A stretch of 62,128 nt of DNA. Source: Candidatus Coatesbacteria bacterium. GTDB taxonomy: Bacteria > RBG-13-66-14 > B26-G2 > WVWN01. The stretch covers positions 916,525-978,652 of the forward strand of contig CP070633.1 in the NCBI GenBank assembly GCA_020356085.1, written 5' to 3'. The notes under the pieces were generated by a model. That model did not search any database, was not told where the DNA came from, and saw nothing but the letters and a program-made list of their open reading frames with translations. Position 1 is the stretch's first letter. Every line of letters begins with the position of its first letter. The position numbers were made by a program, and so were the translations under genes. This document shows, one piece after another, positions 1-62,128 of this stretch.

Positions 1-99
1 TTACCTGGCGCCAGGTAACGACCGAGGAAGGCCAGCAGGGCTGGATCTCCGCGCCGGCGCTCGCGCCCCTCGGCGAGTAGGCGCATAACACAACGCCGC

Positions 100-135
100 A
101 AAAAAACCCGGCCCGCGCGCGGCAGGCCGGGTTTT
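100..135. terminator. Bidirectional intrinsic terminator
   Basis: A7-CCCGGCC-N11-GGCCGGG-T4 hairpin, 18 nt past the stop of minus-strand gene 154..1500. The A-run reads as a U-tract on the minus strand. Confidence 0.6.
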
Positions 136-153
136 ACTTTTATTCGCTCGCCA

Positions 154-1500
154 CTACGGCCGGCCGTGGAGGTACAGTACGGCGAGGCGCAGCCACGACG
201 CCGCCACCGCGGCCGCGACGAGGCCGAGGCCGACCAGGTGGCCCCACGCCGGCCGGCGCCGCCCCAGCGCGGGCAGCCCCCTCGCGGAGAGGGCGTAGGC
301 CGCGCCGGCCAGCGAGATCACGACGAGCGGCACGTGGTAGCGGGGATAGGCCAGCGTGAGGGCGTGCAGGACGACGAAGACGCCGGCCACGACCAACAGC
401 AAGTCCCGGAGGCGCCCCCGCGGCAGGAGGGCCAGGCCCGTGCCGCAGAGCAGCAGCGCGAAGGCGTCGACGACGACGACGGCCGCGGCCAGCGGCCACC
501 CCACGCCCGGAGGCACCTCCGGGAGCCGGCCGGCGGCGAACGTCGCCGCGAAGAGGCGTTCGGGCTCGAGCAGGTCGAGCAAGCGGCCGGCTACGCGCGT
601 AGCCGTTGCGGCCGGATGCGAGGCCATGTAGGCCAGCGCCTCCCGCCGGTACGACGCTGCCACCTCGAAGCCGTCCGCGCCGCGCGCCGACACCTCCAGC
701 AGCGGCGCGCTCCCCCGCGGGTCCCGCAGCACCTCCCACGAATGGTAATAGGGCGCGCGCGGATTATTCCCCATATAGAGTACGGCCGCGCCGTTGGTAT
801 CGGTGAGCACGAGGCGGCCCGTCCGGGCGTAGACGTACGCCGACCACGCGCCGACCACGATTGCTAACCCAGCCAGGAACGTGCCGGCCCGGGCGAGGCG
901 TCGCCTCCCCGCCCCCTCCCGCGCCAGCGCGAGGTAGAGCGCTACGCCGATCGCCGCCGGCAGCGCGATCGAGCGGACGAGCGCGGCCGCGCCGAAAGCC
1001 GCTCCGGCGAGCGCGGCGCCCGCGTAAGCAGGCCGCCCGCGGCCCAACGCCCGCAGCGTCAGGTACAGGGCGGCGGCTAACGCGACCGCGAACAGCACCT
1101 CCGTAAGGAGCTTCGTGCTGTAGTAGGCCAACGGGAGGTAGAGCGCGCCCAGCAGGAGCGCGCGGGCGCCGAGCTTCGGCCCCAGCGCCTCCCGCGAGGT
1201 CAAATATACGAACGCCAACGCGACGACGCTAAGTATCGCCTGGACCACCCGGGCCGCGCCGACGCCGCCCCCGGCGGCGAAGATCCCGGCCAGGAACAAC
1301 GGATACAGCGGCGGGTGGCGGTGGACGTTGAGTTGGCCGTCGGGAAGCGTGAGGCCGTGTCCGGCCACGAGGCGGCGCGCCGTCGTCGCGTATTCGGCCT
1401 CGTCGGCGTTAAGCGGCGCGTCGCCGACGACAAGTGCGAACGCTAGCTGAACGACTAACGCGACGCCGAGTATTGCGGGGATATGCCACGTGCGATTCAC
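154..1500 (-). CDS. GT-C fold membrane glycosyltransferase, ArnT/PMT-like (GT39/GT83 type)
   Basis: 448-aa polytopic ORF with a GTG start. The first loop carries the acidic motif ...NADEAEYATTARRL..., followed by HRHPPLYPLFLAGIF as in ArnT/PMT-type enzymes. Confidence 0.75.
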   Translation of the reverse strand: MNRTWHIPAILGVALVVQLAFALVVGDAPLNADEAEYATTARRLVAGHGLTLPDGQLNVHRHPPLYPLFLAGIFAAGGGVGAARVVQAILSVVALAFVYLTSREALGPKLGARALLLGALYLPLAYYSTKLLTEVLFAVALAAALYLTLRALGRGRPAYAGAALAGAAFGAAALVRSIALPAAIGVALYLALAREGAGRRRLARAGTFLAGLAIVVGAWSAYVYARTGRLVLTDTNGAAVLYMGNNPRAPYYHSWEVLRDPRGSAPLLEVSARGADGFEVAASYRREALAYMASHPAATATRVAGRLLDLLEPERLFAATFAAGRLPEVPPGVGWPLAAAVVVVDAFALLLCGTGLALLPRGRLRDLLLVVAGVFVVLHALTLAYPRYHVPLVVISLAGAAYALSARGLPALGRRRPAWGHLVGLGLVAAAVAASWLRLAVLYLHGRP

Positions 1501-1530
1501 GGGAGAAGGTAAAAGGAGGCGCGCCCGGGC

Positions 1531-2865
1531 CTAGGTGCCACGGCTCAGGAACAGCCAGGCCATCCGCGCCCAAATTACCGCCAGCGAGGCGACGGCGGCG
1601 ACGGCGAGCACGAGTTTCCCGCGCGGCAGCGCCCGGGCCCGCAGCCGCGGCAGGAGCTCGACGAAGAAGTACCCCACCGCGGGCAACCCCAGCACCATCA
1701 ACGGGTAATTGTACCGCGGGTGGGCGATGGTGAGGGCGAAGACGACGACCGTGGCCGCCACGACCGCCAGCGTCAACGTCCGCCAGAGGTTTTTCGACAT
1801 CAGCGGCACCGCGGCCCAGAACAACGCCAGCGCGGCGGCGGAGGCCGCCACCTCCGCGGCGATCCATATAAAAATCCACGGCTCGCGGGCCGCCGGGAAA
1901 AGCCCCGCCCGGTACTCGGCCGCGAAGAGGCGCTCCAGCTCCCACATATCCGCGAACTTCGAGACGAACCGCGCGGCGGTTTGCAGAGGGTGCGCCAGGG
2001 CGTACGCGGCCGCGGCGCGGAAGAAGAGGCGGGAGCGCTCGAAACCGTTCTTTGTCTCGCGGAGACCGGGAGGGACGACGAACCGGTAATCGCCGTCCGT
2101 CGCGTCCCAGGCGTGGTGGGCGGGCGTGCCGGCGTTGTTGCCCAGGTAAAACACGTGGGCGGTCTTGGTGTCCAACAACACCGGGTAGCCCGTGGTTCGG
2201 TACACGTACGCGCTCCACGGCGCCACCGCCGCCGCTACGCCCACGCCGAAGGCCGCCGCCCGCAGCCACCGCCGCCCGGCCGGGACGCCGCGCCGCAGGA
2301 GGATTACCGCCGCCAGGGCCACGGCGACGGCCAGCGCGACGCCGCGCGTCAAACCCGCCAGGCCGAAGACGACGCCCGCGGCCGCGAAGCCGGCCGCGCC
2401 GCCCCGCTCCCACCGCGCGTACAGGAGGTACACCCCCGCCGCGAGCAGGAAGGTGAACAGGATTTCGGAAAGCACGTCCGTCGCGTAGAACGCCGTGGGC
2501 AGGTAAAGCCCTCCGGCGATTAGAGCCGCGGCGGCCACGCGCCCCCCGAACGCCCGCCGCGCCGTAGCGTAGACCACCAACAGCGTCGCTAGCGCGAGCG
2601 CCAGCTGGACGAGGCGCACCGCCAGCCCGCCGCCGCCGGCGGCGAAGATCCCGGCCAGGAAAACCGGGTACAGCGGCGGGTGCGAATGGACGTAGAGCTC
2701 GCCGGAGGCGTAAGTCAAGCCGAGCCCGGAGGCGAGGCGCTCGGCCGCGGCGCGATATTCGTACTGGTCGCTCTCGGCGGCGGAGGTGCCGATAACAAGT
2801 ATAAACGACGCCCACAGAATGGACGTCGTCGCTACCGTAATCGCTACGAACCGCAGCTCGCGCAT
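1531..2865 (-). CDS. GT-C fold membrane glycosyltransferase, ArnT/PMT-like (tandem paralogue)
   Basis: 444-aa polytopic ORF 30 nt upstream of 154..1500. It shares the block SHPPLYPVFLAGIFAAGGG and an acidic loop ESDQYEYRAAAERL. Confidence 0.75.
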   Translation of the reverse strand: MRELRFVAITVATTSILWASFILVIGTSAAESDQYEYRAAAERLASGLGLTYASGELYVHSHPPLYPVFLAGIFAAGGGGLAVRLVQLALALATLLVVYATARRAFGGRVAAAALIAGGLYLPTAFYATDVLSEILFTFLLAAGVYLLYARWERGGAAGFAAAGVVFGLAGLTRGVALAVAVALAAVILLRRGVPAGRRWLRAAAFGVGVAAAVAPWSAYVYRTTGYPVLLDTKTAHVFYLGNNAGTPAHHAWDATDGDYRFVVPPGLRETKNGFERSRLFFRAAAAYALAHPLQTAARFVSKFADMWELERLFAAEYRAGLFPAAREPWIFIWIAAEVAASAAALALFWAAVPLMSKNLWRTLTLAVVAATVVVFALTIAHPRYNYPLMVLGLPAVGYFFVELLPRLRARALPRGKLVLAVAAVASLAVIWARMAWLFLSRGT

Positions 2866-2916
2866 GAGGCGTACCCGGCGACCGGCCGGGGTCCCCCGCC
2901 CCAGGACCGGCCGACG

Positions 2917-3825
2917 CTAGTGCCGTAAAATCGTACCGCCGGCGCCCACGATCCAGCCGTGTTCCCCCGTGGGGAAGGTTATGTCGTACAGCTGCTTGTT
3001 ATAACCGTCCCACAGGCGCCAGGTGTTGGTGTCGGGGGAATAGGCGTAGATGTTGCCGGCCTTGGTCACGGCGTAACCGCGGCCGTCCTGGCGGAAGAAG
3101 AGAGCGGTTATGGTTTCGGCGTTAGGAATCCGGGTTTTGGTCAAGCCGCCGCTTTTGAGATGGACGGCGTAGCCGTCGGAGGCGCCGAACCACCCCTCGT
3201 TCTCGTTTACGAAAAACGCGCACCGGAAATCTGCCGCCACCGGGCTCGTCACCTGGCTCCACGTTCCGTTGGTCCGCTTGAGAATCCGGCCGCCGTCGCC
3301 GACCAACCACCCCTTATCCAGGGAATAGACGCGGATGCCGTGCAAGTCCTCGGATATGCCGGGCGACTCGTCGATCCATTGGCCGTTCTCGTAGTGGAGG
3401 ACGGTGCCGTTGTCGCCGCAAAACCAGGCCGACGTCGTGCTGCGGGCGTGCATCGCGCGGAGCGTATTAGTACGGGGGATGCCGGATACGCGGCTCCAAT
3501 CTCCGCCGCTACGACGGGCTACCCACCCGTCCGCGCCGCACGCCCACCCCTCTTGGGGCGAGACGAATTGGAGGTCGTAAAAATCCGGCGCGAGGGAGGT
3601 GATGTCGAGCCGCCACTCGTTGCCGTCGTAATGCAGGATGTTGCCGCTCTCACCGCACGCCCATACGTCGTCCTCGGCGAGACCCCATAACGCGTGGATA
3701 TCCTTCGCGGTGGGGCTGTGCGCCGGCCGCCAGGGCATCGACCCCTCGCTCGGGCCGGACCCGCCGCCGCCGCACGAGACGGTTAGGATTACGATCGCCG
3801 CTAACTTGGGGATATGCTTAGTCAT
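2917..3825 (-). CDS. Lipoprotein, Ycf48/BNR-like beta-propeller repeat protein
   Basis: 302 aa with a signal peptide and lipobox (ILTVSC). It has repeated Trp-containing units (GWACG, WFCGDNGTVLHY, GWLVGDGGRILKR, GWFGASDG, GWIVGAGGTILRH). Confidence 0.7.
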   Translation of the reverse strand: MTKHIPKLAAIVILTVSCGGGGSGPSEGSMPWRPAHSPTAKDIHALWGLAEDDVWACGESGNILHYDGNEWRLDITSLAPDFYDLQFVSPQEGWACGADGWVARRSGGDWSRVSGIPRTNTLRAMHARSTTSAWFCGDNGTVLHYENGQWIDESPGISEDLHGIRVYSLDKGWLVGDGGRILKRTNGTWSQVTSPVAADFRCAFFVNENEGWFGASDGYAVHLKSGGLTKTRIPNAETITALFFRQDGRGYAVTKAGNIYAYSPDTNTWRLWDGYNKQLYDITFPTGEHGWIVGAGGTILRH

Positions 3826-4052
3826 ACGAACCTCCCACGGCTGGGCCCGCTATACACGGACACTGTATCACGGCTTCCTAGCGGCGTCAAGAACCCGACC
3901 GCCTCACTCGTCGGCGGCCCTTCTCTATAAACGCCCGGAAGCCAAAACGCGGGATTCCCGAGGCCGGCCGGCCTCGGCATTCTCAAGAGCGTTAGACGCC
4001 GGGGCGACGGCGGCGGTTTACTTAAAACGCGCTGGTTTTAACCCGAGTATAT

Positions 4053-4061
4053 TGGTATAAT
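4053..4061 (+). promoter_or_regulatory. Extended -10 promoter element (TGgTATAAT)
   Basis: Perfect TATAAT (4056..4061) preceded by TGg, 17 nt upstream of the GTG start at 4079. No good -35 element. Confidence 0.4.
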
Positions 4062-4078
4062 ATAGATGAAATAAAGTA

Positions 4079-5152
4079 GTGTCCGTTATAATAGACATCC
4101 TCCGCGCGACGTGGGCTCTGCTCCGCGAGGCCAGCCCCTACATGCTCGCGGGCTTCTTCTTAGCGGGTATCGTAAAGGCGCTCCTCCCGACGGGGGCGGT
4201 GGTGAGGTTCTTGGGCAAGCCCAATCTCGCCTCCGTTTTGAAGGCGGCCGCCGTCGGCGTCCCGTTGCCGCTGTGCTCGTGCGGCGTCATTCCCATGGCC
4301 GCGGCGCTGCGCCGGGAGGGCGCCAGCAAAGGGGCCGTCTCCTCCTTCGTCATCTCCACGCCGGAGTCCGGCGTCGATTCGGTGGCGGCGACGTACGCGC
4401 TCATGGACCTGCCCATGACGATCGCGCGGCCCATTGTCGCTTTCGCCACGGCGGTGCTGGCCGGACTCGCCGAGATCGTGTGGGGGAGGGAGAAAACGGC
4501 GCCCGTGCCCGAACCGGAGACTTCGGGGTGCGGCTGCGGCGAGGAGGGGGAGGCGGCCGCCGAGGAGGCACCCCGGGCGAGCCTGGGCCGACGCCTGGGC
4601 GGCGGCGTGCGTTACGCCTTCGGCGAGATGTTCGAGGACATGGCGATTTACCTACTGATCGGATTCGCCCTCGCCGGCGTCCTGGCGGCGCTTATCCCGC
4701 CGGCGTTCGTGGCCGAACGCCTCGCCTCGCCCTCCCTTCAGATCCTCGCGCTGGTAGTCTTGGGCGCGCCCATCTACGTCTGCGCGACGGCGGCCACCCC
4801 CATCGCGGCGGTGTTGGTGGCGAAAGGTATCTCGCCGGGAGCGGCGCTCGCGTTCCTGCTGGCCGGGCCGGCGACCAACGCGGCCAGCCTGGCCGTCCTT
4901 TCGAAATACCTCGGCCGACGGTCCGTCGCGATTTACCTGGCGACTATCGTCGCGTGCGCGATCGGCGCCGGCCTGGCGCTCAACGCGGTTTACGACGGCC
5001 TAGGCCTGGAGGCCGCCGCCGCGGCCGGCGCGGGCGAGGAGGAAGCCGGGTTCGACCTCTTCGGCACGGTCGCCGCGGCCGCCTTCTTGCTCCTATGTCT
5101 CAACGGCCTTCGCCTCAAACTGAAAAACCGCGGCGAGGAGGAAGATACTTGA
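4079..5152 (+). CDS. Permease of the UPF0718/DUF318 family (SO_0444-like putative metal or metalloid efflux permease)
   Basis: 357 aa. The N-terminus ...SPYMLAGFFLAGIVKALLP...GVPLPLCSCGVIPMAAALRREGASKGA... is the family signature. The central loop is rich in Cys and Glu (SGCGCGEEGE). Confidence 0.7.
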   Translation: MSVIIDILRATWALLREASPYMLAGFFLAGIVKALLPTGAVVRFLGKPNLASVLKAAAVGVPLPLCSCGVIPMAAALRREGASKGAVSSFVISTPESGVDSVAATYALMDLPMTIARPIVAFATAVLAGLAEIVWGREKTAPVPEPETSGCGCGEEGEAAAEEAPRASLGRRLGGGVRYAFGEMFEDMAIYLLIGFALAGVLAALIPPAFVAERLASPSLQILALVVLGAPIYVCATAATPIAAVLVAKGISPGAALAFLLAGPATNAASLAVLSKYLGRRSVAIYLATIVACAIGAGLALNAVYDGLGLEAAAAAGAGEEEAGFDLFGTVAAAAFLLLCLNGLRLKLKNRGEEEDT

Positions 5153-5192
5153 GCTTCCTCCGGCGCCGGGGCTCCCGGCGCCCCCTCCGAAT

Positions 5193-5221
5193 AAAAAACC
5201 GGCCTTGCGGCCGGTTTTTTA
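5193..5221. terminator. Bidirectional intrinsic terminator between convergent genes
   Basis: A6-CCGGCC-TTGC-GGCCGG-T7, lying between the stops at 5152 (+) and 5232 (-). Confidence 0.85.
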
Positions 5222-5231
5222 CCCGCTGGGG

Positions 5232-6734
5232 TTACCCTTTCCGGCGGGAAGCCCACACGATATAATGCTGCACGAACAGGCCGAGAACGGCGACGACCAG
5301 CGGGTCGATTATAAACCGCGTACGATTATTCTCCGCCCACGAGAATAAATTCGTAACGAGGACGACGTAGGCGATATTAAAAAATACGTACCCCAGCGTC
5401 CAACGCCGGGCCCGGGCCGCGAGCGACTCCTCCGGGGCCGCCCGCCGCGAGGCGCGGCGGAACGCGTAGTACGCTAACAACGGAACGCCTAACGCTAGAT
5501 AGAGGTAGAGTGTAAACGGCGGCAGCTTCCAACCGAAACGCGAAAGCAGCCCGGTCGCGTCGGGGTTAAAATGGATTTTGCCGTAAACCGCGCGGTCGAA
5601 GGCCTCGTTCCACGCCTCGAGGCGGCTGAAATTCCCGGTCTCGTCGAGAAAGCGCACTCCGTTAATGTAGTCGCTGCTCGAGCGGAAAAGCATAAACCAC
5701 GATCGTAGTTGGGCCCGGAAGTACGTTGCCGGATACCGCCGCAAAACGACTCTCGAATCCCGGCCGTATTCTCTTGCAACCGTAATATACCCCCGATAGT
5801 TATAATTGGGCGGCCCCGTCGATTTATAGATCCGGCGGAGCGCCTCCGCCTCCCCGGGGTGGTCCGCCTCCTCGTACTCCGAGGGATAAAGGCTCCAATC
5901 CGAAAAAGTAGGAATCGTCGCCACCGGCGAGAGCTCGCCCGCCTCGGTCAAGTGCTCCCGTTCGTCGGCGTGCAGGAAGAACCCGGTCATCTGCCAGAGG
6001 TTCATCCCGCTCCACGAGCTGAGGCCGAACTCGCGGAAAACGACGGCGTTTTTCACATAAAACGATAGCAATATCACGAACGGCGCGGCGGCCGCGAGTA
6101 CGACTTTGCGCCGCGCGCCGCGGCACGCCAGCGCCAAGGCCGCCGCCGCCAACAAATAATACGCCAGATGGAAAATGTGCCGCGTCCCGCACAAAACGAA
6201 CGCCGCCGCGAAGAAGGCGAGGTAAGCCCACGTTCGCCGCCGGATCGCCGCCTCGTAGAACAGAAGCGTCGCCAGCGTCATTACGGCCGCCAGCGGGAAG
6301 GTGTAGAACAGCCAATGTTCGTACAGCACGAAAGAGGGGCTGAGCAAGAAGAACGCACTCGTCGCCGCAGCTACCCTCCGCGTTACGCCCAACCGAACTT
6401 GAAGCCAGAAAAGCGACAGGTAGAGGGTTACGCCGAACGCGACGAACGCGCCGTGGAATACCGCCCGGGGCTGGCCGGCGGAGACCTTTAACGCGGCGCC
6501 CAAGAATAAATTGAAGAGCGGCGGCTGGCTGTGGAGGTAGAAAACGCTCTCGAGTAACCGATCCCGAAGTAACTCCGGGTCCAAGAATTGCCAATACCAC
6601 AACAGCGAGGTATCGTCGAACCGGATCCCCAGGATATAATAAACGAGGTGCGCCGCCGCGAAGACGCCGAGGAGCGCGGCCGTCGTCGCCGCGGCGGAAG
6701 GTTTGCGGCCCGAGGTATTAGCTTTTTTAGCCAT
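5232..6734 (-). CDS. Polytopic membrane protein (possible GT-C-like transferase)
   Basis: 500 aa with about 10 hydrophobic helices and a roughly 170-aa soluble loop before the last three helices. No family signature recognised with certainty. Confidence 0.5.
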   Translation of the reverse strand: MAKKANTSGRKPSAAATTAALLGVFAAAHLVYYILGIRFDDTSLLWYWQFLDPELLRDRLLESVFYLHSQPPLFNLFLGAALKVSAGQPRAVFHGAFVAFGVTLYLSLFWLQVRLGVTRRVAAATSAFFLLSPSFVLYEHWLFYTFPLAAVMTLATLLFYEAAIRRRTWAYLAFFAAAFVLCGTRHIFHLAYYLLAAAALALACRGARRKVVLAAAAPFVILLSFYVKNAVVFREFGLSSWSGMNLWQMTGFFLHADEREHLTEAGELSPVATIPTFSDWSLYPSEYEEADHPGEAEALRRIYKSTGPPNYNYRGYITVAREYGRDSRVVLRRYPATYFRAQLRSWFMLFRSSSDYINGVRFLDETGNFSRLEAWNEAFDRAVYGKIHFNPDATGLLSRFGWKLPPFTLYLYLALGVPLLAYYAFRRASRRAAPEESLAARARRWTLGYVFFNIAYVVLVTNLFSWAENNRTRFIIDPLVVAVLGLFVQHYIVWASRRKG

Positions 6735-6801
6735 CGCCTTTCCCCCGTATTAAATAACACCTCCGCAATAAATACAACCGTCAAAACCCCGGCGGCAGGG
6801 T

Positions 6802-6830
6802 AAAAAAAACCGGCCTGGCGGCCGGTTTTT
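6802..6830 (-). terminator. Intrinsic terminator
   Basis: A8-CCGGCC-TGGC-GGCCGG-T5, 17 nt downstream of the stop of minus-strand gene 6847..7785. Confidence 0.8.
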
Positions 6831-6846
6831 CGACTCTTAGTATCCT

Positions 6847-7785
6847 TTAACGGAACAGCGCCTTTACGCCTCCCAGGGAGGCCGGCGTGACCGTCGTTTC
6901 GCTCTGATACCGAAGAATACAGCCGCCCTCGCCGACGGCCCACCCGCTAAGCGGGGCCGGGAAGTCCACGCCGCGCAGCTCCAGCGTTACGGGCGTCGAC
7001 CCGGGGAGCCAACTGGAGCCGTTGTAGTGCAACGCCAGCCCTTGGGCGCCGACGGCCCACACGTCCGTGGGGCTGATCACGCATACGGCGATCAGCGGCG
7101 TGATAACCGCGCCCTGGTTGACGATAGTCCACCGCGTCCCGTTGTAGCGGCAAACCGTCTCGTAAGCCCCGACCGCAAACCCGACGGTCGTGCTGTACAT
7201 CGCGACGTCGTTGAAGTCGCGGCCGGTGGGGGAAGTCTGACTCAACCAATTAGTGCCGTTATACCTGTATATGGTGCCCGCGTTACCGACAAACCACCCG
7301 GCGCCGGCCGTCACCAAATCCATCCCGCGGACGTGCCGGCTGGTGGGACTACCCACGCTCGCCCACGAACCTCCGGTATACCGGAGCAGGACGCCGTTCC
7401 GGCCGCCGGCCCAACCGTTCCCGGCCGTGACGAAATCGACGGAGTACAGATGGTTCTCCGTCGGGCTCGCCACGGTCCGCCACCGCGTACCGTTCCACCG
7501 GATTATCGTGCCGCTGTGGCCCACGGCCCAAGCGTTGGTCGTCGAGAGCGCTTTAACCGCGTTCAAGTCCCTGGTCGTCGGCGACGTTACGGACCGCCAC
7601 GACGAGCCGTCGAACCGTAAGATAACTCCTCCCGCGCCCACGGCCCACCCGTGGCTGCCGGAGAGGAGGTCGATATCGTTAAGGTGGTTGCCGGTCATCC
7701 CCCACATGTGCCACCCGCCGAACGCGGCGCCGGCAACCGTAAATACTAACAATATACAGAAAAAGGCCGATTTCATATATATCAC
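6847..7785 (-). CDS. Secreted Ycf48/BNR-like beta-propeller repeat protein with conserved C-terminal tail
   Basis: 312 aa with a signal peptide (no lipobox). It has repeated units (GWAVGAGGVILRF, AWAVGHSGTIIRW, GWAGGRNGVLLRY, GWFVGNAGTIYRY and others) and ends ...TVTPASLGGVKALFR. Confidence 0.7.
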   Translation of the reverse strand: MIYMKSAFFCILLVFTVAGAAFGGWHMWGMTGNHLNDIDLLSGSHGWAVGAGGVILRFDGSSWRSVTSPTTRDLNAVKALSTTNAWAVGHSGTIIRWNGTRWRTVASPTENHLYSVDFVTAGNGWAGGRNGVLLRYTGGSWASVGSPTSRHVRGMDLVTAGAGWFVGNAGTIYRYNGTNWLSQTSPTGRDFNDVAMYSTTVGFAVGAYETVCRYNGTRWTIVNQGAVITPLIAVCVISPTDVWAVGAQGLALHYNGSSWLPGSTPVTLELRGVDFPAPLSGWAVGEGGCILRYQSETTVTPASLGGVKALFR

Positions 7786-7833
7786 CTCTTTAACATTATA
7801 GCCGGTGGAAAGCGCCGGGTCAAGGCGAGCACG

Positions 7834-7862
7834 AAAAAACCGGCCGCGAGGGCCGGTTTTTT
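7834..7862 (-). terminator. Intrinsic terminator downstream of tRNA-Met
   Basis: A6-CCGGCC-GCGAG-GGCCGG-T6 hairpin immediately 3' of the tRNA on the minus strand. Confidence 0.75.
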
Positions 7863-7864
7863 AT

Positions 7865-7938
<74 letters not shown>

Positions 7939-7980
7939 GGCGGATGATACTATAGCGGGGTGGAGTTGTCAAGGGCCGCC

Positions 7981-9081
7981 CTAGCCGGGAGTCGGCATAA
8001 ATGCCGCCAGCGCGCGCGCTACGCGGAGGCTGGGCGGCGGGTCGCCCGCTAACGCGAGGCGCGGCCTGCGTTCGCGGCGGACGACCGCCTCCCGGGCCGC
8101 CTCCCGAATCGCCCCCGCCTCCGCGTCCACGAGGCGGTTGAGGCCGGCTGCCACCGTCTCCGGCCATTCCGTCCGGTCGCGCAAGGTCGCCGTCGGGACG
8201 TCGAAGAGGTACGCCTCCCGCTGCACCCCTCCCGAATCCGTTAGAACGAGCGCGGCGTGCCGCACCAACGCCAAGCTGGTTAAATACGTCGTCGGCTCGG
8301 CGAGCGTTACGTGCGAGGCGGCCTCCCACCGTTCGCGGAGGCTAAAGGAGGCAAGGGACTTCGCCGTCCGCGGATGGACGGGGAAATATACCGGAAGGTC
8401 GAGCGAGGTTAACGCCTCGCCCAGCGAGGCCAGGCGTTCTGCGTCGTCGGCGTTCTCCTGGCGGTGACACGTAACGTAGACGTAATTCCCGGGCGCGAGC
8501 CCTAACGGCGCGAGATACGTATCCGGCGCCAGGTTCGGATACGCGGCCGCGGCCACCTCGTACATGACGTCGCCGACGACCTCCACGCCCTCGGTTATAC
8601 CCTCCTGGGCTAAATTCTCCGCCGCCTCCGCGTGCGGACACAGCCGGAGGCCGGCGAGCCGGTCCGCCAGGACGCGGCTGCGCTCCTCCGGCATGCGCCA
8701 ATCGTGGGAGCGCATCCCCGCCTCGACGTGCGCCAGCGGCACCTCCGCCCAGGAGGCGGCGAGCGCGCCCGCCAGCGTGGAGGCCGTGTCGCCGACGACG
8801 ACGACCGCCGCGGGCCGTTCCGACTCTATTACCTCGGCGAGGCGCCGTGTCATCTCGCCGAGCTGCGCCGCCGGGCTTTGCGCGCCGACGCCCAGGTCGT
8901 ACGCCGGCGGGGGGATATCCAACTCGCCGAAGAACGCCGCCGACATCTCGTAATCGTAATGCTGGCCCGTATGGACCAGCAGCCAGGAGGCGTCCGGAGG
9001 CGGGTGCGCCATGAGCGCCGCGGCCTTGATGAACTGCGGCCGCGCGCCGACCACCAGCATTACGAGCGGCGCCTTAGCCAT
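7981..9081 (-). CDS. UDP-N-acetylglucosamine 2-epimerase family (WecB/WbpI-like, non-hydrolysing)
   Basis: 366 aa. MLVVGARPQFIKAAAL...HTGQHYDYEMSAAFFGELDIPPPAYDLGVG is the epimerase_2 N-terminal signature. Confidence 0.85.
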   Translation of the reverse strand: MAKAPLVMLVVGARPQFIKAAALMAHPPPDASWLLVHTGQHYDYEMSAAFFGELDIPPPAYDLGVGAQSPAAQLGEMTRRLAEVIESERPAAVVVVGDTASTLAGALAASWAEVPLAHVEAGMRSHDWRMPEERSRVLADRLAGLRLCPHAEAAENLAQEGITEGVEVVGDVMYEVAAAAYPNLAPDTYLAPLGLAPGNYVYVTCHRQENADDAERLASLGEALTSLDLPVYFPVHPRTAKSLASFSLRERWEAASHVTLAEPTTYLTSLALVRHAALVLTDSGGVQREAYLFDVPTATLRDRTEWPETVAAGLNRLVDAEAGAIREAAREAVVRRERRPRLALAGDPPPSLRVARALAAFMPTPG

Positions 9082-10180
9082 AGAACGCCGCGACCGCGGC
9101 GCAAACCTCCTCCAGCTGGCCCTCCGTCATCTCGGGCCAGAGCGGCAGCGACAACACCTCCGCCGCCGCCCGTTCGGCCTCCGGAAACGACCCCGGGCCG
9201 TAGCCGAGTTCGGCGAACGCCGGCGTAAGGTGGACCGGGAGGGGATAGTAGATTGCGGAGGCCACGCCGCGCGCGGCCAGGAAATCTTTTAGCTCGTCGC
9301 GGCGAGAGGCGCGGATCGTAAACTGGTGGTACGCGGGGCGGCAGGCCGGCGGCTCCGCCAGCAGCGTCACGCCCGCCACCTCCGCCAGCCGCTCGCGATA
9401 GGCGCCGACGAGCTCTTGGAGGCGCGCGGTCCACGCCTCCAGGCGGCGCAGTTTGAGGGCCAGGATCGTCGCCTGGAGGCCGTCGAGCCGGCTCTTATAG
9501 CCGATCTCCTCCGGGTAGTTCTTCCGGGAGGCGCCGTGGACGCGCAGGCGCCGGACGCGCTCGGCGAGCGCGGCGTCGTCCGTGGCCACGAGGCCGCCGT
9601 CGCCGCACGCGCCCAGGTTCTTCGTGGGGAAGAACGAGAACGCCGCGGCCTCCCCCAGACTTCCCACCTTCCGGCCCTCCACCGCCGCGCCCATCGCCTG
9701 GGCCGCGTCCTCCAGCACCGGCACGCCCGGCGCGGCCTCCCGGAGCGCGGCCACGTCGGCCGGCAGGCCGTATAGGTGGACCGGCAGGAGGGCCTTCGCG
9801 CGCGGCGTCAGTACCTCCGCCACCCGCGCGGCGTCGACGTTCAGCGTGTCCGGCGCCACGTCGGCGAAGACCGGCCGCGCGCCGAGCCGGACGACGACGT
9901 CGGCGGAGGCCACGAACGTAAAAGGCGTCGTCACGACCTCGTCGCCGGCGCCCACGCCCAGCGCGTGCAGCGCGAGGAGGAGCGCGTCCGTCCCCGAGCC
10001 GACGCCGACGGCGTGGCTTACGCCCAGGTAGGCGGCGCACTCCCGTTCGAACTTCTCCACCGGCGGCCCGAGGACGTACTGGCCGGCCTCCAGGAAGGCG
10101 GTTATCGCCGCCTCCATCTCGGCGCGCAGCGCGCGGTATTGGGCGGCGAGGTCCTTGAGGGGGATCTTGATATCGGCCAT
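9074..10180 (-). CDS. DegT/DnrJ/EryC1-family PLP aminotransferase (WbpE-like)
   Basis: The start is taken at MADIKIPLKDLAAQY; the ORF track extends 15 codons further, to 10225. It has the typical sugar-aminotransferase blocks (GSGTDALLLAL, FSFFPTKNLGACGDGG). Confidence 0.85.
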   Translation of the reverse strand: MADIKIPLKDLAAQYRALRAEMEAAITAFLEAGQYVLGPPVEKFERECAAYLGVSHAVGVGSGTDALLLALHALGVGAGDEVVTTPFTFVASADVVVRLGARPVFADVAPDTLNVDAARVAEVLTPRAKALLPVHLYGLPADVAALREAAPGVPVLEDAAQAMGAAVEGRKVGSLGEAAAFSFFPTKNLGACGDGGLVATDDAALAERVRRLRVHGASRKNYPEEIGYKSRLDGLQATILALKLRRLEAWTARLQELVGAYRERLAEVAGVTLLAEPPACRPAYHQFTIRASRRDELKDFLAARGVASAIYYPLPVHLTPAFAELGYGPGSFPEAERAAAEVLSLPLWPEMTEGQLEEVCAAVAAFYG

Positions 10181-10187
10181 CGCGCGA

Positions 10188-10781
10188 TTACCTCTCCGCT
10201 TGGAGGCCGGCGGCGTCGCACGCATACGCCCGGCCGCACCGGCCGCACGTGCTCCGTTCCCCCGCCTCCACCGAGCCGAGGCGCTCGCCGCACGCGCAGA
10301 CGTAGCCCAACAGGCGCGCCGGCACGCCTCCCACCAACGCGTAGGCGGGTACGTCGCGGGTGACGACCGCGCCGGCGGCGACGAACGCGTGCTCGCCGAC
10401 CGTGACGCCGCACACGACGGTGCAGTTCGCGCCGAGCGTGGCCCCCCGCCGCACGAGCGTTTTCTCGTACTCCGCGCGTGAGGCCCGCGGGAAGGCCGAG
10501 CGCGGGTCGCGCACGTTGGTGAAGACCATGGAGGGACCGCAAAAAACGTCGTCCTCCAGCTCCACGCCCTCGTAGACGCTGACGTTGTTTTGAACGTGGA
10601 CGTTGTCGCCCAGGCGGACGTCCCGCCCCACGAAGACGTTCTGGCCCAGAACGCACCGCTCGCCGATTACGGCGCCGGCCATGACGTGGCAAAAATGCCA
10701 GATCTTCGTGCCCGCGCCCACTTGCGCGCCGTCGTCGACGACCGCCGTCTCGTGCACGAAATAATCGCTCTCGTCGGTCAT
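10188..10781 (-). CDS. Left-handed beta-helix (hexapeptide) N-acetyltransferase (WbpD-like)
   Basis: 197 aa with hexapeptide repeats ([49 protein letters not shown]). Confidence 0.8.
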
Positions 10782-10785
10782 AGCG

Positions 10786-11793
10786 TCATTCCTCGAGGGG
10801 CACCGGCGCCCCGGCGGCCGCGGCCGACTCCTGCGCCGCGGCCAGAATCCTAACGACTTCCCACCCGTGCCTCGCCCCCGCGCGGGAGGGGCCCCGGTCG
10901 GCGAGGCGCGCCAGGAAATGCCGCAGCTCGGCCTCCACCAAGTCGACCGTCGGCAGCGCGACGACCTCCGCGCCGTCGTCGTAGACCTCCGGGCCGGCCG
11001 GGCCGTTGCGGGCGCCCTGGCGGTGAAGCGTTAAGACACCCGGGCCGCCGCCCTCCTGGATCACGGTCGCCATGGCTTTATCGCCGACGACGACGAAACG
11101 CCGCGTATCCACGGGGTACAGCCACGAGACGTCGACGTGGACGGCCACGCCGCCGCCGTAGAGGAGCGTTAGGAACGCGGCGTCGGCTACCCCCGCGCCG
11201 CGCGCCTCCACCGCGACGGCCGAAACCGCTTCCGGCGTGCGGTCGAGGAGCCACGCCGCCGCGGCGACGTCGTGCGCCGCCAGGCTGAATAGAACGTCCT
11301 CCTCCGTGCGGATCGTCCCCAGCTTGGCGCGGGAGGCCGTCACGTACGTTACGGCGCCCAGCTCCCCCGCCGCCACGGCCTGCTGGAGCGCCTCGAACGC
11401 GGGGTCGAAGAGCAATATGTGGCCCACCAGGAGAACGGCCTGAGCCGCCTCGGCTTGGGCGACGAGCGCGGACGCCTCCGCGGCCTTCAACGCCAGCGGC
11501 TTTTCGACCAGCACGTCCTTGCCGGCCGCGAGGGCCTCGCCGGCGAGGGAGGCGTGGAGCGCGGCCGGCGCGGCGACGACGACGGCGTCGAAATCGCTGG
11601 CCAGGAGGTCCTCCCAGGAGGCGAAGGAGGCGGCCTCCGGGAATTGCCTCCCGACCTCCTCCCGAACGTTCTCCTGCGCGTCGTAGAAACCAAGGCTAGC
11701 GGGCGGGACCAGGCCGGCTAGTTTCGCGAGGTGCCGCTTTCCCATCGCGCCGCAGCCGACGACGGCGACCTTCGCCTCCGCGCGCGAACTCAC
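10786..11793 (-). CDS. Gfo/Idh/MocA-family NAD-dependent oxidoreductase (WbpB-like)
   Basis: 335 aa with an N-terminal Rossmann motif [13 protein letters not shown]. It sits directly upstream of the acetyltransferase and aminotransferase genes. Confidence 0.75.
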
Positions 11794-12980
11794 GCCTCCG
11801 CCTCCCCCCTCGCCCCCAGCAACTCCTCGTAGAGCGCGGCGTAGCGGTCGACCATCTTATTTACCGTGAACTCGAGCGTCACGCGGGACCTCCCCGCCCG
11901 TCCCAGCGCGCGCCGCCGCGCGGGATCTCGGGCGAGCTCGGCGACGGCCGAGGCGAGCGCGGCCTCGTCGCCGACGGGGACCAGCAGGCCGGTGCGGCCG
12001 GGCTCGACGAGCTCCGGGTTGCCGCCCACGTCGGTCGCGATTACCGGCAGCCCCGCCGCCATCGCCTCCAGCAAGGCGATCGACAATCCCTCCGACGGCG
12101 TCGGCAGCACAAAGAGGTCCGAGCCGGCGAGCACGCGTGGGATGTCGTCCCGCAATCCCACGAGGTGTACGCGGTCCGCCAGGCCGAGCTCCGCGGCCTG
12201 GGCCTGGATCTTGGGGCCGCCCCATTGCCCCTCGCCGGCGACGACCAACCGGAGGTCAAGCCCCTCCGCGGCGAGGCGGGCGACGGCGTGCAGCAGGTCG
12301 GCGTGGCCTTTGGAGTCGAGCGAGGCCACGACCGTCGCCACTACGGCCCACCGCGGCGCGCCGATCTCGTACCGAAACGACAACCGCTCCGCGCCGGCCT
12401 CGATAAAAGGCGCCGCCTCCACGCCGTTGGGGATATGAGTAACTTTCTCGGCCGGAACGCGACACCGCTTTCGAAGTTCGGCCGCGATTTCGGCGGAGAC
12501 GGCGACGTGCCGGTCGAACAGTCGCCGTAAACAGAGGCAATAAAAGCGCGCGGACAGGTCGCGCCTTACTTGCAGCGTGAAGCGGTCGAGGTTAATCTGG
12601 CCGTGCTGCGTAGAGACCACGGCCGCGCCGGCGCGGCGGCCGCCCAGCGCGGCCACGAAGTCGGCCCGGCGGGTATGGGTGTGAAGGACGTCGAACCCCT
12701 CCCGCCGCACGAGCGCGGCGTACCGGCGGGCCGCCAAGAGATCGTGCTTGGTCCTGATCTCGGCGTCGTACACGCGGACGCCGGCCTCGCGGAACCGCGC
12801 CACGTACGGTTGGGAGGCGGGCGCCGCGAGGGCGGTATCGAAACCCCGGGCCGGGAGCTCCCGGCATAGCGCCAGTACCGTCGCGAGGTTGCCGCCCCAC
12901 GACGAGTAGTTGTGGACCATTAATACTTTACGGCGGGTTCCCACGGCCGGGACTCTCCCTGGCGATTGCGGAAACGGCAC
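11790..12980 (-). CDS. Glycosyltransferase family 4 (GT-B, group 1)
   Basis: 396 aa with the C-terminal signature PTPSEGLSIALLEAMAAGLPVIATDVGGNPELV. The start may instead be the internal MVHNYSS. Confidence 0.85.
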   Translation of the reverse strand: MPFPQSPGRVPAVGTRRKVLMVHNYSSWGGNLATVLALCRELPARGFDTALAAPASQPYVARFREAGVRVYDAEIRTKHDLLAARRYAALVRREGFDVLHTHTRRADFVAALGGRRAGAAVVSTQHGQINLDRFTLQVRRDLSARFYCLCLRRLFDRHVAVSAEIAAELRKRCRVPAEKVTHIPNGVEAAPFIEAGAERLSFRYEIGAPRWAVVATVVASLDSKGHADLLHAVARLAAEGLDLRLVVAGEGQWGGPKIQAQAAELGLADRVHLVGLRDDIPRVLAGSDLFVLPTPSEGLSIALLEAMAAGLPVIATDVGGNPELVEPGRTGLLVPVGDEAALASAVAELARDPARRRALGRAGRSRVTLEFTVNKMVDRYAALYEELLGARGEAEA

Positions 12981-13036
12981 GGCGCCCTCCCGCCGTGCCG
13001 CGCGGCATTAACGTCAGTCGGGACGACGCCGCTCGT

Positions 13037-13444
13037 TTAGTCGGCGGCCCCGGATTTTTCGGAACCGTGAAAGAGGCGATACCAAAAGCTCTTCGCCTTC
13101 TCCTTTTTAATTTCCGCCAGGCGGTCGACGAAATAGACGCGGTAGTAATCGACCATATCGGCGGGCGTGAAGACCGGCGTCAACTCCTCGTCCTGGAGCG
13201 CCTCGTACCGCTTTTTAAATTCCGCGTCGGTTTCCAGCCGCTCCTCGATCATCCGGGCGCAGGTCTTATCCTCGCCCGCGTCGAACTCGGCGCGGATGTC
13301 CGCCGGTAGTACCTCCCGCCACTGGTCGAGGCGCTTCTGGAGGTTCTCCTCTTCCGTCTCCTTAAGGGCTCCGAGTATTAAAATTACGATCGCCGCCGCG
13401 ATCATAATCGGCAATACGATTTTCTCTACTTTCCATTCCGCCAT
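13037..13444 (-). CDS. Hypothetical protein with N-terminal membrane anchor
   Basis: 135 aa with one N-terminal hydrophobic helix followed by a charged helical region. No family recognised. Confidence 0.45.
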   Translation of the reverse strand: MAEWKVEKIVLPIMIAAAIVILILGALKETEEENLQKRLDQWREVLPADIRAEFDAGEDKTCARMIEERLETDAEFKKRYEALQDEELTPVFTPADMVDYYRVYFVDRLAEIKKEKAKSFWYRLFHGSEKSGAAD

Positions 13445-13456
13445 GATACCGACCCC

Positions 13457-14269
13457 TTAAGCGAAAGTTACCGCGGCGTAACCGACGACTTGATCGTAGT
13501 CGCCGGAGGCTTCTCCCGAGGTCGCGTAGCGGACCAGCGAACCGCCGCTCGCCCCCAGCCCGCGCAACGCGACGAGTGCCGCCGCCGCCGGCCACGCGCC
13601 GCACATGGAAACATTGTGGGAGGCGACGACTTCCAACAGCCCTTCCGCGTCCAACGCCTCCAGCCGCTCGATCGCCAACCTGTCCTTACGTTCGGCCGCC
13701 GCCACCGACTCGTAATGGGTCATGTCGCTCGAAATAACGAGCACGACGTCGTCGCGGTAGGGCGCGAGCGCCTCGGCCAGCGCCTCCCCCGCGGCGAACA
13801 ACGCCTGGGGCGCCGCGGGCCCCACGGCGATCGGGACTATGGCGGCCTGCGGGTTGACGTACTGTACAAACGGAACGACGACCTCCAGCGAGTGTTCGGG
13901 GAGATGGGCGCGCTCGTCGGCCTGCGCGCTCCCGACGCCGGCGATAATCGCCGCGGCCACCTCCTCGTTGACCGGCGCCTCGCCGAGCGGCGTCTGCCAC
14001 GCGCCGGCGGGCCAGACGGCGAAGTCGGCGCCGGCGCCGTGGTGCTTCGGCCCCAGCAGGACGACCGTCGCCGGGAGGGCGAGGCGGCCGAACAGCTCGC
14101 CGGCCGTGGCCCCGGAGTATACGTATCCGGCGTGGGGGCACAGGCCGCCGAGGTACCGTTTGCGCTCGGCCGCGACGACGTAGGAGGCGAGCTCGGCGCG
14201 AAGCGCGGCCTCCGAGCCCGGATAGAATTGGCCGGCGACGACCGGCAACCTAAGGTTTGGCGTTGCCAT
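13457..14269 (-). CDS. MEMO1-family protein (AmmeMemoRadiSam system protein B)
   Basis: 270 aa. The N-terminus LRLPVVAGQFYPGSEAALRAEL... and the later HAGYVYSG and HSLEV blocks are typical of the Memo family. Confidence 0.8.
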   Translation of the reverse strand: MATPNLRLPVVAGQFYPGSEAALRAELASYVVAAERKRYLGGLCPHAGYVYSGATAGELFGRLALPATVVLLGPKHHGAGADFAVWPAGAWQTPLGEAPVNEEVAAAIIAGVGSAQADERAHLPEHSLEVVVPFVQYVNPQAAIVPIAVGPAAPQALFAAGEALAEALAPYRDDVVLVISSDMTHYESVAAAERKDRLAIERLEALDAEGLLEVVASHNVSMCGAWPAAAALVALRGLGASGGSLVRYATSGEASGDYDQVVGYAAVTFA

Positions 14270-14729
14270 CGCGCGCGCTGCGGTAGCTGTACTCCCTAAC
14301 GGCGGCGAGCTCTTGGGGCGTTACTTCGCCGTCCGCGACCGCCTCCCGGATCAGCGTGGCGAGCTTGTTCTTTTCGCCCTCCGAGAGGCGGGGAAGTTCC
14401 CGCGAGATCGGCCCCATTTCCCGCTTGAGCGCCGCGGCCTCCTCCGGCGGCACGCCCGCCTCCGCGGCGAGCCGGCCGACTATTATCTCGGTTACCCACT
14501 GCTCGGCCGACTTCCGGCCGTCGATAACCGACAGGAGTCCATACCCGAAGCTCGCCGGTTCGCCGGCGGCGTGTCCGAGGTAAATCCCGACCCCTACCAG
14601 GGCGGCCAGCGTCGCGCCCGCGACCAGCACGGCGGCGAGCAGGCACCCGCGGCCGGGACGACGTTCGGTAGTTGCGGCCATGGAGAGATTCCCGCCCGCC
14701 ATTATAAGAGCGCGCCGAAAAGGCGTCAA
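14250..14729 (-). CDS. Hypothetical membrane-anchored protein
   Basis: 159 aa with a single hydrophobic helix (CLLAAVLVAGATLAALVGVGIYL). The start codon is uncertain. It overlaps the Memo gene start by 20 nt. Confidence 0.4.
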   Translation of the reverse strand: MTPFRRALIMAGGNLSMAATTERRPGRGCLLAAVLVAGATLAALVGVGIYLGHAAGEPASFGYGLLSVIDGRKSAEQWVTEIIVGRLAAEAGVPPEEAAALKREMGPISRELPRLSEGEKNKLATLIREAVADGEVTPQELAAVREYSYRSARDGNAKP

Positions 14730-14743
14730 GCGGAAAGGCGGCG

Positions 14744-17395
14744 TTACTGCAACGCGGCGAGGTTATCGTCGAGCCGCGCCAGCGTGGCTTGGTAGGCTTC
14801 GAGGCGTTCGGCGTCGGCGGCCACGATCTCCGGGGGGGCCTTCTTGACGAAGTTCTCGTCGCTCAGCTTCCGGTTGAGCGTCTCGACGTCGGCCGCCAGC
14901 TTCTCCTTGGCCCGCGTGAGGCGTTTGATCTCGACGTCGAAATCGATGAGTCCTTCCAGCGGGACGAACACGGTGAGGTCGCCGGCGACCGCGGCGGCCG
15001 CGTGGGGCGGCCGCTTCCCGGCGGCGACCGGGGAGGCGCTGGAGATGCGCGCCAGGTCGAAGAAGGGGCGAAGTTCCTCCGCGGCCCGCGCGCCGGCGCC
15101 CTCCTCCTCGGAGGCGAGCAGGATGTCGACCATGCTGGCGGGTGGGACGTTCATCTCGGCGCGGATGTTGCGGACGCCGCGGACGACGTCGAACAGGGCC
15201 TCCAGGCGCGCCTCCGCCTCCGCGTCGAGGCGGCCGGCCCCCTCCGTCGGCCACGGCCCCTGGGCGCAGAAACCCTCCCCCGGCGCGACCAGCGAGTACA
15301 GCTCCTCAGTCAGGAACGGCATGAGCGGGTGGAACAGGCGGAGGACAACGTCGAAGACGTGGCGAGCGACGCGGGCGGCCGTCTCCGCCCCCACCGCCTT
15401 GCCGTACAACCGCGGTTTGATCGTCTCCAAATACCAATCGCAGTATTCGCCCCAAAAGAACTGGTAGAGCGTCTGCGCGTAGTCGTTGAAGCGCATTTCG
15501 TCGAAGGCCTCCTGGGCGGAGGCGCGAGCCCGGGCGAGGCGCGACAGGATCCACCGGTCGGCGAGCTCCAGCTCCTCGGCGGGGGGAAGGTCCCGGTCGG
15601 CCGCGCTTTCGAGGTACGGGAGCAAGAACCGGGCCGCGTTCCAAACTTTATTCGTCAGGTTGCGGCCGAGCTCGAAGCGTTCCTCCCACAGGCGGAACGA
15701 CTGCGATTGGGTACACAGCGCGGTCAACGTGTAGCGCGTCGCGTCGGCGCCGTACCGGTCGATAAGTTCCACCGGATCCACGCCGGTCCCCAGCGACTTC
15801 GACATGCGCTTCCCCTCCGCCGTCTGGATCAGCGGGTGGAAGTAGACGGTATGGAACGGGACGCGGCCGGTGAACCGGAGGGCGGAGAAGATCATCCGCG
15901 CGACCCACAGGAAGATGATGTCGGGGGCGGTGCACAACACGTCGGTCGGGTAGTAGAGCTTCATATCCGGCGTGTCGTCGGGCCAGCCCATGGTCGAGAA
16001 CGGCCACAACGCCGAGCTGAACCAGGTGTCGAGCACGTCGGCGTCCTGGCGCAACTCGCCGGAACCGCAACCGCAGGTCGTCGGCGTCTCGCGCGCGACG
16101 ATCACCTCGCCGCACGCCTCGCAGTACCACGCCGGGAGGCGGTGGCCCCACCACAGCTGCCGCGAAACGCACCAATCGTGAATGTTGTCCAACCAGTCGT
16201 AGTAGACCTTGACCCACCGTTCGGGGACGAACTTGACGTCGCCGCGAGCGACGGCCTCCCGGGCCGGCGCGGCGAGCTCGGTTTGCTTCAAGAACCACTG
16301 CAGCGAGAGGTACGGCTCCACGACGGTCTTGCAGCGGTCGCAGATCGCCAGCGGCACCGTATACGATTTGGTCGTCTCCAGGAGGTCTTGCACCTGGAGG
16401 TCCTTTAAGACCTCTTCCCGGCACTCTTCCCGCGTCAGGCCCCGGTACTTCGCCGGCGCCTCCTCCGTCATCCGGCCGTCCTCGTCGATAACGGTGATGA
16501 CCGGAAGGCCGTGCCGCTGGCCGATCTCGTAGTCGTCGGCGTCGTGGGCGGGCGTTATCTTGACGGCGCCGGTACCGAACGCCGCGTCCACGGCCTCGTC
16601 GGCGATAACCGGGATCTCGCGCTCCGCCAACGGCAAAAGAACGCTGGTCCCGACCAGCTTCTTGTACCGCTCGTCCTTGGGGTTCACGGCCACGGCGGCG
16701 TCGCCCAGCATCGTTTCCGGCCGCGTCGTCGCGACGACGACGCCGTCGCCGCCGTCGACGCCGGGATACCGGATGTACCACAACATCCCGGCGGTCTCCT
16801 CGTGTTTGACCTCCAGGTCGGAGACGGCGGTCCGGCAGCGCGGGCACCAGTTGACCATCCGGCGGCCGCGGTACAACAGGCCCTCCTCCCAATACCGGAC
16901 GAAGACCTCGCGTACCGCCCGCGACAACATCGGGTCCATCGTGAAGCGAAGGCGCGTCCAGTCGCAGCTGCAGCCGAGGCGCTTGAGCTGGTGGATAATC
17001 CGGTCCCCGTACTTCTCTTTCCACGCCCACGCGCGGCGCAGGAATTCCTCCCGGCCGAGGTCGCGGCGGTTCACGCCCTCCTGGGCGAGCTCGCGCTCCA
17101 GCACCGTATGGACGGCGATGGAGGCGTGGTCGGTACCGGGGAGCCACAGCGTGTCGCACCCCGCCATCCGCCGCTGGCGGACGACGATATCCTGGATGGT
17201 ATTGTTGAGGGCGTGGCCCATGTGCAGGGAGCCGGTAACGTTGGGGGGCGGGATAACGACGACGAACTTCCCCGCGGCCGCCGTCGGCTCCGGCGGCGGC
17301 GTAAAAATACCCGCCTCTTCCCACGCGCGGTACCATCGCCCTTCCAGGTCGGAGGGATCGTATCGGGGGACGAGTTCCTTGGCCACCACGTTCAC
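14744..17395 (-). CDS. valS: Valine--tRNA ligase
   Basis: 883 aa with the class I HIGH motif (PPPNVTGSLHMGHAL), the KMSKS motif (GKRMSKSLG) and a C-terminal coiled coil. Confidence 0.97.
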   Translation of the reverse strand: MNVVAKELVPRYDPSDLEGRWYRAWEEAGIFTPPPEPTAAAGKFVVVIPPPNVTGSLHMGHALNNTIQDIVVRQRRMAGCDTLWLPGTDHASIAVHTVLERELAQEGVNRRDLGREEFLRRAWAWKEKYGDRIIHQLKRLGCSCDWTRLRFTMDPMLSRAVREVFVRYWEEGLLYRGRRMVNWCPRCRTAVSDLEVKHEETAGMLWYIRYPGVDGGDGVVVATTRPETMLGDAAVAVNPKDERYKKLVGTSVLLPLAEREIPVIADEAVDAAFGTGAVKITPAHDADDYEIGQRHGLPVITVIDEDGRMTEEAPAKYRGLTREECREEVLKDLQVQDLLETTKSYTVPLAICDRCKTVVEPYLSLQWFLKQTELAAPAREAVARGDVKFVPERWVKVYYDWLDNIHDWCVSRQLWWGHRLPAWYCEACGEVIVARETPTTCGCGSGELRQDADVLDTWFSSALWPFSTMGWPDDTPDMKLYYPTDVLCTAPDIIFLWVARMIFSALRFTGRVPFHTVYFHPLIQTAEGKRMSKSLGTGVDPVELIDRYGADATRYTLTALCTQSQSFRLWEERFELGRNLTNKVWNAARFLLPYLESAADRDLPPAEELELADRWILSRLARARASAQEAFDEMRFNDYAQTLYQFFWGEYCDWYLETIKPRLYGKAVGAETAARVARHVFDVVLRLFHPLMPFLTEELYSLVAPGEGFCAQGPWPTEGAGRLDAEAEARLEALFDVVRGVRNIRAEMNVPPASMVDILLASEEEGAGARAAEELRPFFDLARISSASPVAAGKRPPHAAAAVAGDLTVFVPLEGLIDFDVEIKRLTRAKEKLAADVETLNRKLSDENFVKKAPPEIVAADAERLEAYQATLARLDDNLAALQ

Positions 17396-17507
17396 CTCGT
17401 TTTTAACAGCACCACAGATGCTTGCCTTCTTGTTACGGGGGCCGATAGGACTAAACGAATCGCGTTTAAATTATCCGCTCGACCGGTCAGACCCGGGAGT
17501 ACGTTCG

Positions 17508-18467
17508 CTACGCTTCCTTAACCCAACGGTAAATGGGGAACTTCCTTTCAAATCCGATCTTCTCGTAAAACTTCAGATTAGAATCCATGCGGGCCACTTT
17601 CGCGCCGAGCGCCGCCACGCGGCGCAAGCCCTCCATAACCACTTCCCGGCCCATCCCGATCTGCAGCGATCCTACCGGTTCCACCGTAGCCAGCTTGTTA
17701 TATACGTCTACCCACCCTATAGTGCAAGCCACATACTCGCCGTCCGGCCCGACCACGACGACGTCCAAATCTTTACGGTAATCGGGCGCTCGCTGTAGTT
17801 CCTCGTAAGAAAAGACCGTCGGCCACTCGTTGGGATCCCGATGTTTAAAGCTCAAACCGAATACTTTTCTGCGCCTCTCCAAGTCGTTGTCTTCCGCCAT
17901 GGATTGAAAGCGGTAACCGGGAGGCAAGTTGGTCTCGGGTAGGTCCCTCAAATCGTATTCCAAATAGTGCAAACATGGCTTTTTGTCTCGCACGAAGCCG
18001 CGCCTGGTCGCCACGGCTTCGAGCGCGCCGTCGTGTGCTCCCACGTATATCCTGGTTACGCCCTTTCCGACAAACGTTTGCTCGGCATACGCCAGCATCT
18101 CGGGTAGCAGGTGCTCGTAGTCGGGGCGGCGCTGAAGGAAGGCCTGTCCGAACGAGGGATGCCAAGGCACATACTCGTCAGGGCAGACTACCCCGACGAT
18201 TCCTTCTTTCTCGCTAACCCATAAAACGATGGACTTCTCCCAAAGGCGAATAGCTTCCGTGCTCTTCCGCCCGGTAGCGTCGGGAACGACCTCCGCGGTT
18301 TCGCCGCATCCCCAAGCGCCGAGCATCGGCGCCGCGAAGTAGCGGGCGTAGTTCCAACGCACCAGGTCCCAGTTGACGGCGTACTCGAACCCCCGGTAGT
18401 TCGCCACCAGGAAATCGCGGACCGGCAGAAAGTCCTCAGGTTTATATTTACGAAACCTCGTTTCCAC
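17508..18467 (-). CDS. GNAT-family N-acetyltransferase (putative)
   Basis: 319 aa with a GTG start. The C-terminal region VEPVGSLQIGMGREVVMEGLRRVAALGAKVARMD...FYEKIGF resembles GNAT motif A/B. It is visibly richer in A/T than its flanks. Confidence 0.55.
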   Translation of the reverse strand: METRFRKYKPEDFLPVRDFLVANYRGFEYAVNWDLVRWNYARYFAAPMLGAWGCGETAEVVPDATGRKSTEAIRLWEKSIVLWVSEKEGIVGVVCPDEYVPWHPSFGQAFLQRRPDYEHLLPEMLAYAEQTFVGKGVTRIYVGAHDGALEAVATRRGFVRDKKPCLHYLEYDLRDLPETNLPPGYRFQSMAEDNDLERRRKVFGLSFKHRDPNEWPTVFSYEELQRAPDYRKDLDVVVVGPDGEYVACTIGWVDVYNKLATVEPVGSLQIGMGREVVMEGLRRVAALGAKVARMDSNLKFYEKIGFERKFPIYRWVKEA

Positions 18468-18562
18468 TCCGATCGCTCCGCTCAGCTATACCCACGTTAC
18501 CAAAACCGCGGGGGAACTCGACGCCTTACGAATAGGGCCCGTGACGACTAGGGGATAACCTC

Positions 18563-18695
18563 AATAAGAAAGCCGGCCTGCGGGCCGGCCGGATTTTACG
18601 TAGGGGTATACGTCAACGCGGCCGGGCCCGAGCCCCGCGTACAACTACGACGACTACTACTTCCTGAGAGCGTATCATAAGGCCGTCACAGCGTG
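18563..18695 (-). ncRNA. Candidate ~130-nt sRNA or terminator-containing leader (riboswitch/attenuator) upstream of the GNAT gene
   Basis: Delimited by the promoter at 18702..18729 and the hairpin plus U-tract at 18566..18597. It has no ORF and matches no RNA family I recognise. Confidence 0.35.
18566..18597 (-). terminator. Intrinsic terminator
   Basis: On the minus strand, GCCGGCC-CGCA-GGCCGGC followed by UUUCUUAUU. Confidence 0.6.
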
Positions 18696-18701
18696 CTAGA
18701 T

Positions 18702-18729
18702 ATTATAATCGAAAACCGAAAAAAGTCAA
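18702..18729 (-). promoter_or_regulatory. Near-consensus sigma70-type promoter
   Basis: On the minus strand, TTGACT (18729..18724), a 16-nt spacer, then TATAAT (18707..18702). It lies about 20 nt downstream of the stop of 18751..20742. Confidence 0.6.
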
Positions 18730-18750
18730 GCCGAGAATAGGGGCCGGCGA

Positions 18751-20742
18751 CTAGCGGACGTAACCCAACGCCCGCAACGATCGCTCGAGGCCCGGCGGGA
18801 TGACGGTCTCCGCTGGCGTCAGCGCGCGCCGCCGCGCCGCCTCCCGCCGGCGGGCCAGCTCTCCCCGCAAAAAAGCCAGCGCCGCGGCGTGGTCGGCTTC
18901 CGCGACCAGATTGCGTTCCTGCCGCGGGTCGCCGTCGCGGTCGTACAGGTACTCGAGGCCCGTGTTCTCGTCTTTCAGGTAGAAATAGGCGGGAGAAACC
19001 AATCCGCTCAGCTCCAGCGTGTGCACCGGCGGATCCAGCTTGGGGAAGTGCATCTCGTGAACTCCCTCCAACAAAAGGGTCCGAGGCGGCACGGGCTGCT
19101 CGCCCGTCAGGTAGGGCGTCAAATCCTCGCCCTCCCACGCCTCCGGCGCCGGCTCGCCGACCAGCGCGAGGATCGTCGGCGCGACGTCCAGCAAGTTTAC
19201 CAAACCCGCCACCCGGGCGGGCTCGTAACCGGGCCCCCGAATCAGGAGAGGGATCTCGGCGACTTCCCGATGAAGGGAGGTCGCGTGGAACCAACGGCCG
19301 TGTTCTTTGAACTCCTCGCCGTGGTCCGCGAGGAGGACGAGGATAGGTTCCTCCTCCCCCGCGGCGAGCGGCAGCGCGCGGTCGAGGAAATCGCCCACTA
19401 CGACGTCCATCCGGCGGATTTCGGCGTCGTACAGCGCGACGGAGAGGGCGACCTCCTCTTCTCCGTACGGCGGCACGAAGAACGGGTCGCGGGCGTATTG
19501 TTCGAAGAAGTAATTGCCGACCATTACCGGCTGGAGGCGGTCGGCGGGGAGCCGGTCCATCAACGGCTGCAGCTCCGCGGCATATTCGGGCCGGACGACG
19601 TTGGGATTGTGGGGCTCCATGTAATGCACGAGGAAGAACCGCGGGGCCCCCCCCGAAACGCGGGTCCAGAACTCGAGCCGCCGGTTGAGCTCCAAGCCGT
19701 CGCGCGTCGGGCGCCACAGCGGCCCTAAAAACCGAGGCGTTAAGACGGGCCGCGTCAGGAGACGCGCTACGAACGTGGGGGGGCCGGCCCCCTCCAGGAC
19801 GCTTCCGCCGCCGCCGTTGTCGAGAACGTCGAACCCGTCCGCCATCGCGGCGGGACGCGTGATATTGGGGTTCGCCGATACGCCGAGGGTGGTATAGCCG
19901 GCCGCGCGGAGACGCTCGGCGAGCGTTACCGCCGCCTCCGGCATCCCCACCAAGCGGGAGGTTACGCCGTGCGTGCTCGGCGGAACGGAGGCGAACAGCG
20001 AGGCCATCGCGGGCTTGGTCCAAGAGGAGGTGGTGTAGGCTTCGCGGAACACGACGCTCTCGGCCGCCAGCGCCTCCACGCGCGGCGCGTACGTCCGGAA
20101 GGCGCCGTACGCCCGGAGGCGGTCCGCGCGAAACGCGTCCACCACGACGAGGTAGACGTCGGGCTTGTGGGCCCGCGGGCCGGCCGCCCGCGCGAGGGCC
20201 CAGAGCTCGGCCCCGGCGAACGGAAGCAGCAGCACCAGCGAGAGAACGCGCAACGCGGCGACGCCGCCGACGGTTTTACCGATCCGCCACCGCCCCAGGT
20301 TCCGCATTAGGCTATAGAGCGCGGCCGCCCCCGCGATCCAGGCGACGGTCGTTACCGCGCCGAGCGCCATTATGAACGGCCGCGCCCGCGCGACGTTCGC
20401 GTACATCAAGGGGTGGTCGTAGGTGGCGACAAAACGGGCCACGGCCGCCGTCGTCACGGCGACCGCCAAGACGAAGAACGCCGGCGAGGCCAACGCCACC
20501 TCCCGGCGCCTCACCGCCAGGAGGTAATACGCGGTCGCGGCGACGGCAAAGAGGGCCGTAGTCAAAACCACCAACCACAGCGCCTCGACGCCGAACAGCA
20601 GCTGATAAAAGCGACGCGGGATAGCCCAGAAGCTGCCCTCGCCGCGGAGGGCGCCCAGGCCGTACTCGGCCGCCGCGGCCAAAACGCCTCCGCTAACGGA
20701 GGCGCACGCCACTCGAGCCAGGTATTTACCGTAGGCCTTCAC
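18751..20742 (-). CDS. Membrane-anchored sulfatase / alkaline-phosphatase-superfamily enzyme (LtaS or phosphoethanolamine-transferase-like architecture)
   Basis: 663 aa. About 6 N-terminal TM helices are followed by a catalytic domain that starts PDVYLVVVDAFRADRL (the sulfatase metal and nucleophile region). Confidence 0.7.
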   Translation of the reverse strand: MKAYGKYLARVACASVSGGVLAAAAEYGLGALRGEGSFWAIPRRFYQLLFGVEALWLVVLTTALFAVAATAYYLLAVRRREVALASPAFFVLAVAVTTAAVARFVATYDHPLMYANVARARPFIMALGAVTTVAWIAGAAALYSLMRNLGRWRIGKTVGGVAALRVLSLVLLLPFAGAELWALARAAGPRAHKPDVYLVVVDAFRADRLRAYGAFRTYAPRVEALAAESVVFREAYTTSSWTKPAMASLFASVPPSTHGVTSRLVGMPEAAVTLAERLRAAGYTTLGVSANPNITRPAAMADGFDVLDNGGGGSVLEGAGPPTFVARLLTRPVLTPRFLGPLWRPTRDGLELNRRLEFWTRVSGGAPRFFLVHYMEPHNPNVVRPEYAAELQPLMDRLPADRLQPVMVGNYFFEQYARDPFFVPPYGEEEVALSVALYDAEIRRMDVVVGDFLDRALPLAAGEEEPILVLLADHGEEFKEHGRWFHATSLHREVAEIPLLIRGPGYEPARVAGLVNLLDVAPTILALVGEPAPEAWEGEDLTPYLTGEQPVPPRTLLLEGVHEMHFPKLDPPVHTLELSGLVSPAYFYLKDENTGLEYLYDRDGDPRQERNLVAEADHAAALAFLRGELARRREAARRRALTPAETVIPPGLERSLRALGYVR

Positions 20743-20788
20743 TTATCCGGCCGCCGTTCGATAAGACTGTAGCGGAAGGAGCCCCCAC

Positions 20789-21343
20789 TCACGGGTACCA
20801 ATATCCCCAGCACACGGGGCCCATTTCGGTGATGTCCTTAACCGCCTCGACCTCGAATTCCACGCCCATCATCGCGGGGTCTACCTGGTAATCGTCGATC
20901 TCGACTTTTTTATACTTCGTTCCTTTCAGGTAGCCGACGACGATCCGGACCTGGCGGTTAACGAAGGCCGAATAGCCGCCGCATTTCTCCCAGGCCTCCT
21001 CGGTAAGGTAGTCGTAGATTTTCAGGCGCGAAACTTTCAACGCCGGCGCGCACCCGCTGGCGCGCTTCGCCACGACCGGGTCCCGCTTCTTGTCGAACTC
21101 GTTCCACATCGCGATGTCGTTGGGGTCCAGCGTCTCCTCCACCGTAATGTACGGGACGCTGAAACTGGCGTTGGGCGTAATGAACGAGATAACCGTTACC
21201 ACTTGGTCGTTCTCGTCCATGACGCGGACGCCGGGCCACCCGGTGGAGGGATTATATTGGCCCGAGTACTTCCGCCAGGCGAAAGCGGAAGGTCCGATCA
21301 AGATTATTACGATTAGGATAACGATCCAGGCTCGAAACGTCAT
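20789..21343 (-). CDS. Hypothetical exported or membrane-anchored protein
   Basis: 184 aa with an N-terminal hydrophobic segment (AWIVILIVIILIGPSAFA). It is A/T-richer than its neighbours, and no family was recognised. Confidence 0.45.
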   Translation of the reverse strand: MTFRAWIVILIVIILIGPSAFAWRKYSGQYNPSTGWPGVRVMDENDQVVTVISFITPNASFSVPYITVEETLDPNDIAMWNEFDKKRDPVVAKRASGCAPALKVSRLKIYDYLTEEAWEKCGGYSAFVNRQVRIVVGYLKGTKYKKVEIDDYQVDPAMMGVEFEVEAVKDITEMGPVCWGYWYP

Positions 21344-21447
21344 GGCGCTTACCTCCTCGCGCGGTAAAGGTAGTTCACTATACCATAATTAAACCGGCGG
21401 GCCAAAACATTTTCCGGCCGCGGCTACGGCGCCCGGGTATTATTAGC

Positions 21448-21476
21448 TTGACTTGCCCTCGCCGCCGTGGTACTTT
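21448..21476 (+). promoter_or_regulatory. Putative sigma70-type promoter
   Basis: TTGACT, a 17-nt spacer, then TACTTT, about 50 nt upstream of the ATG at 21525. The ATG is preceded by AGGAGG. Confidence 0.45.
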
Positions 21477-21524
21477 CCCGCCTGTCATAATTTATACATT
21501 TCCCCAACTAGGAGGTTTTCACAC

Positions 21525-22034
21525 ATGCGCACGTTACTAGTAGTTATGGCGGCACTCGCTTTATCGGTCGCTTTCGTCGGCTGCCAAAAGAAAGTCGAAG
21601 AAGAGACCGCCGAAACGGCCGCCCCCGCTATGACGGTGGAGGAGATTAAGGGCAACCTCAAGACCTCGCTCGTGGAGATCGAGGGGCTGCGCGCCGGCGC
21701 CGAAGAACCGAGCGAAGAGCTCGCGGCCGCGTTTAACGACCACGCCGCCAAGCTGGAGGACCTGCACGGCGAAGTCGCGGCGATAGAGGCCCCGGAGGCC
21801 GAAGCCACCGCTTACGAAGAAGCCGCGGCTAAAATAGCCCTCGCCGTCGAGGGGACCAAAGCCCTCGCCACCCTTACGGAAATGGCCCTGGCCGAGGGCG
21901 AGCCGGAAATGACCGAGGAAGAGATTATGCAGTTCAGCGAGGACGCGAAGGCCAAGTGGCTGGAGGCCGTTGAATATGCCGCCCCGGAACTCCTCGCGCC
22001 GGAGGAACCCGTCGAGGAAGAGACCACCGAATAA
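21525..22034 (+). CDS. Acidic Ala/Glu-rich lipoprotein
   Basis: The start is taken at MRTLLVVMAALALSVAFVGC (lipobox), with an AGGAGG RBS 8 nt upstream. The ORF track begins 24 codons earlier. Confidence 0.6.
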   Translation: MRTLLVVMAALALSVAFVGCQKKVEEETAETAAPAMTVEEIKGNLKTSLVEIEGLRAGAEEPSEELAAAFNDHAAKLEDLHGEVAAIEAPEAEATAYEEAAAKIALAVEGTKALATLTEMALAEGEPEMTEEEIMQFSEDAKAKWLEAVEYAAPELLAPEEPVEEETTE

Positions 22035-22058
22035 GGACGCGGACTCTTGTGCTGAGCG

Positions 22059-22086
22059 AAAAAGGCGGCCTTTCGGCCGCCTTTTT
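22059..22086 (+). terminator. Intrinsic terminator
   Basis: A5-GGCGGCC-TTTC-GGCCGCC-T5, 25 nt after the stop at 22034. Confidence 0.85.
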
Positions 22087-22138
22087 AAACCGCCGGCGCG
22101 GCCGGCGTTATTGCGCTTCGGCGCGCAATGTGTTATAA

Positions 22139-23584
22139 ATGCGGCCCATGCGGGTCCTCTTCATCTACAAGGACGTAACGCTCACCGAGCCGATGGGGAT
22201 ACTGTACCTCGCCTCCGCGCTGCAGGCGGCCGGCCACGACGTCGCGCTGGCGCTGTCGGCCCGGCCCGACTTCGAGGCCCGCCTCCGCGAGTTCGCCCCG
22301 GACGTCGTCGGCTACTCCATCACCACCGGCTTCCACCCCTACTACCTCGCGCTCAACCGACGCGTAAAGGATATGCTCGGCCGCCCGGTGGTGGCCGTCG
22401 TCGGCGGCCCCCACGCGACGTTCTTCCCGGAGGTGGTGGAGGAGGAGGGCGTCGACGTCGTGTGCCGCGGCGAGGGCGAGGAGACGATCGTGGACCTGGT
22501 CGAGGCGCTGTCCCGGGGCGAGGACCATACGGCCATCCCCAACCTATGGGTCAAGGAGAACGGGGCGGTCCACCGCAACGAGCTGCGGCCGCTGGTCTGC
22601 GAGCTCGACCGCCTGGCCTTTCCGGCCCGCGAGCTCCTCTACGACTACGACCCCTACATGCACGACGTTACGCTCAAGCACTTCTTCTCGAGCCGCGGTT
22701 GCCCCTACCTCTGCACCTACTGTTTCAACCACAAATTTAACGAGCTCTACCGGGGGAAGGGCGAGATTATCCGCCACCGCTCGGTCGACAACGTCCTGGC
22801 GGAGATCGACGACGTGCGCGCGCGCTACCCGCTGAAATTCGTCCGCTTCCTCTCCGACAACTTCACGATGTCGCGGGAGTGGGTCGCGGAGTTCGCCGAC
22901 AAGTACAGCCGCGACGTCGCGCTGCCGTTCAACTGCCACGTGCGCGCCAACCTGATTGACGCGGCGGTCGCCGCCGACCTCGGCCGGGCCGGCTGCCACT
23001 CGGTCCTGCTGGGCGTCGAGACCGGCGACGACTACCTCCGCAACGAGGTCCTGAAGCGCAAGATGTCGCGGGAGACCATCGTGGAGGCGTGCCGCTACCT
23101 CCGCGAGAACGGCGTCAACGTCTATACCCAGAACATCATCGGCCTGCCCGGCGAGACCTTCGAGCAGGCGCTCGCCACGCTCAAACTAAACCAGGATTGC
23201 CGGCCGGCGTTCGCCTGGGCCTCCCTCTTCATGCCCTACCCGGCTACGGAGTTGGCGCAGTACGCCGTCGCCGGCGGCCATTTCGACGGCGACTACGACC
23301 GCGTCTTCCATACCTTCCACCGCCACTCGGTCCTCCGCTTCGACGACGAGCGGACGCGCCGCCGCCTCACCAACCTCCACAAACTCTTCGGCGTGATGGT
23401 CGAGTGGCCGCTCCTGGGCCGCTTCGCCCGGGCGTTGTGCTCGCTGCCGCCGAACCCGCTGTACAGCGCCGTGTTTAAACTGTGGTACGGCTACACGAAC
23501 CGCCGGCGCATCTTCCCCTATCCGGTGGGCGTCAAGGGCTTCCTAGCCGGCGTTAAACGTTTCTTCCGGAAGGACGAGGCGTAG
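22139..23584 (+). CDS. B12-binding-domain radical SAM protein
   Basis: 481 aa. The N-terminal Rossmann-like cobalamin-binding region is (RVLFIYKDV...MGILYLASALQAAGHDVAL...VVGGPHATF). The radical-SAM cluster motif is SSRGCPYLCTYCFN (CxxxCxxC). Confidence 0.85.
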   Translation: MRPMRVLFIYKDVTLTEPMGILYLASALQAAGHDVALALSARPDFEARLREFAPDVVGYSITTGFHPYYLALNRRVKDMLGRPVVAVVGGPHATFFPEVVEEEGVDVVCRGEGEETIVDLVEALSRGEDHTAIPNLWVKENGAVHRNELRPLVCELDRLAFPARELLYDYDPYMHDVTLKHFFSSRGCPYLCTYCFNHKFNELYRGKGEIIRHRSVDNVLAEIDDVRARYPLKFVRFLSDNFTMSREWVAEFADKYSRDVALPFNCHVRANLIDAAVAADLGRAGCHSVLLGVETGDDYLRNEVLKRKMSRETIVEACRYLRENGVNVYTQNIIGLPGETFEQALATLKLNQDCRPAFAWASLFMPYPATELAQYAVAGGHFDGDYDRVFHTFHRHSVLRFDDERTRRRLTNLHKLFGVMVEWPLLGRFARALCSLPPNPLYSAVFKLWYGYTNRRRIFPYPVGVKGFLAGVKRFFRKDEA

Positions 23585-23586
23585 CG

Positions 23587-25302
23587 TTGGGTATCCGAAT
23601 CCCGCCAGCTTGGTACGTAGTGCTCCTCGCGGCCGTGGCGGGCGCGGCCGCGACGTGCCTCGTTCTCCAACTAAAACAACCCCTCGTCGCGGACGAGCCG
23701 CAGTTCGTCGACGTCGCCTTCTCGCTGGCCCACACCGCGCGGCCGATGGCCTTCTCCGGCTCGACGTGGAACGCCGTCCTGAGCCACCCGCTGCTCTACC
23801 ACTCCCTCCTTGCTGTCCCGGTGGGTTTCGCAGGCAAACTCCCGGAGGCGGCGCGGCTCGTCGGCCTGCTGGCCTTTTTCGCCACCGGCGCCTTCCTGTG
23901 GGCGCTGGCGCGGAAGGTGACGGGAGAGCGGTGGGGGCCGTTCTTGGCCGTCCTGCTCTACGGCCTGCACCCGCTGGCCCTCCAGTCGGCCCTCCTGGTC
24001 GAGATCGACACGACGCTGCTGCCGCTCTTGACGGTCGTCGGCGCATGGTACCTCGCGCGGCGCGGTTTCGACCTGGGCGGAGGCGGGTGGCTCGGCCTGG
24101 GCCTCCTCTTCGGCGTGTCGCTGGCGGCCAAGTTCACCACGCCGCCTCTCTTGCTCGGCGCGCTGGCCTTGTATTACGTGGGCGCGAGGCGGGGGCGGCA
24201 GCTGGCGTACGTGGCCGCGGCGGGAGGCGTGGGCGTCGCGCTGTTCGCCGCGTACTATTTTCCGTACTGCCTCCTCCTCGAGCTGCCCTGGCGGGAGGCG
24301 TTCGCGCACTCGTTCGGCCGCGCAACCGCCGGTGCCGTGACCGGCGGCCTGCTCCTCAAGCGAGCGATCAGACTCCTCCTATGGGTCGGCGTGCCGTTCC
24401 TGTTAACGTTCCTATTGTGGATCTTCCAGCAGGCGAGGCGGCGCCTGGCCCCCGTCAACGCCGCGGTAACGTACGCGGCCCTCGCCTCGCTAATACTCCT
24501 CGCCTTCTACCTGTTCGTCGGCGGCGACGGCTACGGCTTCCCCAAATACCACGCGCCGCTGGTACCGTTGGTCGCGCTGGCGCTGGGGGCGACGTTCGGG
24601 CCGCAACTGGCGCGCGAATCGAAATTTACGGTACTGTTCTTGTCGGGAACGGCTTTTATCTTTTACCTTCTGGTCGCGCGCGACCCGCTGCATTGGCCCT
24701 ACCTGGCGCGGGAGGCTACGGAGGTGCTCGGCGTTCGGGAAGGCGAGGTCCGTAAAGCGCTCGCGCTGACCGGCGCGTTCCTGACGCTGCCGGTAATAGC
24801 GTTCGTCGTGATGACGCGGCGGGGCGGCCGGACGATGTCGTTCGTTATATTGGCCGCGGCCGGCGGCGCCGCGCTGAACGTTTGGCACCTCCGCGCCGAC
24901 TACGAACACCGCTACAACTACGGCGAACGCGGCTTCCGGGAGGCGGTGGCGGCGCTGGAGGGCGGGCCGACCGACATGAACTACCTCCTCCCGGTGGACG
25001 TGGCGTTCGCGACCGGCTACCGCTACCCCCACGGCGCAACGGAGGAGGCCCTGGCCCGGGAGGAGGGGCTTTTCGAATGGGTGGAGGACCCGCGTACGGC
25101 GGCGATCGTGTTACGGGACTCGTACTACTTGCACGCGCCGTACCGGGCCGCGCTCCAGCACCCGTGGGCGCTTACGGTGCTTGAGATGAAGTACGACCTA
25201 AAGCGCTACGGGTCGTTCGCCGTGGCGTGGCGAAAAAAAGAGCTCTACCCCGTCCGCGCGGGCGGCCCGCCGCCGGAGGAAGAACCGATTCTCCTCGAGT
25301 AA
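23587..25302 (+). CDS. GT-C fold membrane glycosyltransferase, ArnT/PMT-like
   Basis: 571-aa polytopic ORF with a TTG start 2 nt after the preceding stop. The first loop has PLVADEPQFVDVAFSLA, followed by HPLLYHSLLAV. Confidence 0.65.
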   Translation: MGIRIPPAWYVVLLAAVAGAAATCLVLQLKQPLVADEPQFVDVAFSLAHTARPMAFSGSTWNAVLSHPLLYHSLLAVPVGFAGKLPEAARLVGLLAFFATGAFLWALARKVTGERWGPFLAVLLYGLHPLALQSALLVEIDTTLLPLLTVVGAWYLARRGFDLGGGGWLGLGLLFGVSLAAKFTTPPLLLGALALYYVGARRGRQLAYVAAAGGVGVALFAAYYFPYCLLLELPWREAFAHSFGRATAGAVTGGLLLKRAIRLLLWVGVPFLLTFLLWIFQQARRRLAPVNAAVTYAALASLILLAFYLFVGGDGYGFPKYHAPLVPLVALALGATFGPQLARESKFTVLFLSGTAFIFYLLVARDPLHWPYLAREATEVLGVREGEVRKALALTGAFLTLPVIAFVVMTRRGGRTMSFVILAAAGGAALNVWHLRADYEHRYNYGERGFREAVAALEGGPTDMNYLLPVDVAFATGYRYPHGATEEALAREEGLFEWVEDPRTAAIVLRDSYYLHAPYRAALQHPWALTVLEMKYDLKRYGSFAVAWRKKELYPVRAGGPPPEEEPILLE

Positions 25303-25338
25303 CGGCCTGGCGTACGAAGGGCAGAGACAGGAGGCACC

Positions 25339-26184
25339 GTGAAACCGCTCGCGGCCTTAATAATGCTCCTAACGTTAACGGCGTCGTTGACTTTAGCCGA
25401 GGAGGGACCCGTGGAAGAAAAAGCCGAATTCCCGGAAACCGAATGGGAAGAGATGCGCGCGCTAATGGAGAAAAAGGGAGCCGACGCCGTTATCGAGTTC
25501 GTCGCCGGCTTCGACGACGAACAACGCCGCCAGCTCTACTCGCTTGCCCAGCGCGGCTTCGCGTACCGCGACTGGGAAGGGAAGAACCTGGACGACCTCG
25601 CTACGGTCGTTCAGGCCGGCATCGCGGAGGGCCTGCGCCAGGCCCGGGCCGAAACCGACGCCGCCAAGGCGGCTAAATTACTCGACTACGCCAACGTCCT
25701 GTCGTACAATCTCGCCGCGGACCTCGCCGAGTGCTGGCCCGGCGATACGCTCCCGCGCGATAAACGCCACTTCGAGGCGGGCCTGAAGGCCGCCGCCGAC
25801 TGCCTCCGCTGGCGGGAGGAACTCGGGAAAGGCCCCTTCCCGTTCTCGATCGCCTACTGGGCCCACGGCATGCACCTCCTGTCGTTGGGCGAAACGCACG
25901 CCGCGCTCGAGGATTTCCGCAAATCGTACAAATTCGCCGTCGAATTCGCGAAGGCCGAAGGGAAGGACACCTCGCTGTCCGCGGAGGGCGAGTTCGGCGT
26001 ACTGCTGGCCGCCGGCTACGTCGGCCTGGCGGAATGGGTGCTGGGCGAAGACGCCGAAAAAGCGCATTACGAGGAGGCGATCAGCGCCTTCAAAGAGGGG
26101 GCGGAGAAATACCCGGACAAGAAGGACGATTTCCAATTCGGGATCGACCAGCTCGAGTGGGTTAAAGGGAAATTCATAAAATAA
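25339..26184 (+). CDS. Secreted helical-repeat protein (hypothetical)
   Basis: 281 aa with a signal peptide (LIMLLTLTASLTLAEE). The sequence is helix-rich and TPR-like, and no family was recognised. Confidence 0.5.
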   Translation: MKPLAALIMLLTLTASLTLAEEGPVEEKAEFPETEWEEMRALMEKKGADAVIEFVAGFDDEQRRQLYSLAQRGFAYRDWEGKNLDDLATVVQAGIAEGLRQARAETDAAKAAKLLDYANVLSYNLAADLAECWPGDTLPRDKRHFEAGLKAAADCLRWREELGKGPFPFSIAYWAHGMHLLSLGETHAALEDFRKSYKFAVEFAKAEGKDTSLSAEGEFGVLLAAGYVGLAEWVLGEDAEKAHYEEAISAFKEGAEKYPDKKDDFQFGIDQLEWVKGKFIK

Positions 26185-26218
26185 CCCGTTAAACGGACCA
26201 TCGCCGGAAGGAGGCGTC

Positions 26219-26593
26219 ATGCACGAAATATGCCACGTCGAGATTCCCTCCACCGACCACGCGAAGTCGAAGGAGTTTTACGAGAAGCTCTTCGGGTGGA
26301 AAGTGGAGCTGATTCCGGAGATGAACTACGCCATGTGGGAGGCGCCGGAGGGCCCGGGCGGCGGCTTTAACCTGGTGAAAGAGCCCTGCTCGTGCGAGGA
26401 GGGCTGCTGCCTGGTGTACATCCTGGTCGCCTCCGTCGACGACAAGGTGAAGGAGATCGAGGCCGCGGGCGGCAAGGTGCTCAAAGGGAAGACCGCCGTC
26501 GGCGACATGGGCTGGTTCGCGACGTTCCAGGACCCGGCGGGAGGCGTCGCCGCGCTGTACGAGAGCGCCAAGAAAGAACAAGCCGCGGCGTAA
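26219..26593 (+). CDS. VOC-family (glyoxalase/bleomycin-resistance/dioxygenase fold) protein
   Basis: 124 aa. MHEICHVEIPSTDHAKSKEFYEKLFGWKVE... is a typical VOC N-terminus. The RBS is GGAAGGAGG. Confidence 0.8.
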   Translation: MHEICHVEIPSTDHAKSKEFYEKLFGWKVELIPEMNYAMWEAPEGPGGGFNLVKEPCSCEEGCCLVYILVASVDDKVKEIEAAGGKVLKGKTAVGDMGWFATFQDPAGGVAALYESAKKEQAAA

Positions 26594-26632
26594 ACCGCTC
26601 CGTGGTCGGAGGGTAACGCAAGCCAGGGGGAC

Positions 26633-28135
26633 ATGGCTCGTAGCAAAGTCGAGGGAGCCGTTTTCGGCGTCGCCGTCGGCGCGGTGTGCTTCGCCGCGGC
26701 TGCGGCGATGCTGTCGTTCGGCGACATAACGCAGGACGACGCTTTTATATCGTTCCGGTACGCCGAAAACCTTGCCGCCGGGAACGGCCTGGTATACAAC
26801 GTCGGCGAACGCGTCGAGGGGTTTACGAACCTACTTTGGACGCTGTTCGTCGCGGCGGCGATTAAACTCGGGATCGCCGCGCCGGCCGCGGGGAGGGGAC
26901 TCGGGATTGCCTCCGCGGTGGTGGCGGTCGCGGTCACGGCCCTCCTGGCGCGACGCTACGCCCACGCCTATCTGGGAATCGTCGCCGCGGCGATGCTGGC
27001 CGCGAACGGTAATTTCCTAGTGGAGGGTGCCCAGGGCCTCGAGACGCCGTTTTTCGTGCTGATCGTCACGCTGGCGGCCTGGCGCGCGGCGGAGGAATAC
27101 GTCGCGCCGGGGCGGCGGCCTCTTTCCGCCCTCCTCCTTATAGTGACCTTCCTCACGCGGCCCGACGGCGCCCTAGTGGCCGTCGCCGCGTTCCCGTTCT
27201 ACCTCGCGACCGCCCGCGCCAACCCTCGCCGCCTCGCCGTGTGGCTGGGGAGCCTCGCGATAGCGGCCGTAGCGTATGAGGGGTGGCGCCTGGTTTACTA
27301 CGGCGCCTGGCTCCCCAATACCTGTCACGTTAGAATCGCGTTTGCGCCGGCGAGCTTGAAGTTCGGGCTTCGGTACACCGGCCTTTTCCTCTGGCGGTTT
27401 ACACCGCTTCTGCTCCTACTCCCGCTCGCCGCACGGCGCCGGCGCGTTTTCTATCCCGCGGCGGCGCTCATCCTCCTCTTTCTGGTTTACGTAACGGCGG
27501 TGGGCGGCGACATGAAGCCGACGGACCGCTTCTACCAACCGATAGTGCCGCTGCTGCTCGTGGCGGCCGCGGCCGCGGCGTACGACCTCGCGCGGGCGGC
27601 GACGTGGGTGACCCGGGCGGTGTGGGCGGCGTTGGCCGTCGCGCTCGTCGCGACCTCGCTGTTCCAAAACTTCCCGGGTTTCCGCTACGCGCAAAATTCG
27701 CGCCTTCCGCACGACCTCCACGTGGCCGCGGGAAAATGGCTCGCCGCCCACGCCCCGCCGGAGGCCACGCTGGCGACGACCGCCGCCGGCATTATCCCCT
27801 ACTACAGCGGCCTCCCCACCATTGACATGTGCGGCCTGACGGACCGTCACATCGCGCGCCACGGCGTGTGCACGTTTACGCTGCCCGGCCACGGACTCGC
27901 CGCAGCCGAATACGTCCTAGACCGGGAACCCGATTACGTTTTAATCTACGAGCTAATCTTCGCGCCGGAGCCGCCCTCCTACGAGGCGGTCGTCAGCCAG
28001 GCGCAGTGGCCGGCGACGCGCGAACTCGTAATGTCGCCGCGGTTCCGGGAGGAGTACGTAATGTCGCACGCGGCCGTGGCGCCCGGGTGGTACTTCGTCT
28101 ACTTCCTGCGCGCGGAGGCCGGCCGCCCTTTCTAA
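26633..28135 (+). CDS. GT-C-like polytopic membrane glycosyltransferase (DD-motif family, arabinofuranosyl/mannosyltransferase-like)
   Basis: 500 aa with 10 or more TM helices. The first loop has ...[40 protein letters not shown]..., a block I associate with uncharacterised bacterial GT-C-type enzymes. Confidence 0.6.
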
Positions 28136-28154
28136 GCGGTTACGAGGGGGATTT

Positions 28155-29198
28155 GTGGTTTCCGCTCTCGTCCTGAACATTCGCGCCAATCCGTGTACGA
28201 ACCGCTGCCGGCACTGCTGGGCGGAGGGGTCGCCGGACCATACTGCTAAGCCGACGGCGGAGGTGAAATCCACCCTCGAGGAGTTGGCCGCCGCGCTCCC
28301 TCTCCTCGAAGCCGCGGACTTCTTCCTACTCGACGAACCGACCAACCGCCCGGATTTCGTCGAGATCTTCGAATACGCCGCCGGCCTCGGCCTGCTCGGC
28401 CCCAACAGTTTCGTAGCGACCAACGGCTCCGGGCTGGCGCGCGCCGGTGCCGACACGTGGCGCCGTTTGCAAGCGACCGGTCTCAGGTATCTACAATTCA
28501 CCTTTTACGGCGTCGGCGAAACCCACGACCGGTTCGCGGGCCGGCGGGGCGCGTTCGACGACGTCGTCGCCGCCGTACGCGGCGCCGACGAGGCCGGCTT
28601 CCCGTGGTACGGCGCCGTGATACTCCGCCCCGGCGACGCCGGCGACGTTCGAGGGACGGTCGAATACGTCGAGAAGCTGGGCGCTCCCGAGAAGGTGGGT
28701 TATTTCGGGTACGCGGCGCAGGGCCGCGGGGCGAAAGGCCGCCGGCCGACGACGGAGGGGGAGGCAGAAAAGGCCTCGCTGGAGTCGGGTACCACCTTCG
28801 CCTCCGAACGCCGGCTGCGGGAGGCGATCCTGGCGGACGGCGAATTGTCGCAGCGACGGGTGGAGGAGTTATTTTGTCCGCCGCTCGTGCTGGAAGTGGA
28901 CGCCGGAGGCGAGGTTTCTTGCGGCGGCGCGTGCGACTCGGGCGGCCTCGCCGGCGCGGTGCCGGAATTAAAAACCCTCTTTTCCCTCGGTCGACTCGGC
29001 GATAAAACGCTGGCCGCCATGATAGAAGATTACCGGCAAGACCTGCCCGCGCCGTTACGGGCCGTCGCCGGCGTAACGTGGGGTCAGCTGGCCGCGCAAT
29101 ACGGCGACCCGGCGAACGAAGACCTGTTTTGGGCCGCCGACGTCGTAATCAGTAAGTGGGCCCGCGATTACCTCCGGGAGCGATACGGCCCGCGTTAA
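28155..29198 (+). CDS. Radical SAM protein
   Basis: 347 aa with a GTG start. The cluster motif NPCTNRCRHCW (CxxxCxxC) lies near the N-terminus. A C-terminal Cys-containing segment (CPP...SCGGAC) could bind an auxiliary cluster. Confidence 0.65.
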   Translation: MVSALVLNIRANPCTNRCRHCWAEGSPDHTAKPTAEVKSTLEELAAALPLLEAADFFLLDEPTNRPDFVEIFEYAAGLGLLGPNSFVATNGSGLARAGADTWRRLQATGLRYLQFTFYGVGETHDRFAGRRGAFDDVVAAVRGADEAGFPWYGAVILRPGDAGDVRGTVEYVEKLGAPEKVGYFGYAAQGRGAKGRRPTTEGEAEKASLESGTTFASERRLREAILADGELSQRRVEELFCPPLVLEVDAGGEVSCGGACDSGGLAGAVPELKTLFSLGRLGDKTLAAMIEDYRQDLPAPLRAVAGVTWGQLAAQYGDPANEDLFWAADVVISKWARDYLRERYGPR

Positions 29199-29242
29199 CG
29201 CTCCGGCCGCCGCGCCGGGTAGTCCCGCCCGAAACCGCCCCG

Positions 29243-29264
29243 CCCGCCCGGGCGGGTTTTTTTT
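29243..29264 (+). terminator. Intrinsic terminator closing the 22139..29198 operon
   Basis: CCCGCCCGGGCGGG hairpin followed by T8, 45 nt after the stop at 29198. Confidence 0.8.
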
Positions 29265-29373
29265 AAACTCCCCTCGGCCCCGAGGCGTCGAAACGGACGC
29301 ATTTCCTGACGCCCGGCGCCGAGGGGCGCGGTCGGCCCCCTGCCCGGCGGCCGGCTTTTCCAAGGAGGAGCCC

Positions 29374-30264
29374 ATGCTTCCAAAGAAGTTCGCGTTCGCG
29401 TGCGCCCTGGCCGTCGCGTTGGCGGCCGTAGGGTGCAGCATAAAAAATACCGAGATCGGCGGATCGTACCCCGGCGCGACCCTCCGCGAGTCGGCCCATC
29501 CGGTCGTGACCGAGATGTTCAACCACGCCTTCAAGGCGGTCAAACTCCCCGCGGAGGCGGTCCCCTCCGGCGAGTACGTCGCCGTGTACCGCCTCTCCAG
29601 CGGCAAAGTCGAGGACCAGTGGTGGTGCTACCTGGCCGAGGACTGGATGGTGGACAAGATCCGGGCTGCCGGCGCCGCGCCGGTCGAGCGGAACACCTCC
29701 GCCGCTCACCTCCTCGAAGTCGAGGAGGAGTACCTCCCGCCTCCCAAGGCCGCCTCGCCGGGTGACGTGACGGCGCCCTCCCCCTCCTCCCTCGCCAAGC
29801 TCCGCGCCGGCGACGTCGGCCGGTCGCCGTACCGGGCCACGCGCGCGCTGGCGTACCGCGTCGTCGCCGCCGACCTGTGGCTCGACCGTTTTAACGCCCC
29901 CCCGGACGGCACCGAACCGACGGTCCGCGCCAACGCCAAGGTCGTCGTCAATCTTCGCACGATCCACGTCCAGACCGGCGAGGTCCTGTGGTCCGGCTCC
30001 GTCGCCGGAACCGCGCGCAAGAACGTAAAAATCTCGCGGTTAATGGGGTTGATGGGGATTTACGATTGGGACGATTGGGACGACTGGGACAACGGCCCCT
30101 GCTGGTGGTGGTGGCGTTGGGACGACCACGCCCCCGTCCACGCTCCGGCGCCGGAGGGTGAGCCCTTGGACGAACCGGACAAGACCGTAGAGGAACCAGC
30201 CGAAGACGACGAGACCGCGGAAGAACCGGTCCCGCCGGCAGAGGCGCTATTCTGGAATTGGTAA
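29374..30264 (+). CDS. Lipoprotein with Trp/Asp-rich segment and acidic Pro/Glu tail
   Basis: 296 aa with a lipobox (LAAVGC). It contains ...GIYDWDDWDDWDNGPCWWWWRWDDH... and ends ...AEALFWNW. Confidence 0.6.
   Translation: MLPKKFAFACALAVALAAVGCSIKNTEIGGSYPGATLRESAHPVVTEMFNHAFKAVKLPAEAVPSGEYVAVYRLSSGKVEDQWWCYLAEDWMVDKIRAAGAAPVERNTSAAHLLEVEEEYLPPPKAASPGDVTAPSPSSLAKLRAGDVGRSPYRATRALAYRVVAADLWLDRFNAPPDGTEPTVRANAKVVVNLRTIHVQTGEVLWSGSVAGTARKNVKISRLMGLMGIYDWDDWDDWDNGPCWWWWRWDDHAPVHAPAPEGEPLDEPDKTVEEPAEDDETAEEPVPPAEALFWNW
30064..30090 (+). repeat. In-frame 9-bp tandem repeat x3 (GAT/CTGGGAC, encoding DWD)
   Basis: gattgggac gattgggac gactgggac, followed at 30103..30114 by four consecutive TGG codons. 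Confidence 0.85.
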
Positions 30265-30290
30265 TCTCCGCTCGGGAATACGTACGGGGA

Positions 30291-30318
30291 AGCCGGCCGC
30301 GAGGCCGGCTTTTCTTTT
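30291..30318 (+). terminator. Intrinsic terminator
   Basis: AGCCGGCC-GCGA-GGCCGGCT followed by TTTCTTTT, 27 nt after the stop at 30264. Confidence 0.75.
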
Positions 30319-30351
30319 CGGTTGGCGCGGCCGTCGCCAGGATATTATTAT

Positions 30352-31083
30352 ATGGGGATGGGTTACGAACGCGCCGCGCCGTATTACGACCTCTTCGGCG
30401 CCAAGGACGACGGCGCCTTCCTGGCCGCGCTCCTCTCGCGGACCGGCGGGCCGGCGTTGGTCGTCGGCGCCGGGACGGCGCGGGAGGCGCTGCCGCTGGC
30501 GGCGGCGGGCGAGGAGGTCGTAGCCGTAGACCGCTCGGAGGCGATGCTCGCGGTGGCGGCCGATAAAACCGCCGCCCGGCGGCTCGGCGGCCGCCTCCGC
30601 CTCCTCCGCGCCGACGCGCGCGATTTCTCCCTTCGGCGCCGCTTCCCGCTCGTCGTCGCGCTCAACCTCTTCGCCCACTTCGTCGAGGAGGGCGAGGCCT
30701 CGGCCGCGCTCCGCAACTTCAGGGTCCACCTCGCGCCGGGGGGCCGCCTCCTCCTCAACGTCGAGACGCCGGCCTGGCGCCCCCCCGACCCGCCGGTCGA
30801 GGAGAGCCGCGAACTCGGCGACGGCCGGCGCCTCCGCCGGACCGTCAAGTACCGGCCGACGCGGCGCCCCCACGTCTACGCGATCGAGCTGTGGTTCGAC
30901 GTGCTCCACGGCGACCTGCTCCTGGACCGTATTCTAGAACGAGACGAAGTCCGCCTCTTCCGGCCGGACGAGGTCCGGCAACTCGCCGCGACGGCGGGCT
31001 TGCGCGTCGACGAGGTTTACGCCGACTTCGCCTCCGCGCCGCTGCAGGACTCCTCCCCCGAGGCGGTATTCGTATTTAAATAA
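30352..31083 (+). CDS. Class I SAM-dependent methyltransferase
   Basis: Motif I is ALVVGAGTAREALPLAAAGEEVVAVDRSEAML. The start is taken at the ATG at 30352 or 30358, whereas the ORF track uses the TTG at 30322. TATTAT elements lie directly upstream, so the mRNA may be leaderless. Confidence 0.8.
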   Translation: MGMGYERAAPYYDLFGAKDDGAFLAALLSRTGGPALVVGAGTAREALPLAAAGEEVVAVDRSEAMLAVAADKTAARRLGGRLRLLRADARDFSLRRRFPLVVALNLFAHFVEEGEASAALRNFRVHLAPGGRLLLNVETPAWRPPDPPVEESRELGDGRRLRRTVKYRPTRRPHVYAIELWFDVLHGDLLLDRILERDEVRLFRPDEVRQLAATAGLRVDEVYADFASAPLQDSSPEAVFVFK

Positions 31084-31110
31084 AAAACCGGCCTCTCGCG
31101 CGAGAGGCCG
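31082..31110. terminator. Intrinsic terminator (mainly for minus-strand gene 31135..31752)
   Basis: 9-bp stem CGGCCTCTC-GCGC-GAGAGGCCG. The A6 on the plus strand gives a U6 tract on the minus strand. Confidence 0.7.
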
Positions 31111-31134
31111 TTCCGGGTTAGTAATCTCCCCTGC

Positions 31135-31752
31135 CTATGCCGCGCTGGCGCCGCGCCGCGTATAATACTTGAACCCCATCAACTTCTTATATTTCGGGTA
31201 CCGGGATTCCAGTTTGCGCAACAGGTAGGCCGGGCGCTTGTAGTACGCCGCCCAGTACAGGAACAGCAGCTCGAACGCGCTCGACTCGACCCACCCCACC
31301 TCTTTGGTATAGCCGGCGACGGCCGCGGCGCCGGTCTCCTTTAAAAACCTCTTAAGCTGGTCATCGACGTCCTTGAGGGTGCGGCAGCTGCCGAAGTATA
31401 CTAGCTTATTTCTGAACGCGCCCTTCGCAAGGTCGGCTATTTCCGCGAGCGTTATCTCTTCCTCCGGCGAGATCTTGAGCTTGCCCCGAGCGCCGTGGAA
31501 GGAGAGGTAGACGAGGCGGTAGTCGCGGTAGTACCGCTTTTGCCGCAGATAGTACGCGAACTCCGACTTCGTCCCGCACTGGCGGTAGATGTATTTAATC
31601 TCGCCGCGCCGGCGCAGCAGCTGCAGCAGCGGCCGGACCGACTCCTCGCTGCGGATGTCCGCCGTCCACTCGCCCTCCAGGCAGAAAATCTTGTCCAGGA
31701 GGCGGAGTTTTTTACGTTTGGCTGGTACCGTGGCCATAGGACTTCCAGGCAA
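31135..31752 (-). CDS. Hypothetical protein with caspase-like HG / SC motif pair
   Basis: 205 aa with no signal peptide. A hydrophobic strand plus HG (RLVYLSFHGARG) is followed about 33 aa later by a hydrophobic strand plus Cys (KLVYFGSCRTL). It is A/T-richer than its flanks. Confidence 0.5.
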   Translation of the reverse strand: MPGSPMATVPAKRKKLRLLDKIFCLEGEWTADIRSEESVRPLLQLLRRRGEIKYIYRQCGTKSEFAYYLRQKRYYRDYRLVYLSFHGARGKLKISPEEEITLAEIADLAKGAFRNKLVYFGSCRTLKDVDDQLKRFLKETGAAAVAGYTKEVGWVESSAFELLFLYWAAYYKRPAYLLRKLESRYPKYKKLMGFKYYTRRGASAA

Positions 31753-31765
31753 CCGCGGTTGGCGG

Positions 31766-32347
31766 TTAACCGCTCTGGAGCTCCCGCACCGAGAACACCG
31801 CGCGGAACGCGAGGCCGGCCTCCTCGATGGCCTCCCGCGCGCCCTCCTCGCGGTCGACGAGCAATATCCCCGCGACCGGACGGACGCCCGCGGCCTCCAC
31901 CGCGGCCGCGGCTTTCAGGATCGACCGGCCCGTAGTCGCCGTGTCCTCGACAAGGACGCAGCTCGCGACGCCGTCGTAGTAGCCCTCCAGCTGGCGGCCG
32001 GCGCCGTGGCCCTTCGCCTCCTTGCGGCAGTAGAACGGGTAGAGCTCGTGCCCGCGCGCGGCCGCGACGAGCGCGGTGGCGGTAATTACCGGATCGGCGC
32101 CCATCGTAAGGCCCGAAATGCCGAACGGACCTTCCGCCGGGACTAAGTCGCGAATCTCCTCCCAGAAGAGGAGGCCCGTCAGGACGGCGCCGCGCGGGTG
32201 CATCGTGACGCGCCGGCCGTCGATGTAATACTTGCTCTTCTTGCCGGAGGCGAGCGTGAAGTCGCCCTCCTCGTACGCCACCGCGCGCAGCAGCGCGAGC
32301 ATTTCGGCGCGCGCCTCCGCCACCGGGATATCGAATAGCTCACTCAT
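31766..32347 (-). CDS. pyrE: Orotate phosphoribosyltransferase
   Basis: 193 aa with the PRPP-binding motif CVLVEDTATTGRSILKA and an N-terminal FTLASGKKSKYYID block. Confidence 0.9.
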   Translation of the reverse strand: MSELFDIPVAEARAEMLALLRAVAYEEGDFTLASGKKSKYYIDGRRVTMHPRGAVLTGLLFWEEIRDLVPAEGPFGISGLTMGADPVITATALVAAARGHELYPFYCRKEAKGHGAGRQLEGYYDGVASCVLVEDTATTGRSILKAAAAVEAAGVRPVAGILLVDREEGAREAIEEAGLAFRAVFSVRELQSG

Positions 32348-32350
32348 GGT

Positions 32351-33421
32351 CTACAGGCCGTCGTGGCCGGAGTCCTCCTCCTCGAACGGCAGGTGTTTTA
32401 TTTCCAATACGTCCCCGGGAGGTTTCTTGCCCAGGTGTTCGTAGGCGCGCTTGGTCGCGAGGCGGCCGCGCTGCGTCCGCCCCAGGTAGCCCTCCTTCAA
32501 CAGGAACGGCTCGACGACGTCGGCGAGGGTGTCCTCCTCCTCGTTGAGGGTCGCGGCCAGCGCTTTGAGGCCAACCGGGCCGCCGTCGTACGTCTCGATT
32601 ATCACCTCTAAGACTTTTTTATCTAGGGCGTCGAGGCCCTGCGCGTCGATTTGGAGTTTCTCGAGCGCCTCCGCGGCCGTCGCCTCGTCGAGGCGCTCTC
32701 GCCTCTCGTGCTGCGCGTAGTCGCGGACGCGGCGCAGCAGCCGGTTGGCGATACGCGGCGTCCCGCGCGCGCGGGTGGCGATGGCCCGGGCCCCCTCCGC
32801 CGTCAACGGCACCTCCAGGATCCGCGCCGACCGGGTCAAGATTTCCTCCAGGTCCTCCGTCTTGTAGAACTCGAGGTGATGGAATAGGCCGAAGCGTTCG
32901 CGGAGCGGCGTCGTCAGCAGGCCGACGCGCGTAGTCGCGCCGACGAGCGTGAAGTGCTGGAGGTTGAACTTGACGGTCCGGGCCTCCGGCCCCTTGTCCA
33001 GGACGAAGTCGATCTGGAACTCCTCCAGCGCCGGATAGAGGAACTCCTCCACGACGCGGGGGAGGCGGTGGATCTCGTCGATGAAGAGGAGGTCGCCGTG
33101 GCCAAGGTTGGTTAGCAGGCCCATGAGGTCGCCGGGGCGCTCGAGCGCCGGGCCGGAGGTAGCGGTAAGGCGGACGTCCATCTCGTTGGCGACGACGTGG
33201 GCGAGCGTGGTCTTGCCCAGGCCCGGCGGGCCGTCGAGCAGCAGGTGGTCGAGGGGTTCGCCGCGCTCCTTCGCCGCGAAGACGGCGATCTTCAGATTGG
33301 CGACGACGGATTCTTGGCCTACGAACTCGGGAAAGGTACGCGGCCGGAGCGGGGCGGTGAACGTCGCGTCCTCCGGCTTCCCCTCTCGGGCGATAAGCTC
33401 GTCGCGCGAAACTTCGGTCAT
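32351..33421 (-). CDS. ruvB: Holliday junction branch-migration ATPase RuvB
   Basis: 356 aa with LRPRTFPEFVGQE, Walker A (GPPGLGKTTLA), Walker B (LFIDEIHRL) and the sensor GTPRIANRLLRRVRD. Confidence 0.97.
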   Translation of the reverse strand: MTEVSRDELIAREGKPEDATFTAPLRPRTFPEFVGQESVVANLKIAVFAAKERGEPLDHLLLDGPPGLGKTTLAHVVANEMDVRLTATSGPALERPGDLMGLLTNLGHGDLLFIDEIHRLPRVVEEFLYPALEEFQIDFVLDKGPEARTVKFNLQHFTLVGATTRVGLLTTPLRERFGLFHHLEFYKTEDLEEILTRSARILEVPLTAEGARAIATRARGTPRIANRLLRRVRDYAQHERRERLDEATAAEALEKLQIDAQGLDALDKKVLEVIIETYDGGPVGLKALAATLNEEEDTLADVVEPFLLKEGYLGRTQRGRLATKRAYEHLGKKPPGDVLEIKHLPFEEEDSGHDGL

Positions 33422-34041
33422 GAGGTCTCCCGCTGCCGGGCGTAGAGGCGCGCGAGGACCTCCTCCGCGGTCTCACACTCGCGCGCGGCCTCGCCGAGCC
33501 CCTCCATCATCGCGGCTATTTCGGCCTTGCCGTAGCCGAGCTGCTCGAGCACCGCCTCCGCCTCCCGGAGGACCTCCACCCGGGAGGGCGGCCCGACCTC
33601 CGCGCGTTCCCGGCCGAGCGCGGCCGCGGCCACCTTGTCCTTGAGCTGGTGGATTATCTCCTCCGCGCGCTTGCGGCCTACGCCGGGGAGGAGCGTGAGC
33701 GCGGCCACGTCTCCCTCCAGGATGGCCTGGGCCACGCGGGCGAAGGGGAGGGTGAGCGCGCGGGCGGCGGCCTTGGGGCCGATTCCCGAGACCGTAATGA
33801 AGTGCTCGAAGAATTCGCGCTCGACGTCATTGACGAAGCCGACGAGCAGCGGCGTGATGCGGGAGGGCGTGGCCAGGAGGTGATAGGAGATGACCAACGC
33901 GACCTCGCCACCGGGGACCGTTTCGGCGAGCTGGGCCGCGACCGCGCCGGGGAGCAGAACCTCGTAGCCGACGCCGCCGGCCTCCACCACGAGGCCGTCG
34001 CGGCTCTTCTTTAGAACCTTGCCTCGGAGGTAGGAGATCAT
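33418..34041 (-). CDS. ruvA: Holliday junction DNA-binding protein RuvA
   Basis: The start is taken at MISYLRGKV, with an ATGA overlap onto the ruvC stop. It has the HhH motifs (VSGIGPKAAARAL, LLPGVGRKRAEEI), and its 3' end overlaps the ruvB start by 4 nt. Confidence 0.9.
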   Translation of the reverse strand: MISYLRGKVLKKSRDGLVVEAGGVGYEVLLPGAVAAQLAETVPGGEVALVISYHLLATPSRITPLLVGFVNDVEREFFEHFITVSGIGPKAAARALTLPFARVAQAILEGDVAALTLLPGVGRKRAEEIIHQLKDKVAAAALGRERAEVGPPSRVEVLREAEAVLEQLGYGKAEIAAMMEGLGEAARECETAEEVLARLYARQRETS

Positions 34042-34529
34042 CGCGAGTTGGCGGGCCGGCCGCGCATGAAGTGCGCGCACAGCGCCACGGCCAATGCGTC
34101 CGCCTCGTGCTGGCTGGCCAGCGGTTCCGTCAGGTTAAGGTGGCGCGCCACCATGCGCGCGACCTGCTCCTTGGAGGCGCCGCCCGCGCCGACGACGGCC
34201 TGCTTCACGCGCCGCGGCGCGTATTCCACGACGGCGGTCCCCGCGGCCGCGCACGCCTCCAGGATTACGCCCCGCGCTTGCGCCATCTGGAGCGCGGTCT
34301 TGGGGAACTCGGCGTGCGAGAAAACCGCCTCCACCGCTACGGCCTCCGGCTGCAGCGCCGCCAGAACCTCCAGCGTGTAGTTCCGTAGAGCCGCGAGGCG
34401 CTCCGGAAGCGGGAGCTGGGGAGCGGGCGCCGCGGTGTCCGCGTACAGTTGATAATACGCGCGGTCGCGGCTCTCGACGCAGCCGAAGCCGGAGCCCGTC
34501 AGGCCGGGGTCGATACCCAAGATCTTCAT
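34038..34529 (-). CDS. ruvC: Crossover junction endodeoxyribonuclease RuvC
   Basis: 163 aa starting MKILGIDPGLTGSGFG, with catalytic Asp and Glu blocks and a C-terminal HEADALAVALCH. Confidence 0.93.
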   Translation of the reverse strand: MKILGIDPGLTGSGFGCVESRDRAYYQLYADTAAPAPQLPLPERLAALRNYTLEVLAALQPEAVAVEAVFSHAEFPKTALQMAQARGVILEACAAAGTAVVEYAPRRVKQAVVGAGGASKEQVARMVARHLNLTEPLASQHEADALAVALCAHFMRGRPANSR

Positions 34530-34588
34530 TTCACCGAACCTCGCGCTAGTAAAAACCCGCCGCGCCGGCGGGCGTCAACGCCGTCTCG

Positions 34589-35665
34589 TTAGCCGCCGGC
34601 GAGGGCGTCGAACGTCGCCCCCATTATGTCGGCGATACGGCTCGGGTAGCCGACGTTCTCGACGGCGAACGAGAAGAACGCTATCCGTCCGCCGCCGGCC
34701 GGCCGCACCATACCGTAGCAGCGGCCGTCGTCCGGGCCGACGAACAACGCTTCCGCTCCCGCGGGGAGGTCGAAGCCGTCGCCCCAGTTGCCGATTACGG
34801 TCAGGTCGTTCGACAGCCGATACGCGAGGCGCGGGAGCGTCACCGTCTCGGCGACGGCGACCTCCTCCACCTGCGTGTCGGCCTGGTAGGAGGTAATGCC
34901 CAAGGTCTCGCGGCAGAACGCCGTCCGGCCGCGGGAGGCGTCCGAGAGGTAGTTCTGCGATACGAGCCACAAGCGGCCGCCGCCAGCGACGTAGGCGGCC
35001 ATGGCGGCCTCGTCCGCCGCCGAGATCACCTTAGGCCGCGCGTCCAGGCCGTTGAACCACACTACCAACGGGTAGGGGGCGAGGCGGTCCGCCGGGGGGC
35101 CGTCGCGCCCCGCCCGGACGACGTACACCTCGTACGGGACGCCGAGTCGCTCGAGCGCGGCGACGTATTTGGCGTCGACGTCGACGCTGTATTGGTTGCC
35201 GTTACCCGGGCCGTCGTCGTCGTCGACGAGCAACACCGGCGCGCCGCCCAAGACCTTTACGAAGGCCGGCTCGCGGCGGGGCGGCGTAAGGTCCAGGCGA
35301 CGGAAGACGTCGACCACGGCGGCCGGCGGATCCCGTCGCAGGTAGGCGCGGAACGTCCCCGCGTCCGCCGCGGTCCGGAGGATAAACGTCGTCGCGCCCT
35401 TCGCCCGGGCGAGGCGGACCTCTTCGATCCGGCCGACGGCGGCGGGGACGACGTCGCCGCGGACCTCCGCGGCCACCGTAAGTACGAGGGTGTGCGGCTC
35501 GGCGCCCGCCTCGCACGTGAACGTCGTCGGCCCGTCGAGGCCGACGGTGAATTGGGTATAGACCTCGTAGGCGTCGACGGCGACGGAGCGGACGGTGGCG
35601 CCCCCGGCCGCCGCGGCCGCGGCCGCCAGCGCGAGGATTACGAGCGGGAGAGGCGCCGTCCTCAC
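34589..35665 (-). CDS. Secreted hypothetical protein
   Basis: 358 aa with a signal peptide (LVILALAAAAAAAGG). It overlaps the upstream CTD-protein gene by 4 nt. No family was recognised. Confidence 0.5.
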   Translation of the reverse strand: MRTAPLPLVILALAAAAAAAGGATVRSVAVDAYEVYTQFTVGLDGPTTFTCEAGAEPHTLVLTVAAEVRGDVVPAAVGRIEEVRLARAKGATTFILRTAADAGTFRAYLRRDPPAAVVDVFRRLDLTPPRREPAFVKVLGGAPVLLVDDDDGPGNGNQYSVDVDAKYVAALERLGVPYEVYVVRAGRDGPPADRLAPYPLVVWFNGLDARPKVISAADEAAMAAYVAGGGRLWLVSQNYLSDASRGRTAFCRETLGITSYQADTQVEEVAVAETVTLPRLAYRLSNDLTVIGNWGDGFDLPAGAEALFVGPDDGRCYGMVRPAGGGRIAFFSFAVENVGYPSRIADIMGATFDALAGG

Positions 35666-36267
35666 TTCACGACCGCGATCTTACCGGTGTGCTTCTCGCC
35701 GGACTGGGTTTCGACGACGAACAGGTAGGTGCCGCCGGAAACCAGGTCGCCGTGCTCGTTGCGGCCGTCCCATTGCAGCGGGTCGCCCTCGAGCGCGATG
35801 ACCTCCCGGCCTTCCATGTCGAACACTTTCGCGCTCGAGCCGATGGGCGCGCCGGCGAACGTCAGGAGGGGCTGCGGAAGTGAAACGTCGAACGGGTTCG
35901 GCGCGGCGTAAATCTCCAACTCTACCGGCGCCTCGCCCCGGACGAGGATGTTGACCGTCGAACGCGAGCCCAGGCCGCCGGCTTCCTCGACGACGATCTG
36001 GTACTCGCCGCCGGCGTCGGCCGGAACGCGCCACATTATCATGCCGTCGGTCTCGCCGCCGTACTCGCCGAGGCTTTTGCGCCGGCCGTCCCACTTCAAC
36101 CACAGGTCGACCGGGTTGGTGGTCATGTTACGCCAGGTGACTTTTACGACCTGGCCGGGCTTCAACTCGGCTCCCTCGGGGGGATTGTTAAGCGTGAGTT
36201 CGCCGATACCGGCGGCGGCGCCGGCCAACGCCAACGCCGTAAACGCCCAGATGCGAAGAAACTTCAT
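35662..36267 (-). CDS. Secreted protein with FlgD-Ig-like / T9SS-type C-terminal sorting domain
   Basis: 201 aa with a signal peptide. The C-terminus reads ...APNPFDVS...AKVFDMEGREV...WDGRNEHGDLVSGGTYLFVVETQSGEKHTGKIAVVK. Its features (PNPF, GxY, terminal K-x-x-VVK) match T9SS type-A CTDs. Confidence 0.65.
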   Translation of the reverse strand: MKFLRIWAFTALALAGAAAGIGELTLNNPPEGAELKPGQVVKVTWRNMTTNPVDLWLKWDGRRKSLGEYGGETDGMIMWRVPADAGGEYQIVVEEAGGLGSRSTVNILVRGEAPVELEIYAAPNPFDVSLPQPLLTFAGAPIGSSAKVFDMEGREVIALEGDPLQWDGRNEHGDLVSGGTYLFVVETQSGEKHTGKIAVVK

Positions 36268-36360
36268 ATCTCTTTATCCCTCCCGCGTTTAAGGGTTTGC
36301 GAGCCGGGATTTTCCGTTCCTTCTCTACCGCCAATATAACATAGGGCTTGGGCGCCCGCA

Positions 36361-36387
36361 AAGGAAAAGCCGCCCCGGAGGGGCGGC
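36361..36387 (-). terminator. Intrinsic terminator after the PorV-like gene
   Basis: On the minus strand, GCCGCCCC-UCC-GGGGCGGC followed by UUUUCCUUU. Confidence 0.7.
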
Positions 36388-36419
36388 ATAACTTGCGCAA
36401 CCGTCCGGCCCGGCAGGTC

Positions 36420-37340
36420 CTAAAACAATATCCCGAGCGAGAGGCGGTGGGTAGCGCCGAAGATGCCCATGTCGGCATAGGCGTAGTCGGCCTGCAGACC
36501 TAGCCGTTCGGAGGGCGAGTACTTGAAGCCCAGGCCGCCGGTCAGGCCGTCCTCGTCGTAGTTCCCCTTGTAGCCAGCGCGCGCCGCCACGGTATCCATG
36601 AACCAGTATTCCAGGCCGCTGTTGACGTGCACGGTGTCTCGGTCGTCAAACTTCACCGCGTCCGCCGCGACGGTTAGGCTATTGTTCTCGCCGCCGAAGG
36701 GCAGCAGATACGCCGCGCCCCCTCGAATCGCCAGCGGGAGCGGGTCCCCCTCCTGGATGAACTTCATCTCGCCGCCCAGGTGCGCAAGGGAGGCGCCAGC
36801 CGAGAGCCCCGGCAGCGGCGTGTCGGCCGTCACGCCAAAGGCCCCCGCGAACGTGGAGGCGCTCTCGACTTCAATCTTCTCGGTTATATACTCCGCCGCT
36901 ACGCCGACCGAGAGGAAGGGCAGCAGCCGCCGCGCGTAGCCGAACGACAACAGCAGGTCGCTGGCGCTGAATTCGCCGGTGAGCTCGCCCTGTTCGTTGC
37001 GGCCTTCGATGGTGCCCAGGTCCACGCGCCCGGCGGAGAACGCGAACGTGCCCAGGTTCAACAACGGGTACGACAGGCCGAGGTATTCGTACCGCACGTC
37101 CTCCAGCCATTCGTTGTGGGTGAACGCGACGGCGCCGCGATCGTAGACGGCCAAGCCGGCGGGGTTCCAGTACAGCGCGTCCGGCCCCTCCGCGAGGGCG
37201 GCCTGCGCCTCCCCCATCCCGACGGCGCGGGCGCCGACGCCGATTTTCAGAAAAGCGGCGGCCGAGGAGCCCGCCTCCGCGGCGCCGGCGACGCCCGCCG
37301 CGACCACCATCGCTACTGCTACCGATATTACTTTACTCAT
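36420..37340 (-). CDS. PorV/PorQ-family outer-membrane beta-barrel protein
   Basis: 306 aa with a signal peptide. It carries the signature block AAAFLKIGVGARAVGMGEAQAALAEGPDALYWNPAGLA and ends in a beta-signal with terminal Phe (LSLGILF). Confidence 0.7.
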   Translation of the reverse strand: MSKVISVAVAMVVAAGVAGAAEAGSSAAAFLKIGVGARAVGMGEAQAALAEGPDALYWNPAGLAVYDRGAVAFTHNEWLEDVRYEYLGLSYPLLNLGTFAFSAGRVDLGTIEGRNEQGELTGEFSASDLLLSFGYARRLLPFLSVGVAAEYITEKIEVESASTFAGAFGVTADTPLPGLSAGASLAHLGGEMKFIQEGDPLPLAIRGGAAYLLPFGGENNSLTVAADAVKFDDRDTVHVNSGLEYWFMDTVAARAGYKGNYDEDGLTGGLGFKYSPSERLGLQADYAYADMGIFGATHRLSLGILF

Positions 37341-37374
37341 TTCTTTCCTCCACGGCGCCGGAGGGGCCGCCTTC

Positions 37375-38046
37375 CTAGCCGAGGCCGCGCCATACTCGCC
37401 GCGCCACTAAAGTCACCAACGACAATATCAGTACCGCGCCGACGCCGTTCTCTACCGCCAGCGCCAGCTGCGCGGAAAACGTATTCGCCAGAATCGCCGC
37501 CGTCCCGGGAAACAGCCCCTCCCACCCGATAACGAAGTAACTCGCGTAGGAGACCAGCGCCGCCGGGACGAACGCGCGTTGGCCCTGGAGATGGATCGCG
37601 AGTACGTCCAGTACGAAATACAGGACCGCGAACCAAAACGCGACGTTGAACGTCACCCACCCCAACCGTAACGGGCTGGTGCCGTAACGGCTCGAAAACC
37701 GCCACAGCCGGTACACCCACGCCCGCGCGAGCGCGGAGGGGTCGCGGTAGTCCCGGAAGCGGAGCTTGTACTCGCGCCGTTTAAGCTCGAGGCGGGTGCG
37801 ATACGCGCCGTCCGCGGCCGCGAACTCGCCCCCCCGGGCCAGCAACCGTTCGATTTCGCCCAGGCCGTACCGCACGGCATGCCGCGCCTCGTCGTCCAAC
37901 TCGTCGTGGAGACGAGAGGCCGCGGCGAAATACTCGTACAACTGTTCAGCCGCGGCGCGACGGCCCGAAGCCAGTTCGGCCGCGAGGCGTTCGTGCGCCG
38001 CGCGAAGCTCCGCCGGCCCGACCTCGGTTCTCTCGAATTCGCTCAC
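37375..38046 (-). CDS. Hypothetical membrane protein
   Basis: 223 aa, with a soluble helical N-terminal half followed by about 3 TM helices (WVTFNVAFWFAVLYFVLDVLAI...). Confidence 0.45.
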   Translation of the reverse strand: MSEFERTEVGPAELRAAHERLAAELASGRRAAAEQLYEYFAAASRLHDELDDEARHAVRYGLGEIERLLARGGEFAAADGAYRTRLELKRREYKLRFRDYRDPSALARAWVYRLWRFSSRYGTSPLRLGWVTFNVAFWFAVLYFVLDVLAIHLQGQRAFVPAALVSYASYFVIGWEGLFPGTAAILANTFSAQLALAVENGVGAVLILSLVTLVARRVWRGLG

Positions 38047-38108
38047 GTACCGTAACCTAAAATCCTAACACCGGAGGCAAGTTTTGTCAAGTTGGGGCAC
38101 CCCCACCC

Positions 38109-38137
38109 TTGACTTTGTGTTAGCATTATGATATACA
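38109..38137 (+). promoter_or_regulatory. Putative sigma70-type promoter with extended -10
   Basis: TTGACT (38109..38114), a 17-nt spacer ending in TGa, then TATACA (38132..38137). It lies about 30 nt upstream of the small ORF at 38169. Confidence 0.45.
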
Positions 38138-38168
38138 TAGTATAGCATATAGGAAGGGGGCCCCTTAG

Positions 38169-38321
38169 ATGTTGAAAGAAGTAGTGCTTTACCTCGGCCG
38201 CCTGGCGAGGGAGCGGTTCTACGGGTCGGTGGAACTCAAGTTCGAAGCCGGCCGGGTCGTATTCGTACGGGTTAACCGCACGCTAAAAGTAGAGGACTTG
38301 GCCGGCGGCGGGGAGAAGTAA
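38169..38321 (+). CDS. Small YezD/DUF2292-like protein (50 aa; absent from the ORF track)
   Basis: The product is MLKEVVLYLGRLARERFYGSVELKFEAGRVVFVRVNRTLKVEDLAGGGEK. The core (F/Y)GSVxLK...G+VV resembles the DUF2292 family. It has a GGAAGGGGG RBS and its own promoter. Confidence 0.5.
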   Translation: MLKEVVLYLGRLARERFYGSVELKFEAGRVVFVRVNRTLKVEDLAGGGEK

Positions 38322-38349
38322 AAGCGAGCAGGCCCGCCGGCCTGCTCGC
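38320..38349. terminator. Hairpin terminator between convergent genes
   Basis: 11-bp stem GCGAGCAGGCC-CGCC-GGCCTGCTCGC. A U4 tract is present only on the minus strand, serving 38372..38953. Confidence 0.6.
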
Positions 38350-38371
38350 CGAACCGTCCAGCCCGGGGCGG

Positions 38372-38953
38372 TTATTGCGCGAGCTCCAAGCTAGTCCAGT
38401 CGAGCCAGAGTTCTACCTTTTGGAGGTATTTCGTCCGAAGCTCGAAGACGAAGGCCTCGTTGACGTCGAAGTTTATCTGGAACGTATAATATTTATCAGG
38501 GTCGGGGAAGTCCTTGCGGCGGAGGGCTTTCCCGGTTAATACTTTAAAATCTTCCCGATTGGCCTTGGGCGAACCGGCGACGTCAAGCCACAGGACCTGG
38601 TCGTCGTTGTCGGGTAGGCTCGCGGCCTTGAGGCGCCCTCGCGCGATGTAGGCGCCGGGCGCGATCTCCTCGTACGGCCCCCAGGCGACGAATTCGTCGA
38701 TCTTGGCGCCCCCCGACTTCACGTACAACGACATCTGGTTGGAGGCCGCGGGGTCGGAGGTCAACTCGCCGAGCGTCACCTCCGGGCCCAGCTCTTCCGC
38801 CTCGTAGACTTTCCGCAGGGGATTGGCATCCGCGGGAATCGTTTTAACGATCTTGGGGGGTGGGAGGATCTCCTCCTCCTTGGGCGCTTTCTGGCACCCC
38901 GCCAACAACGCGAGGGCTAAAACCCCGCCTGCCGCCGCCGTAACGTACCTCAT
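38372..38953 (-). CDS. Lipoprotein (hypothetical)
   Basis: 193 aa with a lipobox (LALLAGC). No family was recognised. Confidence 0.5.
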   Translation of the reverse strand: MRYVTAAAGGVLALALLAGCQKAPKEEEILPPPKIVKTIPADANPLRKVYEAEELGPEVTLGELTSDPAASNQMSLYVKSGGAKIDEFVAWGPYEEIAPGAYIARGRLKAASLPDNDDQVLWLDVAGSPKANREDFKVLTGKALRRKDFPDPDKYYTFQINFDVNEAFVFELRTKYLQKVELWLDWTSLELAQ

Positions 38954-38993
38954 GTTTTACCTCCGAATAATCTCCCGCTTCATTACCAGCGGT

Positions 38994-40037
38994 TTAGTTG
39001 CGGATTTCGATAATCGGTTGCGCCGCCCCGAAAACCTCGCCCACGATCGCCGCCGGCTCTCCCGCCGCCGCGACGTACGTCTGCACCTCGGCCGGCGGCA
39101 CGAAGACTAGCAGGCCCCCGGAGGTCTGCGGGTCGGCGGCCACGTTCAACAGCGTCGCCGGGAAATCGGGCGCAACGTCGAGGTGCGGTTGCACGAACTT
39201 TAAATTCTTCACCAGACCGCCGGGGACGTACGTGTCGGCGAGTTCGCGAACGCCCTCCAGCAGCGGGAGGCGCGAACCGTACAGGCGGATCCCGATACCG
39301 GAGGCGCACGCCACTTCCCAGGCGTGGCCGAGCAGGCCGAAGCCGGTAACGTCCGTGGCACACGTGACGCCGGCCGCGGCCATCGCCGCGGCGGCCCCTC
39401 GGCTGCTCTGCAACATGCTGCGGCGCGAGGCGGCCTCCGCCTCCGGCGGGCACTCGCCGGCCTTCACCGCCGTCTGGATAATGCCGGTACCCAGCGCCTT
39501 CGTCAACACGACGGCGTCGCCCTCCCGGGCGCCGGCGTTCGTAACGAGGCGGTCCGGATGGACCATCCCGAGCGCCGCCAACCCGTACAGGACATCCGGC
39601 GACTTGACGGTGTGGCCGCCGGCGAGCAGCACGCCCTCCTGCTCGCACGTCGCCGCGCCTCCGCGGAGTATCTCCTTCAGCGTCTCGTCCGGCAATTCCT
39701 CGTGGCGAAAGGCGACGACGTTGAGCGCCAGGAACGGTTCGCCGCCCATGGCGTAGACGTCCGACAGCGCGTTCATCGCCGCGATGCGGCCGTAGTCGTA
39801 CGGGTCGTCGACGATGGGCGTAAAGAAGTCGACGGTGGCGATGAGGGCTTGCTCGTCGTTGAGCCGGTAAACCGCCGCGTCCTCGCCGTAAGACGTCGCC
39901 GCGAGGAGCCGCGGGTCCTCGGGAAGGGGCAGATCCGCCAGGATTTCGGCCAACGCCTCGGCCGGGACTTTGGCGGCTCAACCGGCGGCGGAGGCGCACT
40001 CCGTTAAGCGCACCGCGTTTGTCTTTTCGTCAGACAT
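38994..40037 (-). CDS. selD: Selenide, water dikinase (selenophosphate synthetase), selenocysteine-containing form
   Basis: The ORF track starts at an internal TTG (39953). Reading upstream in frame from the ATG at 40037 gives MSDEKTNAVRLTECASAAG-U-AAKVPAEALAEIL.... The TGA at 39978..39980 sits where other SelD proteins have the catalytic Cys, and the Lys is 3 residues later (C/U-x-x-K). The downstream body has typical SelD/PurM-like blocks (DFFTPIVDDPYDYGRIAAMNALSDVYAMGG). Confidence 0.85.
39935..39977 (-). promoter_or_regulatory. Candidate bacterial SECIS stem-loop
   Basis: It lies immediately 3' of the UGA. The outer stem is CCGCCA/UGGCGG (39976..39971 with 39940..39935). The inner stem is CGGCC/GGCCG, with apical loop GAGGCGUU. 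Confidence 0.5.
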
Positions 40038-40046
40038 CGAACGTTT

Positions 40047-40075
40047 ATATTAGCACAAAGCGCCGGCGAAATCAA
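40047..40075 (-). promoter_or_regulatory. Near-consensus promoter for selD (predicts an almost leaderless mRNA)
   Basis: On the minus strand, TTGATT (40075..40070), a 17-nt spacer ending in TGc, then TAATAT (40052..40047). The ATG at 40037 is about 3 nt from the predicted start, and there is no SD sequence. Confidence 0.55.
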
Positions 40076-40093
40076 ATAATTACGGCTCGGCGC

Positions 40094-40122
40094 TTGACGC
40101 CCCTAGCGCGATAAGGTATAGT
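40094..40122 (+). promoter_or_regulatory. Near-consensus sigma70-type promoter for the 40165..42663 operon
   Basis: TTGACG, a 17-nt spacer, then TATAGT. A GGAGG RBS lies 6 nt before the ATG at 40165. Confidence 0.6.
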
Positions 40123-40164
40123 ACCGTTCAAGGATCGGCCGCCGCGCTCCCGCGGAGGCGAAAT

Positions 40165-40815
40165 ATGAAAGGCGACATATTAAAAATTAAGCCGTACCAT
40201 ACCGCCGCGGCGCGGGCGGCGTTCGCCCTCCTCGCGGACGAGATCGCGCCGGCCGCCGGCCGCTTCGTCGTCGCCGTGGGAGGCGAATCCGGCTCCGGCA
40301 AATCAGAAATCGCCGCGGAGCTGGCCCGCCTCGCCGCCGAAGACGGCCTCTCCTCGTTAATTCTCCAGCAGGACGACTATTTCCGCCTCCCGCCCCAAAC
40401 CAACGCCCGCCGCCGGCGGGAGGATTTCGAGTGGGTAGGGCCGGGCGAGGTCCGCCTGGACCTGCTGGACGAACACCTCCGCCTGGCCCACGACCCGGCG
40501 GTCGCCGAAATCGAAAAGCCCCTCTCGCTGTTCGAGGAAGACACGCTGGCTTCCGAAACGGTATCGCTGGAGGGCGTCAAGCTCGTTATCGTAGAGGGGA
40601 CGTACACGGCCTCGCTGTCGCACGCGGACCGCCGCCTCTTCCTCACCCGCGATTACCGCGCGACGGCCGCGGCGCGCGCCGAACGCGGCCGCGAGGCCCA
40701 GGACGACTTCCTGGAGCGCGTCCTGGCGCGCGAGCACGAATTCATCGCGCCGCTGCGGGAAAAAGCGGACTTCCTGATCGACGACGACTACTCCGTCACG
40801 GCGGTGGAAAAATGA
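40165..40815 (+). CDS. P-loop kinase of the uridine kinase/phosphoribulokinase family
   Basis: 216 aa with Walker A (VAVGGESGSGKSEIA) followed by QQDDYF. The overall layout is like Udk/PRK-family kinases. Confidence 0.65.
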   Translation: MKGDILKIKPYHTAAARAAFALLADEIAPAAGRFVVAVGGESGSGKSEIAAELARLAAEDGLSSLILQQDDYFRLPPQTNARRRREDFEWVGPGEVRLDLLDEHLRLAHDPAVAEIEKPLSLFEEDTLASETVSLEGVKLVIVEGTYTASLSHADRRLFLTRDYRATAAARAERGREAQDDFLERVLAREHEFIAPLREKADFLIDDDYSVTAVEK

Positions 40816-42050
40816 CGCTCTCGCGACTCGGCCTGTTCTCGGTCCACGGCTACGTCGAGGCCGAGCCCCGCCTCGGCGCCACCGACACCGGCGGCCAGGT
40901 GACGTACGTCCTGGAGCTGGCGCGCGCCCTCGCCGGCCAGGGCGTAGCGGTCGACCTCTATACGCGGCAGTTCGACAACCGCCCGGAGGAGGAGGCGGCG
41001 GGGGAGGGCGTTCGCCTTCGGCGGATCCCGTGCGGGCCCTTGGGATTCGTAATCAAGGAGGAGCTGTACCCGTACTGGCCGGAATTCGTCGACCGCTGCG
41101 AACGTTATATGGGCGCACACGGTCTCTCCTACGACCTACTCCACTCGCACTATTGGGACGCCGGCTACGCGTGCCGGCTGCTCGCGCCGCGGTTGGGCAT
41201 CCCGTTCGTCCACACCTCCCACTCGCTGGGCGCCTGGAAACGCGAGCTGATGGGCGGGGACCCGGCGGAGATGGAGAAGCTGTACCACTTCGACGAGCGC
41301 GTGGCGGAGGAGAGCCGCGTTTTCGCCGCCGCCGCGGGCCTTACCGTCACCAACCCCGCCTCCGTCGAGAAGTACCGCGAGTACTACGGCGTGGAGGCGG
41401 GCCCGAACATGGTCGTGATCCCGCCGGGCGTGAACACCGACCGGTTCAACGCGACGGACGACGGCCGCGCCGTCGCGGCGACGGAGGGGCCCTACCACTT
41501 CGCGCTGAGCCGGATCGACACCAACAAGGGCCTGGACTTCCTGCTCCACGCCTTCGCGCGCGTCGCCCCAGAGGCGCCGACGCTACGGCTGGTCATCGGC
41601 GGCGGCTCGGCCGAGCCGCAGGAGCGGGAGCGGCGCGTCCGGGAGGAACTCCAGGACGTCGCCGCCACGCACGGCCTGGAGGGCCGCGTGACGTTCACGG
41701 GCTACGTTACCGACGACGACCTCCCCTACTACTACCGCCGGGCCGAGGCCTTCGTCCTCCCCTCCAAGTTCGAGCCGTTCGGGATGACGGCGCTGGAGGC
41801 CATGGCCTGCGGGACGCCGGTGGTCGCCACCAATCTCGGCGGCCTAGCCCGCTTTCTGGTCGACGGCCGCGACGCCCTCCTGGTGGACCCCTCCGTCACG
41901 GAGGAGCTGGCCGGGGCCCTCCGCCGCCTCGTCGTCAACCCGGACCTAGCGGCACAGCTGGTGGCCGCGGGCCACGAGACTATCGCCGGCGAGTTCACGT
42001 GGGAGGCCATAGCCCGGAAGCATCTCGCTTTTTACGAGCGATTCGTATGA
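40812..42050 (+). CDS. Sucrose-phosphate-synthase-like glycosyltransferase (GT4, GT-B)
   Basis: The start is taken at MTLSRLGLFSVHGYV, with an ATGA overlap onto the kinase stop. It carries GATDTGGQVTYVLELARALA, the SPS/SuSy-type N-terminal signature, and a C-terminal PSKFEPFGMTALEAMACGTPVVAT block. The long N-terminal extension in the ORF track is an out-of-frame overlap artefact. Confidence 0.8.
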   Translation: MTLSRLGLFSVHGYVEAEPRLGATDTGGQVTYVLELARALAGQGVAVDLYTRQFDNRPEEEAAGEGVRLRRIPCGPLGFVIKEELYPYWPEFVDRCERYMGAHGLSYDLLHSHYWDAGYACRLLAPRLGIPFVHTSHSLGAWKRELMGGDPAEMEKLYHFDERVAEESRVFAAAAGLTVTNPASVEKYREYYGVEAGPNMVVIPPGVNTDRFNATDDGRAVAATEGPYHFALSRIDTNKGLDFLLHAFARVAPEAPTLRLVIGGGSAEPQERERRVREELQDVAATHGLEGRVTFTGYVTDDDLPYYYRRAEAFVLPSKFEPFGMTALEAMACGTPVVATNLGGLARFLVDGRDALLVDPSVTEELAGALRRLVVNPDLAAQLVAAGHETIAGEFTWEAIARKHLAFYERFV

Positions 42051-42103
42051 ACCGCCGGCGGGAGGCGCAACGCCGCCGCCCCACCCGGCAAAAGGAGGCC
42101 GCG

Positions 42104-42322
42104 ATGGCCGCGCCGCAATGTCTGTTCTGCAACTGGAAGATGGAGAACTTCGGCAACCAGAACGTCGACGACAACTGCCCCGACGAGTGCACCGTCAAGC
42201 AACTTAAGAAGCAGGGGACGCGCCTCAACCAGATGACGCTGGTGCAGGGCCGGAAATTCAAGAAGCTCCTCGAGGTCTTGGACGTCCCGCCCGAGAAGTT
42301 CGACGCGGCCGAGAAAGAGTAA
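42104..42322 (+). CDS. Small Cys-containing protein (possible zinc ribbon)
   Basis: 72 aa, MAAPQCLFCNW...DDNCPDEC... (CxxC-x17-CxxxC). A strong RBS (AAAGGAGG) lies 5 nt upstream. An alternative coupled start is at 42047, with an ATGA overlap. Confidence 0.45.
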   Translation: MAAPQCLFCNWKMENFGNQNVDDNCPDECTVKQLKKQGTRLNQMTLVQGRKFKKLLEVLDVPPEKFDAAEKE

Positions 42323-42363
42323 GCCCCGCCGCCAACGCAGCACGCTAACCGCGGAGGAACGCC

Positions 42364-42663
42364 ATGCCCTCGCTCTTCCGTCAGTTTAAGAGTTTCATGA
42401 AGGAGTACAGCGTCTCCGGCGTTGCCGTCGGTATCGTCATGGGTATCGCCGTCCGCGACTACGCCTCCGCGCTGGTAGACGACCTGATCATGCCGATCGC
42501 CAACGCCTTTATGCCCGACACGGCGTGGACGGAGTGGGCGTTGACGTTGGGGGAGGTGAAGATCCGCGCCGGCCACCTCCTCTCGGCCTCCATAACGTTC
42601 CTCGTCATCTGCTTTATAATTTTCGTCTTCGCGCGGTTGGCCGTGCGGGCGGACCGGAAGTAG
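42364..42663 (+). CDS. mscL: Large-conductance mechanosensitive channel (short form)
   Basis: 99 aa. FKSFMKEYSVSGVAVGIVMGIAVRDYASALVDDLIMPI matches the MscL TM1 and loop signature, and a second TM helix lies near the C-terminus. Confidence 0.7.
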   Translation: MPSLFRQFKSFMKEYSVSGVAVGIVMGIAVRDYASALVDDLIMPIANAFMPDTAWTEWALTLGEVKIRAGHLLSASITFLVICFIIFVFARLAVRADRK

Positions 42664-42688
42664 GTCTCACAGAAAGCGTAAAAAGGAA

Positions 42689-42712
42689 AGCCCCCTCCCG
42701 GGGGCTTTTTTT
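42689..42712 (+). terminator. Intrinsic terminator
   Basis: AGCCCC-CTCCC-GGGGCT followed by T7, 26 nt after the mscL stop. Confidence 0.85.
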
Positions 42713-42728
42713 CTTGTCCAACTAGGCC

Positions 42729-44003
42729 TTACGCCGCCGCGCGCCGGCCCGCCCGACACTCGCGGAGGAGCAACGCGACGGCCGCGGCGTACAACAATAA
42801 CGTCGCCCACGTGATGCACTTCAAATCGTAGAACGCCTCGCGCATCGCCGCGCCCCAGACATCGCCCGACGTCAGGCTGTGCGCTATAAACGAAAGCGCG
42901 AGTAACGCGTAGCACGCGATTTTTAGCCCGCGGGAGGGCGTCGCGCGGAGCACGTACAGGACCGCCATATAGGGGAAAACCGTCGCGACGAAGTGGGAGG
43001 GCCAGGAGGCGGGCGAGAGTAACGTTCCGGCGAGGATGATTACGGAGAGTTGCAGGCCGCCGACGGCCGCCTCCGCCGCGCCTTCGGGCTGCCGCCGCCG
43101 GAGGAGATACGGGAAAAAGAACGGCGCGACGAGCAGGACCGTCACGGCCCAGCGTACGTACGGGAACCACGCCGGCCGGTAGAGCGCCAGGCCGCCGGCG
43201 GCGCCGCTCAGCTCCCGCGCGTACACATATATTAACGAGTGGACCGACATGTTGTAGTCGTAGCCGAGGTAGTACGACTCCACCATGCTCGAGCGGACGA
43301 CCTTGACGTACCAGTCCGTAAACAGCGAGGCGTTCCGCTCCCACCCCAATACGGCCGCCGGGCCTATCAACAACACGACGACAACGACGAGCGCGACGAC
43401 GATCGCCGCCCAGCGCCGTCTTACGAACAGGTAAGCCAGCACCGGCGCCGTAATGAGCTTCGTGGCGACGGCGCCGCCGAGCAGCGCGCCTCCCGCGAGC
43501 CACCGCCGCCGCAGCGCGAAATACACGCCCAGCAGCGACAGCGCCCACAGGACGCCGTTGAGGTGGCCGTAGCCGATATTGTCCATCCAGTACCGCGCGC
43601 TGAGCACGGCCGTCGCGAGTACTACCCAGTTGAACCGCCCCTCCCTTAACCGGCCTAGTTTCCGCCGCAACCATCGCCCCAGCGGCTCCGCCGGCTCCTC
43701 CAACAGGTAGAGCGAGACCGCGAAGAGGAGGACGAGCGAGGCGAAGTTCAGCGCGAACCACAGCGTCTCCGCCAGGAGGCGCGGCATTAAATGGAACGGG
43801 ACCATCAGCGCCGCGAAGAACGGCGGATAGAGGTAGCCGCCGCCCACGACGCTGTCGACGTAGGGGTCGCCGCCTGCGAGGACGGCCTCGCCGGCGGCGA
43901 AGAAGAACTTCGTGTCGCCGTGGCGCGTGCAGCGGCCGATTTGGAAGACCGCGAAGACGACCACAAAGGCGACCAGGACGACGCTTATAATGAGGCGTTT
44001 CAT
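42729..44003 (-). CDS. DUF2029/GT87-like polytopic membrane glycosyltransferase
   Basis: The start is taken at MKRLIISVVLVAF. The N-terminal loop ...AGGDPYVDSVVGGGYLYPPFFAALMVPF... is typical of the GT87/DUF2029 family. About 10 TM helices. Confidence 0.6.
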   Translation of the reverse strand: MKRLIISVVLVAFVVVFAVFQIGRCTRHGDTKFFFAAGEAVLAGGDPYVDSVVGGGYLYPPFFAALMVPFHLMPRLLAETLWFALNFASLVLLFAVSLYLLEEPAEPLGRWLRRKLGRLREGRFNWVVLATAVLSARYWMDNIGYGHLNGVLWALSLLGVYFALRRRWLAGGALLGGAVATKLITAPVLAYLFVRRRWAAIVVALVVVVVLLIGPAAVLGWERNASLFTDWYVKVVRSSMVESYYLGYDYNMSVHSLIYVYARELSGAAGGLALYRPAWFPYVRWAVTVLLVAPFFFPYLLRRRQPEGAAEAAVGGLQLSVIILAGTLLSPASWPSHFVATVFPYMAVLYVLRATPSRGLKIACYALLALSFIAHSLTSGDVWGAAMREAFYDLKCITWATLLLYAAAVALLLRECRAGRRAAA

Positions 44004-44241
44004 ATGTCTCTCTCGGCGGGGGGCCCGCGACGGCAAAGTCGGAAGACTAAAACCAACGCTGCCGCGCATAACGTTAAAACGCGCCACCCGGTACGACTAC
44101 GGAGCGAGGCGAGCACGGCGCGCGTTGTCCAACTATAAACTGGGGTTCGGCGCTTAGCCCCTAAGAATTCGACCGCGTCGCCGCTCGCCCACAAACCCGA
44201 TTCGTACCACGCATTAGCTCAACGCGCCCAAGAGCGCCGCG

Positions 44242-45561
44242 TTACGTTCCCAGCCGACCACGGCCCCCGGCATTCCGCCGGAAAGACGTCGCGGCCATAT
44301 TTACGAAGATTACGATCAAAACCGCGCATAATATTAACGCGCCGACGGTGACGAGCCGATACTGGGAACCCCTTATCCCAAACTCCCCCAGGTAATCGCC
44401 GGTCAGGAAGTTGAGTGCCGCCGCGACGGCGGCCATTGCGACCGTAAGAGTCCGAAGCAATCGGGAGCTTAATCCGCCGGCCAGTTTGAATATGGCCGCG
44501 AACGGTAAAAACTCGAGCGTGAAGTAAGTATCCCAGGAAACCGGCGAAATGAGGAGGGCGGCGAGCGCGGTATAAGATATTATCAGGGTATCCAACGAGG
44601 CAAGGCCGGACTTTTTCAGACCCTCGCGCGCGCGCCGTATCGCACGGCGGAGGACGTAAGCCGCCCCGAACAACGGCGCTACTAATAACATGGCCGCGTC
44701 GCGGCTTAGGATCTCGAACGCGTGGGGGCCCAAGCCGCTACGCGTCTGGTCCCAACCCAGGAGGTGGCAATACTTATAGAAGAAAGCTGCAAGCGATTGA
44801 TTGGCGGTTGCGGTATAGAAGTAGCGTCCTAAATGCGCGTAAATAAAGGTTACGTCGTACCACGCGCGGAGGCACTCGATATTCCGTTCCCAACCGTAGA
44901 GGAGCGCCGGGGCGACCCATAGCGCGGCGACGGTTAAACCGGTCGCGACGGCCGCCTTCCAACGCCCCCTCAAAATAAAATACCCCCCGAAGAAGAGGGC
45001 GAATAACTTGGAGGAGGCAGCCACGCCGAGGAGTATGCCCGCCGGCCAAGGTTTGTCGCGCGCGTCGCATACGAGAGCCAACGCCGTTAACGCCCACATA
45101 AACGTGTTTACTTGGCCGCAACGGAGGTCGACCAACCAGAATCGCGCCGTTACCACCACGGCGGCCAAAATCACCCAATCGATCTTCCCCTCCCAAGCCG
45201 CTCCGGCGCAGCCCCGCAACCACGCCGGAAAGCCGGAAGCCGGCCGTTTAACTAAGTACGTGGCGCCGGCGAAGAACAAGACTAAGGATAAAATATTTAC
45301 CAACGTCCACAGGCCGGCCGCCAGCGTTTGAGGGATTAACGATAACGGCGAGAAAATCAGCGCGAAAGCCGGCGAACACCGGTACAGCGACCCTACGCCG
45401 TCGGGGTAGATATCCTCCGTGTACAGGTCGCCCCCCCGCAAAGCCGCCCGCCCGGCGAAATAATATACGCGGAAGTCGTGGTCGCGGCAATAGTACGCCT
45501 CGATTACGACCACGGCTAGCAGCAAGGCTGCCCCGACGACGACTATCACAATTTTCCGCAT
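44242..45561 (-). CDS. DUF2029/GT87-like polytopic membrane glycosyltransferase (paralogue, A/T-richer)
   Basis: 439 aa. The loop ...RGGDLYTEDIYPDGVGSLYRCSPAFALIFSPLSL... has the same architecture as 42729..44003. Confidence 0.6.
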   Translation of the reverse strand: MRKIVIVVVGAALLLAVVVIEAYYCRDHDFRVYYFAGRAALRGGDLYTEDIYPDGVGSLYRCSPAFALIFSPLSLIPQTLAAGLWTLVNILSLVLFFAGATYLVKRPASGFPAWLRGCAGAAWEGKIDWVILAAVVVTARFWLVDLRCGQVNTFMWALTALALVCDARDKPWPAGILLGVAASSKLFALFFGGYFILRGRWKAAVATGLTVAALWVAPALLYGWERNIECLRAWYDVTFIYAHLGRYFYTATANQSLAAFFYKYCHLLGWDQTRSGLGPHAFEILSRDAAMLLVAPLFGAAYVLRRAIRRAREGLKKSGLASLDTLIISYTALAALLISPVSWDTYFTLEFLPFAAIFKLAGGLSSRLLRTLTVAMAAVAAALNFLTGDYLGEFGIRGSQYRLVTVGALILCAVLIVIFVNMAATSFRRNAGGRGRLGT

Positions 45562-45656
45562 TGATTTTAGTTCCGAAGATCTTATGCCGGCAAATCTCAG
45601 TATTTAAAAAAAACGTAAAAAAAGCCGGCGGTCGTGCGCCAGCGCCGTTTTGTCGG

Positions 45657-45682
45657 CAAAAAGCCGCCGCCCTTGCGCGGCG
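45657..45682 (-). terminator. Putative intrinsic terminator after pruA
   Basis: On the minus strand, a 6-bp GC stem (45665..45670 with 45677..45682) is followed 2 nt later by U6. Confidence 0.45.
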
Positions 45683-45789
45683 TAGGATTCCCGAACGCGA
45701 CGCGCTGGCCCGGCCGGCCCGATGCGATCCGACCGAGGGGCCGCCGCATACCTACCCCTCGCCGCGTTTTCGCCTCGCCCGTTCGCCGC

Positions 45790-47394
45790 CTACAACGCCT
45801 CGCTGACGACCTTGGCCTGCGTGAAGAGAAGGAGGTAGTCGCGGCCGCCGGCCTTGGAGTCCGTCCCGGACATGTTGAAGCCGCCGAACGGGTGGACCCC
45901 GACGAGGGCCGCGGTGCACTTGCGATTGAAGTAGAGGTTGCCGACGTGGCACTCGCGCCGGGCGCGTTCGAGATGCGCCCGATTGCTGGAATACACGGCG
46001 CCCGTCAGGCCGAAGACCGTATTGTTGGATATCTTGACGGCGTCGTTGAAGTCGCGGGCGCGGATAAAGGCGAGGACCGGCCCGAAGATTTCCTCCTGGG
46101 CCAGGCGGGCGGTGGGCGCGACGTCGGCCACGATGGTCGGGTTGATGAAGTAGCCCTCCGCGGAGCGCTTGTCGCCTCCCAGCACCAGACGGCCTTCTTT
46201 TTTGCCGATCTCGATATACTCGAGGATTTTGGTTTCGGCCGCGGCGTCGATGACCGGCCCCATGAAGTTGGAGAAATCGCGGGGGTCGCCCACCGTCACC
46301 TTCTCCTTCGTCAGCGCGACGACTTTCTCGAGGACCGTGTCGTATACGTCGTCGGTAACGATAGCGCGCGAACACGCCGAGCACTTCTGGCCCTGGAAGC
46401 CGAACGCGCTGGTCATGATGCCGTGGGCCGCCGCGTCGAGGTCCGCGGAGCCGTCGACGATAATGAAGTCCTTGCCGCCCATCTCGGCGATGACGCGCTT
46501 GATCCAGAGCTGGCTCTTCTTGGCCTTGGCGGCAAGGCGGTTGATGCGGAGACCGACCTCCTGCGAGCCGGTGAAGGCGATGAAACGCGTCTTGGGATGG
46601 CTCACCAGCAGGTCGCCGATGACGCCGCCGGAGCCGGGCAGGAAGTTTACGACGCCCGGCGGCAGGTCGATCTCCTCCAGGATTTCGAAGAACTTGTAGG
46701 CGATGGCGGGGGAGGCGGAGGCGGGCTTGAGGACGACCGTGTTGCCGGCGACGAGGGCCGCGGTCGTCATACCCACCAAAATCGCGCACGGGAAGTTCCA
46801 CGGCGGGATGACGACGCCGACGCCGAGGGGAATATAGTAGAGGTTGTTCTCCTCCCCCGGGTACGGCGTGAGGGGCTGCGGCTCGCCGAGCCGCATCATC
46901 TCGCGGGCGTAGAACTCGCAGAAGTCAATGGCCTCCGCGACGTCGGCGTAGGCCTCGATCCAGTTCTTGCCCTCTTCCACGACCATCCAGGCGGCGAGCT
47001 CGTAGCGGCGCCGGCGCATTACGGCGGCGGCCTTCAATAGGTAGCGAGCGCGCTCTTCCGGCGGCGTCCAGCGCCACTTGTCGAACGCCTTAGTGGCGGC
47101 CGCGAGGGCCTTGCGCGCCGTTTCCGCGTCGCCCTTCGAGAAGACGCCGACGACCTCGCTTGTCCGGGAGGGGTTAATCGAGTTGAATTTGTCGGCGGTC
47201 AGGAGGTGTTCGCCGCCTACGACCAGCGGGTACTCGCGGCCGAACTCGCGCTCCACCTGCTGGAGAGCTTGTTCCATCGCGAGCTTCTGTTCAGGCTCCG
47301 TAAAGAGCACAATGGGTTCGTTGGTAAAGGGCGGGAGCATAGGCGAGCCTCCATTTTTGACGACATTGGGGATCGGCTTATTGTCGAAGGACAC
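45790..47394 (-). CDS. pruA: L-glutamate gamma-semialdehyde (1-pyrroline-5-carboxylate) dehydrogenase
   Basis: 534 aa. It has the aldehyde-dehydrogenase catalytic blocks ([26 protein letters not shown]) and the P5CDH-type N-terminus (FTNEP...F). Confidence 0.88.
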
Positions 47395-47539
47395 CCATTT
47401 TACGCGGGGGCGTTTGGTTTTTCAAGCAAAATCAGGGGCAGCGGGAGGTTTTGTTTGCGCGGCGGCCGTTATTATGGTACAAACTTTCAATCGCAACGAG
47501 GCGCGGCCGCCTCCCCGCCGGGGCGCCGTCGGATTCAAG

Positions 47540-48979
47540 ATGAACCGAGTTAAAACAGCGCTAAGCACGTTCTGGGGCCAGGTAGCCCTGTTCTGCCTCC
47601 TGACGGCCACGGTGCCGGTGCTCCGCTACTTCCTGCTGCCGATAAAAAACCGGTACCAGCTGAGCCCGTTCTTCTCGTTCGTCGAGCCGTACCTCGGCCC
47701 GTTCACGCTCCTGCCGCTCGTCGCGCTGTTCGCGCTGACGTTGTGCCTGCGCCAGGCGCTGCGGGCGCCCGCCGTCGTGAAGTATACCTACTTCACCGTC
47801 ACTTTCTTCACGTTGACGGTTACCGTCAACGCCGCGCTCGGCGGCCTCCACAACCTCCTCCCGCAGGCGCTGTGGCAATACCTCGCCGACGCGCAGAAAT
47901 TGTACGTCCACGGCAATTTCCTGCGCGACTACCACCTGCACGTCGAGAGCCTGCACTGGCACGCCACGGTCCACCCCGCCGGCGTGTTCCTGTATTTCTA
48001 CCCCCTACTGAGAATCTTCCCGGCCCAATCGCAATGGGTCTGGATCGCGCTCGTTAACGCGTTGCTCGCGGGAACGGGCGCGCTCTTCCTTTATCGCGCC
48101 GCCGGCAACTTATACGGCGAGAAGGCGCGCGCGCCGGCGGCCCTCCTGTACGTTACCGCGCCGAGTCTCCTGCTCTACGGGTCCACGATTGACGCCGTTA
48201 TCGCCGCGTACGGCGCGTTCACGCTCTACCTCCTCTCGCGGTACTTAACGCGCGGCCGACTCCGCGACGGCTTCCTGGCCGGGCTTGCCGTGGCCGGCGG
48301 CGTCTTCCTCGCATACCAGTTCGGCTTTTTCTGGGTTCTCCTCGGCGTCGGCACGGTCCTCGCTCTCCGGTACGCGCCCCCTCCCGCGGCCTCGGAAGGC
48401 TCGCCGGCGGCGAGAGGGAAGCGAGGGTGGCTGGTCGCCTCCGTCGCGGCCGCGGTCGGCGCTTTCGGGGCGTTTTTCGTCGCCCTGTACTTCCTAACAG
48501 GGTTCAATGTCGTCGCGGAGTTCATCCATCAGCTCCGCGCCTCCGAGAAGTACTACGGCTCGGGCGAAAACGTCTGGTATCTTTTCAATCGTTACGTGCT
48601 GGGCGGGCCGGCCTACGAGGGCCCGCACCGCTCGGCGCTAATGTGGATCCCGGGCAATTTCCTCGCGTTCTTCTTCCTGTTGGGGCCGCCGACGACGATA
48701 CTGTTCCTCCGCGACTTATGGCGGCGCCTTAAAGAACGGCCGCCGAGGGCGGCCGGGGCGGTATTCTCTATCGCGGCCGCCGCCAGTTTCCTCCTCATCA
48801 ACTTCTCCGGTTTCACCCTCGCGGAGACGGAACGCGTATGGTTGTTCATGACGCCGTGGTTCCTGGGCGGCGCGGCGTCGTACCTGGAGGAGCGTCGCCC
48901 CGACCTCCTCTTCTCCGTTTTGGCGTTTAACGTCCTGTTAAGCGTTGCTTTCGTAACCTTCTTCCGGCCTATCCGGTAA
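47540..48979 (+). CDS. Polytopic membrane protein (possible GT-C-like)
   Basis: The start is taken at MNRVKTALSTFWG. The upstream part of the ORF track lies antisense to pruA. About 11 TM helices and an HPAGVFLYFYPLL block. Confidence 0.5.
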   Translation: MNRVKTALSTFWGQVALFCLLTATVPVLRYFLLPIKNRYQLSPFFSFVEPYLGPFTLLPLVALFALTLCLRQALRAPAVVKYTYFTVTFFTLTVTVNAALGGLHNLLPQALWQYLADAQKLYVHGNFLRDYHLHVESLHWHATVHPAGVFLYFYPLLRIFPAQSQWVWIALVNALLAGTGALFLYRAAGNLYGEKARAPAALLYVTAPSLLLYGSTIDAVIAAYGAFTLYLLSRYLTRGRLRDGFLAGLAVAGGVFLAYQFGFFWVLLGVGTVLALRYAPPPAASEGSPAARGKRGWLVASVAAAVGAFGAFFVALYFLTGFNVVAEFIHQLRASEKYYGSGENVWYLFNRYVLGGPAYEGPHRSALMWIPGNFLAFFFLLGPPTTILFLRDLWRRLKERPPRAAGAVFSIAAAASFLLINFSGFTLAETERVWLFMTPWFLGGAASYLEERRPDLLFSVLAFNVLLSVAFVTFFRPIR

Positions 48980-49000
48980 CCTCCTCCCCCTCGATAGAAT

Positions 49001-49022
49001 AAAAAAACCCGGCCCAGCCGGG
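49001..49022 (-). terminator. Intrinsic terminator
   Basis: On the minus strand, CCCGGC-UGG-GCCGGG followed by U7, 20 nt downstream of the stop at 49043. Confidence 0.75.
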
Positions 49023-49042
49023 TTCCGAGGCGGAGGAAGGCG

Positions 49043-50278
49043 TTACCGCCGGCGGCGGTCCCCCCGTATCTGCTCCCAACAAAAAGAGGCAAACGCCGCC
49101 GCGAAAATTATCAATATAAAATCGACCGGCAGGCGGAAGCGGAACAGCGGCTTGAGTACGGCGTGGGTTACCAGCGTTATAAGTACCGGCGCTAGGAGCA
49201 CGAACGCCCGCCCTGCCGGCCGGCGGTACCGGAGGATCCCCACCCAGGCGAAAACCAAAAGTGCGCCCGCCGCGGCCGTCAACGGCAACCGTGCGGGGAG
49301 GCGGAGGTCCGGCGCCGGCCGGCACAGCCGGACGAATTTGCCGGGGAGCGACGTCAGAATCGCCCCCGCCTCCCGCCGCCACAACTCCCCGGCCCGCGCC
49401 CGGAAAAAGCGCTCGTACGCCACGTCGGCGCACGGCGTCCCCAGGTAAACGCGCGCCTCCCGCTCGAATTCCGGCGATCGCATCAGCTCGACGGAGGAGG
49501 GGTGCGCGCCCTCGCCGGCGCGGAAATTGCCCTCGTAAAATATCCGCGCGCCGTTGAGCGTCGCTGGCGTGGGGACGCCGAGGAGGCGGTAGTTCCGGTA
49601 GGCCCACATCCCGGTGAGGGCGGCAAAGGCCACGGCCGCCGCCGCGACGACGCGGAGGCGCGTGCGCCACCCGCCGGCCCGAAAGAACGCCAACGCGACG
49701 ACGAGCGGGACGCCCACCGCCAGAAACGACGACCGGCAAAGCGCCGTCGCCGCGAGCAACAATCCCGCGCCCGCTCCGGCCAGCGCGGACCCGCGCGCCG
49801 CGTAATAGTAGACCCACAGCGACGCCGCCAGCAGAAGCGTAGTTAGGGCTTCCGTTAAAACTACGCTCGACGCCCAGATGTAAAACGGGTAGACCGCGAA
49901 GAGAGCCGCGGCCCACGCCGCCACGCGGCCGTCGAAATAGACTCGCGCCGTGAAGTAGACGACGACGGCCGTGGCCGCGCCCACCAGGACTTGCGCCGCC
50001 ACCGCGGAGGCGGGCGCGGCCCCGAATATCTTAAACACGCCGGCGAGGAAGTACGGAAAGACGGGCGGGACCGAACCGAGGAGCCGGCCGTCCGGCAATA
50101 CGTACCCCACGCCGAGGGCGAGGTTCCGCGCCGTCTCGTAGTAATATACCGCGTCGGCCTCGAGGGCGCGCGGCGCCGCGACGGCGTACGCCGCCCGGGC
50201 GAGGAGCGCCGCGCAAAAAAAACCGGCGGGGAGTAGCCATCCCCGCGGGTTCTTCCGGTCTGCTCGGCTCGGCGTCAT
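49043..50278 (-). CDS. GT-C fold membrane glycosyltransferase, ArnT/PMT-like
   Basis: 411-aa polytopic ORF. The first loop has ...ALEADAVYYYETARNLALGVGY..., followed by PPVFPYFLAGVFKIFG, parallel to 154..1500. Confidence 0.7.
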   Translation of the reverse strand: MTPSRADRKNPRGWLLPAGFFCAALLARAAYAVAAPRALEADAVYYYETARNLALGVGYVLPDGRLLGSVPPVFPYFLAGVFKIFGAAPASAVAAQVLVGAATAVVVYFTARVYFDGRVAAWAAALFAVYPFYIWASSVVLTEALTTLLLAASLWVYYYAARGSALAGAGAGLLLAATALCRSSFLAVGVPLVVALAFFRAGGWRTRLRVVAAAAVAFAALTGMWAYRNYRLLGVPTPATLNGARIFYEGNFRAGEGAHPSSVELMRSPEFEREARVYLGTPCADVAYERFFRARAGELWRREAGAILTSLPGKFVRLCRPAPDLRLPARLPLTAAAGALLVFAWVGILRYRRPAGRAFVLLAPVLITLVTHAVLKPLFRFRLPVDFILIIFAAAFASFCWEQIRGDRRRR

Positions 50279-50309
50279 CTCCTCCGTGGGCCGGGGCGCA
50301 CGCCGGCCG

Positions 50310-50972
50310 CTACCCCTCGATTTCCTCCAAGGCTTTCTTGGCCCCCCGGCGGACCTGCTCGTTCTCGTCGCTCTCGGCGAGGCGCCGCAACTTTGCCACC
50401 GCCGCCGTTGCTTTGAGCTTCCGCAACGCGCCGCACGCCTCCAGCCGGACCCATTCGTTCTCGTCGTCGAGCGCGGCGAGGAGTGGCTCCGTCGCCCCCG
50501 CCTCGCCGAGCTCTCCGAGCCCGTACGCCGCGCTCGCGCGGACCTCCGCCACGGGCTCGTCCCGTAGCGCCGCGACCAACGCCTCCAACGCGCGGTTGTC
50601 GCCGATTTTGCCGAGCGCCCCCAAGATGAAGCGCTTAACGCCCGTCTCGGCGTACGGCAGTTTAGCCAGCAGAGGGTCTACGGCGCGGGGGTCGCCGATT
50701 TTGCCCAGGGCCTCGGCGGCGAGAAGTTGGACCTTCGGATCGCTGTCGTCGAGCGCGTCGACGAGGGCCGGCGTAGCGACGTCGAACCCCATGACGCCGA
50801 GGGTGCGGGCCGTGTCGCGGCGCTCCGTTACGTCCTGGCTCTTAAGCAGGTCGAGGAGGTAGTAGATGTCTTGCGGCGGCTTTCGTTCTTCCGCCTCCGC
50901 CGCGATGGCAATGGCGGAGGCAAAGAACATGGCCGCTATTGCCAAACCGTAGTAGGTTGATGGCCGTTTCAT
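50310..50972 (-). CDS. HEAT-repeat (PBS-lyase-type) protein, exported
   Basis: 220 aa with an N-terminal hydrophobic segment. It has 5 or more repeats of the form ALVxALxDxDxxVRxxAAxALGxIGDxRA. Confidence 0.75.
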   Translation of the reverse strand: MKRPSTYYGLAIAAMFFASAIAIAAEAEERKPPQDIYYLLDLLKSQDVTERRDTARTLGVMGFDVATPALVDALDDSDPKVQLLAAEALGKIGDPRAVDPLLAKLPYAETGVKRFILGALGKIGDNRALEALVAALRDEPVAEVRASAAYGLGELGEAGATEPLLAALDDENEWVRLEACGALRKLKATAAVAKLRRLAESDENEQVRRGAKKALEEIEG

Positions 50973-50973
50973 T

Positions 50974-51954
50974 TTAACGTCCGTCGAAAAGGCGGCTTAT
51001 AGACCGGTTGCGGTAGATGGCGTCAATGGCCTCCGCGAAGAGAGGCGCCACGGAGCAGACTTTCACCTTGCCGGCTACGCCGGGCCCCAGCGGAATAGTA
51101 TCGGTAACGAACAGCGCCTCCAACTGACTGTTCTCGATTTTCGCCACGGCGTCGCCCGCCAGGATGGGGTGCGTAACCACGGCGACGACCTCCAACGCGC
51201 CGCGGTCCAACAGCAGGGCGGCGGCCTCCACCAGCGACCCGCCGGTGGATACGATGTCGTCGATCATTACCACGTTTTTACCTTCCACCTCGCCGATTAT
51301 ACTCACCGCTGCCACTTCCGCCGGGCCTTTCCGGTGCTTGTCTACGATCGCGAAGTCGACCGGACCGTCGATACCCGCCTCCTCGCGCATCCGCTCGAGA
51401 CGGCGGGCGAAGTACCGGGCGTTTTTCACGCCGCCGACGTCGGGCGAGGCCACGACGAGCTCTTCATAACCCAACGCCATCACGGCCTTGGCGAAAATCG
51501 GCGCCGCCGTGAGATTGTCGACCGGGATGTCGAAAAAACCCTGGATCTGACCCGCGTGGAGGTCCATCGTCAACAACCGTTCGGCGCCCGCGCGCGTCAA
51601 TAAATCCGCGGCCAACTTCGCCGTAATCGGGACCCGCGGTTGATCCTTCCGGTCTTGACGCGCGTAGCCGTAATACGGCACGACCGCCGTCACGCGGTAC
51701 GCCGAGGCCCGCCGCAACGCGTCGATTATTATCATTAACTCCATCAAATTCTCGTTGACGGGCGTGGAGGTCGGCTGGATTACGAAACAATCGCGGCCGC
51801 GTACGTTGACCTCTACCTTTACGGAAACTTCGCCGTCGGGAAACCTATCAACCGACATCCGCCCCAGCGCCTCACCCAGCGCCTCGGCCACCGCCCGCGC
51901 GAATTCCGGATTACCGGTACCCGCAAATATCAACCGTTGGGGGTCCATCGCCAT
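50974..51954 (-). CDS. prs: Ribose-phosphate pyrophosphokinase
   Basis: 326 aa with the blocks YYGYARQDRK and MDLHAGQIQGFFDIPVDNL, and the PRPP loop VVMIDDIVSTGGSL. Confidence 0.95.
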   Translation of the reverse strand: MAMDPQRLIFAGTGNPEFARAVAEALGEALGRMSVDRFPDGEVSVKVEVNVRGRDCFVIQPTSTPVNENLMELMIIIDALRRASAYRVTAVVPYYGYARQDRKDQPRVPITAKLAADLLTRAGAERLLTMDLHAGQIQGFFDIPVDNLTAAPIFAKAVMALGYEELVVASPDVGGVKNARYFARRLERMREEAGIDGPVDFAIVDKHRKGPAEVAAVSIIGEVEGKNVVMIDDIVSTGGSLVEAAALLLDRGALEVVAVVTHPILAGDAVAKIENSQLEALFVTDTIPLGPGVAGKVKVCSVAPLFAEAIDAIYRNRSISRLFDGR

Positions 51955-51977
51955 CTCCTGCTTTTATAAAGGAAAAT

Positions 51978-52049
51978 CTGGGGCGGGTGGATTCGAACCA
52001 CCGAATGCGGGTTCCAAAGACCCGTGGCTTACCACTTGCCGACGCCCCA
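51978..52049 (-). tRNA. tRNA-Gln (UUG)
   Basis: 72-nt cloverleaf with acceptor UGGGGCG/CGCCCCA, anticodon stem CGGGU/ACCCG, loop CUUUGGA, and T-arm GGUGG-UUCGAAU-CCACC. Confidence 0.9.
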
Positions 52050-52095
52050 GTACTCTCCACTTTTGCGGGGGTAATATTATATATACTAAATATAC

Positions 52096-52124
52096 TATAT
52101 AACTATATGTTGTACTAGTTTCAA
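52096..52124 (-). promoter_or_regulatory. Putative promoter for tRNA-Gln/prs within the A/T-rich tract
   Basis: On the minus strand, TTGAAA, a 17-nt spacer, then TATATA, about 45 nt upstream of the tRNA 5' end. Confidence 0.4.
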
Positions 52125-52359
52125 GTAAAAACCGAATAGCGTGTAGAAAGTAGAGTGCCTATATTGGGGAATACTTCGTACCGAAAGGTTTAGGGCTTAT
52201 GCGGCGCGGGCCGAGGAGTTGTTTAAAATTTGAAAAGAAGAGAGGGCGGAAAGGGGGGAGAACTGGGTAATTGCTGGGAGGAAGGAGGTAGAAAACTGGA
52301 GAGCTTAAGTTTATAAATGGCACGTAAGGAGGAAGCCGCGTCGTTTTCCCCTGTTATTT

Positions 52360-52386
52360 AAAACCCGGCCTTAGTTCGCGGCCGGG
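52360..52386 (-). terminator. Intrinsic terminator overlapping the dnaA stop codon
   Basis: On the minus strand, CCCGGCC-N9-GGCCGGG followed by UUUU. The loop contains the dnaA TAA. Confidence 0.6.
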
Positions 52387-53741
52387 CCCAAACGGTCAAG
52401 GTTTCTTTCGAGGTCTTTTAAAATTTTAACGGTCTTCTCCTCCGCGGAGGCGACCGCGCCCTCGATCTTGGAGATCGAGTAGAGGACCGTCGTGTGGTCG
52501 CGGTTTCCGAACGCCAAGCCGATGTCGGCGAGGGAGGAATTCGTTTTCTCGCGGCACAGGTACATCGCTATTTGGCGGGCGCGGGCGACGTTCGCGCGGC
52601 GGGTTTTGGATATGAGGTCGCGGCGGCTGAGGTTGAAGTACTTCGCGGTAGCTTCCTGGAGCTGGTCGAGGGACAGCGATAGGCGGCGCTCCTCGGGGAC
52701 CAGCTCGTTTAAAATGTCTTGGGCGAGAGCGAAAGAAACGGAGGTCCCGGTGTGTTGGGCCGTGGCGAACAAACGATTCAACACACCCTCGATCGCGCGG
52801 ATGTTGGTGGTCAGGCGCGTGGCGATGAGGTCGGCGACCTCGTCGGATATGGCGATGTGTTTCAGCTCGGCTTTGCGCGCTATAATGGCGCGGCGCGTCT
52901 CGTAGTCCGGCGCCTGGATGTCGGCGATGAGGCCCCACTCGAAACGCGTGCGGAGGCGGTCCTCCACCTCCGGGATATCGCGCGGCGCTCGGTCGCTCGA
53001 GAGCACGATCTGGCTGCCGGCCTCGTACAGCGCGTTGAAAGTATGGAAGAATTCGACCTGCGTCCCCTCCATCCCGGCGAGGAACTGGATGTCGTCAACG
53101 AGGAGAAAGTCAACGTTCCGGTATTTCCGGCGGAACGCGTCGGTGCGGTTGTTCTTCACGGCCGCGATCATCTCGTTCATGAAATGGTCGCACGAGAGGT
53201 ACGAGACGCGGATGCCGTTGCCGCGGCCCAGCGTCTCGTGGCCGATCGCGTGCAAAAGGTGCGTTTTGCCCAGGCCGACGCCGCCGTAGATGAAGAGGGG
53301 GTTGTAGCGGGCCCCCGGATTCTGCGCGACCGCGCGGGAGGCGGCGTGGCAGAACGAGTTCGACCGCCCGACTACGAACGTGTCGAACGTGTAGAGCGGA
53401 TTTAATTTCGAAACTTTGGGGGCGGGGTACTTGGCCGCGTCGTCGTCGCGGGAGGTGTTGGCGAGGAAGAGCCCCTCTTGGCCCACCACGGCGCGGAGTT
53501 CGACCTTAACCTCCGGCCCGAGCAGTTCGCGGGCTTTCGCCTCCAATAGGCCCAGATATTTCTCGGTAATAAATTCGCGATAGAGGTTGTTGGGGACCTC
53601 GAGGTGGAGGGTGTCCCCGTCAACGCCGCGGCATGTGACCGGCCGTAGCCACGTTTCGCACTCCTTGCGGTCGAGCTCCGCAGCGAGGCGCTTATAAATA
53701 TCGCGCCAGACGCGGGCTCGTGAGGATGTCGACTTAGCCAC
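52371..53741 (-). CDS. dnaA: Chromosomal replication initiator protein DnaA
   Basis: It has the AAA+ Walker A (GGVGLGKTHLLHA), Walker B (LLVDDIQFL) and the C-terminal DNA-binding signature (REKTNSSLADIGLAFGNRDHTTVLYS). The start is preferred at the GTG at 53741, which has a GGAGGAGGAG RBS. The longest ORF reaches 53783. Confidence 0.93.
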   Translation of the reverse strand: MAKSTSSRARVWRDIYKRLAAELDRKECETWLRPVTCRGVDGDTLHLEVPNNLYREFITEKYLGLLEAKARELLGPEVKVELRAVVGQEGLFLANTSRDDDAAKYPAPKVSKLNPLYTFDTFVVGRSNSFCHAASRAVAQNPGARYNPLFIYGGVGLGKTHLLHAIGHETLGRGNGIRVSYLSCDHFMNEMIAAVKNNRTDAFRRKYRNVDFLLVDDIQFLAGMEGTQVEFFHTFNALYEAGSQIVLSSDRAPRDIPEVEDRLRTRFEWGLIADIQAPDYETRRAIIARKAELKHIAISDEVADLIATRLTTNIRAIEGVLNRLFATAQHTGTSVSFALAQDILNELVPEERRLSLSLDQLQEATAKYFNLSRRDLISKTRRANVARARQIAMYLCREKTNSSLADIGLAFGNRDHTTVLYSISKIEGAVASAEEKTVKILKDLERNLDRLGPAAN

Positions 53742-53773
53742 CTCTCCTCCTCCTACCTCCTGGCGGCCGCGGG

Positions 53774-53782
53774 TTTTCCACA
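53774..53782. promoter_or_regulatory. DnaA-box-like 9-mer (TTTTCCACA)
   Basis: One mismatch to TTATCCACA. It lies about 35 nt upstream of the preferred dnaA start. Confidence 0.4.
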
Positions 53783-54076
53783 ATCATTACGGTGCAACGA
53801 AATGCGGCCTGGCGCGCCGAAGGGCGGTTGCGACGGGTTAAGCCGCCGCGATACCGGCTATACCGCCTCCCCGCAGAGTCGGCGATCCAGCCCGGACGGG
53901 TCGAGCGACCGGCCTTCAACGGACGTAATCGACTCGGATTACAGAGGGTTACGGCTCTAGTCATGACGCGGTATTGAAAATGGCGGTTAAAAACGCCTGC
54001 CAGGTTTTCCGGCAGGGGCGTCGCGCCCGATTTTTAACTTCGCGGGACCGAAAGCAAGGAGGGGACCCCGGACGAC

Positions 54077-54096
54077 TTTTCAACAGCTTATCAACA
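54077..54096. promoter_or_regulatory. Two tandem DnaA-box-like 9-mers (TTTTCAACA gc TTATCAACA)
   Basis: Direct repeat of TT(T/A)TCAACA separated by 2 nt, with 2 and 1 mismatches to TTATCCACA. Confidence 0.3.
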
Positions 54097-54195
54097 AGTA
54101 AAATCAGGCACTTACGACGCTCCCTAATATACCATAACGGCCGCCGATTGCAAGAAAAAAATGTAGCGACTACGGTTTCGCTCCGACGAACGCGT

Positions 54196-54224
54196 TTGAC
54201 TCCCCTCCCGGAACGTGTTATTTT
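54196..54224 (+). promoter_or_regulatory. Putative promoter for the ABC-2 exporter operon
   Basis: TTGACT, a 17-nt spacer ending in TGt, then TATTTT, 27 nt before the ATG at 54251. Confidence 0.45.
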
Positions 54225-54250
54225 CCTGCGGGATAGGCCGAACGTAAAAA

Positions 54251-55198
54251 ATGGATACGTGCGTTTCTTTTTCCGGCGTAAGTAAGGTTTTTACGGGGCC
54301 GGTATCGCTTTGGCGGCCGTGGGCGCCGCGGCGCCGGACGGAGGCCCTGGCCGACGTCGACGTCGACGTCGGCTTCGGCGAAGTCGTTTGCCTGGTGGGG
54401 CCCAACGGCGCCGGGAAAACGACGCTACTCAAGATCGCGGCCGGCGCGGTCCTCCCGGACCGGGGGCGCGTCCGCGTCAACGCCGCCTCCGTCGGCTTCG
54501 TCGCCGGCGGCGAGCGGAGTTTTTATTGGCGGCTCTCGGCCGCGGAGAACTTGCGGTTTTTCGCGGTCCTGTACGGCCTGCCCGCGCGGGAGGTCGGCGC
54601 CGGCGTCGCGCGCGCGTTGGCGAGGGTCGGCCTGGCGGACCGGGCCCGCGACCCGGTCCGGGCTTATTCCTCCGGGATGAGGCAGCGGCTAGCTTTCGCG
54701 CGGGCGCTGTTGGTCGACCCGGCGCTGCTGCTGGTAGACGAGCTGGCCGGCGAGCTGGATTACGCGACGACGCTCGCGCTGGCCCGGTTCGTGCGCGACG
54801 ACCTCGTCGGCGGCGAGGGGCGGAGCGCGCTGGTCGCCACGCACCAGCTCTGGCTCGCGCGGATGATCGCCGACCGCGTCGTCGTGCTGGCCGGGGGCCG
54901 GGTAGTGGCAGCGGGGCCGCCGGAGGCGGTCCTGGGGGTACCGGCTGCGCGGTACGGCGCGCGCCTCCCGCGGGAGAACGAAAGCGTAATCGCCGCGCTC
55001 GGGGGACACGTAGCCGACGTCGCCGTCGAGGCCCGAGCGGGAGGGGTATTCGTATCCTTCACCGAACCGGAGGAGGCGGAGGCCCTGGCCGCGGCGTTCG
55101 AGGTATTGGCGGCGGCGGGGGCGTCGCGCCCGGTTCGGATCGCCGGGGAGGCGGAAACGGCCTATTTAGCGCTCCTGAGCGGGAGGGGCGATGTTTAG
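54251..55198 (+). CDS. ABC transporter ATP-binding protein (ABC-2 / Wzt-TagH-like)
   Basis: 315 aa with Walker A (GPNGAGKTTLLK), the signature YSSGMRQRLAFA and Walker B (LLLVDEL). It has an extra C-terminal domain. Confidence 0.85.
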   Translation: MDTCVSFSGVSKVFTGPVSLWRPWAPRRRTEALADVDVDVGFGEVVCLVGPNGAGKTTLLKIAAGAVLPDRGRVRVNAASVGFVAGGERSFYWRLSAAENLRFFAVLYGLPAREVGAGVARALARVGLADRARDPVRAYSSGMRQRLAFARALLVDPALLLVDELAGELDYATTLALARFVRDDLVGGEGRSALVATHQLWLARMIADRVVVLAGGRVVAAGPPEAVLGVPAARYGARLPRENESVIAALGGHVADVAVEARAGGVFVSFTEPEEAEALAAAFEVLAAAGASRPVRIAGEAETAYLALLSGRGDV

Positions 55199-56003
55199 GT
55201 TCTTGCGGATCGGCGCGGCTTTTCTGAGGCGGGATTTCCTGAATCTCGCCTCCTACCGGTTGTCGTTCCTGATGGGATTCGCCTCGTTGCTGTTCTATTT
55301 ACTGATCTTCTTCTTCGTGGGGCGGGTTTTCTCCGGTTTGGGGTCGAGTTACCTGGCGCGGTACGGCGGCGAATACTTCCCGTTCGGCGTCGGGGGGTTG
55401 GCCATGCAGAGTTTGGTGGGGGCGGGACTGGGCGGCCTGTCGCAGGTCATCGCGCAGGAGCAGTATTTGGGGACGCTCGAGCCGCTGCTGGGGCGCCGGG
55501 GCGGAGGGTTCCGGTTGCTCGCCGCGGCCTCGCTGTCGCGCTACCTGATTTCCTCCGGCCGCTTGCTGGCGTACCTGGTCGTGGCCGCGCTCCTCTTCCG
55601 CGTATCGTTTCGCCTCGCCGGCGTCCCGCTGTTCGTAGGCGTCACGGCGCTGACGGTGGCGGCGTACTTCGGGCTGGGGATGCTGTCGGCGGCGGTCGTC
55701 CTGGTTTTCAAGCAGGGCAATCCGATAAACCTGTTCTTCGGCCAGCTGGCCGCGCTCCTCTCGGGCGTGTTTTTCCCGGTGGAGGTCTTGCCGGCGTGGC
55801 TCCGGACGGTGGGGTCGTTTATACCGCTCACCTACGCGTTGCAAGTGGGCCGCGCCGCGCTCTTGGGGGAGGCTGCCCCGGTTTCGGCGCAGCCGCTCCT
55901 CTACCTGGCGGCGTTCGCGGCGGCGGCGCTCGCCGGCGGCGCGCTCAGCTTTCGGTGGGCGCTCGCGCGGGCCAAGCGCGACGGGTCGCTGGGTCAGTAC
56001 TGA
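55191..56003 (+). CDS. ABC-2 type transporter permease
   Basis: 270 aa with 6 TM helices. The N-terminus ...FLRRDFLNLASYRLSFLMGF... is typical of ABC-2 permeases. It overlaps the ATPase gene by 8 nt. Confidence 0.75.
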   Translation: MFRFLRIGAAFLRRDFLNLASYRLSFLMGFASLLFYLLIFFFVGRVFSGLGSSYLARYGGEYFPFGVGGLAMQSLVGAGLGGLSQVIAQEQYLGTLEPLLGRRGGGFRLLAAASLSRYLISSGRLLAYLVVAALLFRVSFRLAGVPLFVGVTALTVAAYFGLGMLSAAVVLVFKQGNPINLFFGQLAALLSGVFFPVEVLPAWLRTVGSFIPLTYALQVGRAALLGEAAPVSAQPLLYLAAFAAAALAGGALSFRWALARAKRDGSLGQY

Positions 56004-56851
56004 TGGCGCAGCGCGGGGACGCCGGGGCCATGCGGTTGATAGTCAGCGCCGACGATTTCGGGGCCTCGGCCGCGATAAACCGCGGCGTGGCGCGGGCGTG
56101 CCGGGAGGGGATCGTGACGTCGGCGTCGTTGATGGCGGGGGGCGAGGCGTTCGAGGAGGCGCTGGCGCTCGTCGACGACTTGCCGCAGTTGGGGGTGGGC
56201 GCCCACCTCACGTTGGTCGCGGGCCGGGCGGTCCTCCCGCCGGCGCGGGCGCCGACGCTGGTGTCGGGGGACGGTTCGCTGCCCGCGGAGGCCGGCGCGT
56301 TTGCGCGGTCTTTTTTCGGGGGGAAGATTACGCTCGCCGACGTCCGGGCGGAGCTCGGGGCGCAGCTGGCGCGCCTCCTTGCGGCGGGCGTCCGCCTCAC
56401 CCACCTCGACAGCCACCAGCACCTTCACCACCTCCCGGGAGTGGCGGCGGTCGTGGCGGAGCTGGCCCGCGAATTCGGCGTCCGGGCGGCGCGGCTCGGC
56501 CGCTGCCGGTTGCGGCCGCGCGGGCCGCGGTGGTGGGGGCGCCAGCTGGGCTTGCGGTTCGCGGCGGAGGCGTTCGGCCGCCTCGCGCGGCGGGCCGGCT
56601 TGCGGACGCCGGACGGCCTGGTGGGGCACGCGTGGGCCGGCCGGCTGAAGGCGGACCGCCTCACGGCCGTGATGGCCGAGTTACCTCCCGGGACGTGGGA
56701 ACTTATCTGCCACCCGGCGGAGGCAGGGACCGAGGCGGAGGCGGCGGAGGGTTACGACCGGCCGGGGGAACTCGCCGCGCTTACCGCGACGGAGGTCGCC
56801 GCGGCGCGGGAGGAGTACGGCGTGCGCCTTATAAATTACGCCGCCCTCTAG
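56003..56851 (+). CDS. YdjC/ChbG/HpnK-family carbohydrate deacetylase
   Basis: The start is taken at MAQRGDAGAMRLIVSADDFGASAAINRG, with a TGATG overlap onto the permease stop. The blocks SADDFG, GAHLTLV and LDSHQHLHH are family hallmarks. Confidence 0.8.
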   Translation: MAQRGDAGAMRLIVSADDFGASAAINRGVARACREGIVTSASLMAGGEAFEEALALVDDLPQLGVGAHLTLVAGRAVLPPARAPTLVSGDGSLPAEAGAFARSFFGGKITLADVRAELGAQLARLLAAGVRLTHLDSHQHLHHLPGVAAVVAELAREFGVRAARLGRCRLRPRGPRWWGRQLGLRFAAEAFGRLARRAGLRTPDGLVGHAWAGRLKADRLTAVMAELPPGTWELICHPAEAGTEAEAAEGYDRPGELAALTATEVAAAREEYGVRLINYAAL

Positions 56852-56873
56852 GGGGCGGCGGCGTAATATTAAG

Positions 56874-56902
56874 CGGTCCACCTTGCGGCGGGCCGTTTTT
56901 TT
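56874..56902 (+). terminator. Intrinsic terminator
   Basis: Imperfect 8-bp hairpin (56874..56895) followed by T7. Confidence 0.65.
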
Positions 56903-56903
56903 G

Positions 56904-57758
56904 TTACCGGAACAGCGCCTTGACGCGGCCGAGGGAGGCGGGTTCGACCGTGACGCCGCCGTGAATGTCGGAGTTAGTCGCGATCTCGTAAATGAAGCGG
57001 CCGCCCGTGAAGGTCGAGACGAACAGGCTCCGGACGCCGTCCCGGTCCCGGCCTTGGCAGGCGCCGCCGACGTACTCGTCGTTAACGTCGAACGTGAAGC
57101 TCGCCAGCCGGGCGCCGGAGGCGGAATACGCGCGCGCGTCGAAGTGCGGCCGCCCCGAGACCAGCCAGAGGCTCCGACCGTCGAAGGCTAGGCCGTGGTT
57201 GACGGCGTGGTCGGCGCGGAACGAGCCGACGACGGCGCCGTCGTGGGTCATCCGGTATACGTGCCGCGAGTCGTAGGAGGAGGCGTAGAGATACGAGCCG
57301 TCCCAGGTCAGGCCGTTGACGTGGACGCCGGGGTCGAACGGGGAGTCGAATTTGTTGCGGAACTCCCCCGTCCCCGCGTCGAGGGCGTATATTTTCGCGC
57401 GTTTTTGCGCGCTCTCTAGATCGGCGGCGAGGTAGAGCCGGCCCGGCCGCCAGGCGAGGTCCATCGCCCAGTTGACGGAGGGGGGGCAATTGAAGGAGCC
57501 GACGACGCTCGCGGCGCTCGTCTTCCCGTCGTAGGTGAACTTCGTGAGGCGTACCTGGTACAGGCCGCGGTTGTCGGCGACGGCGTACGTTGCCGCGCCG
57601 TCGAAGGCCAGGCCGCGGGGGCCCTGGGAGGAGACGCCGGGCACCAGGAAGCTGGCGAGGATGTTTCCTTGCGCTGCGGCGGTCCCGGCCGTCGCGAGCA
57701 GCGCGGCGGCGAAGCCGAGTCGCCAAGGGTTGCGGTTGCGTCGGATCGAGCTCCTCAT
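56904..57758 (-). CDS. Secreted beta-propeller-like repeat protein (not Ycf48-type) with the same C-terminal tail
   Basis: 284 aa with a signal peptide (AAALLATAGTAAAQG). Its repeats are of the type GLAFDG..., GLTWDGSYLY and HGLAFDGRSLW. It ends ...GVTVEPASLGRVKALFR. Confidence 0.6.
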   Translation of the reverse strand: MRSSIRRNRNPWRLGFAAALLATAGTAAAQGNILASFLVPGVSSQGPRGLAFDGAATYAVADNRGLYQVRLTKFTYDGKTSAASVVGSFNCPPSVNWAMDLAWRPGRLYLAADLESAQKRAKIYALDAGTGEFRNKFDSPFDPGVHVNGLTWDGSYLYASSYDSRHVYRMTHDGAVVGSFRADHAVNHGLAFDGRSLWLVSGRPHFDARAYSASGARLASFTFDVNDEYVGGACQGRDRDGVRSLFVSTFTGGRFIYEIATNSDIHGGVTVEPASLGRVKALFR

Positions 57759-57806
57759 ACGCGTACCCCCCCTATTATACCTCCCGGCGGCGCGGCCGTC
57801 AAACGG

Positions 57807-59069
57807 TCACGGCCCCGGCGTTCCGACGTAGGCGCCGGACGCCAGGTCGCCGGCGGAGGCGAAGTCCTCCGCCCGCGCGCCGACCGCCACGCACGCGTTG
57901 CGCGGGAGGCGGACGCCGGGCGGCACCGCGCTCTCGCGGCCCACGACGACCAGGCCGGAGGTCATCTGCTCCGAGTAGTACTCGTTAGGCGTTAGCTCCT
58001 CCCCGAACCCCACCGTGCAGCCGTCGCCGACGACGGCCTCCTTGTCGACGACGGCGCGGTCGAGGCGGCAGTCGGCGCCGAGGCGGCACCCGTCGAGTAC
58101 GATCGACGACTCCACTACCGTCCCGGGGCCCACGGTCACGCCGGGAAAGAGGAGCGAGTTGCGGACCGTCCCGTGGACGCGGCACCCCTCCGCGACCAGC
58201 GAGCGCGAAACGGCGGCGCCGGGGTAGTACCGCGCCGGCGCGAAGTCGCGGCTCGGCGTGCGAACCGGCCACTCCGAGTCGTAGAGGTTGAAGTCGGGGA
58301 GGTCGACGAGGAGGTCCATGTTCGCGTCGAAGTAGGCCTCCAGCGTCCCGACGTCGCGCCAGTAGTCCTCGTAGATGTAGCAGTAGACGCGGTACTCGTC
58401 GATCAGGGAGGGGAGGAGGTGGCGGCCGAAATCGGTTCTCCCCTCCGGCACGCGGGTCATCGCCGCGAAGAACGCCTTCCGGGTGAACAAGTAGATCCCC
58501 ATCGAGACCATGTCGGATTTCGGCTCCGGCGGTTTTTCCTCGAAGCCGTCGATGCGGCCGTCGGGCGCAAGCTCGAGCGTGCCGAAGCGCGTGGCGTCGG
58601 GGCGGGGAACGCGCAGCGTCGCGACGACGACGTCGGCCTTTTTGGCCTCCAGGAGGCGCCGCAGGAGGTTGTAGTCCATGGCGTAGACGTGGTCGCCGGC
58701 GAGGACCAGGATGTGTTCGAAGGCGCGGGCCTCGACGTAATGGCGGTTCTGATAGCAGGCGTCGGCGGTCCCCTTGTACCAGTCGGAGTCGACGCGGCCC
58801 AGGTGCGGTTGGAGCAGCTCCACGCCTCCCCGGCTCCGATCGAGGTCCCAGGCCCGGCCGATGCCGACGTGCTTCATAAGTGAGCGCGGCCGGTACTGCG
58901 TCAGAATCGCGACGTGGAACAGGCCGGAATTCACGCAGTTGGAAAGCGTGAAGTCGATGAGGCGGTACCGGCCGCCGAAGGGGACGGCCGGTTTGGCCCG
59001 GCGCCGGGAGAGTTCGGCCAGGCGCTCGCCCTTGCCGCCGGCGAGGATAAAGGCCAACGTAGCGCGCAT
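57807..59069 (-). CDS. glgC: Glucose-1-phosphate adenylyltransferase
   Basis: 420 aa. [42 protein letters not shown] has an intact GGxGxRL loop. It also has a C-terminal hexapeptide beta-helix. Confidence 0.92.
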
Positions 59070-59194
59070 AAGCTCCTGTATTGTACTAAAAAACAGGTGT
59101 TAGACAAGGATAATCCGCCACGGCCGGGCTCGGCCAAGGTAGAGAAGGAGCTGTAAACTTGACTATAATTATGAAGTATAAGCCCATTTTTTTC

Positions 59195-59223
59195 TTGACT
59201 CAGGGGTGATTTTTAGTTATAAG
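59195..59223 (+). promoter_or_regulatory. Putative sigma70-type promoter with no downstream plus-strand ORF
   Basis: TTGACT (59195..59200), a 17-nt spacer, then TATAAG (59218..59223). Confidence 0.5.
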
Positions 59224-59229
59224 GATTAA

Positions 59230-59368
59230 AGTACCCGTTAGGGTACGCCAAGGTTCAGAGGAGGAGCGCGGGGTAAACTCGCGTGCTTTGAGAGAGGGGA
59301 CTCGGAGGGAGCCCCACGGGGCGACTCCAGATACGATACCGGGCCGGGCCTTTAGGCCGGCCCGGTTT
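59230..59368 (+). ncRNA. Candidate ~140-nt stand-alone sRNA
   Basis: It lies between the promoter at 59195..59223 and the hairpin at 59339..59365 (+UUU). It begins with a perfect hairpin, GUACCC-GUUA-GGGUAC. It has no ORF and matches no RNA family I recognise. Confidence 0.35.
59339..59368 (+). terminator. GC-rich hairpin with short U-tract
   Basis: CCGGGCCGGGCC-TTTA-GGCCGGCCCGG (one bulge) followed by TTT. Confidence 0.5.
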
Positions 59369-59407
59369 AACATACTTCGCGCCCGGCGAGGGCGAGACAG
59401 GACCCTT

Positions 59408-59440
59408 AAAAAAGCGGCCCCCGGTGGGGGCCGCTTTTTT
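59408..59440. terminator. Bidirectional intrinsic terminator
   Basis: A6-GCGGCCCCC-GGT-GGGGGCCGC-T6, 17 nt downstream of the stop of minus-strand gene 59457..60407. Confidence 0.9.
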
Positions 59441-59456
59441 AAGTTCGGGCGTGGCG

Positions 59457-60407
59457 TTAGTTAAACAGGGACTTAACCTTGCCGAGCGACGTCGCCGACA
59501 CGCCGGGGAAGTTCCGGTATTCGTAGATCACACCGTTTTTTCCTACGGCCCAGCCGTGCTTCTCGTTAATCATGGTCATGCCGGAGAAGTCCTTGGTCGT
59601 CGAGGGGTAGATGGGTACCTTGTTCCATTGCACGCCGTTGTATTTGAGGACGACGCCACCGTCGCAGACGGCCCAGCCGTCGGTGGGGCCGTTGAAGGCC
59701 ATCTCGCGGATCGTGGCGTTGGTGGGCGTGTAGGTCTTAACCCACGTCACGCCTTCGTAGTGGTAGAGGCTGCCGTTCGTGCCGCCGACCCAGCAGTTGT
59801 TGGCGGAGAGGGCGTAGATGCAGTAGAAGTCGTTGGTGGTGGTGGTGCTCACCGAGTTCCACGCCGTACCGGTGAAGTGGAAGATGCGGCCGTTGTCGCC
59901 GCAGAGCCACCCGTCGGTTCCGCTCGAGAAGTAGATGTCGTGGAAGGGAAGCGTGATGCCGAGGTTCCACCGGCTCCACGCGCCGTTCCACCGCCACAGT
60001 TGGCCACCGGCCCCGGCCGCCCACGCTATGGTGGTGCTGCCGGGGGGAACGGAGACGGCGTACATGTTCCGCGTGGTGGGCACGTTGGCGGCCGCCCAGG
60101 TCGTACCGTTGAAATAGGTACCGGCGCCCCGGTAGCCGACGGCCATCCCGAAGTTCGCGGCGCCGAAGGAGACGTCCTGCAGATATTGCGTCGGCCAGTT
60201 TGTGAATTTCGTCCACGTGCCGTTGCGATAGCGCAGGATCTCGCCCCAGTATCCGACGGCCCAACCGTTTCTGTCGTTGACGAACGAGAGGGCGTTGATG
60301 TCGAAGGTGGTAGGCGATTCGAACTCGTACCACCCGTTGCTCGCGAAGCCGGTGCCTACGGCGACCGCCAGCAGCGCCACTACCGTTACTAAAACAGCTC
60401 GCTTCAT
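59457..60407 (-). CDS. Secreted Ycf48/BNR-like beta-propeller repeat protein with conserved C-terminal tail
   Basis: 316 aa with a signal peptide. Its repeats include GWAVGYWGEILRY, AWAAGAGGQLWRW, GWLCGDNGRIFHF, CWVGGTNGSLYHY, GWAVCDGGVVLKY and GWAVGKNGVIYEY. It ends ...GVSATSLGKVKSLFN. Confidence 0.7.
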   Translation of the reverse strand: MKRAVLVTVVALLAVAVGTGFASNGWYEFESPTTFDINALSFVNDRNGWAVGYWGEILRYRNGTWTKFTNWPTQYLQDVSFGAANFGMAVGYRGAGTYFNGTTWAAANVPTTRNMYAVSVPPGSTTIAWAAGAGGQLWRWNGAWSRWNLGITLPFHDIYFSSGTDGWLCGDNGRIFHFTGTAWNSVSTTTTNDFYCIYALSANNCWVGGTNGSLYHYEGVTWVKTYTPTNATIREMAFNGPTDGWAVCDGGVVLKYNGVQWNKVPIYPSTTKDFSGMTMINEKHGWAVGKNGVIYEYRNFPGVSATSLGKVKSLFN

Positions 60408-60532
60408 TTAGGACCACCTCCCGGTGAGGGTGTTGGGAATCGCGTTTACGCCCCGCTTCGCCTCCCGCCCGGCGCCCGTCCGGGGAGATATTGAAGCGGT
60501 GGCTGTGAACTTACACCTCTCAATCGACCAAA

Positions 60533-60561
60533 ATCCTAAATTACTTTTAGCTCGTTGTCAA
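60533..60561 (-). promoter_or_regulatory. Near-consensus sigma70-type promoter for 59457..60407
   Basis: On the minus strand, TTGACA (60561..60556), a 17-nt spacer, then TAGGAT (60538..60533). The RBS GGGAGGTGG lies before the ATG at 60407. Confidence 0.55.
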
Positions 60562-60622
60562 GCGTTTTTTTGGGAAAGCGGCCATACTGAACACCTTACG
60601 GGTTCTGACTTAAAGTTATTTT

Positions 60623-61900
60623 TTAAGCGCTCACGCCCGCGGAGGTACCGTTGGCCAAAGTCCGGTCCGGCAACGCGGCGAGGTCGCTCTCGCCGACGCC
60701 TAGGTCTAAGAGGCAATTGCGGCCGAGGCGGAACCCGGGCGGGATTCGAACGCGCTTGCCGACCAGCGTCAGGCCGCGGCTGAGCTGCTCCGGGAAGTCC
60801 GCGTTGGGCCGCGCCTCGCCAATATCCTCGCCCACCCGCGCGCCCGCGCCCACGCGGACCAGCTTGTCCAGCACGGCGCGGTCGACGGAGGCCCCCGCCT
60901 CCGCGGTTGTCCCCTCCAATAAAATGGAGTTCGTCACGACGGCGTCGCGCTCGACGTAGACGCGGCGGAAAAGGACGGAATTCTCTACGCGGCCGTTTAC
61001 TATAGAACCGTCGGCGACTATCGAGTTTTTAACGTCGGCGCCGGGGCCCAGCTTAACCGGCGGGTCGTCGTGCAGGTGGGTGTAGAGGGGCCACGCCGGG
61101 TCGTCGAACGCGAACGGCGGCTCCTCCGCCAGGAACTGGAAGGTCACGTCGTAGTATTCCTCGACCGTATCGATGCGCGCCCAGTAGTCGTCGAGGCGGT
61201 AGGCGGCGGCCGCGTTCTGTTCTATAGCCGGGACCACCAGGTCTTCGGCGATCGCGGAGCCGCCGCGGCGGATCATGTCGCGAAGGAGGGTGAGGAGGAA
61301 AGGGCGGGAGAAGACGTAGATCGACAGCGAGGCGAAGGCGGTTCCCTCCGCCGGCGGTTCCTCGCCGTAGGAGGCGACGGCGTGGCCGCGACCCGTTTTA
61401 ATTACGCCGTACCGCCGGGCGTGCGCGACCGGGAGGTCCTTGCCGACGACCGTAACGCCCGCGCCGGAGGAGGCGTGGAAATCCAGCAGCGGCCGGTAAT
61501 CCATTTTATACACGTGTTCGGCCGCCAGCACCAATACCTCGTCGAAGCCCTCGTCGTCGAGCACCTCCAGGTTCTGCGCGAGCGCGTCGGCCCGGCCGCG
61601 ATACCACTGGCTCTCGCCGCCGGTGTAGTAGGGCTCGAGGAGGCGCACGCCGCCGTCGCGGCGGTCGAGGTCCCACGGCTTGCCGATGCCGACGTGCGTT
61701 TTGAGCGACTCGGGGAGGTACTGCGTTAGGATGCCGACGTCGGTCAGGCCGGAGTGCGTACAGTTGGAGAGGGGGAAGTCGATGAGGCGGTACTGGCCGC
61801 CGAAGGGGACGGAGGCCTTGGCCCGGACGCGCGAGAGCGCCAGCAGGCTGTCCGCCCGCCCGCCGGCCAGGATCATCGCCGCCACGCGCCGCATCGTCAC
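60623..61900 (-). CDS. Glucose-1-phosphate adenylyltransferase family protein, GlgD-like (degenerate catalytic loop)
   Basis: 425 aa. ILAGGRADSLLALSRVRAKASVPFGGQYRLIDFPLSNCTHSG is paralogous to glgC, but the GGxGxRL loop reads GGRADSL. Confidence 0.85.
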   Translation of the reverse strand: MTMRRVAAMILAGGRADSLLALSRVRAKASVPFGGQYRLIDFPLSNCTHSGLTDVGILTQYLPESLKTHVGIGKPWDLDRRDGGVRLLEPYYTGGESQWYRGRADALAQNLEVLDDEGFDEVLVLAAEHVYKMDYRPLLDFHASSGAGVTVVGKDLPVAHARRYGVIKTGRGHAVASYGEEPPAEGTAFASLSIYVFSRPFLLTLLRDMIRRGGSAIAEDLVVPAIEQNAAAAYRLDDYWARIDTVEEYYDVTFQFLAEEPPFAFDDPAWPLYTHLHDDPPVKLGPGADVKNSIVADGSIVNGRVENSVLFRRVYVERDAVVTNSILLEGTTAEAGASVDRAVLDKLVRVGAGARVGEDIGEARPNADFPEQLSRGLTLVGKRVRIPPGFRLGRNCLLDLGVGESDLAALPDRTLANGTSAGVSA

Positions 61901-61979
61901 GGCGCCTCCTTTACCCTGTGATACGATATTAAATTGATACGTATCAGGCCCTCCGGAGGCGGTTTGCGGCGGCCGGCGC

Positions 61980-62128
61980 TCAAGACCCGCCCTTCCCGAA
62001 GATCTCGTCGACCAGACGGCTCAGGTCCTCCGCGCTGTAGTAGTGAATGCGGATGCTGCCGCGTTTGCCGCTCCCGGTGAGGGTGACCTTCGTTCCGAAC
62101 CGCTTCTCGAGGCGGGAGGCGAGGGAGG
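61980..62128 (-). CDS. parB: ParB/Spo0J C-terminal end (partial; the 5' part lies outside the window)
   Basis: The last 49 codons encode ...SLASRLEKRFGTKVTLTGSGKRGSIRIHYYSAEDLSRLVDEIFGKGGS*, the typical ParB C-terminal dimerisation segment. Confidence 0.65.
   Translation of the reverse strand, partial: SLASRLEKRFGTKVTLTGSGKRGSIRIHYYSAEDLSRLVDEIFGKGGS

Follow-up and report, generated by a model that had tools for sequence, protein, structure and literature searches.

A possible envelope-glycosylation locus with exchangeable modules and a class B radical SAM enzyme in a Candidatus Coatesbacteria genome

What could be encoded by six closely packed genes in which two radical SAM enzymes stand beside two membrane glycosyltransferases of the GT-C type, and do these genes serve one pathway? 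The locus lies in a window of 62,128 nucleotides (the whole stretch of DNA that was analysed) from an uncultured bacterium, and a first-pass annotation had described it as a terminator-delimited operon matching no characterised pathway; such a gene combination was indeed not found described in the literature searched. The six ORFs (g1 to g6) are all co-directional on the + strand at 22139-29198, where that annotation had placed them, with gaps of exactly 2, 36, 34, 39, and 19 nt in order; ORFs, gaps, and flanking terminators were all confirmed from the sequence. The features are as follows.

22059..22086, + strand: upstream intrinsic terminator (12-bp hairpin, T5 tail)
22139-23584 (likely start 22148), + strand: g1, putative class B radical SAM enzyme, B12-binding domain at the N-terminus (481 aa, Pfam)
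23587-25302, + strand: g2, polytopic PMT_2 (ArnT/PMT-like) GT-C (571 aa, Pfam PMT_2)
25339-26184, + strand: g3, probably exported, all-helical, weakly TPR-like protein of an unnamed family (281 aa)
26219-26593, + strand: g4, small single-domain VOC (glyoxalase/bleomycin-resistance fold) protein, predicted cytoplasmic (124 aa)
26633-28135, + strand: g5, AftB-like GT-C (GT-C_A) with a C-terminal periplasmic alpha/beta domain (500 aa)
28155-29198, + strand: g6, radical SAM enzyme, optional member of the locus (347 aa, Pfam Radical_SAM 4.6e-12)
29239..29264, + strand: downstream intrinsic terminator (7-bp GC stem at 29239-29256, then T8)

All six ORFs have a coding-like GC3 (0.79 to 0.94), and a Shine-Dalgarno-like sequence of the GGAGG/GGGGGA type lies 5' of each of g2 to g6. 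The upstream terminator (-21.2 kcal/mol, z = -3.7 versus shuffles) ends the preceding lipoprotein gene and looks bidirectional because an A-tract lies 5' and a T-tract 3' of it. The hairpin and T-tract of the downstream terminator (-15.9 kcal/mol, z = -1.4) are common to relatives without g6, and collinearity with one of these (L172) resumes at about window position 29236. The genes form a tightly packed, operon-like unit bounded by terminators. In g1, a TATAAA box shares bases with the first ATG. Homologues begin where the second ATG lies (MRVLFIY...), which may put the true start of g1 9 nt further downstream.

The gene identities given in the first-pass annotation (a class B radical SAM enzyme, two GT-Cs, a VOC protein, and a second radical SAM enzyme) proved right or nearly so, and the motifs CPYLCTYC (g1), CTNRCRHC (g6), and DD (g5) are all present. 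g1 matched the Pfam families B12-binding (9.5e-21) and Radical_SAM (1.5e-25), and its CxxxCxxC motif (C188/C192/C195) is invariant in 30 homologues. The top fold matches of its AF2 model (pLDDT 93.2) were AprD4, MgmA, TsrM, CysS, OxsB, and TokK. In the NCBIfam search, g1 remained far below every family cut-off, the best scores being those for BchE (121 bits versus a cut-off of 481) and HpnJ (118 versus 578). By its predicted domains, g1 is a radical SAM enzyme of class B (B12-domain) that falls in no named family, and its orthologue group is highly conserved (56 to 72% identity between contigs assigned to different phyla). No TM segments were predicted in g1, which we read as cytoplasmic; g1, g4, and g6 are all predicted to be soluble. 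In g6, the CxxxCxxC motif (C14/C18/C21) is invariant in 18 homologues, and the C-terminal region is short and Cys-poor, with about three conserved Cys (C241, C256, and C260) that leave room for one auxiliary cluster at most; no Pfam SPASM match was obtained, and the 7-Cys SPASM signature is absent. All NCBIfam scores of g6 were ≤49 bits (cut-offs, ≥225), with weak matches to NirJ, AhbC, PqqE, and TIGR04347 and no named family reached. The g6 family is rare (22 clusters in 5.8 billion proteins). The implication of the earlier proposal that the two enzymes belong to no well-characterised family held, both lying outside BchE, HpnJ, PqqE, and NirJ with scores far below the NCBIfam cut-offs.

The PMT_2 score of g2 (37.5 bits) exceeds the Pfam gathering score (26.1), and the protein has approximately 11 to 13 hydrophobic segments, with an Asp-Glu motif (ADEPQF) directly after TM1. 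A PDB sequence search with g2 gave no match; in profile-profile comparison it matched the g5 family across the TM core (97% probability, E 6e-11). The PDB sequence match of g5 was AftB (9dlf, 2.6e-5), with the DD motif (D35/D36) aligned; D36, invariant in 36 homologues, and R176 correspond to AftB D62 and R221, and both are invariant. Foldseek ranked AftB first for the AF2 model of g5 (pLDDT 92.4, pTM 0.92; TM 0.64 to 0.66), followed by ArnT, AftA, ALG12, and PglB. The catalytic residues of g5 agree with those in the AftB structure paper (PMC12041299). g2 and g5 both belong to the GT-C_A type of membrane glycosyltransferase, and g5 retains the nucleophile Asp and a phosphate-binding Arg of AftB. 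In one g5 homologue (P0196), TPR repeats form part of the same polypeptide.

The remaining two proteins are smaller. g3, for which the Pfam search returned no family, appears from its sequence to carry an export signal and to be helical and TPR-like: weak TPR matches were obtained in 9 of 19 family members, and a PDB search gave a further weak match, to a designed TPR protein. Its family comprises 373 clusters (E ≤ 1e-3) among 1.84 billion representatives, with W36, N124, L129, C132, W133, G148, G177, and H179 invariant. The description of g3 as a secreted helical-repeat protein holds for the present protein, with its signal-peptide-like N-terminus and weak TPR character, but most family members have no such N-terminus. 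g4 matched the Pfam families Ble-like_N (1.5e-9) and Glyoxalase (2.8e-9).

We tentatively read the locus, with something short of an even chance, as a lineage-specific, co-transcribed envelope-glycosylation locus with exchangeable modules and radical-SAM sugar tailoring. A polyprenyl-phosphate-borne sugar, its carrier made by enzymes encoded elsewhere in the genome, would be passed by g2, and by g5 where present, to a periplasmic acceptor (an envelope glycan or a protein), with g3 as a putative acceptor-binding partner. On the cytoplasmic side, g1 would perform radical chemistry on the sugar or the lipid-linked precursor; C-methylation is the default of its class, and an AprD4-like dehydration or an HpnJ-like ring rearrangement would be equally open. 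g4 and g6 may add further, dispensable tailoring. For this reading speak the operon build, the GT-C identities, the core synteny, and the sugar contexts of g1 relatives. A somewhat less probable alternative is that the neighbours, whether co-transcribed or merely adjacent in this lineage, share no pathway: the substrate of g1 (and of g6) would have nothing to do with the GT-Cs, which would belong to the genome's large general repertoire of envelope glycosyltransferases.

Gene order was compared in ten related Coatesbacteria-type contigs, some of which cover the cluster only in part. g1-g2-g4 were retained wherever their positions were covered (g4 in all contigs covering its position) and were never parted by rearrangement; g3 was usually present, and amino-acid identities across g1-g2-(g3)-g4 were 63 to 93%. 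The 2-nt gap between g1 and g2 recurs in L173. This retention, the tight spacing, and the single terminator-bounded unit argue against neighbours without a common pathway. In contrast, g5 and g6 alternate in one slot and occur together only in the present genome: g5 is missing in L165, L170, and L171, and L172 (89% DNA identity) lacks g6 through a clean 1.12-kb indel (window 28117-29236). Each of the two is dispensable to the locus. Moreover, the cluster is interrupted in some relatives, either by a Fic gene (between g1 and g2) or by an opposite-strand TPR+HTH pair (between g2 and g3). Such independent gain and loss of g5 and g6, and the insertion of unrelated genes, speak for neighbours without a common pathway; the insertions also weigh against a glycosylation locus. 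The locus is loose and modular, not a fixed system, and has at least three configurations, among them the six-gene set; of the conserved six-gene unit that had been proposed, with its two radical SAM enzymes and two GT-Cs as partners, only g1-g2-(g3)-g4 is kept in the lineage. Even this lineage synteny says little about shared function, because unrelated flanking genes (an LtaS-like sulfatase-fold gene, PyrE, and RuvB) are retained as well.

Relatives of g1 elsewhere were surveyed at 84 loci (mostly 30 to 51% identity to g1). A small GT2 was present in 21 loci, an NAD epimerase/dehydratase in 18, a GT4 in 17, a DegT aminotransferase in 8, and a Wzx-type flippase in 7; 26 loci had a SPASM radical SAM partner (13 of 37 such ORFs ≤300 nt from the g1-family gene). 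The best NCBIfam matches of the GT2s were AglJ, dolichyl-phosphate hexose transferase, and ArnC, all of which produce polyprenyl-phosphate sugars, and donors of this type are used by GT-Cs. In L004, a g1 orthologue (59% identity) is clustered with a PMT_2 protein, an AglJ/ArnC-like GT2, two epimerases, a TPR protein, and three further B12 radical SAM enzymes; in L144, a g1-like gene adjoins a g5-like gene; and the g1 superfamily also occurs in DPANN archaeal glycan clusters. These recurrent contexts speak against a GT-C-unrelated role, and radical-SAM tailoring of a sugar is the best reading because distant g1 homologues sit in glycan clusters. On the other side, only 5 of the 84 loci have a GT-C-like ORF, and the g1 orthologues of other lineages in L003 (72% identity) and L174-176 (64%) are solitary among housekeeping genes, with no GT-C within 10 kb; the earlier notion of a conserved radical-SAM/GT-C pairing is not supported here. 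The conservation of g1 across phyla suggests a g2-independent substrate, and distant g6 homologues are found in unrelated gene contexts. The genome is rich in GT-Cs, and a GT-C adjoining another gene is unsurprising in this window, since it holds 7 GT-C genes in 62 kb. Neither the operon nor the window as a whole encodes a polyprenyl-phosphate sugar synthase, a flippase, or a nucleotide-sugar enzyme to supply the donor, which also weighs against a glycosylation locus. The evidence supports a dedicated pathway of six genes only in part.

It is improbable that g1 alters a lipid chain or head group (as do HpnP/HpnR/HpnJ, GrsA/B, or ladderane-type enzymes) and that the GT-Cs glycosylate the lipid outside. 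ArnT-type GT-Cs do act on lipids, g6 is weakly similar to the tetraether synthase Tes/GDGT-MAS, and the matches of g1 include, besides HpnJ, TIGR04072 ("lipid biosynthesis B12-binding/radical SAM protein," 87 bits) and HpnR (78 bits). However, the lipid-family scores are 4- to 8-fold under the cut-offs, the window holds no squalene-hopene cyclase, Hpn, fatty-acid, or ether-lipid genes, distant g1 homologues neighbour sugar enzymes and not lipid enzymes, and the superfamily is found in glycan clusters of DPANN archaea. Membership of g1 or g6 in a characterised pathway with partners elsewhere (BchE, HpnJ/HpnP, PqqE, NirJ/Ahb, or peptide maturases), for which speak generic superfamily-level similarity only and a downstream methyltransferase weakly like the daptide-type RiPP methyltransferases (78.7 bits versus a 175-bit cut-off), is very improbable and essentially refuted by the family cut-offs, neither enzyme being near any of them, g6 having no 7-Cys signature, and the window holding no PQQ, heme d1, bacteriochlorophyll, or hopanoid genes and no precursor-peptide-like gene noticed without a dedicated small-ORF search.

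The envelope-glycosylation reading can be set against the closest known systems. g6 resembles SPASM/twitch enzymes (PqqE, NirJ/AhbC/AhbD, BtrN-like) in its N-terminal CxxxCxxC motif and its weak best matches, and pairs of B12 and SPASM radical SAM enzymes recur in glycan clusters; it differs in its few C-terminal Cys and its tiny family, and it matches the HMM of the recurrent SPASM partner family only generically (42.9 bits). With Arn-type lipid-carrier glycosylation (ArnC GT2 plus ArnT GT-C) and PMT/TMTC protein O-mannosylation the locus shares a PMT_2 GT-C with an Asp-Glu motif after TM1, a TPR-like g3 reminiscent of the TPR modules that TMTC and many bacterial PMT_2 proteins carry, and, among distant g1 homologues, adjoining ArnC/AglJ-like GT2 genes; unlike these systems, it has no ArnC-like synthase, flippase, or sugar-nucleotide enzymes at hand, and g2 has no detectable PDB sequence relative. 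We are aware of no radical SAM enzyme in any characterised Arn or PMT system, and literature searches were unproductive. AftB is the mycobacterial terminal beta-(1->2)-arabinofuranosyltransferase, a GT-C_A enzyme (PDB 9dlf/9dlh). g5 differs from it in identity (only 20 to 21%), in the NCBIfam AftB equivalog score (39.9 bits versus a cut-off of 1050), in length (500 versus 617 to 669 aa), and in its setting, with no decaprenyl-phosphate-arabinose pathway genes nearby and a host that is not a mycolate actinobacterium; it shares the fold, the nucleophile Asp, a phosphate-binding Arg, the C-terminal periplasmic alpha/beta domain, and an N-terminal (A/Q)DD...R..N(L)..G.G.V(F/Y)N.GERVE motif. AprD4 is the sugar-acting radical SAM 1,2-diol dehydratase of apramycin biosynthesis (PDB 6fd2). 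Identity of g1 to AprD4 is approximately 20%, and the AprD4 equivalog score is 83 bits versus a cut-off of 500; yet in g1 a radical SAM barrel follows a Rossmann-type B12-binding domain, as in AprD4 and the class B cobalamin radical SAM methylases (MgmA, TsrM, CysS, TokK, and OxsB), and AprD4 is its best PDB match in sequence (9e-20) as well as in fold (E 2e-21, TM 0.66), which counts for the tailoring of a sugar.

Six ORFs were found in the window at exactly the coordinates and spacing that the first-pass annotation had assigned to a terminator-delimited operon (gaps of 2, 36, 34, 39, and 19 nt, all ORFs on the + strand), and a hairpin/T-tract terminator was indeed present on either side.

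Genes and terminators of the locus (window coordinates)
22059-22086: upstream terminator, 12-bp hairpin with T5 tail (-21.2 kcal/mol, z = -3.7)
22139-23584, + strand: g1, B12-domain radical SAM enzyme, 481 aa
23587-25302, + strand: g2, PMT_2 GT-C enzyme, 571 aa
25339-26184, + strand: g3, putatively exported TPR-like protein, 281 aa
26219-26593, + strand: g4, VOC-fold protein, 124 aa
26633-28135, + strand: g5, AftB-like GT-C enzyme, 500 aa
28155-29198, + strand: g6, second radical SAM enzyme, 347 aa
29239-29264: downstream terminator, GC stem with T8 tail (-15.9 kcal/mol)

Third-position GC was 0.79 to 0.94 across g1 to g6, which matches expectation for real genes at a genome GC of 66%, and a Shine-Dalgarno-like purine run was found 5' of each of g2 to g6. 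The upstream terminator is probably bidirectional, since an A-tract lies in front of its hairpin. The first ATG of g1 is overlapped by a TATAAA box and the N termini of homologues line up with its second ATG (22148), so that the true start may lie three codons downstream. No Rfam RNA, including a cobalamin riboswitch, was detected near the operon, two tRNAs being the sole Rfam matches in the window. This parts list and the operon-like build are the secure part of the analysis.

The B12-binding radical SAM identity of g1 was upheld. Both Pfam domains scored well over their cut-offs (PF02310, B12 binding, 74.3 bits versus 32.1; PF04055, radical SAM, 90.8 bits versus 29.5), arranged as in class B radical SAM enzymes with an N-terminal Rossmann-type B12-binding domain followed by the radical SAM core, and the cysteines of the CxxxCxxC motif (C188/C192/C195) were invariant among homologues. 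The structural model (pLDDT 93.2) matched AprD4 best, followed by MgmA, TsrM, CysS, OxsB, and TokK, all of class B; AprD4 was also the top PDB match by sequence (9e-20). The PDB entry for AprD4 is titled as a 1,2-diol dehydratase, not a methylase. AprD4 is not known to use cobalamin. As the closest solved relative is a dehydratase, domain content does not fix the chemistry of g1, for which methylation, dehydration, and rearrangement are all candidates. Scores of g1 were below the NCBIfam equivalog cut-offs for BchE (121 versus 481 bits), HpnJ (118 versus 578), HpnR (78 versus 650), PhpK (97 versus 600), and AprD4 (83 versus 500), and all NCBIfam families touched (also MJ_1487, ApyD, and ladderane-type) were 4- to 8-fold under cut-off. 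By these scores, g1 is a class B radical SAM enzyme outside the named families. The curated cut-offs, together with the lack of partner genes in the window, rule out membership in BchE, HpnJ, PqqE, NirJ, or peptide-maturase pathways.

Both GT-C genes of the first-pass annotation likewise stood, g2 by the PMT_2 model and its motif and g5 by its fold and AftB residues. g2 scored 37.5 bits against Pfam PMT_2 (cut-off, 26.1). Approximately 11 to 13 of its segments are hydrophobic, and TM1 is directly followed by an Asp-Glu motif (ADEPQF). These features place g2 among the GT-C glycosyltransferases, which are polytopic membrane proteins carrying an acidic catalytic motif in external loop 1. Aligned to the family profile of g5 (hhalign), the g2 profile gave 97% probability over the TM core. 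g5 itself matched no Pfam family. Its N terminus aligned with mycobacterial AftB, many of its homologues carry the JGI name "arabinofuranosyltransferase," and the top PDB matches of its model (from an alignment of 36 sequences; pLDDT 92.4, pTM 0.92) were two AftB structures (TM 0.64-0.66), followed by ArnT, AftA, ALG12, and PglB/OST. In AftB, D62 is the proposed nucleophile and R221 binds phosphate (PMC12041299). These residues correspond to D36 and R176 of g5, both invariant in the 36 sequences, and on the modeled fold and the conserved Asp and Arg g5 is an AftB-like GT-C_A enzyme. Orthology to AftB was rejected (39.9 bits versus an NCBIfam equivalog cut-off of 1050), and no genes of the decaprenyl-phosphate-arabinose (DPA) pathway were seen in the window. 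As the locus shows, the AftB-like GT-Cs, a group of interest for drugs against tuberculosis, extend far beyond the actinobacteria in the form of distant relatives that retain the catalytic residues. Among 74 distant g5-type loci, a g1-like neighbor occurred in one (L144), and neighbor clustering revealed no strongly conserved partner; an LtaS-like sulfatase-fold membrane protein adjoined g5-like genes in four distant loci (L101, L105, L106, and L127). GT-C genes are unusually dense in the window: its 62 kb hold seven, namely g5, a GT87 gene, and five of the PMT_2 type, in the intervals 154-2865, 23587-25302, 26633-28135, 42729-44087, and 47078-50278.

g3 has a signal-peptide-like N terminus, is all-helical, and gave weak TPR signals. 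Sequence and profile searches of the PDB returned no meaningful match for g2 or g3; with a more diverse g3 profile, the sole match was a designed TPR protein. The g3 family is unnamed, is without a Pfam model, and consists of helical proteins of around 255 aa (96 clusters at E ≤ 1e-30, rising to 373 at E ≤ 1e-3); most of it is missing the signal sequence of g3, and its members (P0263-P0412) share an invariant N...L..CW...G...G.H signature. The VOC identity of g4 was borne out by two Pfam models over cut-off (Ble-like_N, 37.9 bits versus 24.5; Glyoxalase, 37.8 versus 20.6), which identify it as a small VOC-fold (glyoxalase/bleomycin-resistance superfamily) protein. g6 contains a canonical CxxxCxxC motif and, in its C-terminal half, the conserved cysteines C241, C256 (partly), and C260. 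SPASM is a C-terminal 7-Cys motif binding two auxiliary 4Fe-4S clusters; g6 had neither a PF13186 match nor a 7-Cys motif, and a single twitch-like auxiliary cluster is possible at most. Neither g1 nor g6 fell in a named radical SAM family. The g6 family comprised 22 clusters in 5.8 billion proteins, and its distant members (L166, L168, and L169) lay in mutually unrelated contexts (a polytopic protein, beta-propeller-like proteins, and methyltransferases). In L166, the polytopic protein (7674-9989; 771 aa, membrane, no Pfam family) is followed 11 nt downstream by the g6 homologue (41% identity). A role of g6 as anaerobic sulfatase maturase for the "sulfatase" encoded upstream was rejected, no anSME being among its NCBIfam matches. 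That sulfatase-fold protein (18751-20742, - strand) is membrane anchored, with 4 N-terminal TM segments, and its formylglycine position reads, by eye, Thr-Lys-Pro-Ala-Met, where a Cys/Ser-x-Pro-x-Arg motif is expected, and it was dismissed as a partner for g6. From this reading, its activity may be that of an LtaS/EptA-type phosphotransferase and not of a sulfatase.

The best-supported functional reading of these parts is an envelope glycosylation locus, which we hold tentatively, at close to an even call. Two GT-C_A enzymes (g2 and g5) would take sugars from polyprenyl-phosphate carriers and attach them to an acceptor in the periplasm, which g3, exported and TPR-like, would be likely to bind as a partner. 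Tailoring of the sugar or the carrier-linked precursor would fall to g1, a soluble enzyme, together with g4 and, where present, g6. The main rival explanation, in which g1 and g6 are mere neighbors of the GT-Cs, is doubtful and still a serious contender; that the genome is rich in GT-Cs speaks for it. No ArnC/AglJ-type polyprenyl-phosphate sugar synthase was found within the 62-kb window. A five-gene UDP-sugar set 9 kb upstream of the operon (7981-12980, - strand), partly conserved in locus L001, encodes a UDP-GlcNAc 2-epimerase, a DegT aminotransferase, a hexapeptide acetyltransferase, a GFO/IDH/MocA oxidoreductase, and a GT4, and resembles pathways to 2,3-diacetamido sugars.

Conservation of the locus was assessed in ten related contigs (63 to 93% amino acid identity), each covering it wholly or partly.

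Configuration of the locus in the window and ten related contigs
Window: g1, g2, g3, g4, g5, and g6 all present
L172, L173: g1 to g5 present, g6 absent; 89% nucleotide identity to the window
L085, L086: g1 to g5 present, g6 absent
L088: g1 to g5 present, g6 absent; Fic gene (5770-6927) between g1 and g2
L089: g1 not covered, g2 to g5 present, g6 absent; opposite-strand TPR and HTH genes (1796-3185) between g2 and g3
L087: g1 to g3 not covered, g4 and g5 present, g6 absent
L165: g1, g2, g4, and g6 present, g5 absent, g3 a 19-aa remnant
L170: a putative partial ORF for g1, g2, g3, g4, and g6 present, g5 absent; Fic gene (621-1787) before g2
L171: g1 not covered, g2, g3, g4, and g6 present, g5 absent

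Across the ten contigs, g1, g2, and g4 were constant at every covered position and g3 was usual; in the slot after g4, g5 and g6 alternated, both occurring together only in the window. The expectation that the six-gene order is kept in relatives thus failed: the locus is modular and lineage restricted, and two radical SAM enzymes with two GT-Cs is one of three configurations. L172 was collinear with the window, with 89% nucleotide identity over g1 to g5 and 87% again from the terminator on, and the g6-bearing 1.12 kb (28117-29236) was reduced to approximately 50 nt (11485-11536 of L172), a clean presence/absence polymorphism bounded by the stop codon of g5 and the terminator common to L172. 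Such indels and insertions favor the explanation by mere proximity. Order conservation at such depth is weak evidence of shared function, because unrelated flanking genes, among them an LtaS-like sulfatase-fold gene, PyrE, RuvB, DUF6642, and the genes for two small envelope proteins, a lipoprotein, and a methyltransferase, were equally syntenic. The methyltransferase downstream of the locus (30322-31083) is a remnant of 33 to 35 residues in L086 (13844-14218) and L087 (1954-2058). The window also carries RuvABC, PyrE, ValS, and, at 35662-37340 (- strand), two markers of type IX secretion, one PorV-like and the other with a CHU_C sorting domain, which fit an FCB-related lineage. dnaA (52371-53783, - strand) adjoins a tRNA and PRPP synthetase and lies at the cumulative GC-skew minimum (~52 kb), which suggests that the chromosomal replication origin is probably at approximately 50000-54000.

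Beyond the lineage, g1 had 1795 homologues at E ≤ 1e-10, with a tight orthologue tier (56 to 94% identity, ~43 clusters) that included proteins labeled Planctomycetota and Acidobacteriota. Some orthologues were solitary (L003, 72%; L174-176, 64%), a 10-kb surrounding search finding no GT-C, and in 84 g1-relative loci used for neighbor clustering (80 from GTDB species genomes, 30 to 51% identity, and four closer relatives) a GT-C-like ORF was found in only 5; both the solitary orthologues and this rarity of linkage argue for g1 being a bystander. The recurrent neighbors were a SPASM radical SAM enzyme (26/84 loci), a small GT2 (21/84), an NAD epimerase/dehydratase (18/84), a GT4 (17/84), a DegT aminotransferase (8/84), and a Wzx flippase (7/84), together with GT9 genes and methyltransferases. 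The 26 loci contained 37 SPASM-type ORFs, 34 of them codirectional with a g1-family gene and 13 at most 300 nt from one, and some loci carried 3 to 4 copies of each radical SAM type. The best NCBIfam matches of the small GT2 were AglJ, dolichyl-phosphate hexose transferase, and ArnC, which are makers of polyprenyl-phosphate sugars. One g1 orthologue (L004, 59%) lay in a large cluster that contained, besides three more radical SAM enzymes of the B12 type and one of the SPASM type, a PMT_2 GT-C, a small GT2, two NAD epimerase/dehydratases, a TPR protein, and methyltransferases. Across DPANN archaea and many bacterial phyla without cultured members, homologues of g1 (30 to 51%) recurred in glycan clusters (L005-L084; for example, L038, L079, L083, L013, and L022). 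From gene content, B12 and SPASM radical SAM enzymes accompanying glycan genes look like an unannotated sugar-tailoring theme, and this association with glycan and polyprenyl-phosphate-sugar genes in candidate phyla and DPANN is the more interesting lead, reaching beyond the coordinates of the operon.

We infer a tie of g1 to lipid-linked sugars from three observations: its superfamily neighbors include polyprenyl-phosphate-sugar synthases and sugar-nucleotide enzymes, L004 joins a g1 orthologue to a PMT_2 enzyme and a polyprenyl-phosphate-sugar-type GT2, and the nearest solved relative, AprD4, acts on sugars. The radical-SAM-tailored glycan of the first-pass annotation survives as the best-supported reading for g1, with confidence just short of half, and its six-gene unit gives way to three configurations. 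A lipid-tailoring locus is improbable, sub-threshold family similarities being all that favors it. A wider proposition, speculative and rather unlikely, is that g1-type enzymes, often with a SPASM/twitch partner, would be a widespread unrecognized class acting in DPANN archaea and in uncultured bacteria of anaerobic habit, where they would tailor nucleotide sugars or sugars linked to polyprenyl phosphate (C-methylation, deoxygenation, epimerization, or ring contraction being possible) and that the Coatesbacteria locus would wire such tailoring directly to GT-Cs installing an unusual sugar on the envelope.

Being lineage restricted and without a predicted product, the locus has its worth as a lead, not a result. 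If g1 tailors a lipid-linked or nucleotide sugar, radical SAM chemistry would be added to bacterial envelope glycan synthesis, and a way into a large enzyme family, unannotated and recurring in candidate-phyla glycan clusters, would be opened. In the literature searched, we found no described system that combines radical SAM and GT-C enzymes and no pertinent work on Coatesbacteria, in agreement with the first-pass annotation, which knew of no characterized pathway of such composition. Most known examples of comparable radical SAM chemistry concern either the sugars of antibiotics (AprD4 and GenK) or the head groups of hopanoids and archaeal lipids, and it is the sugar-acting AprD4 to which g1 is closest among solved enzymes; on the favored reading, the locus would be a form of envelope glycosylation by carrier lipids and GT-Cs in which the tailoring enzymes are unusual.
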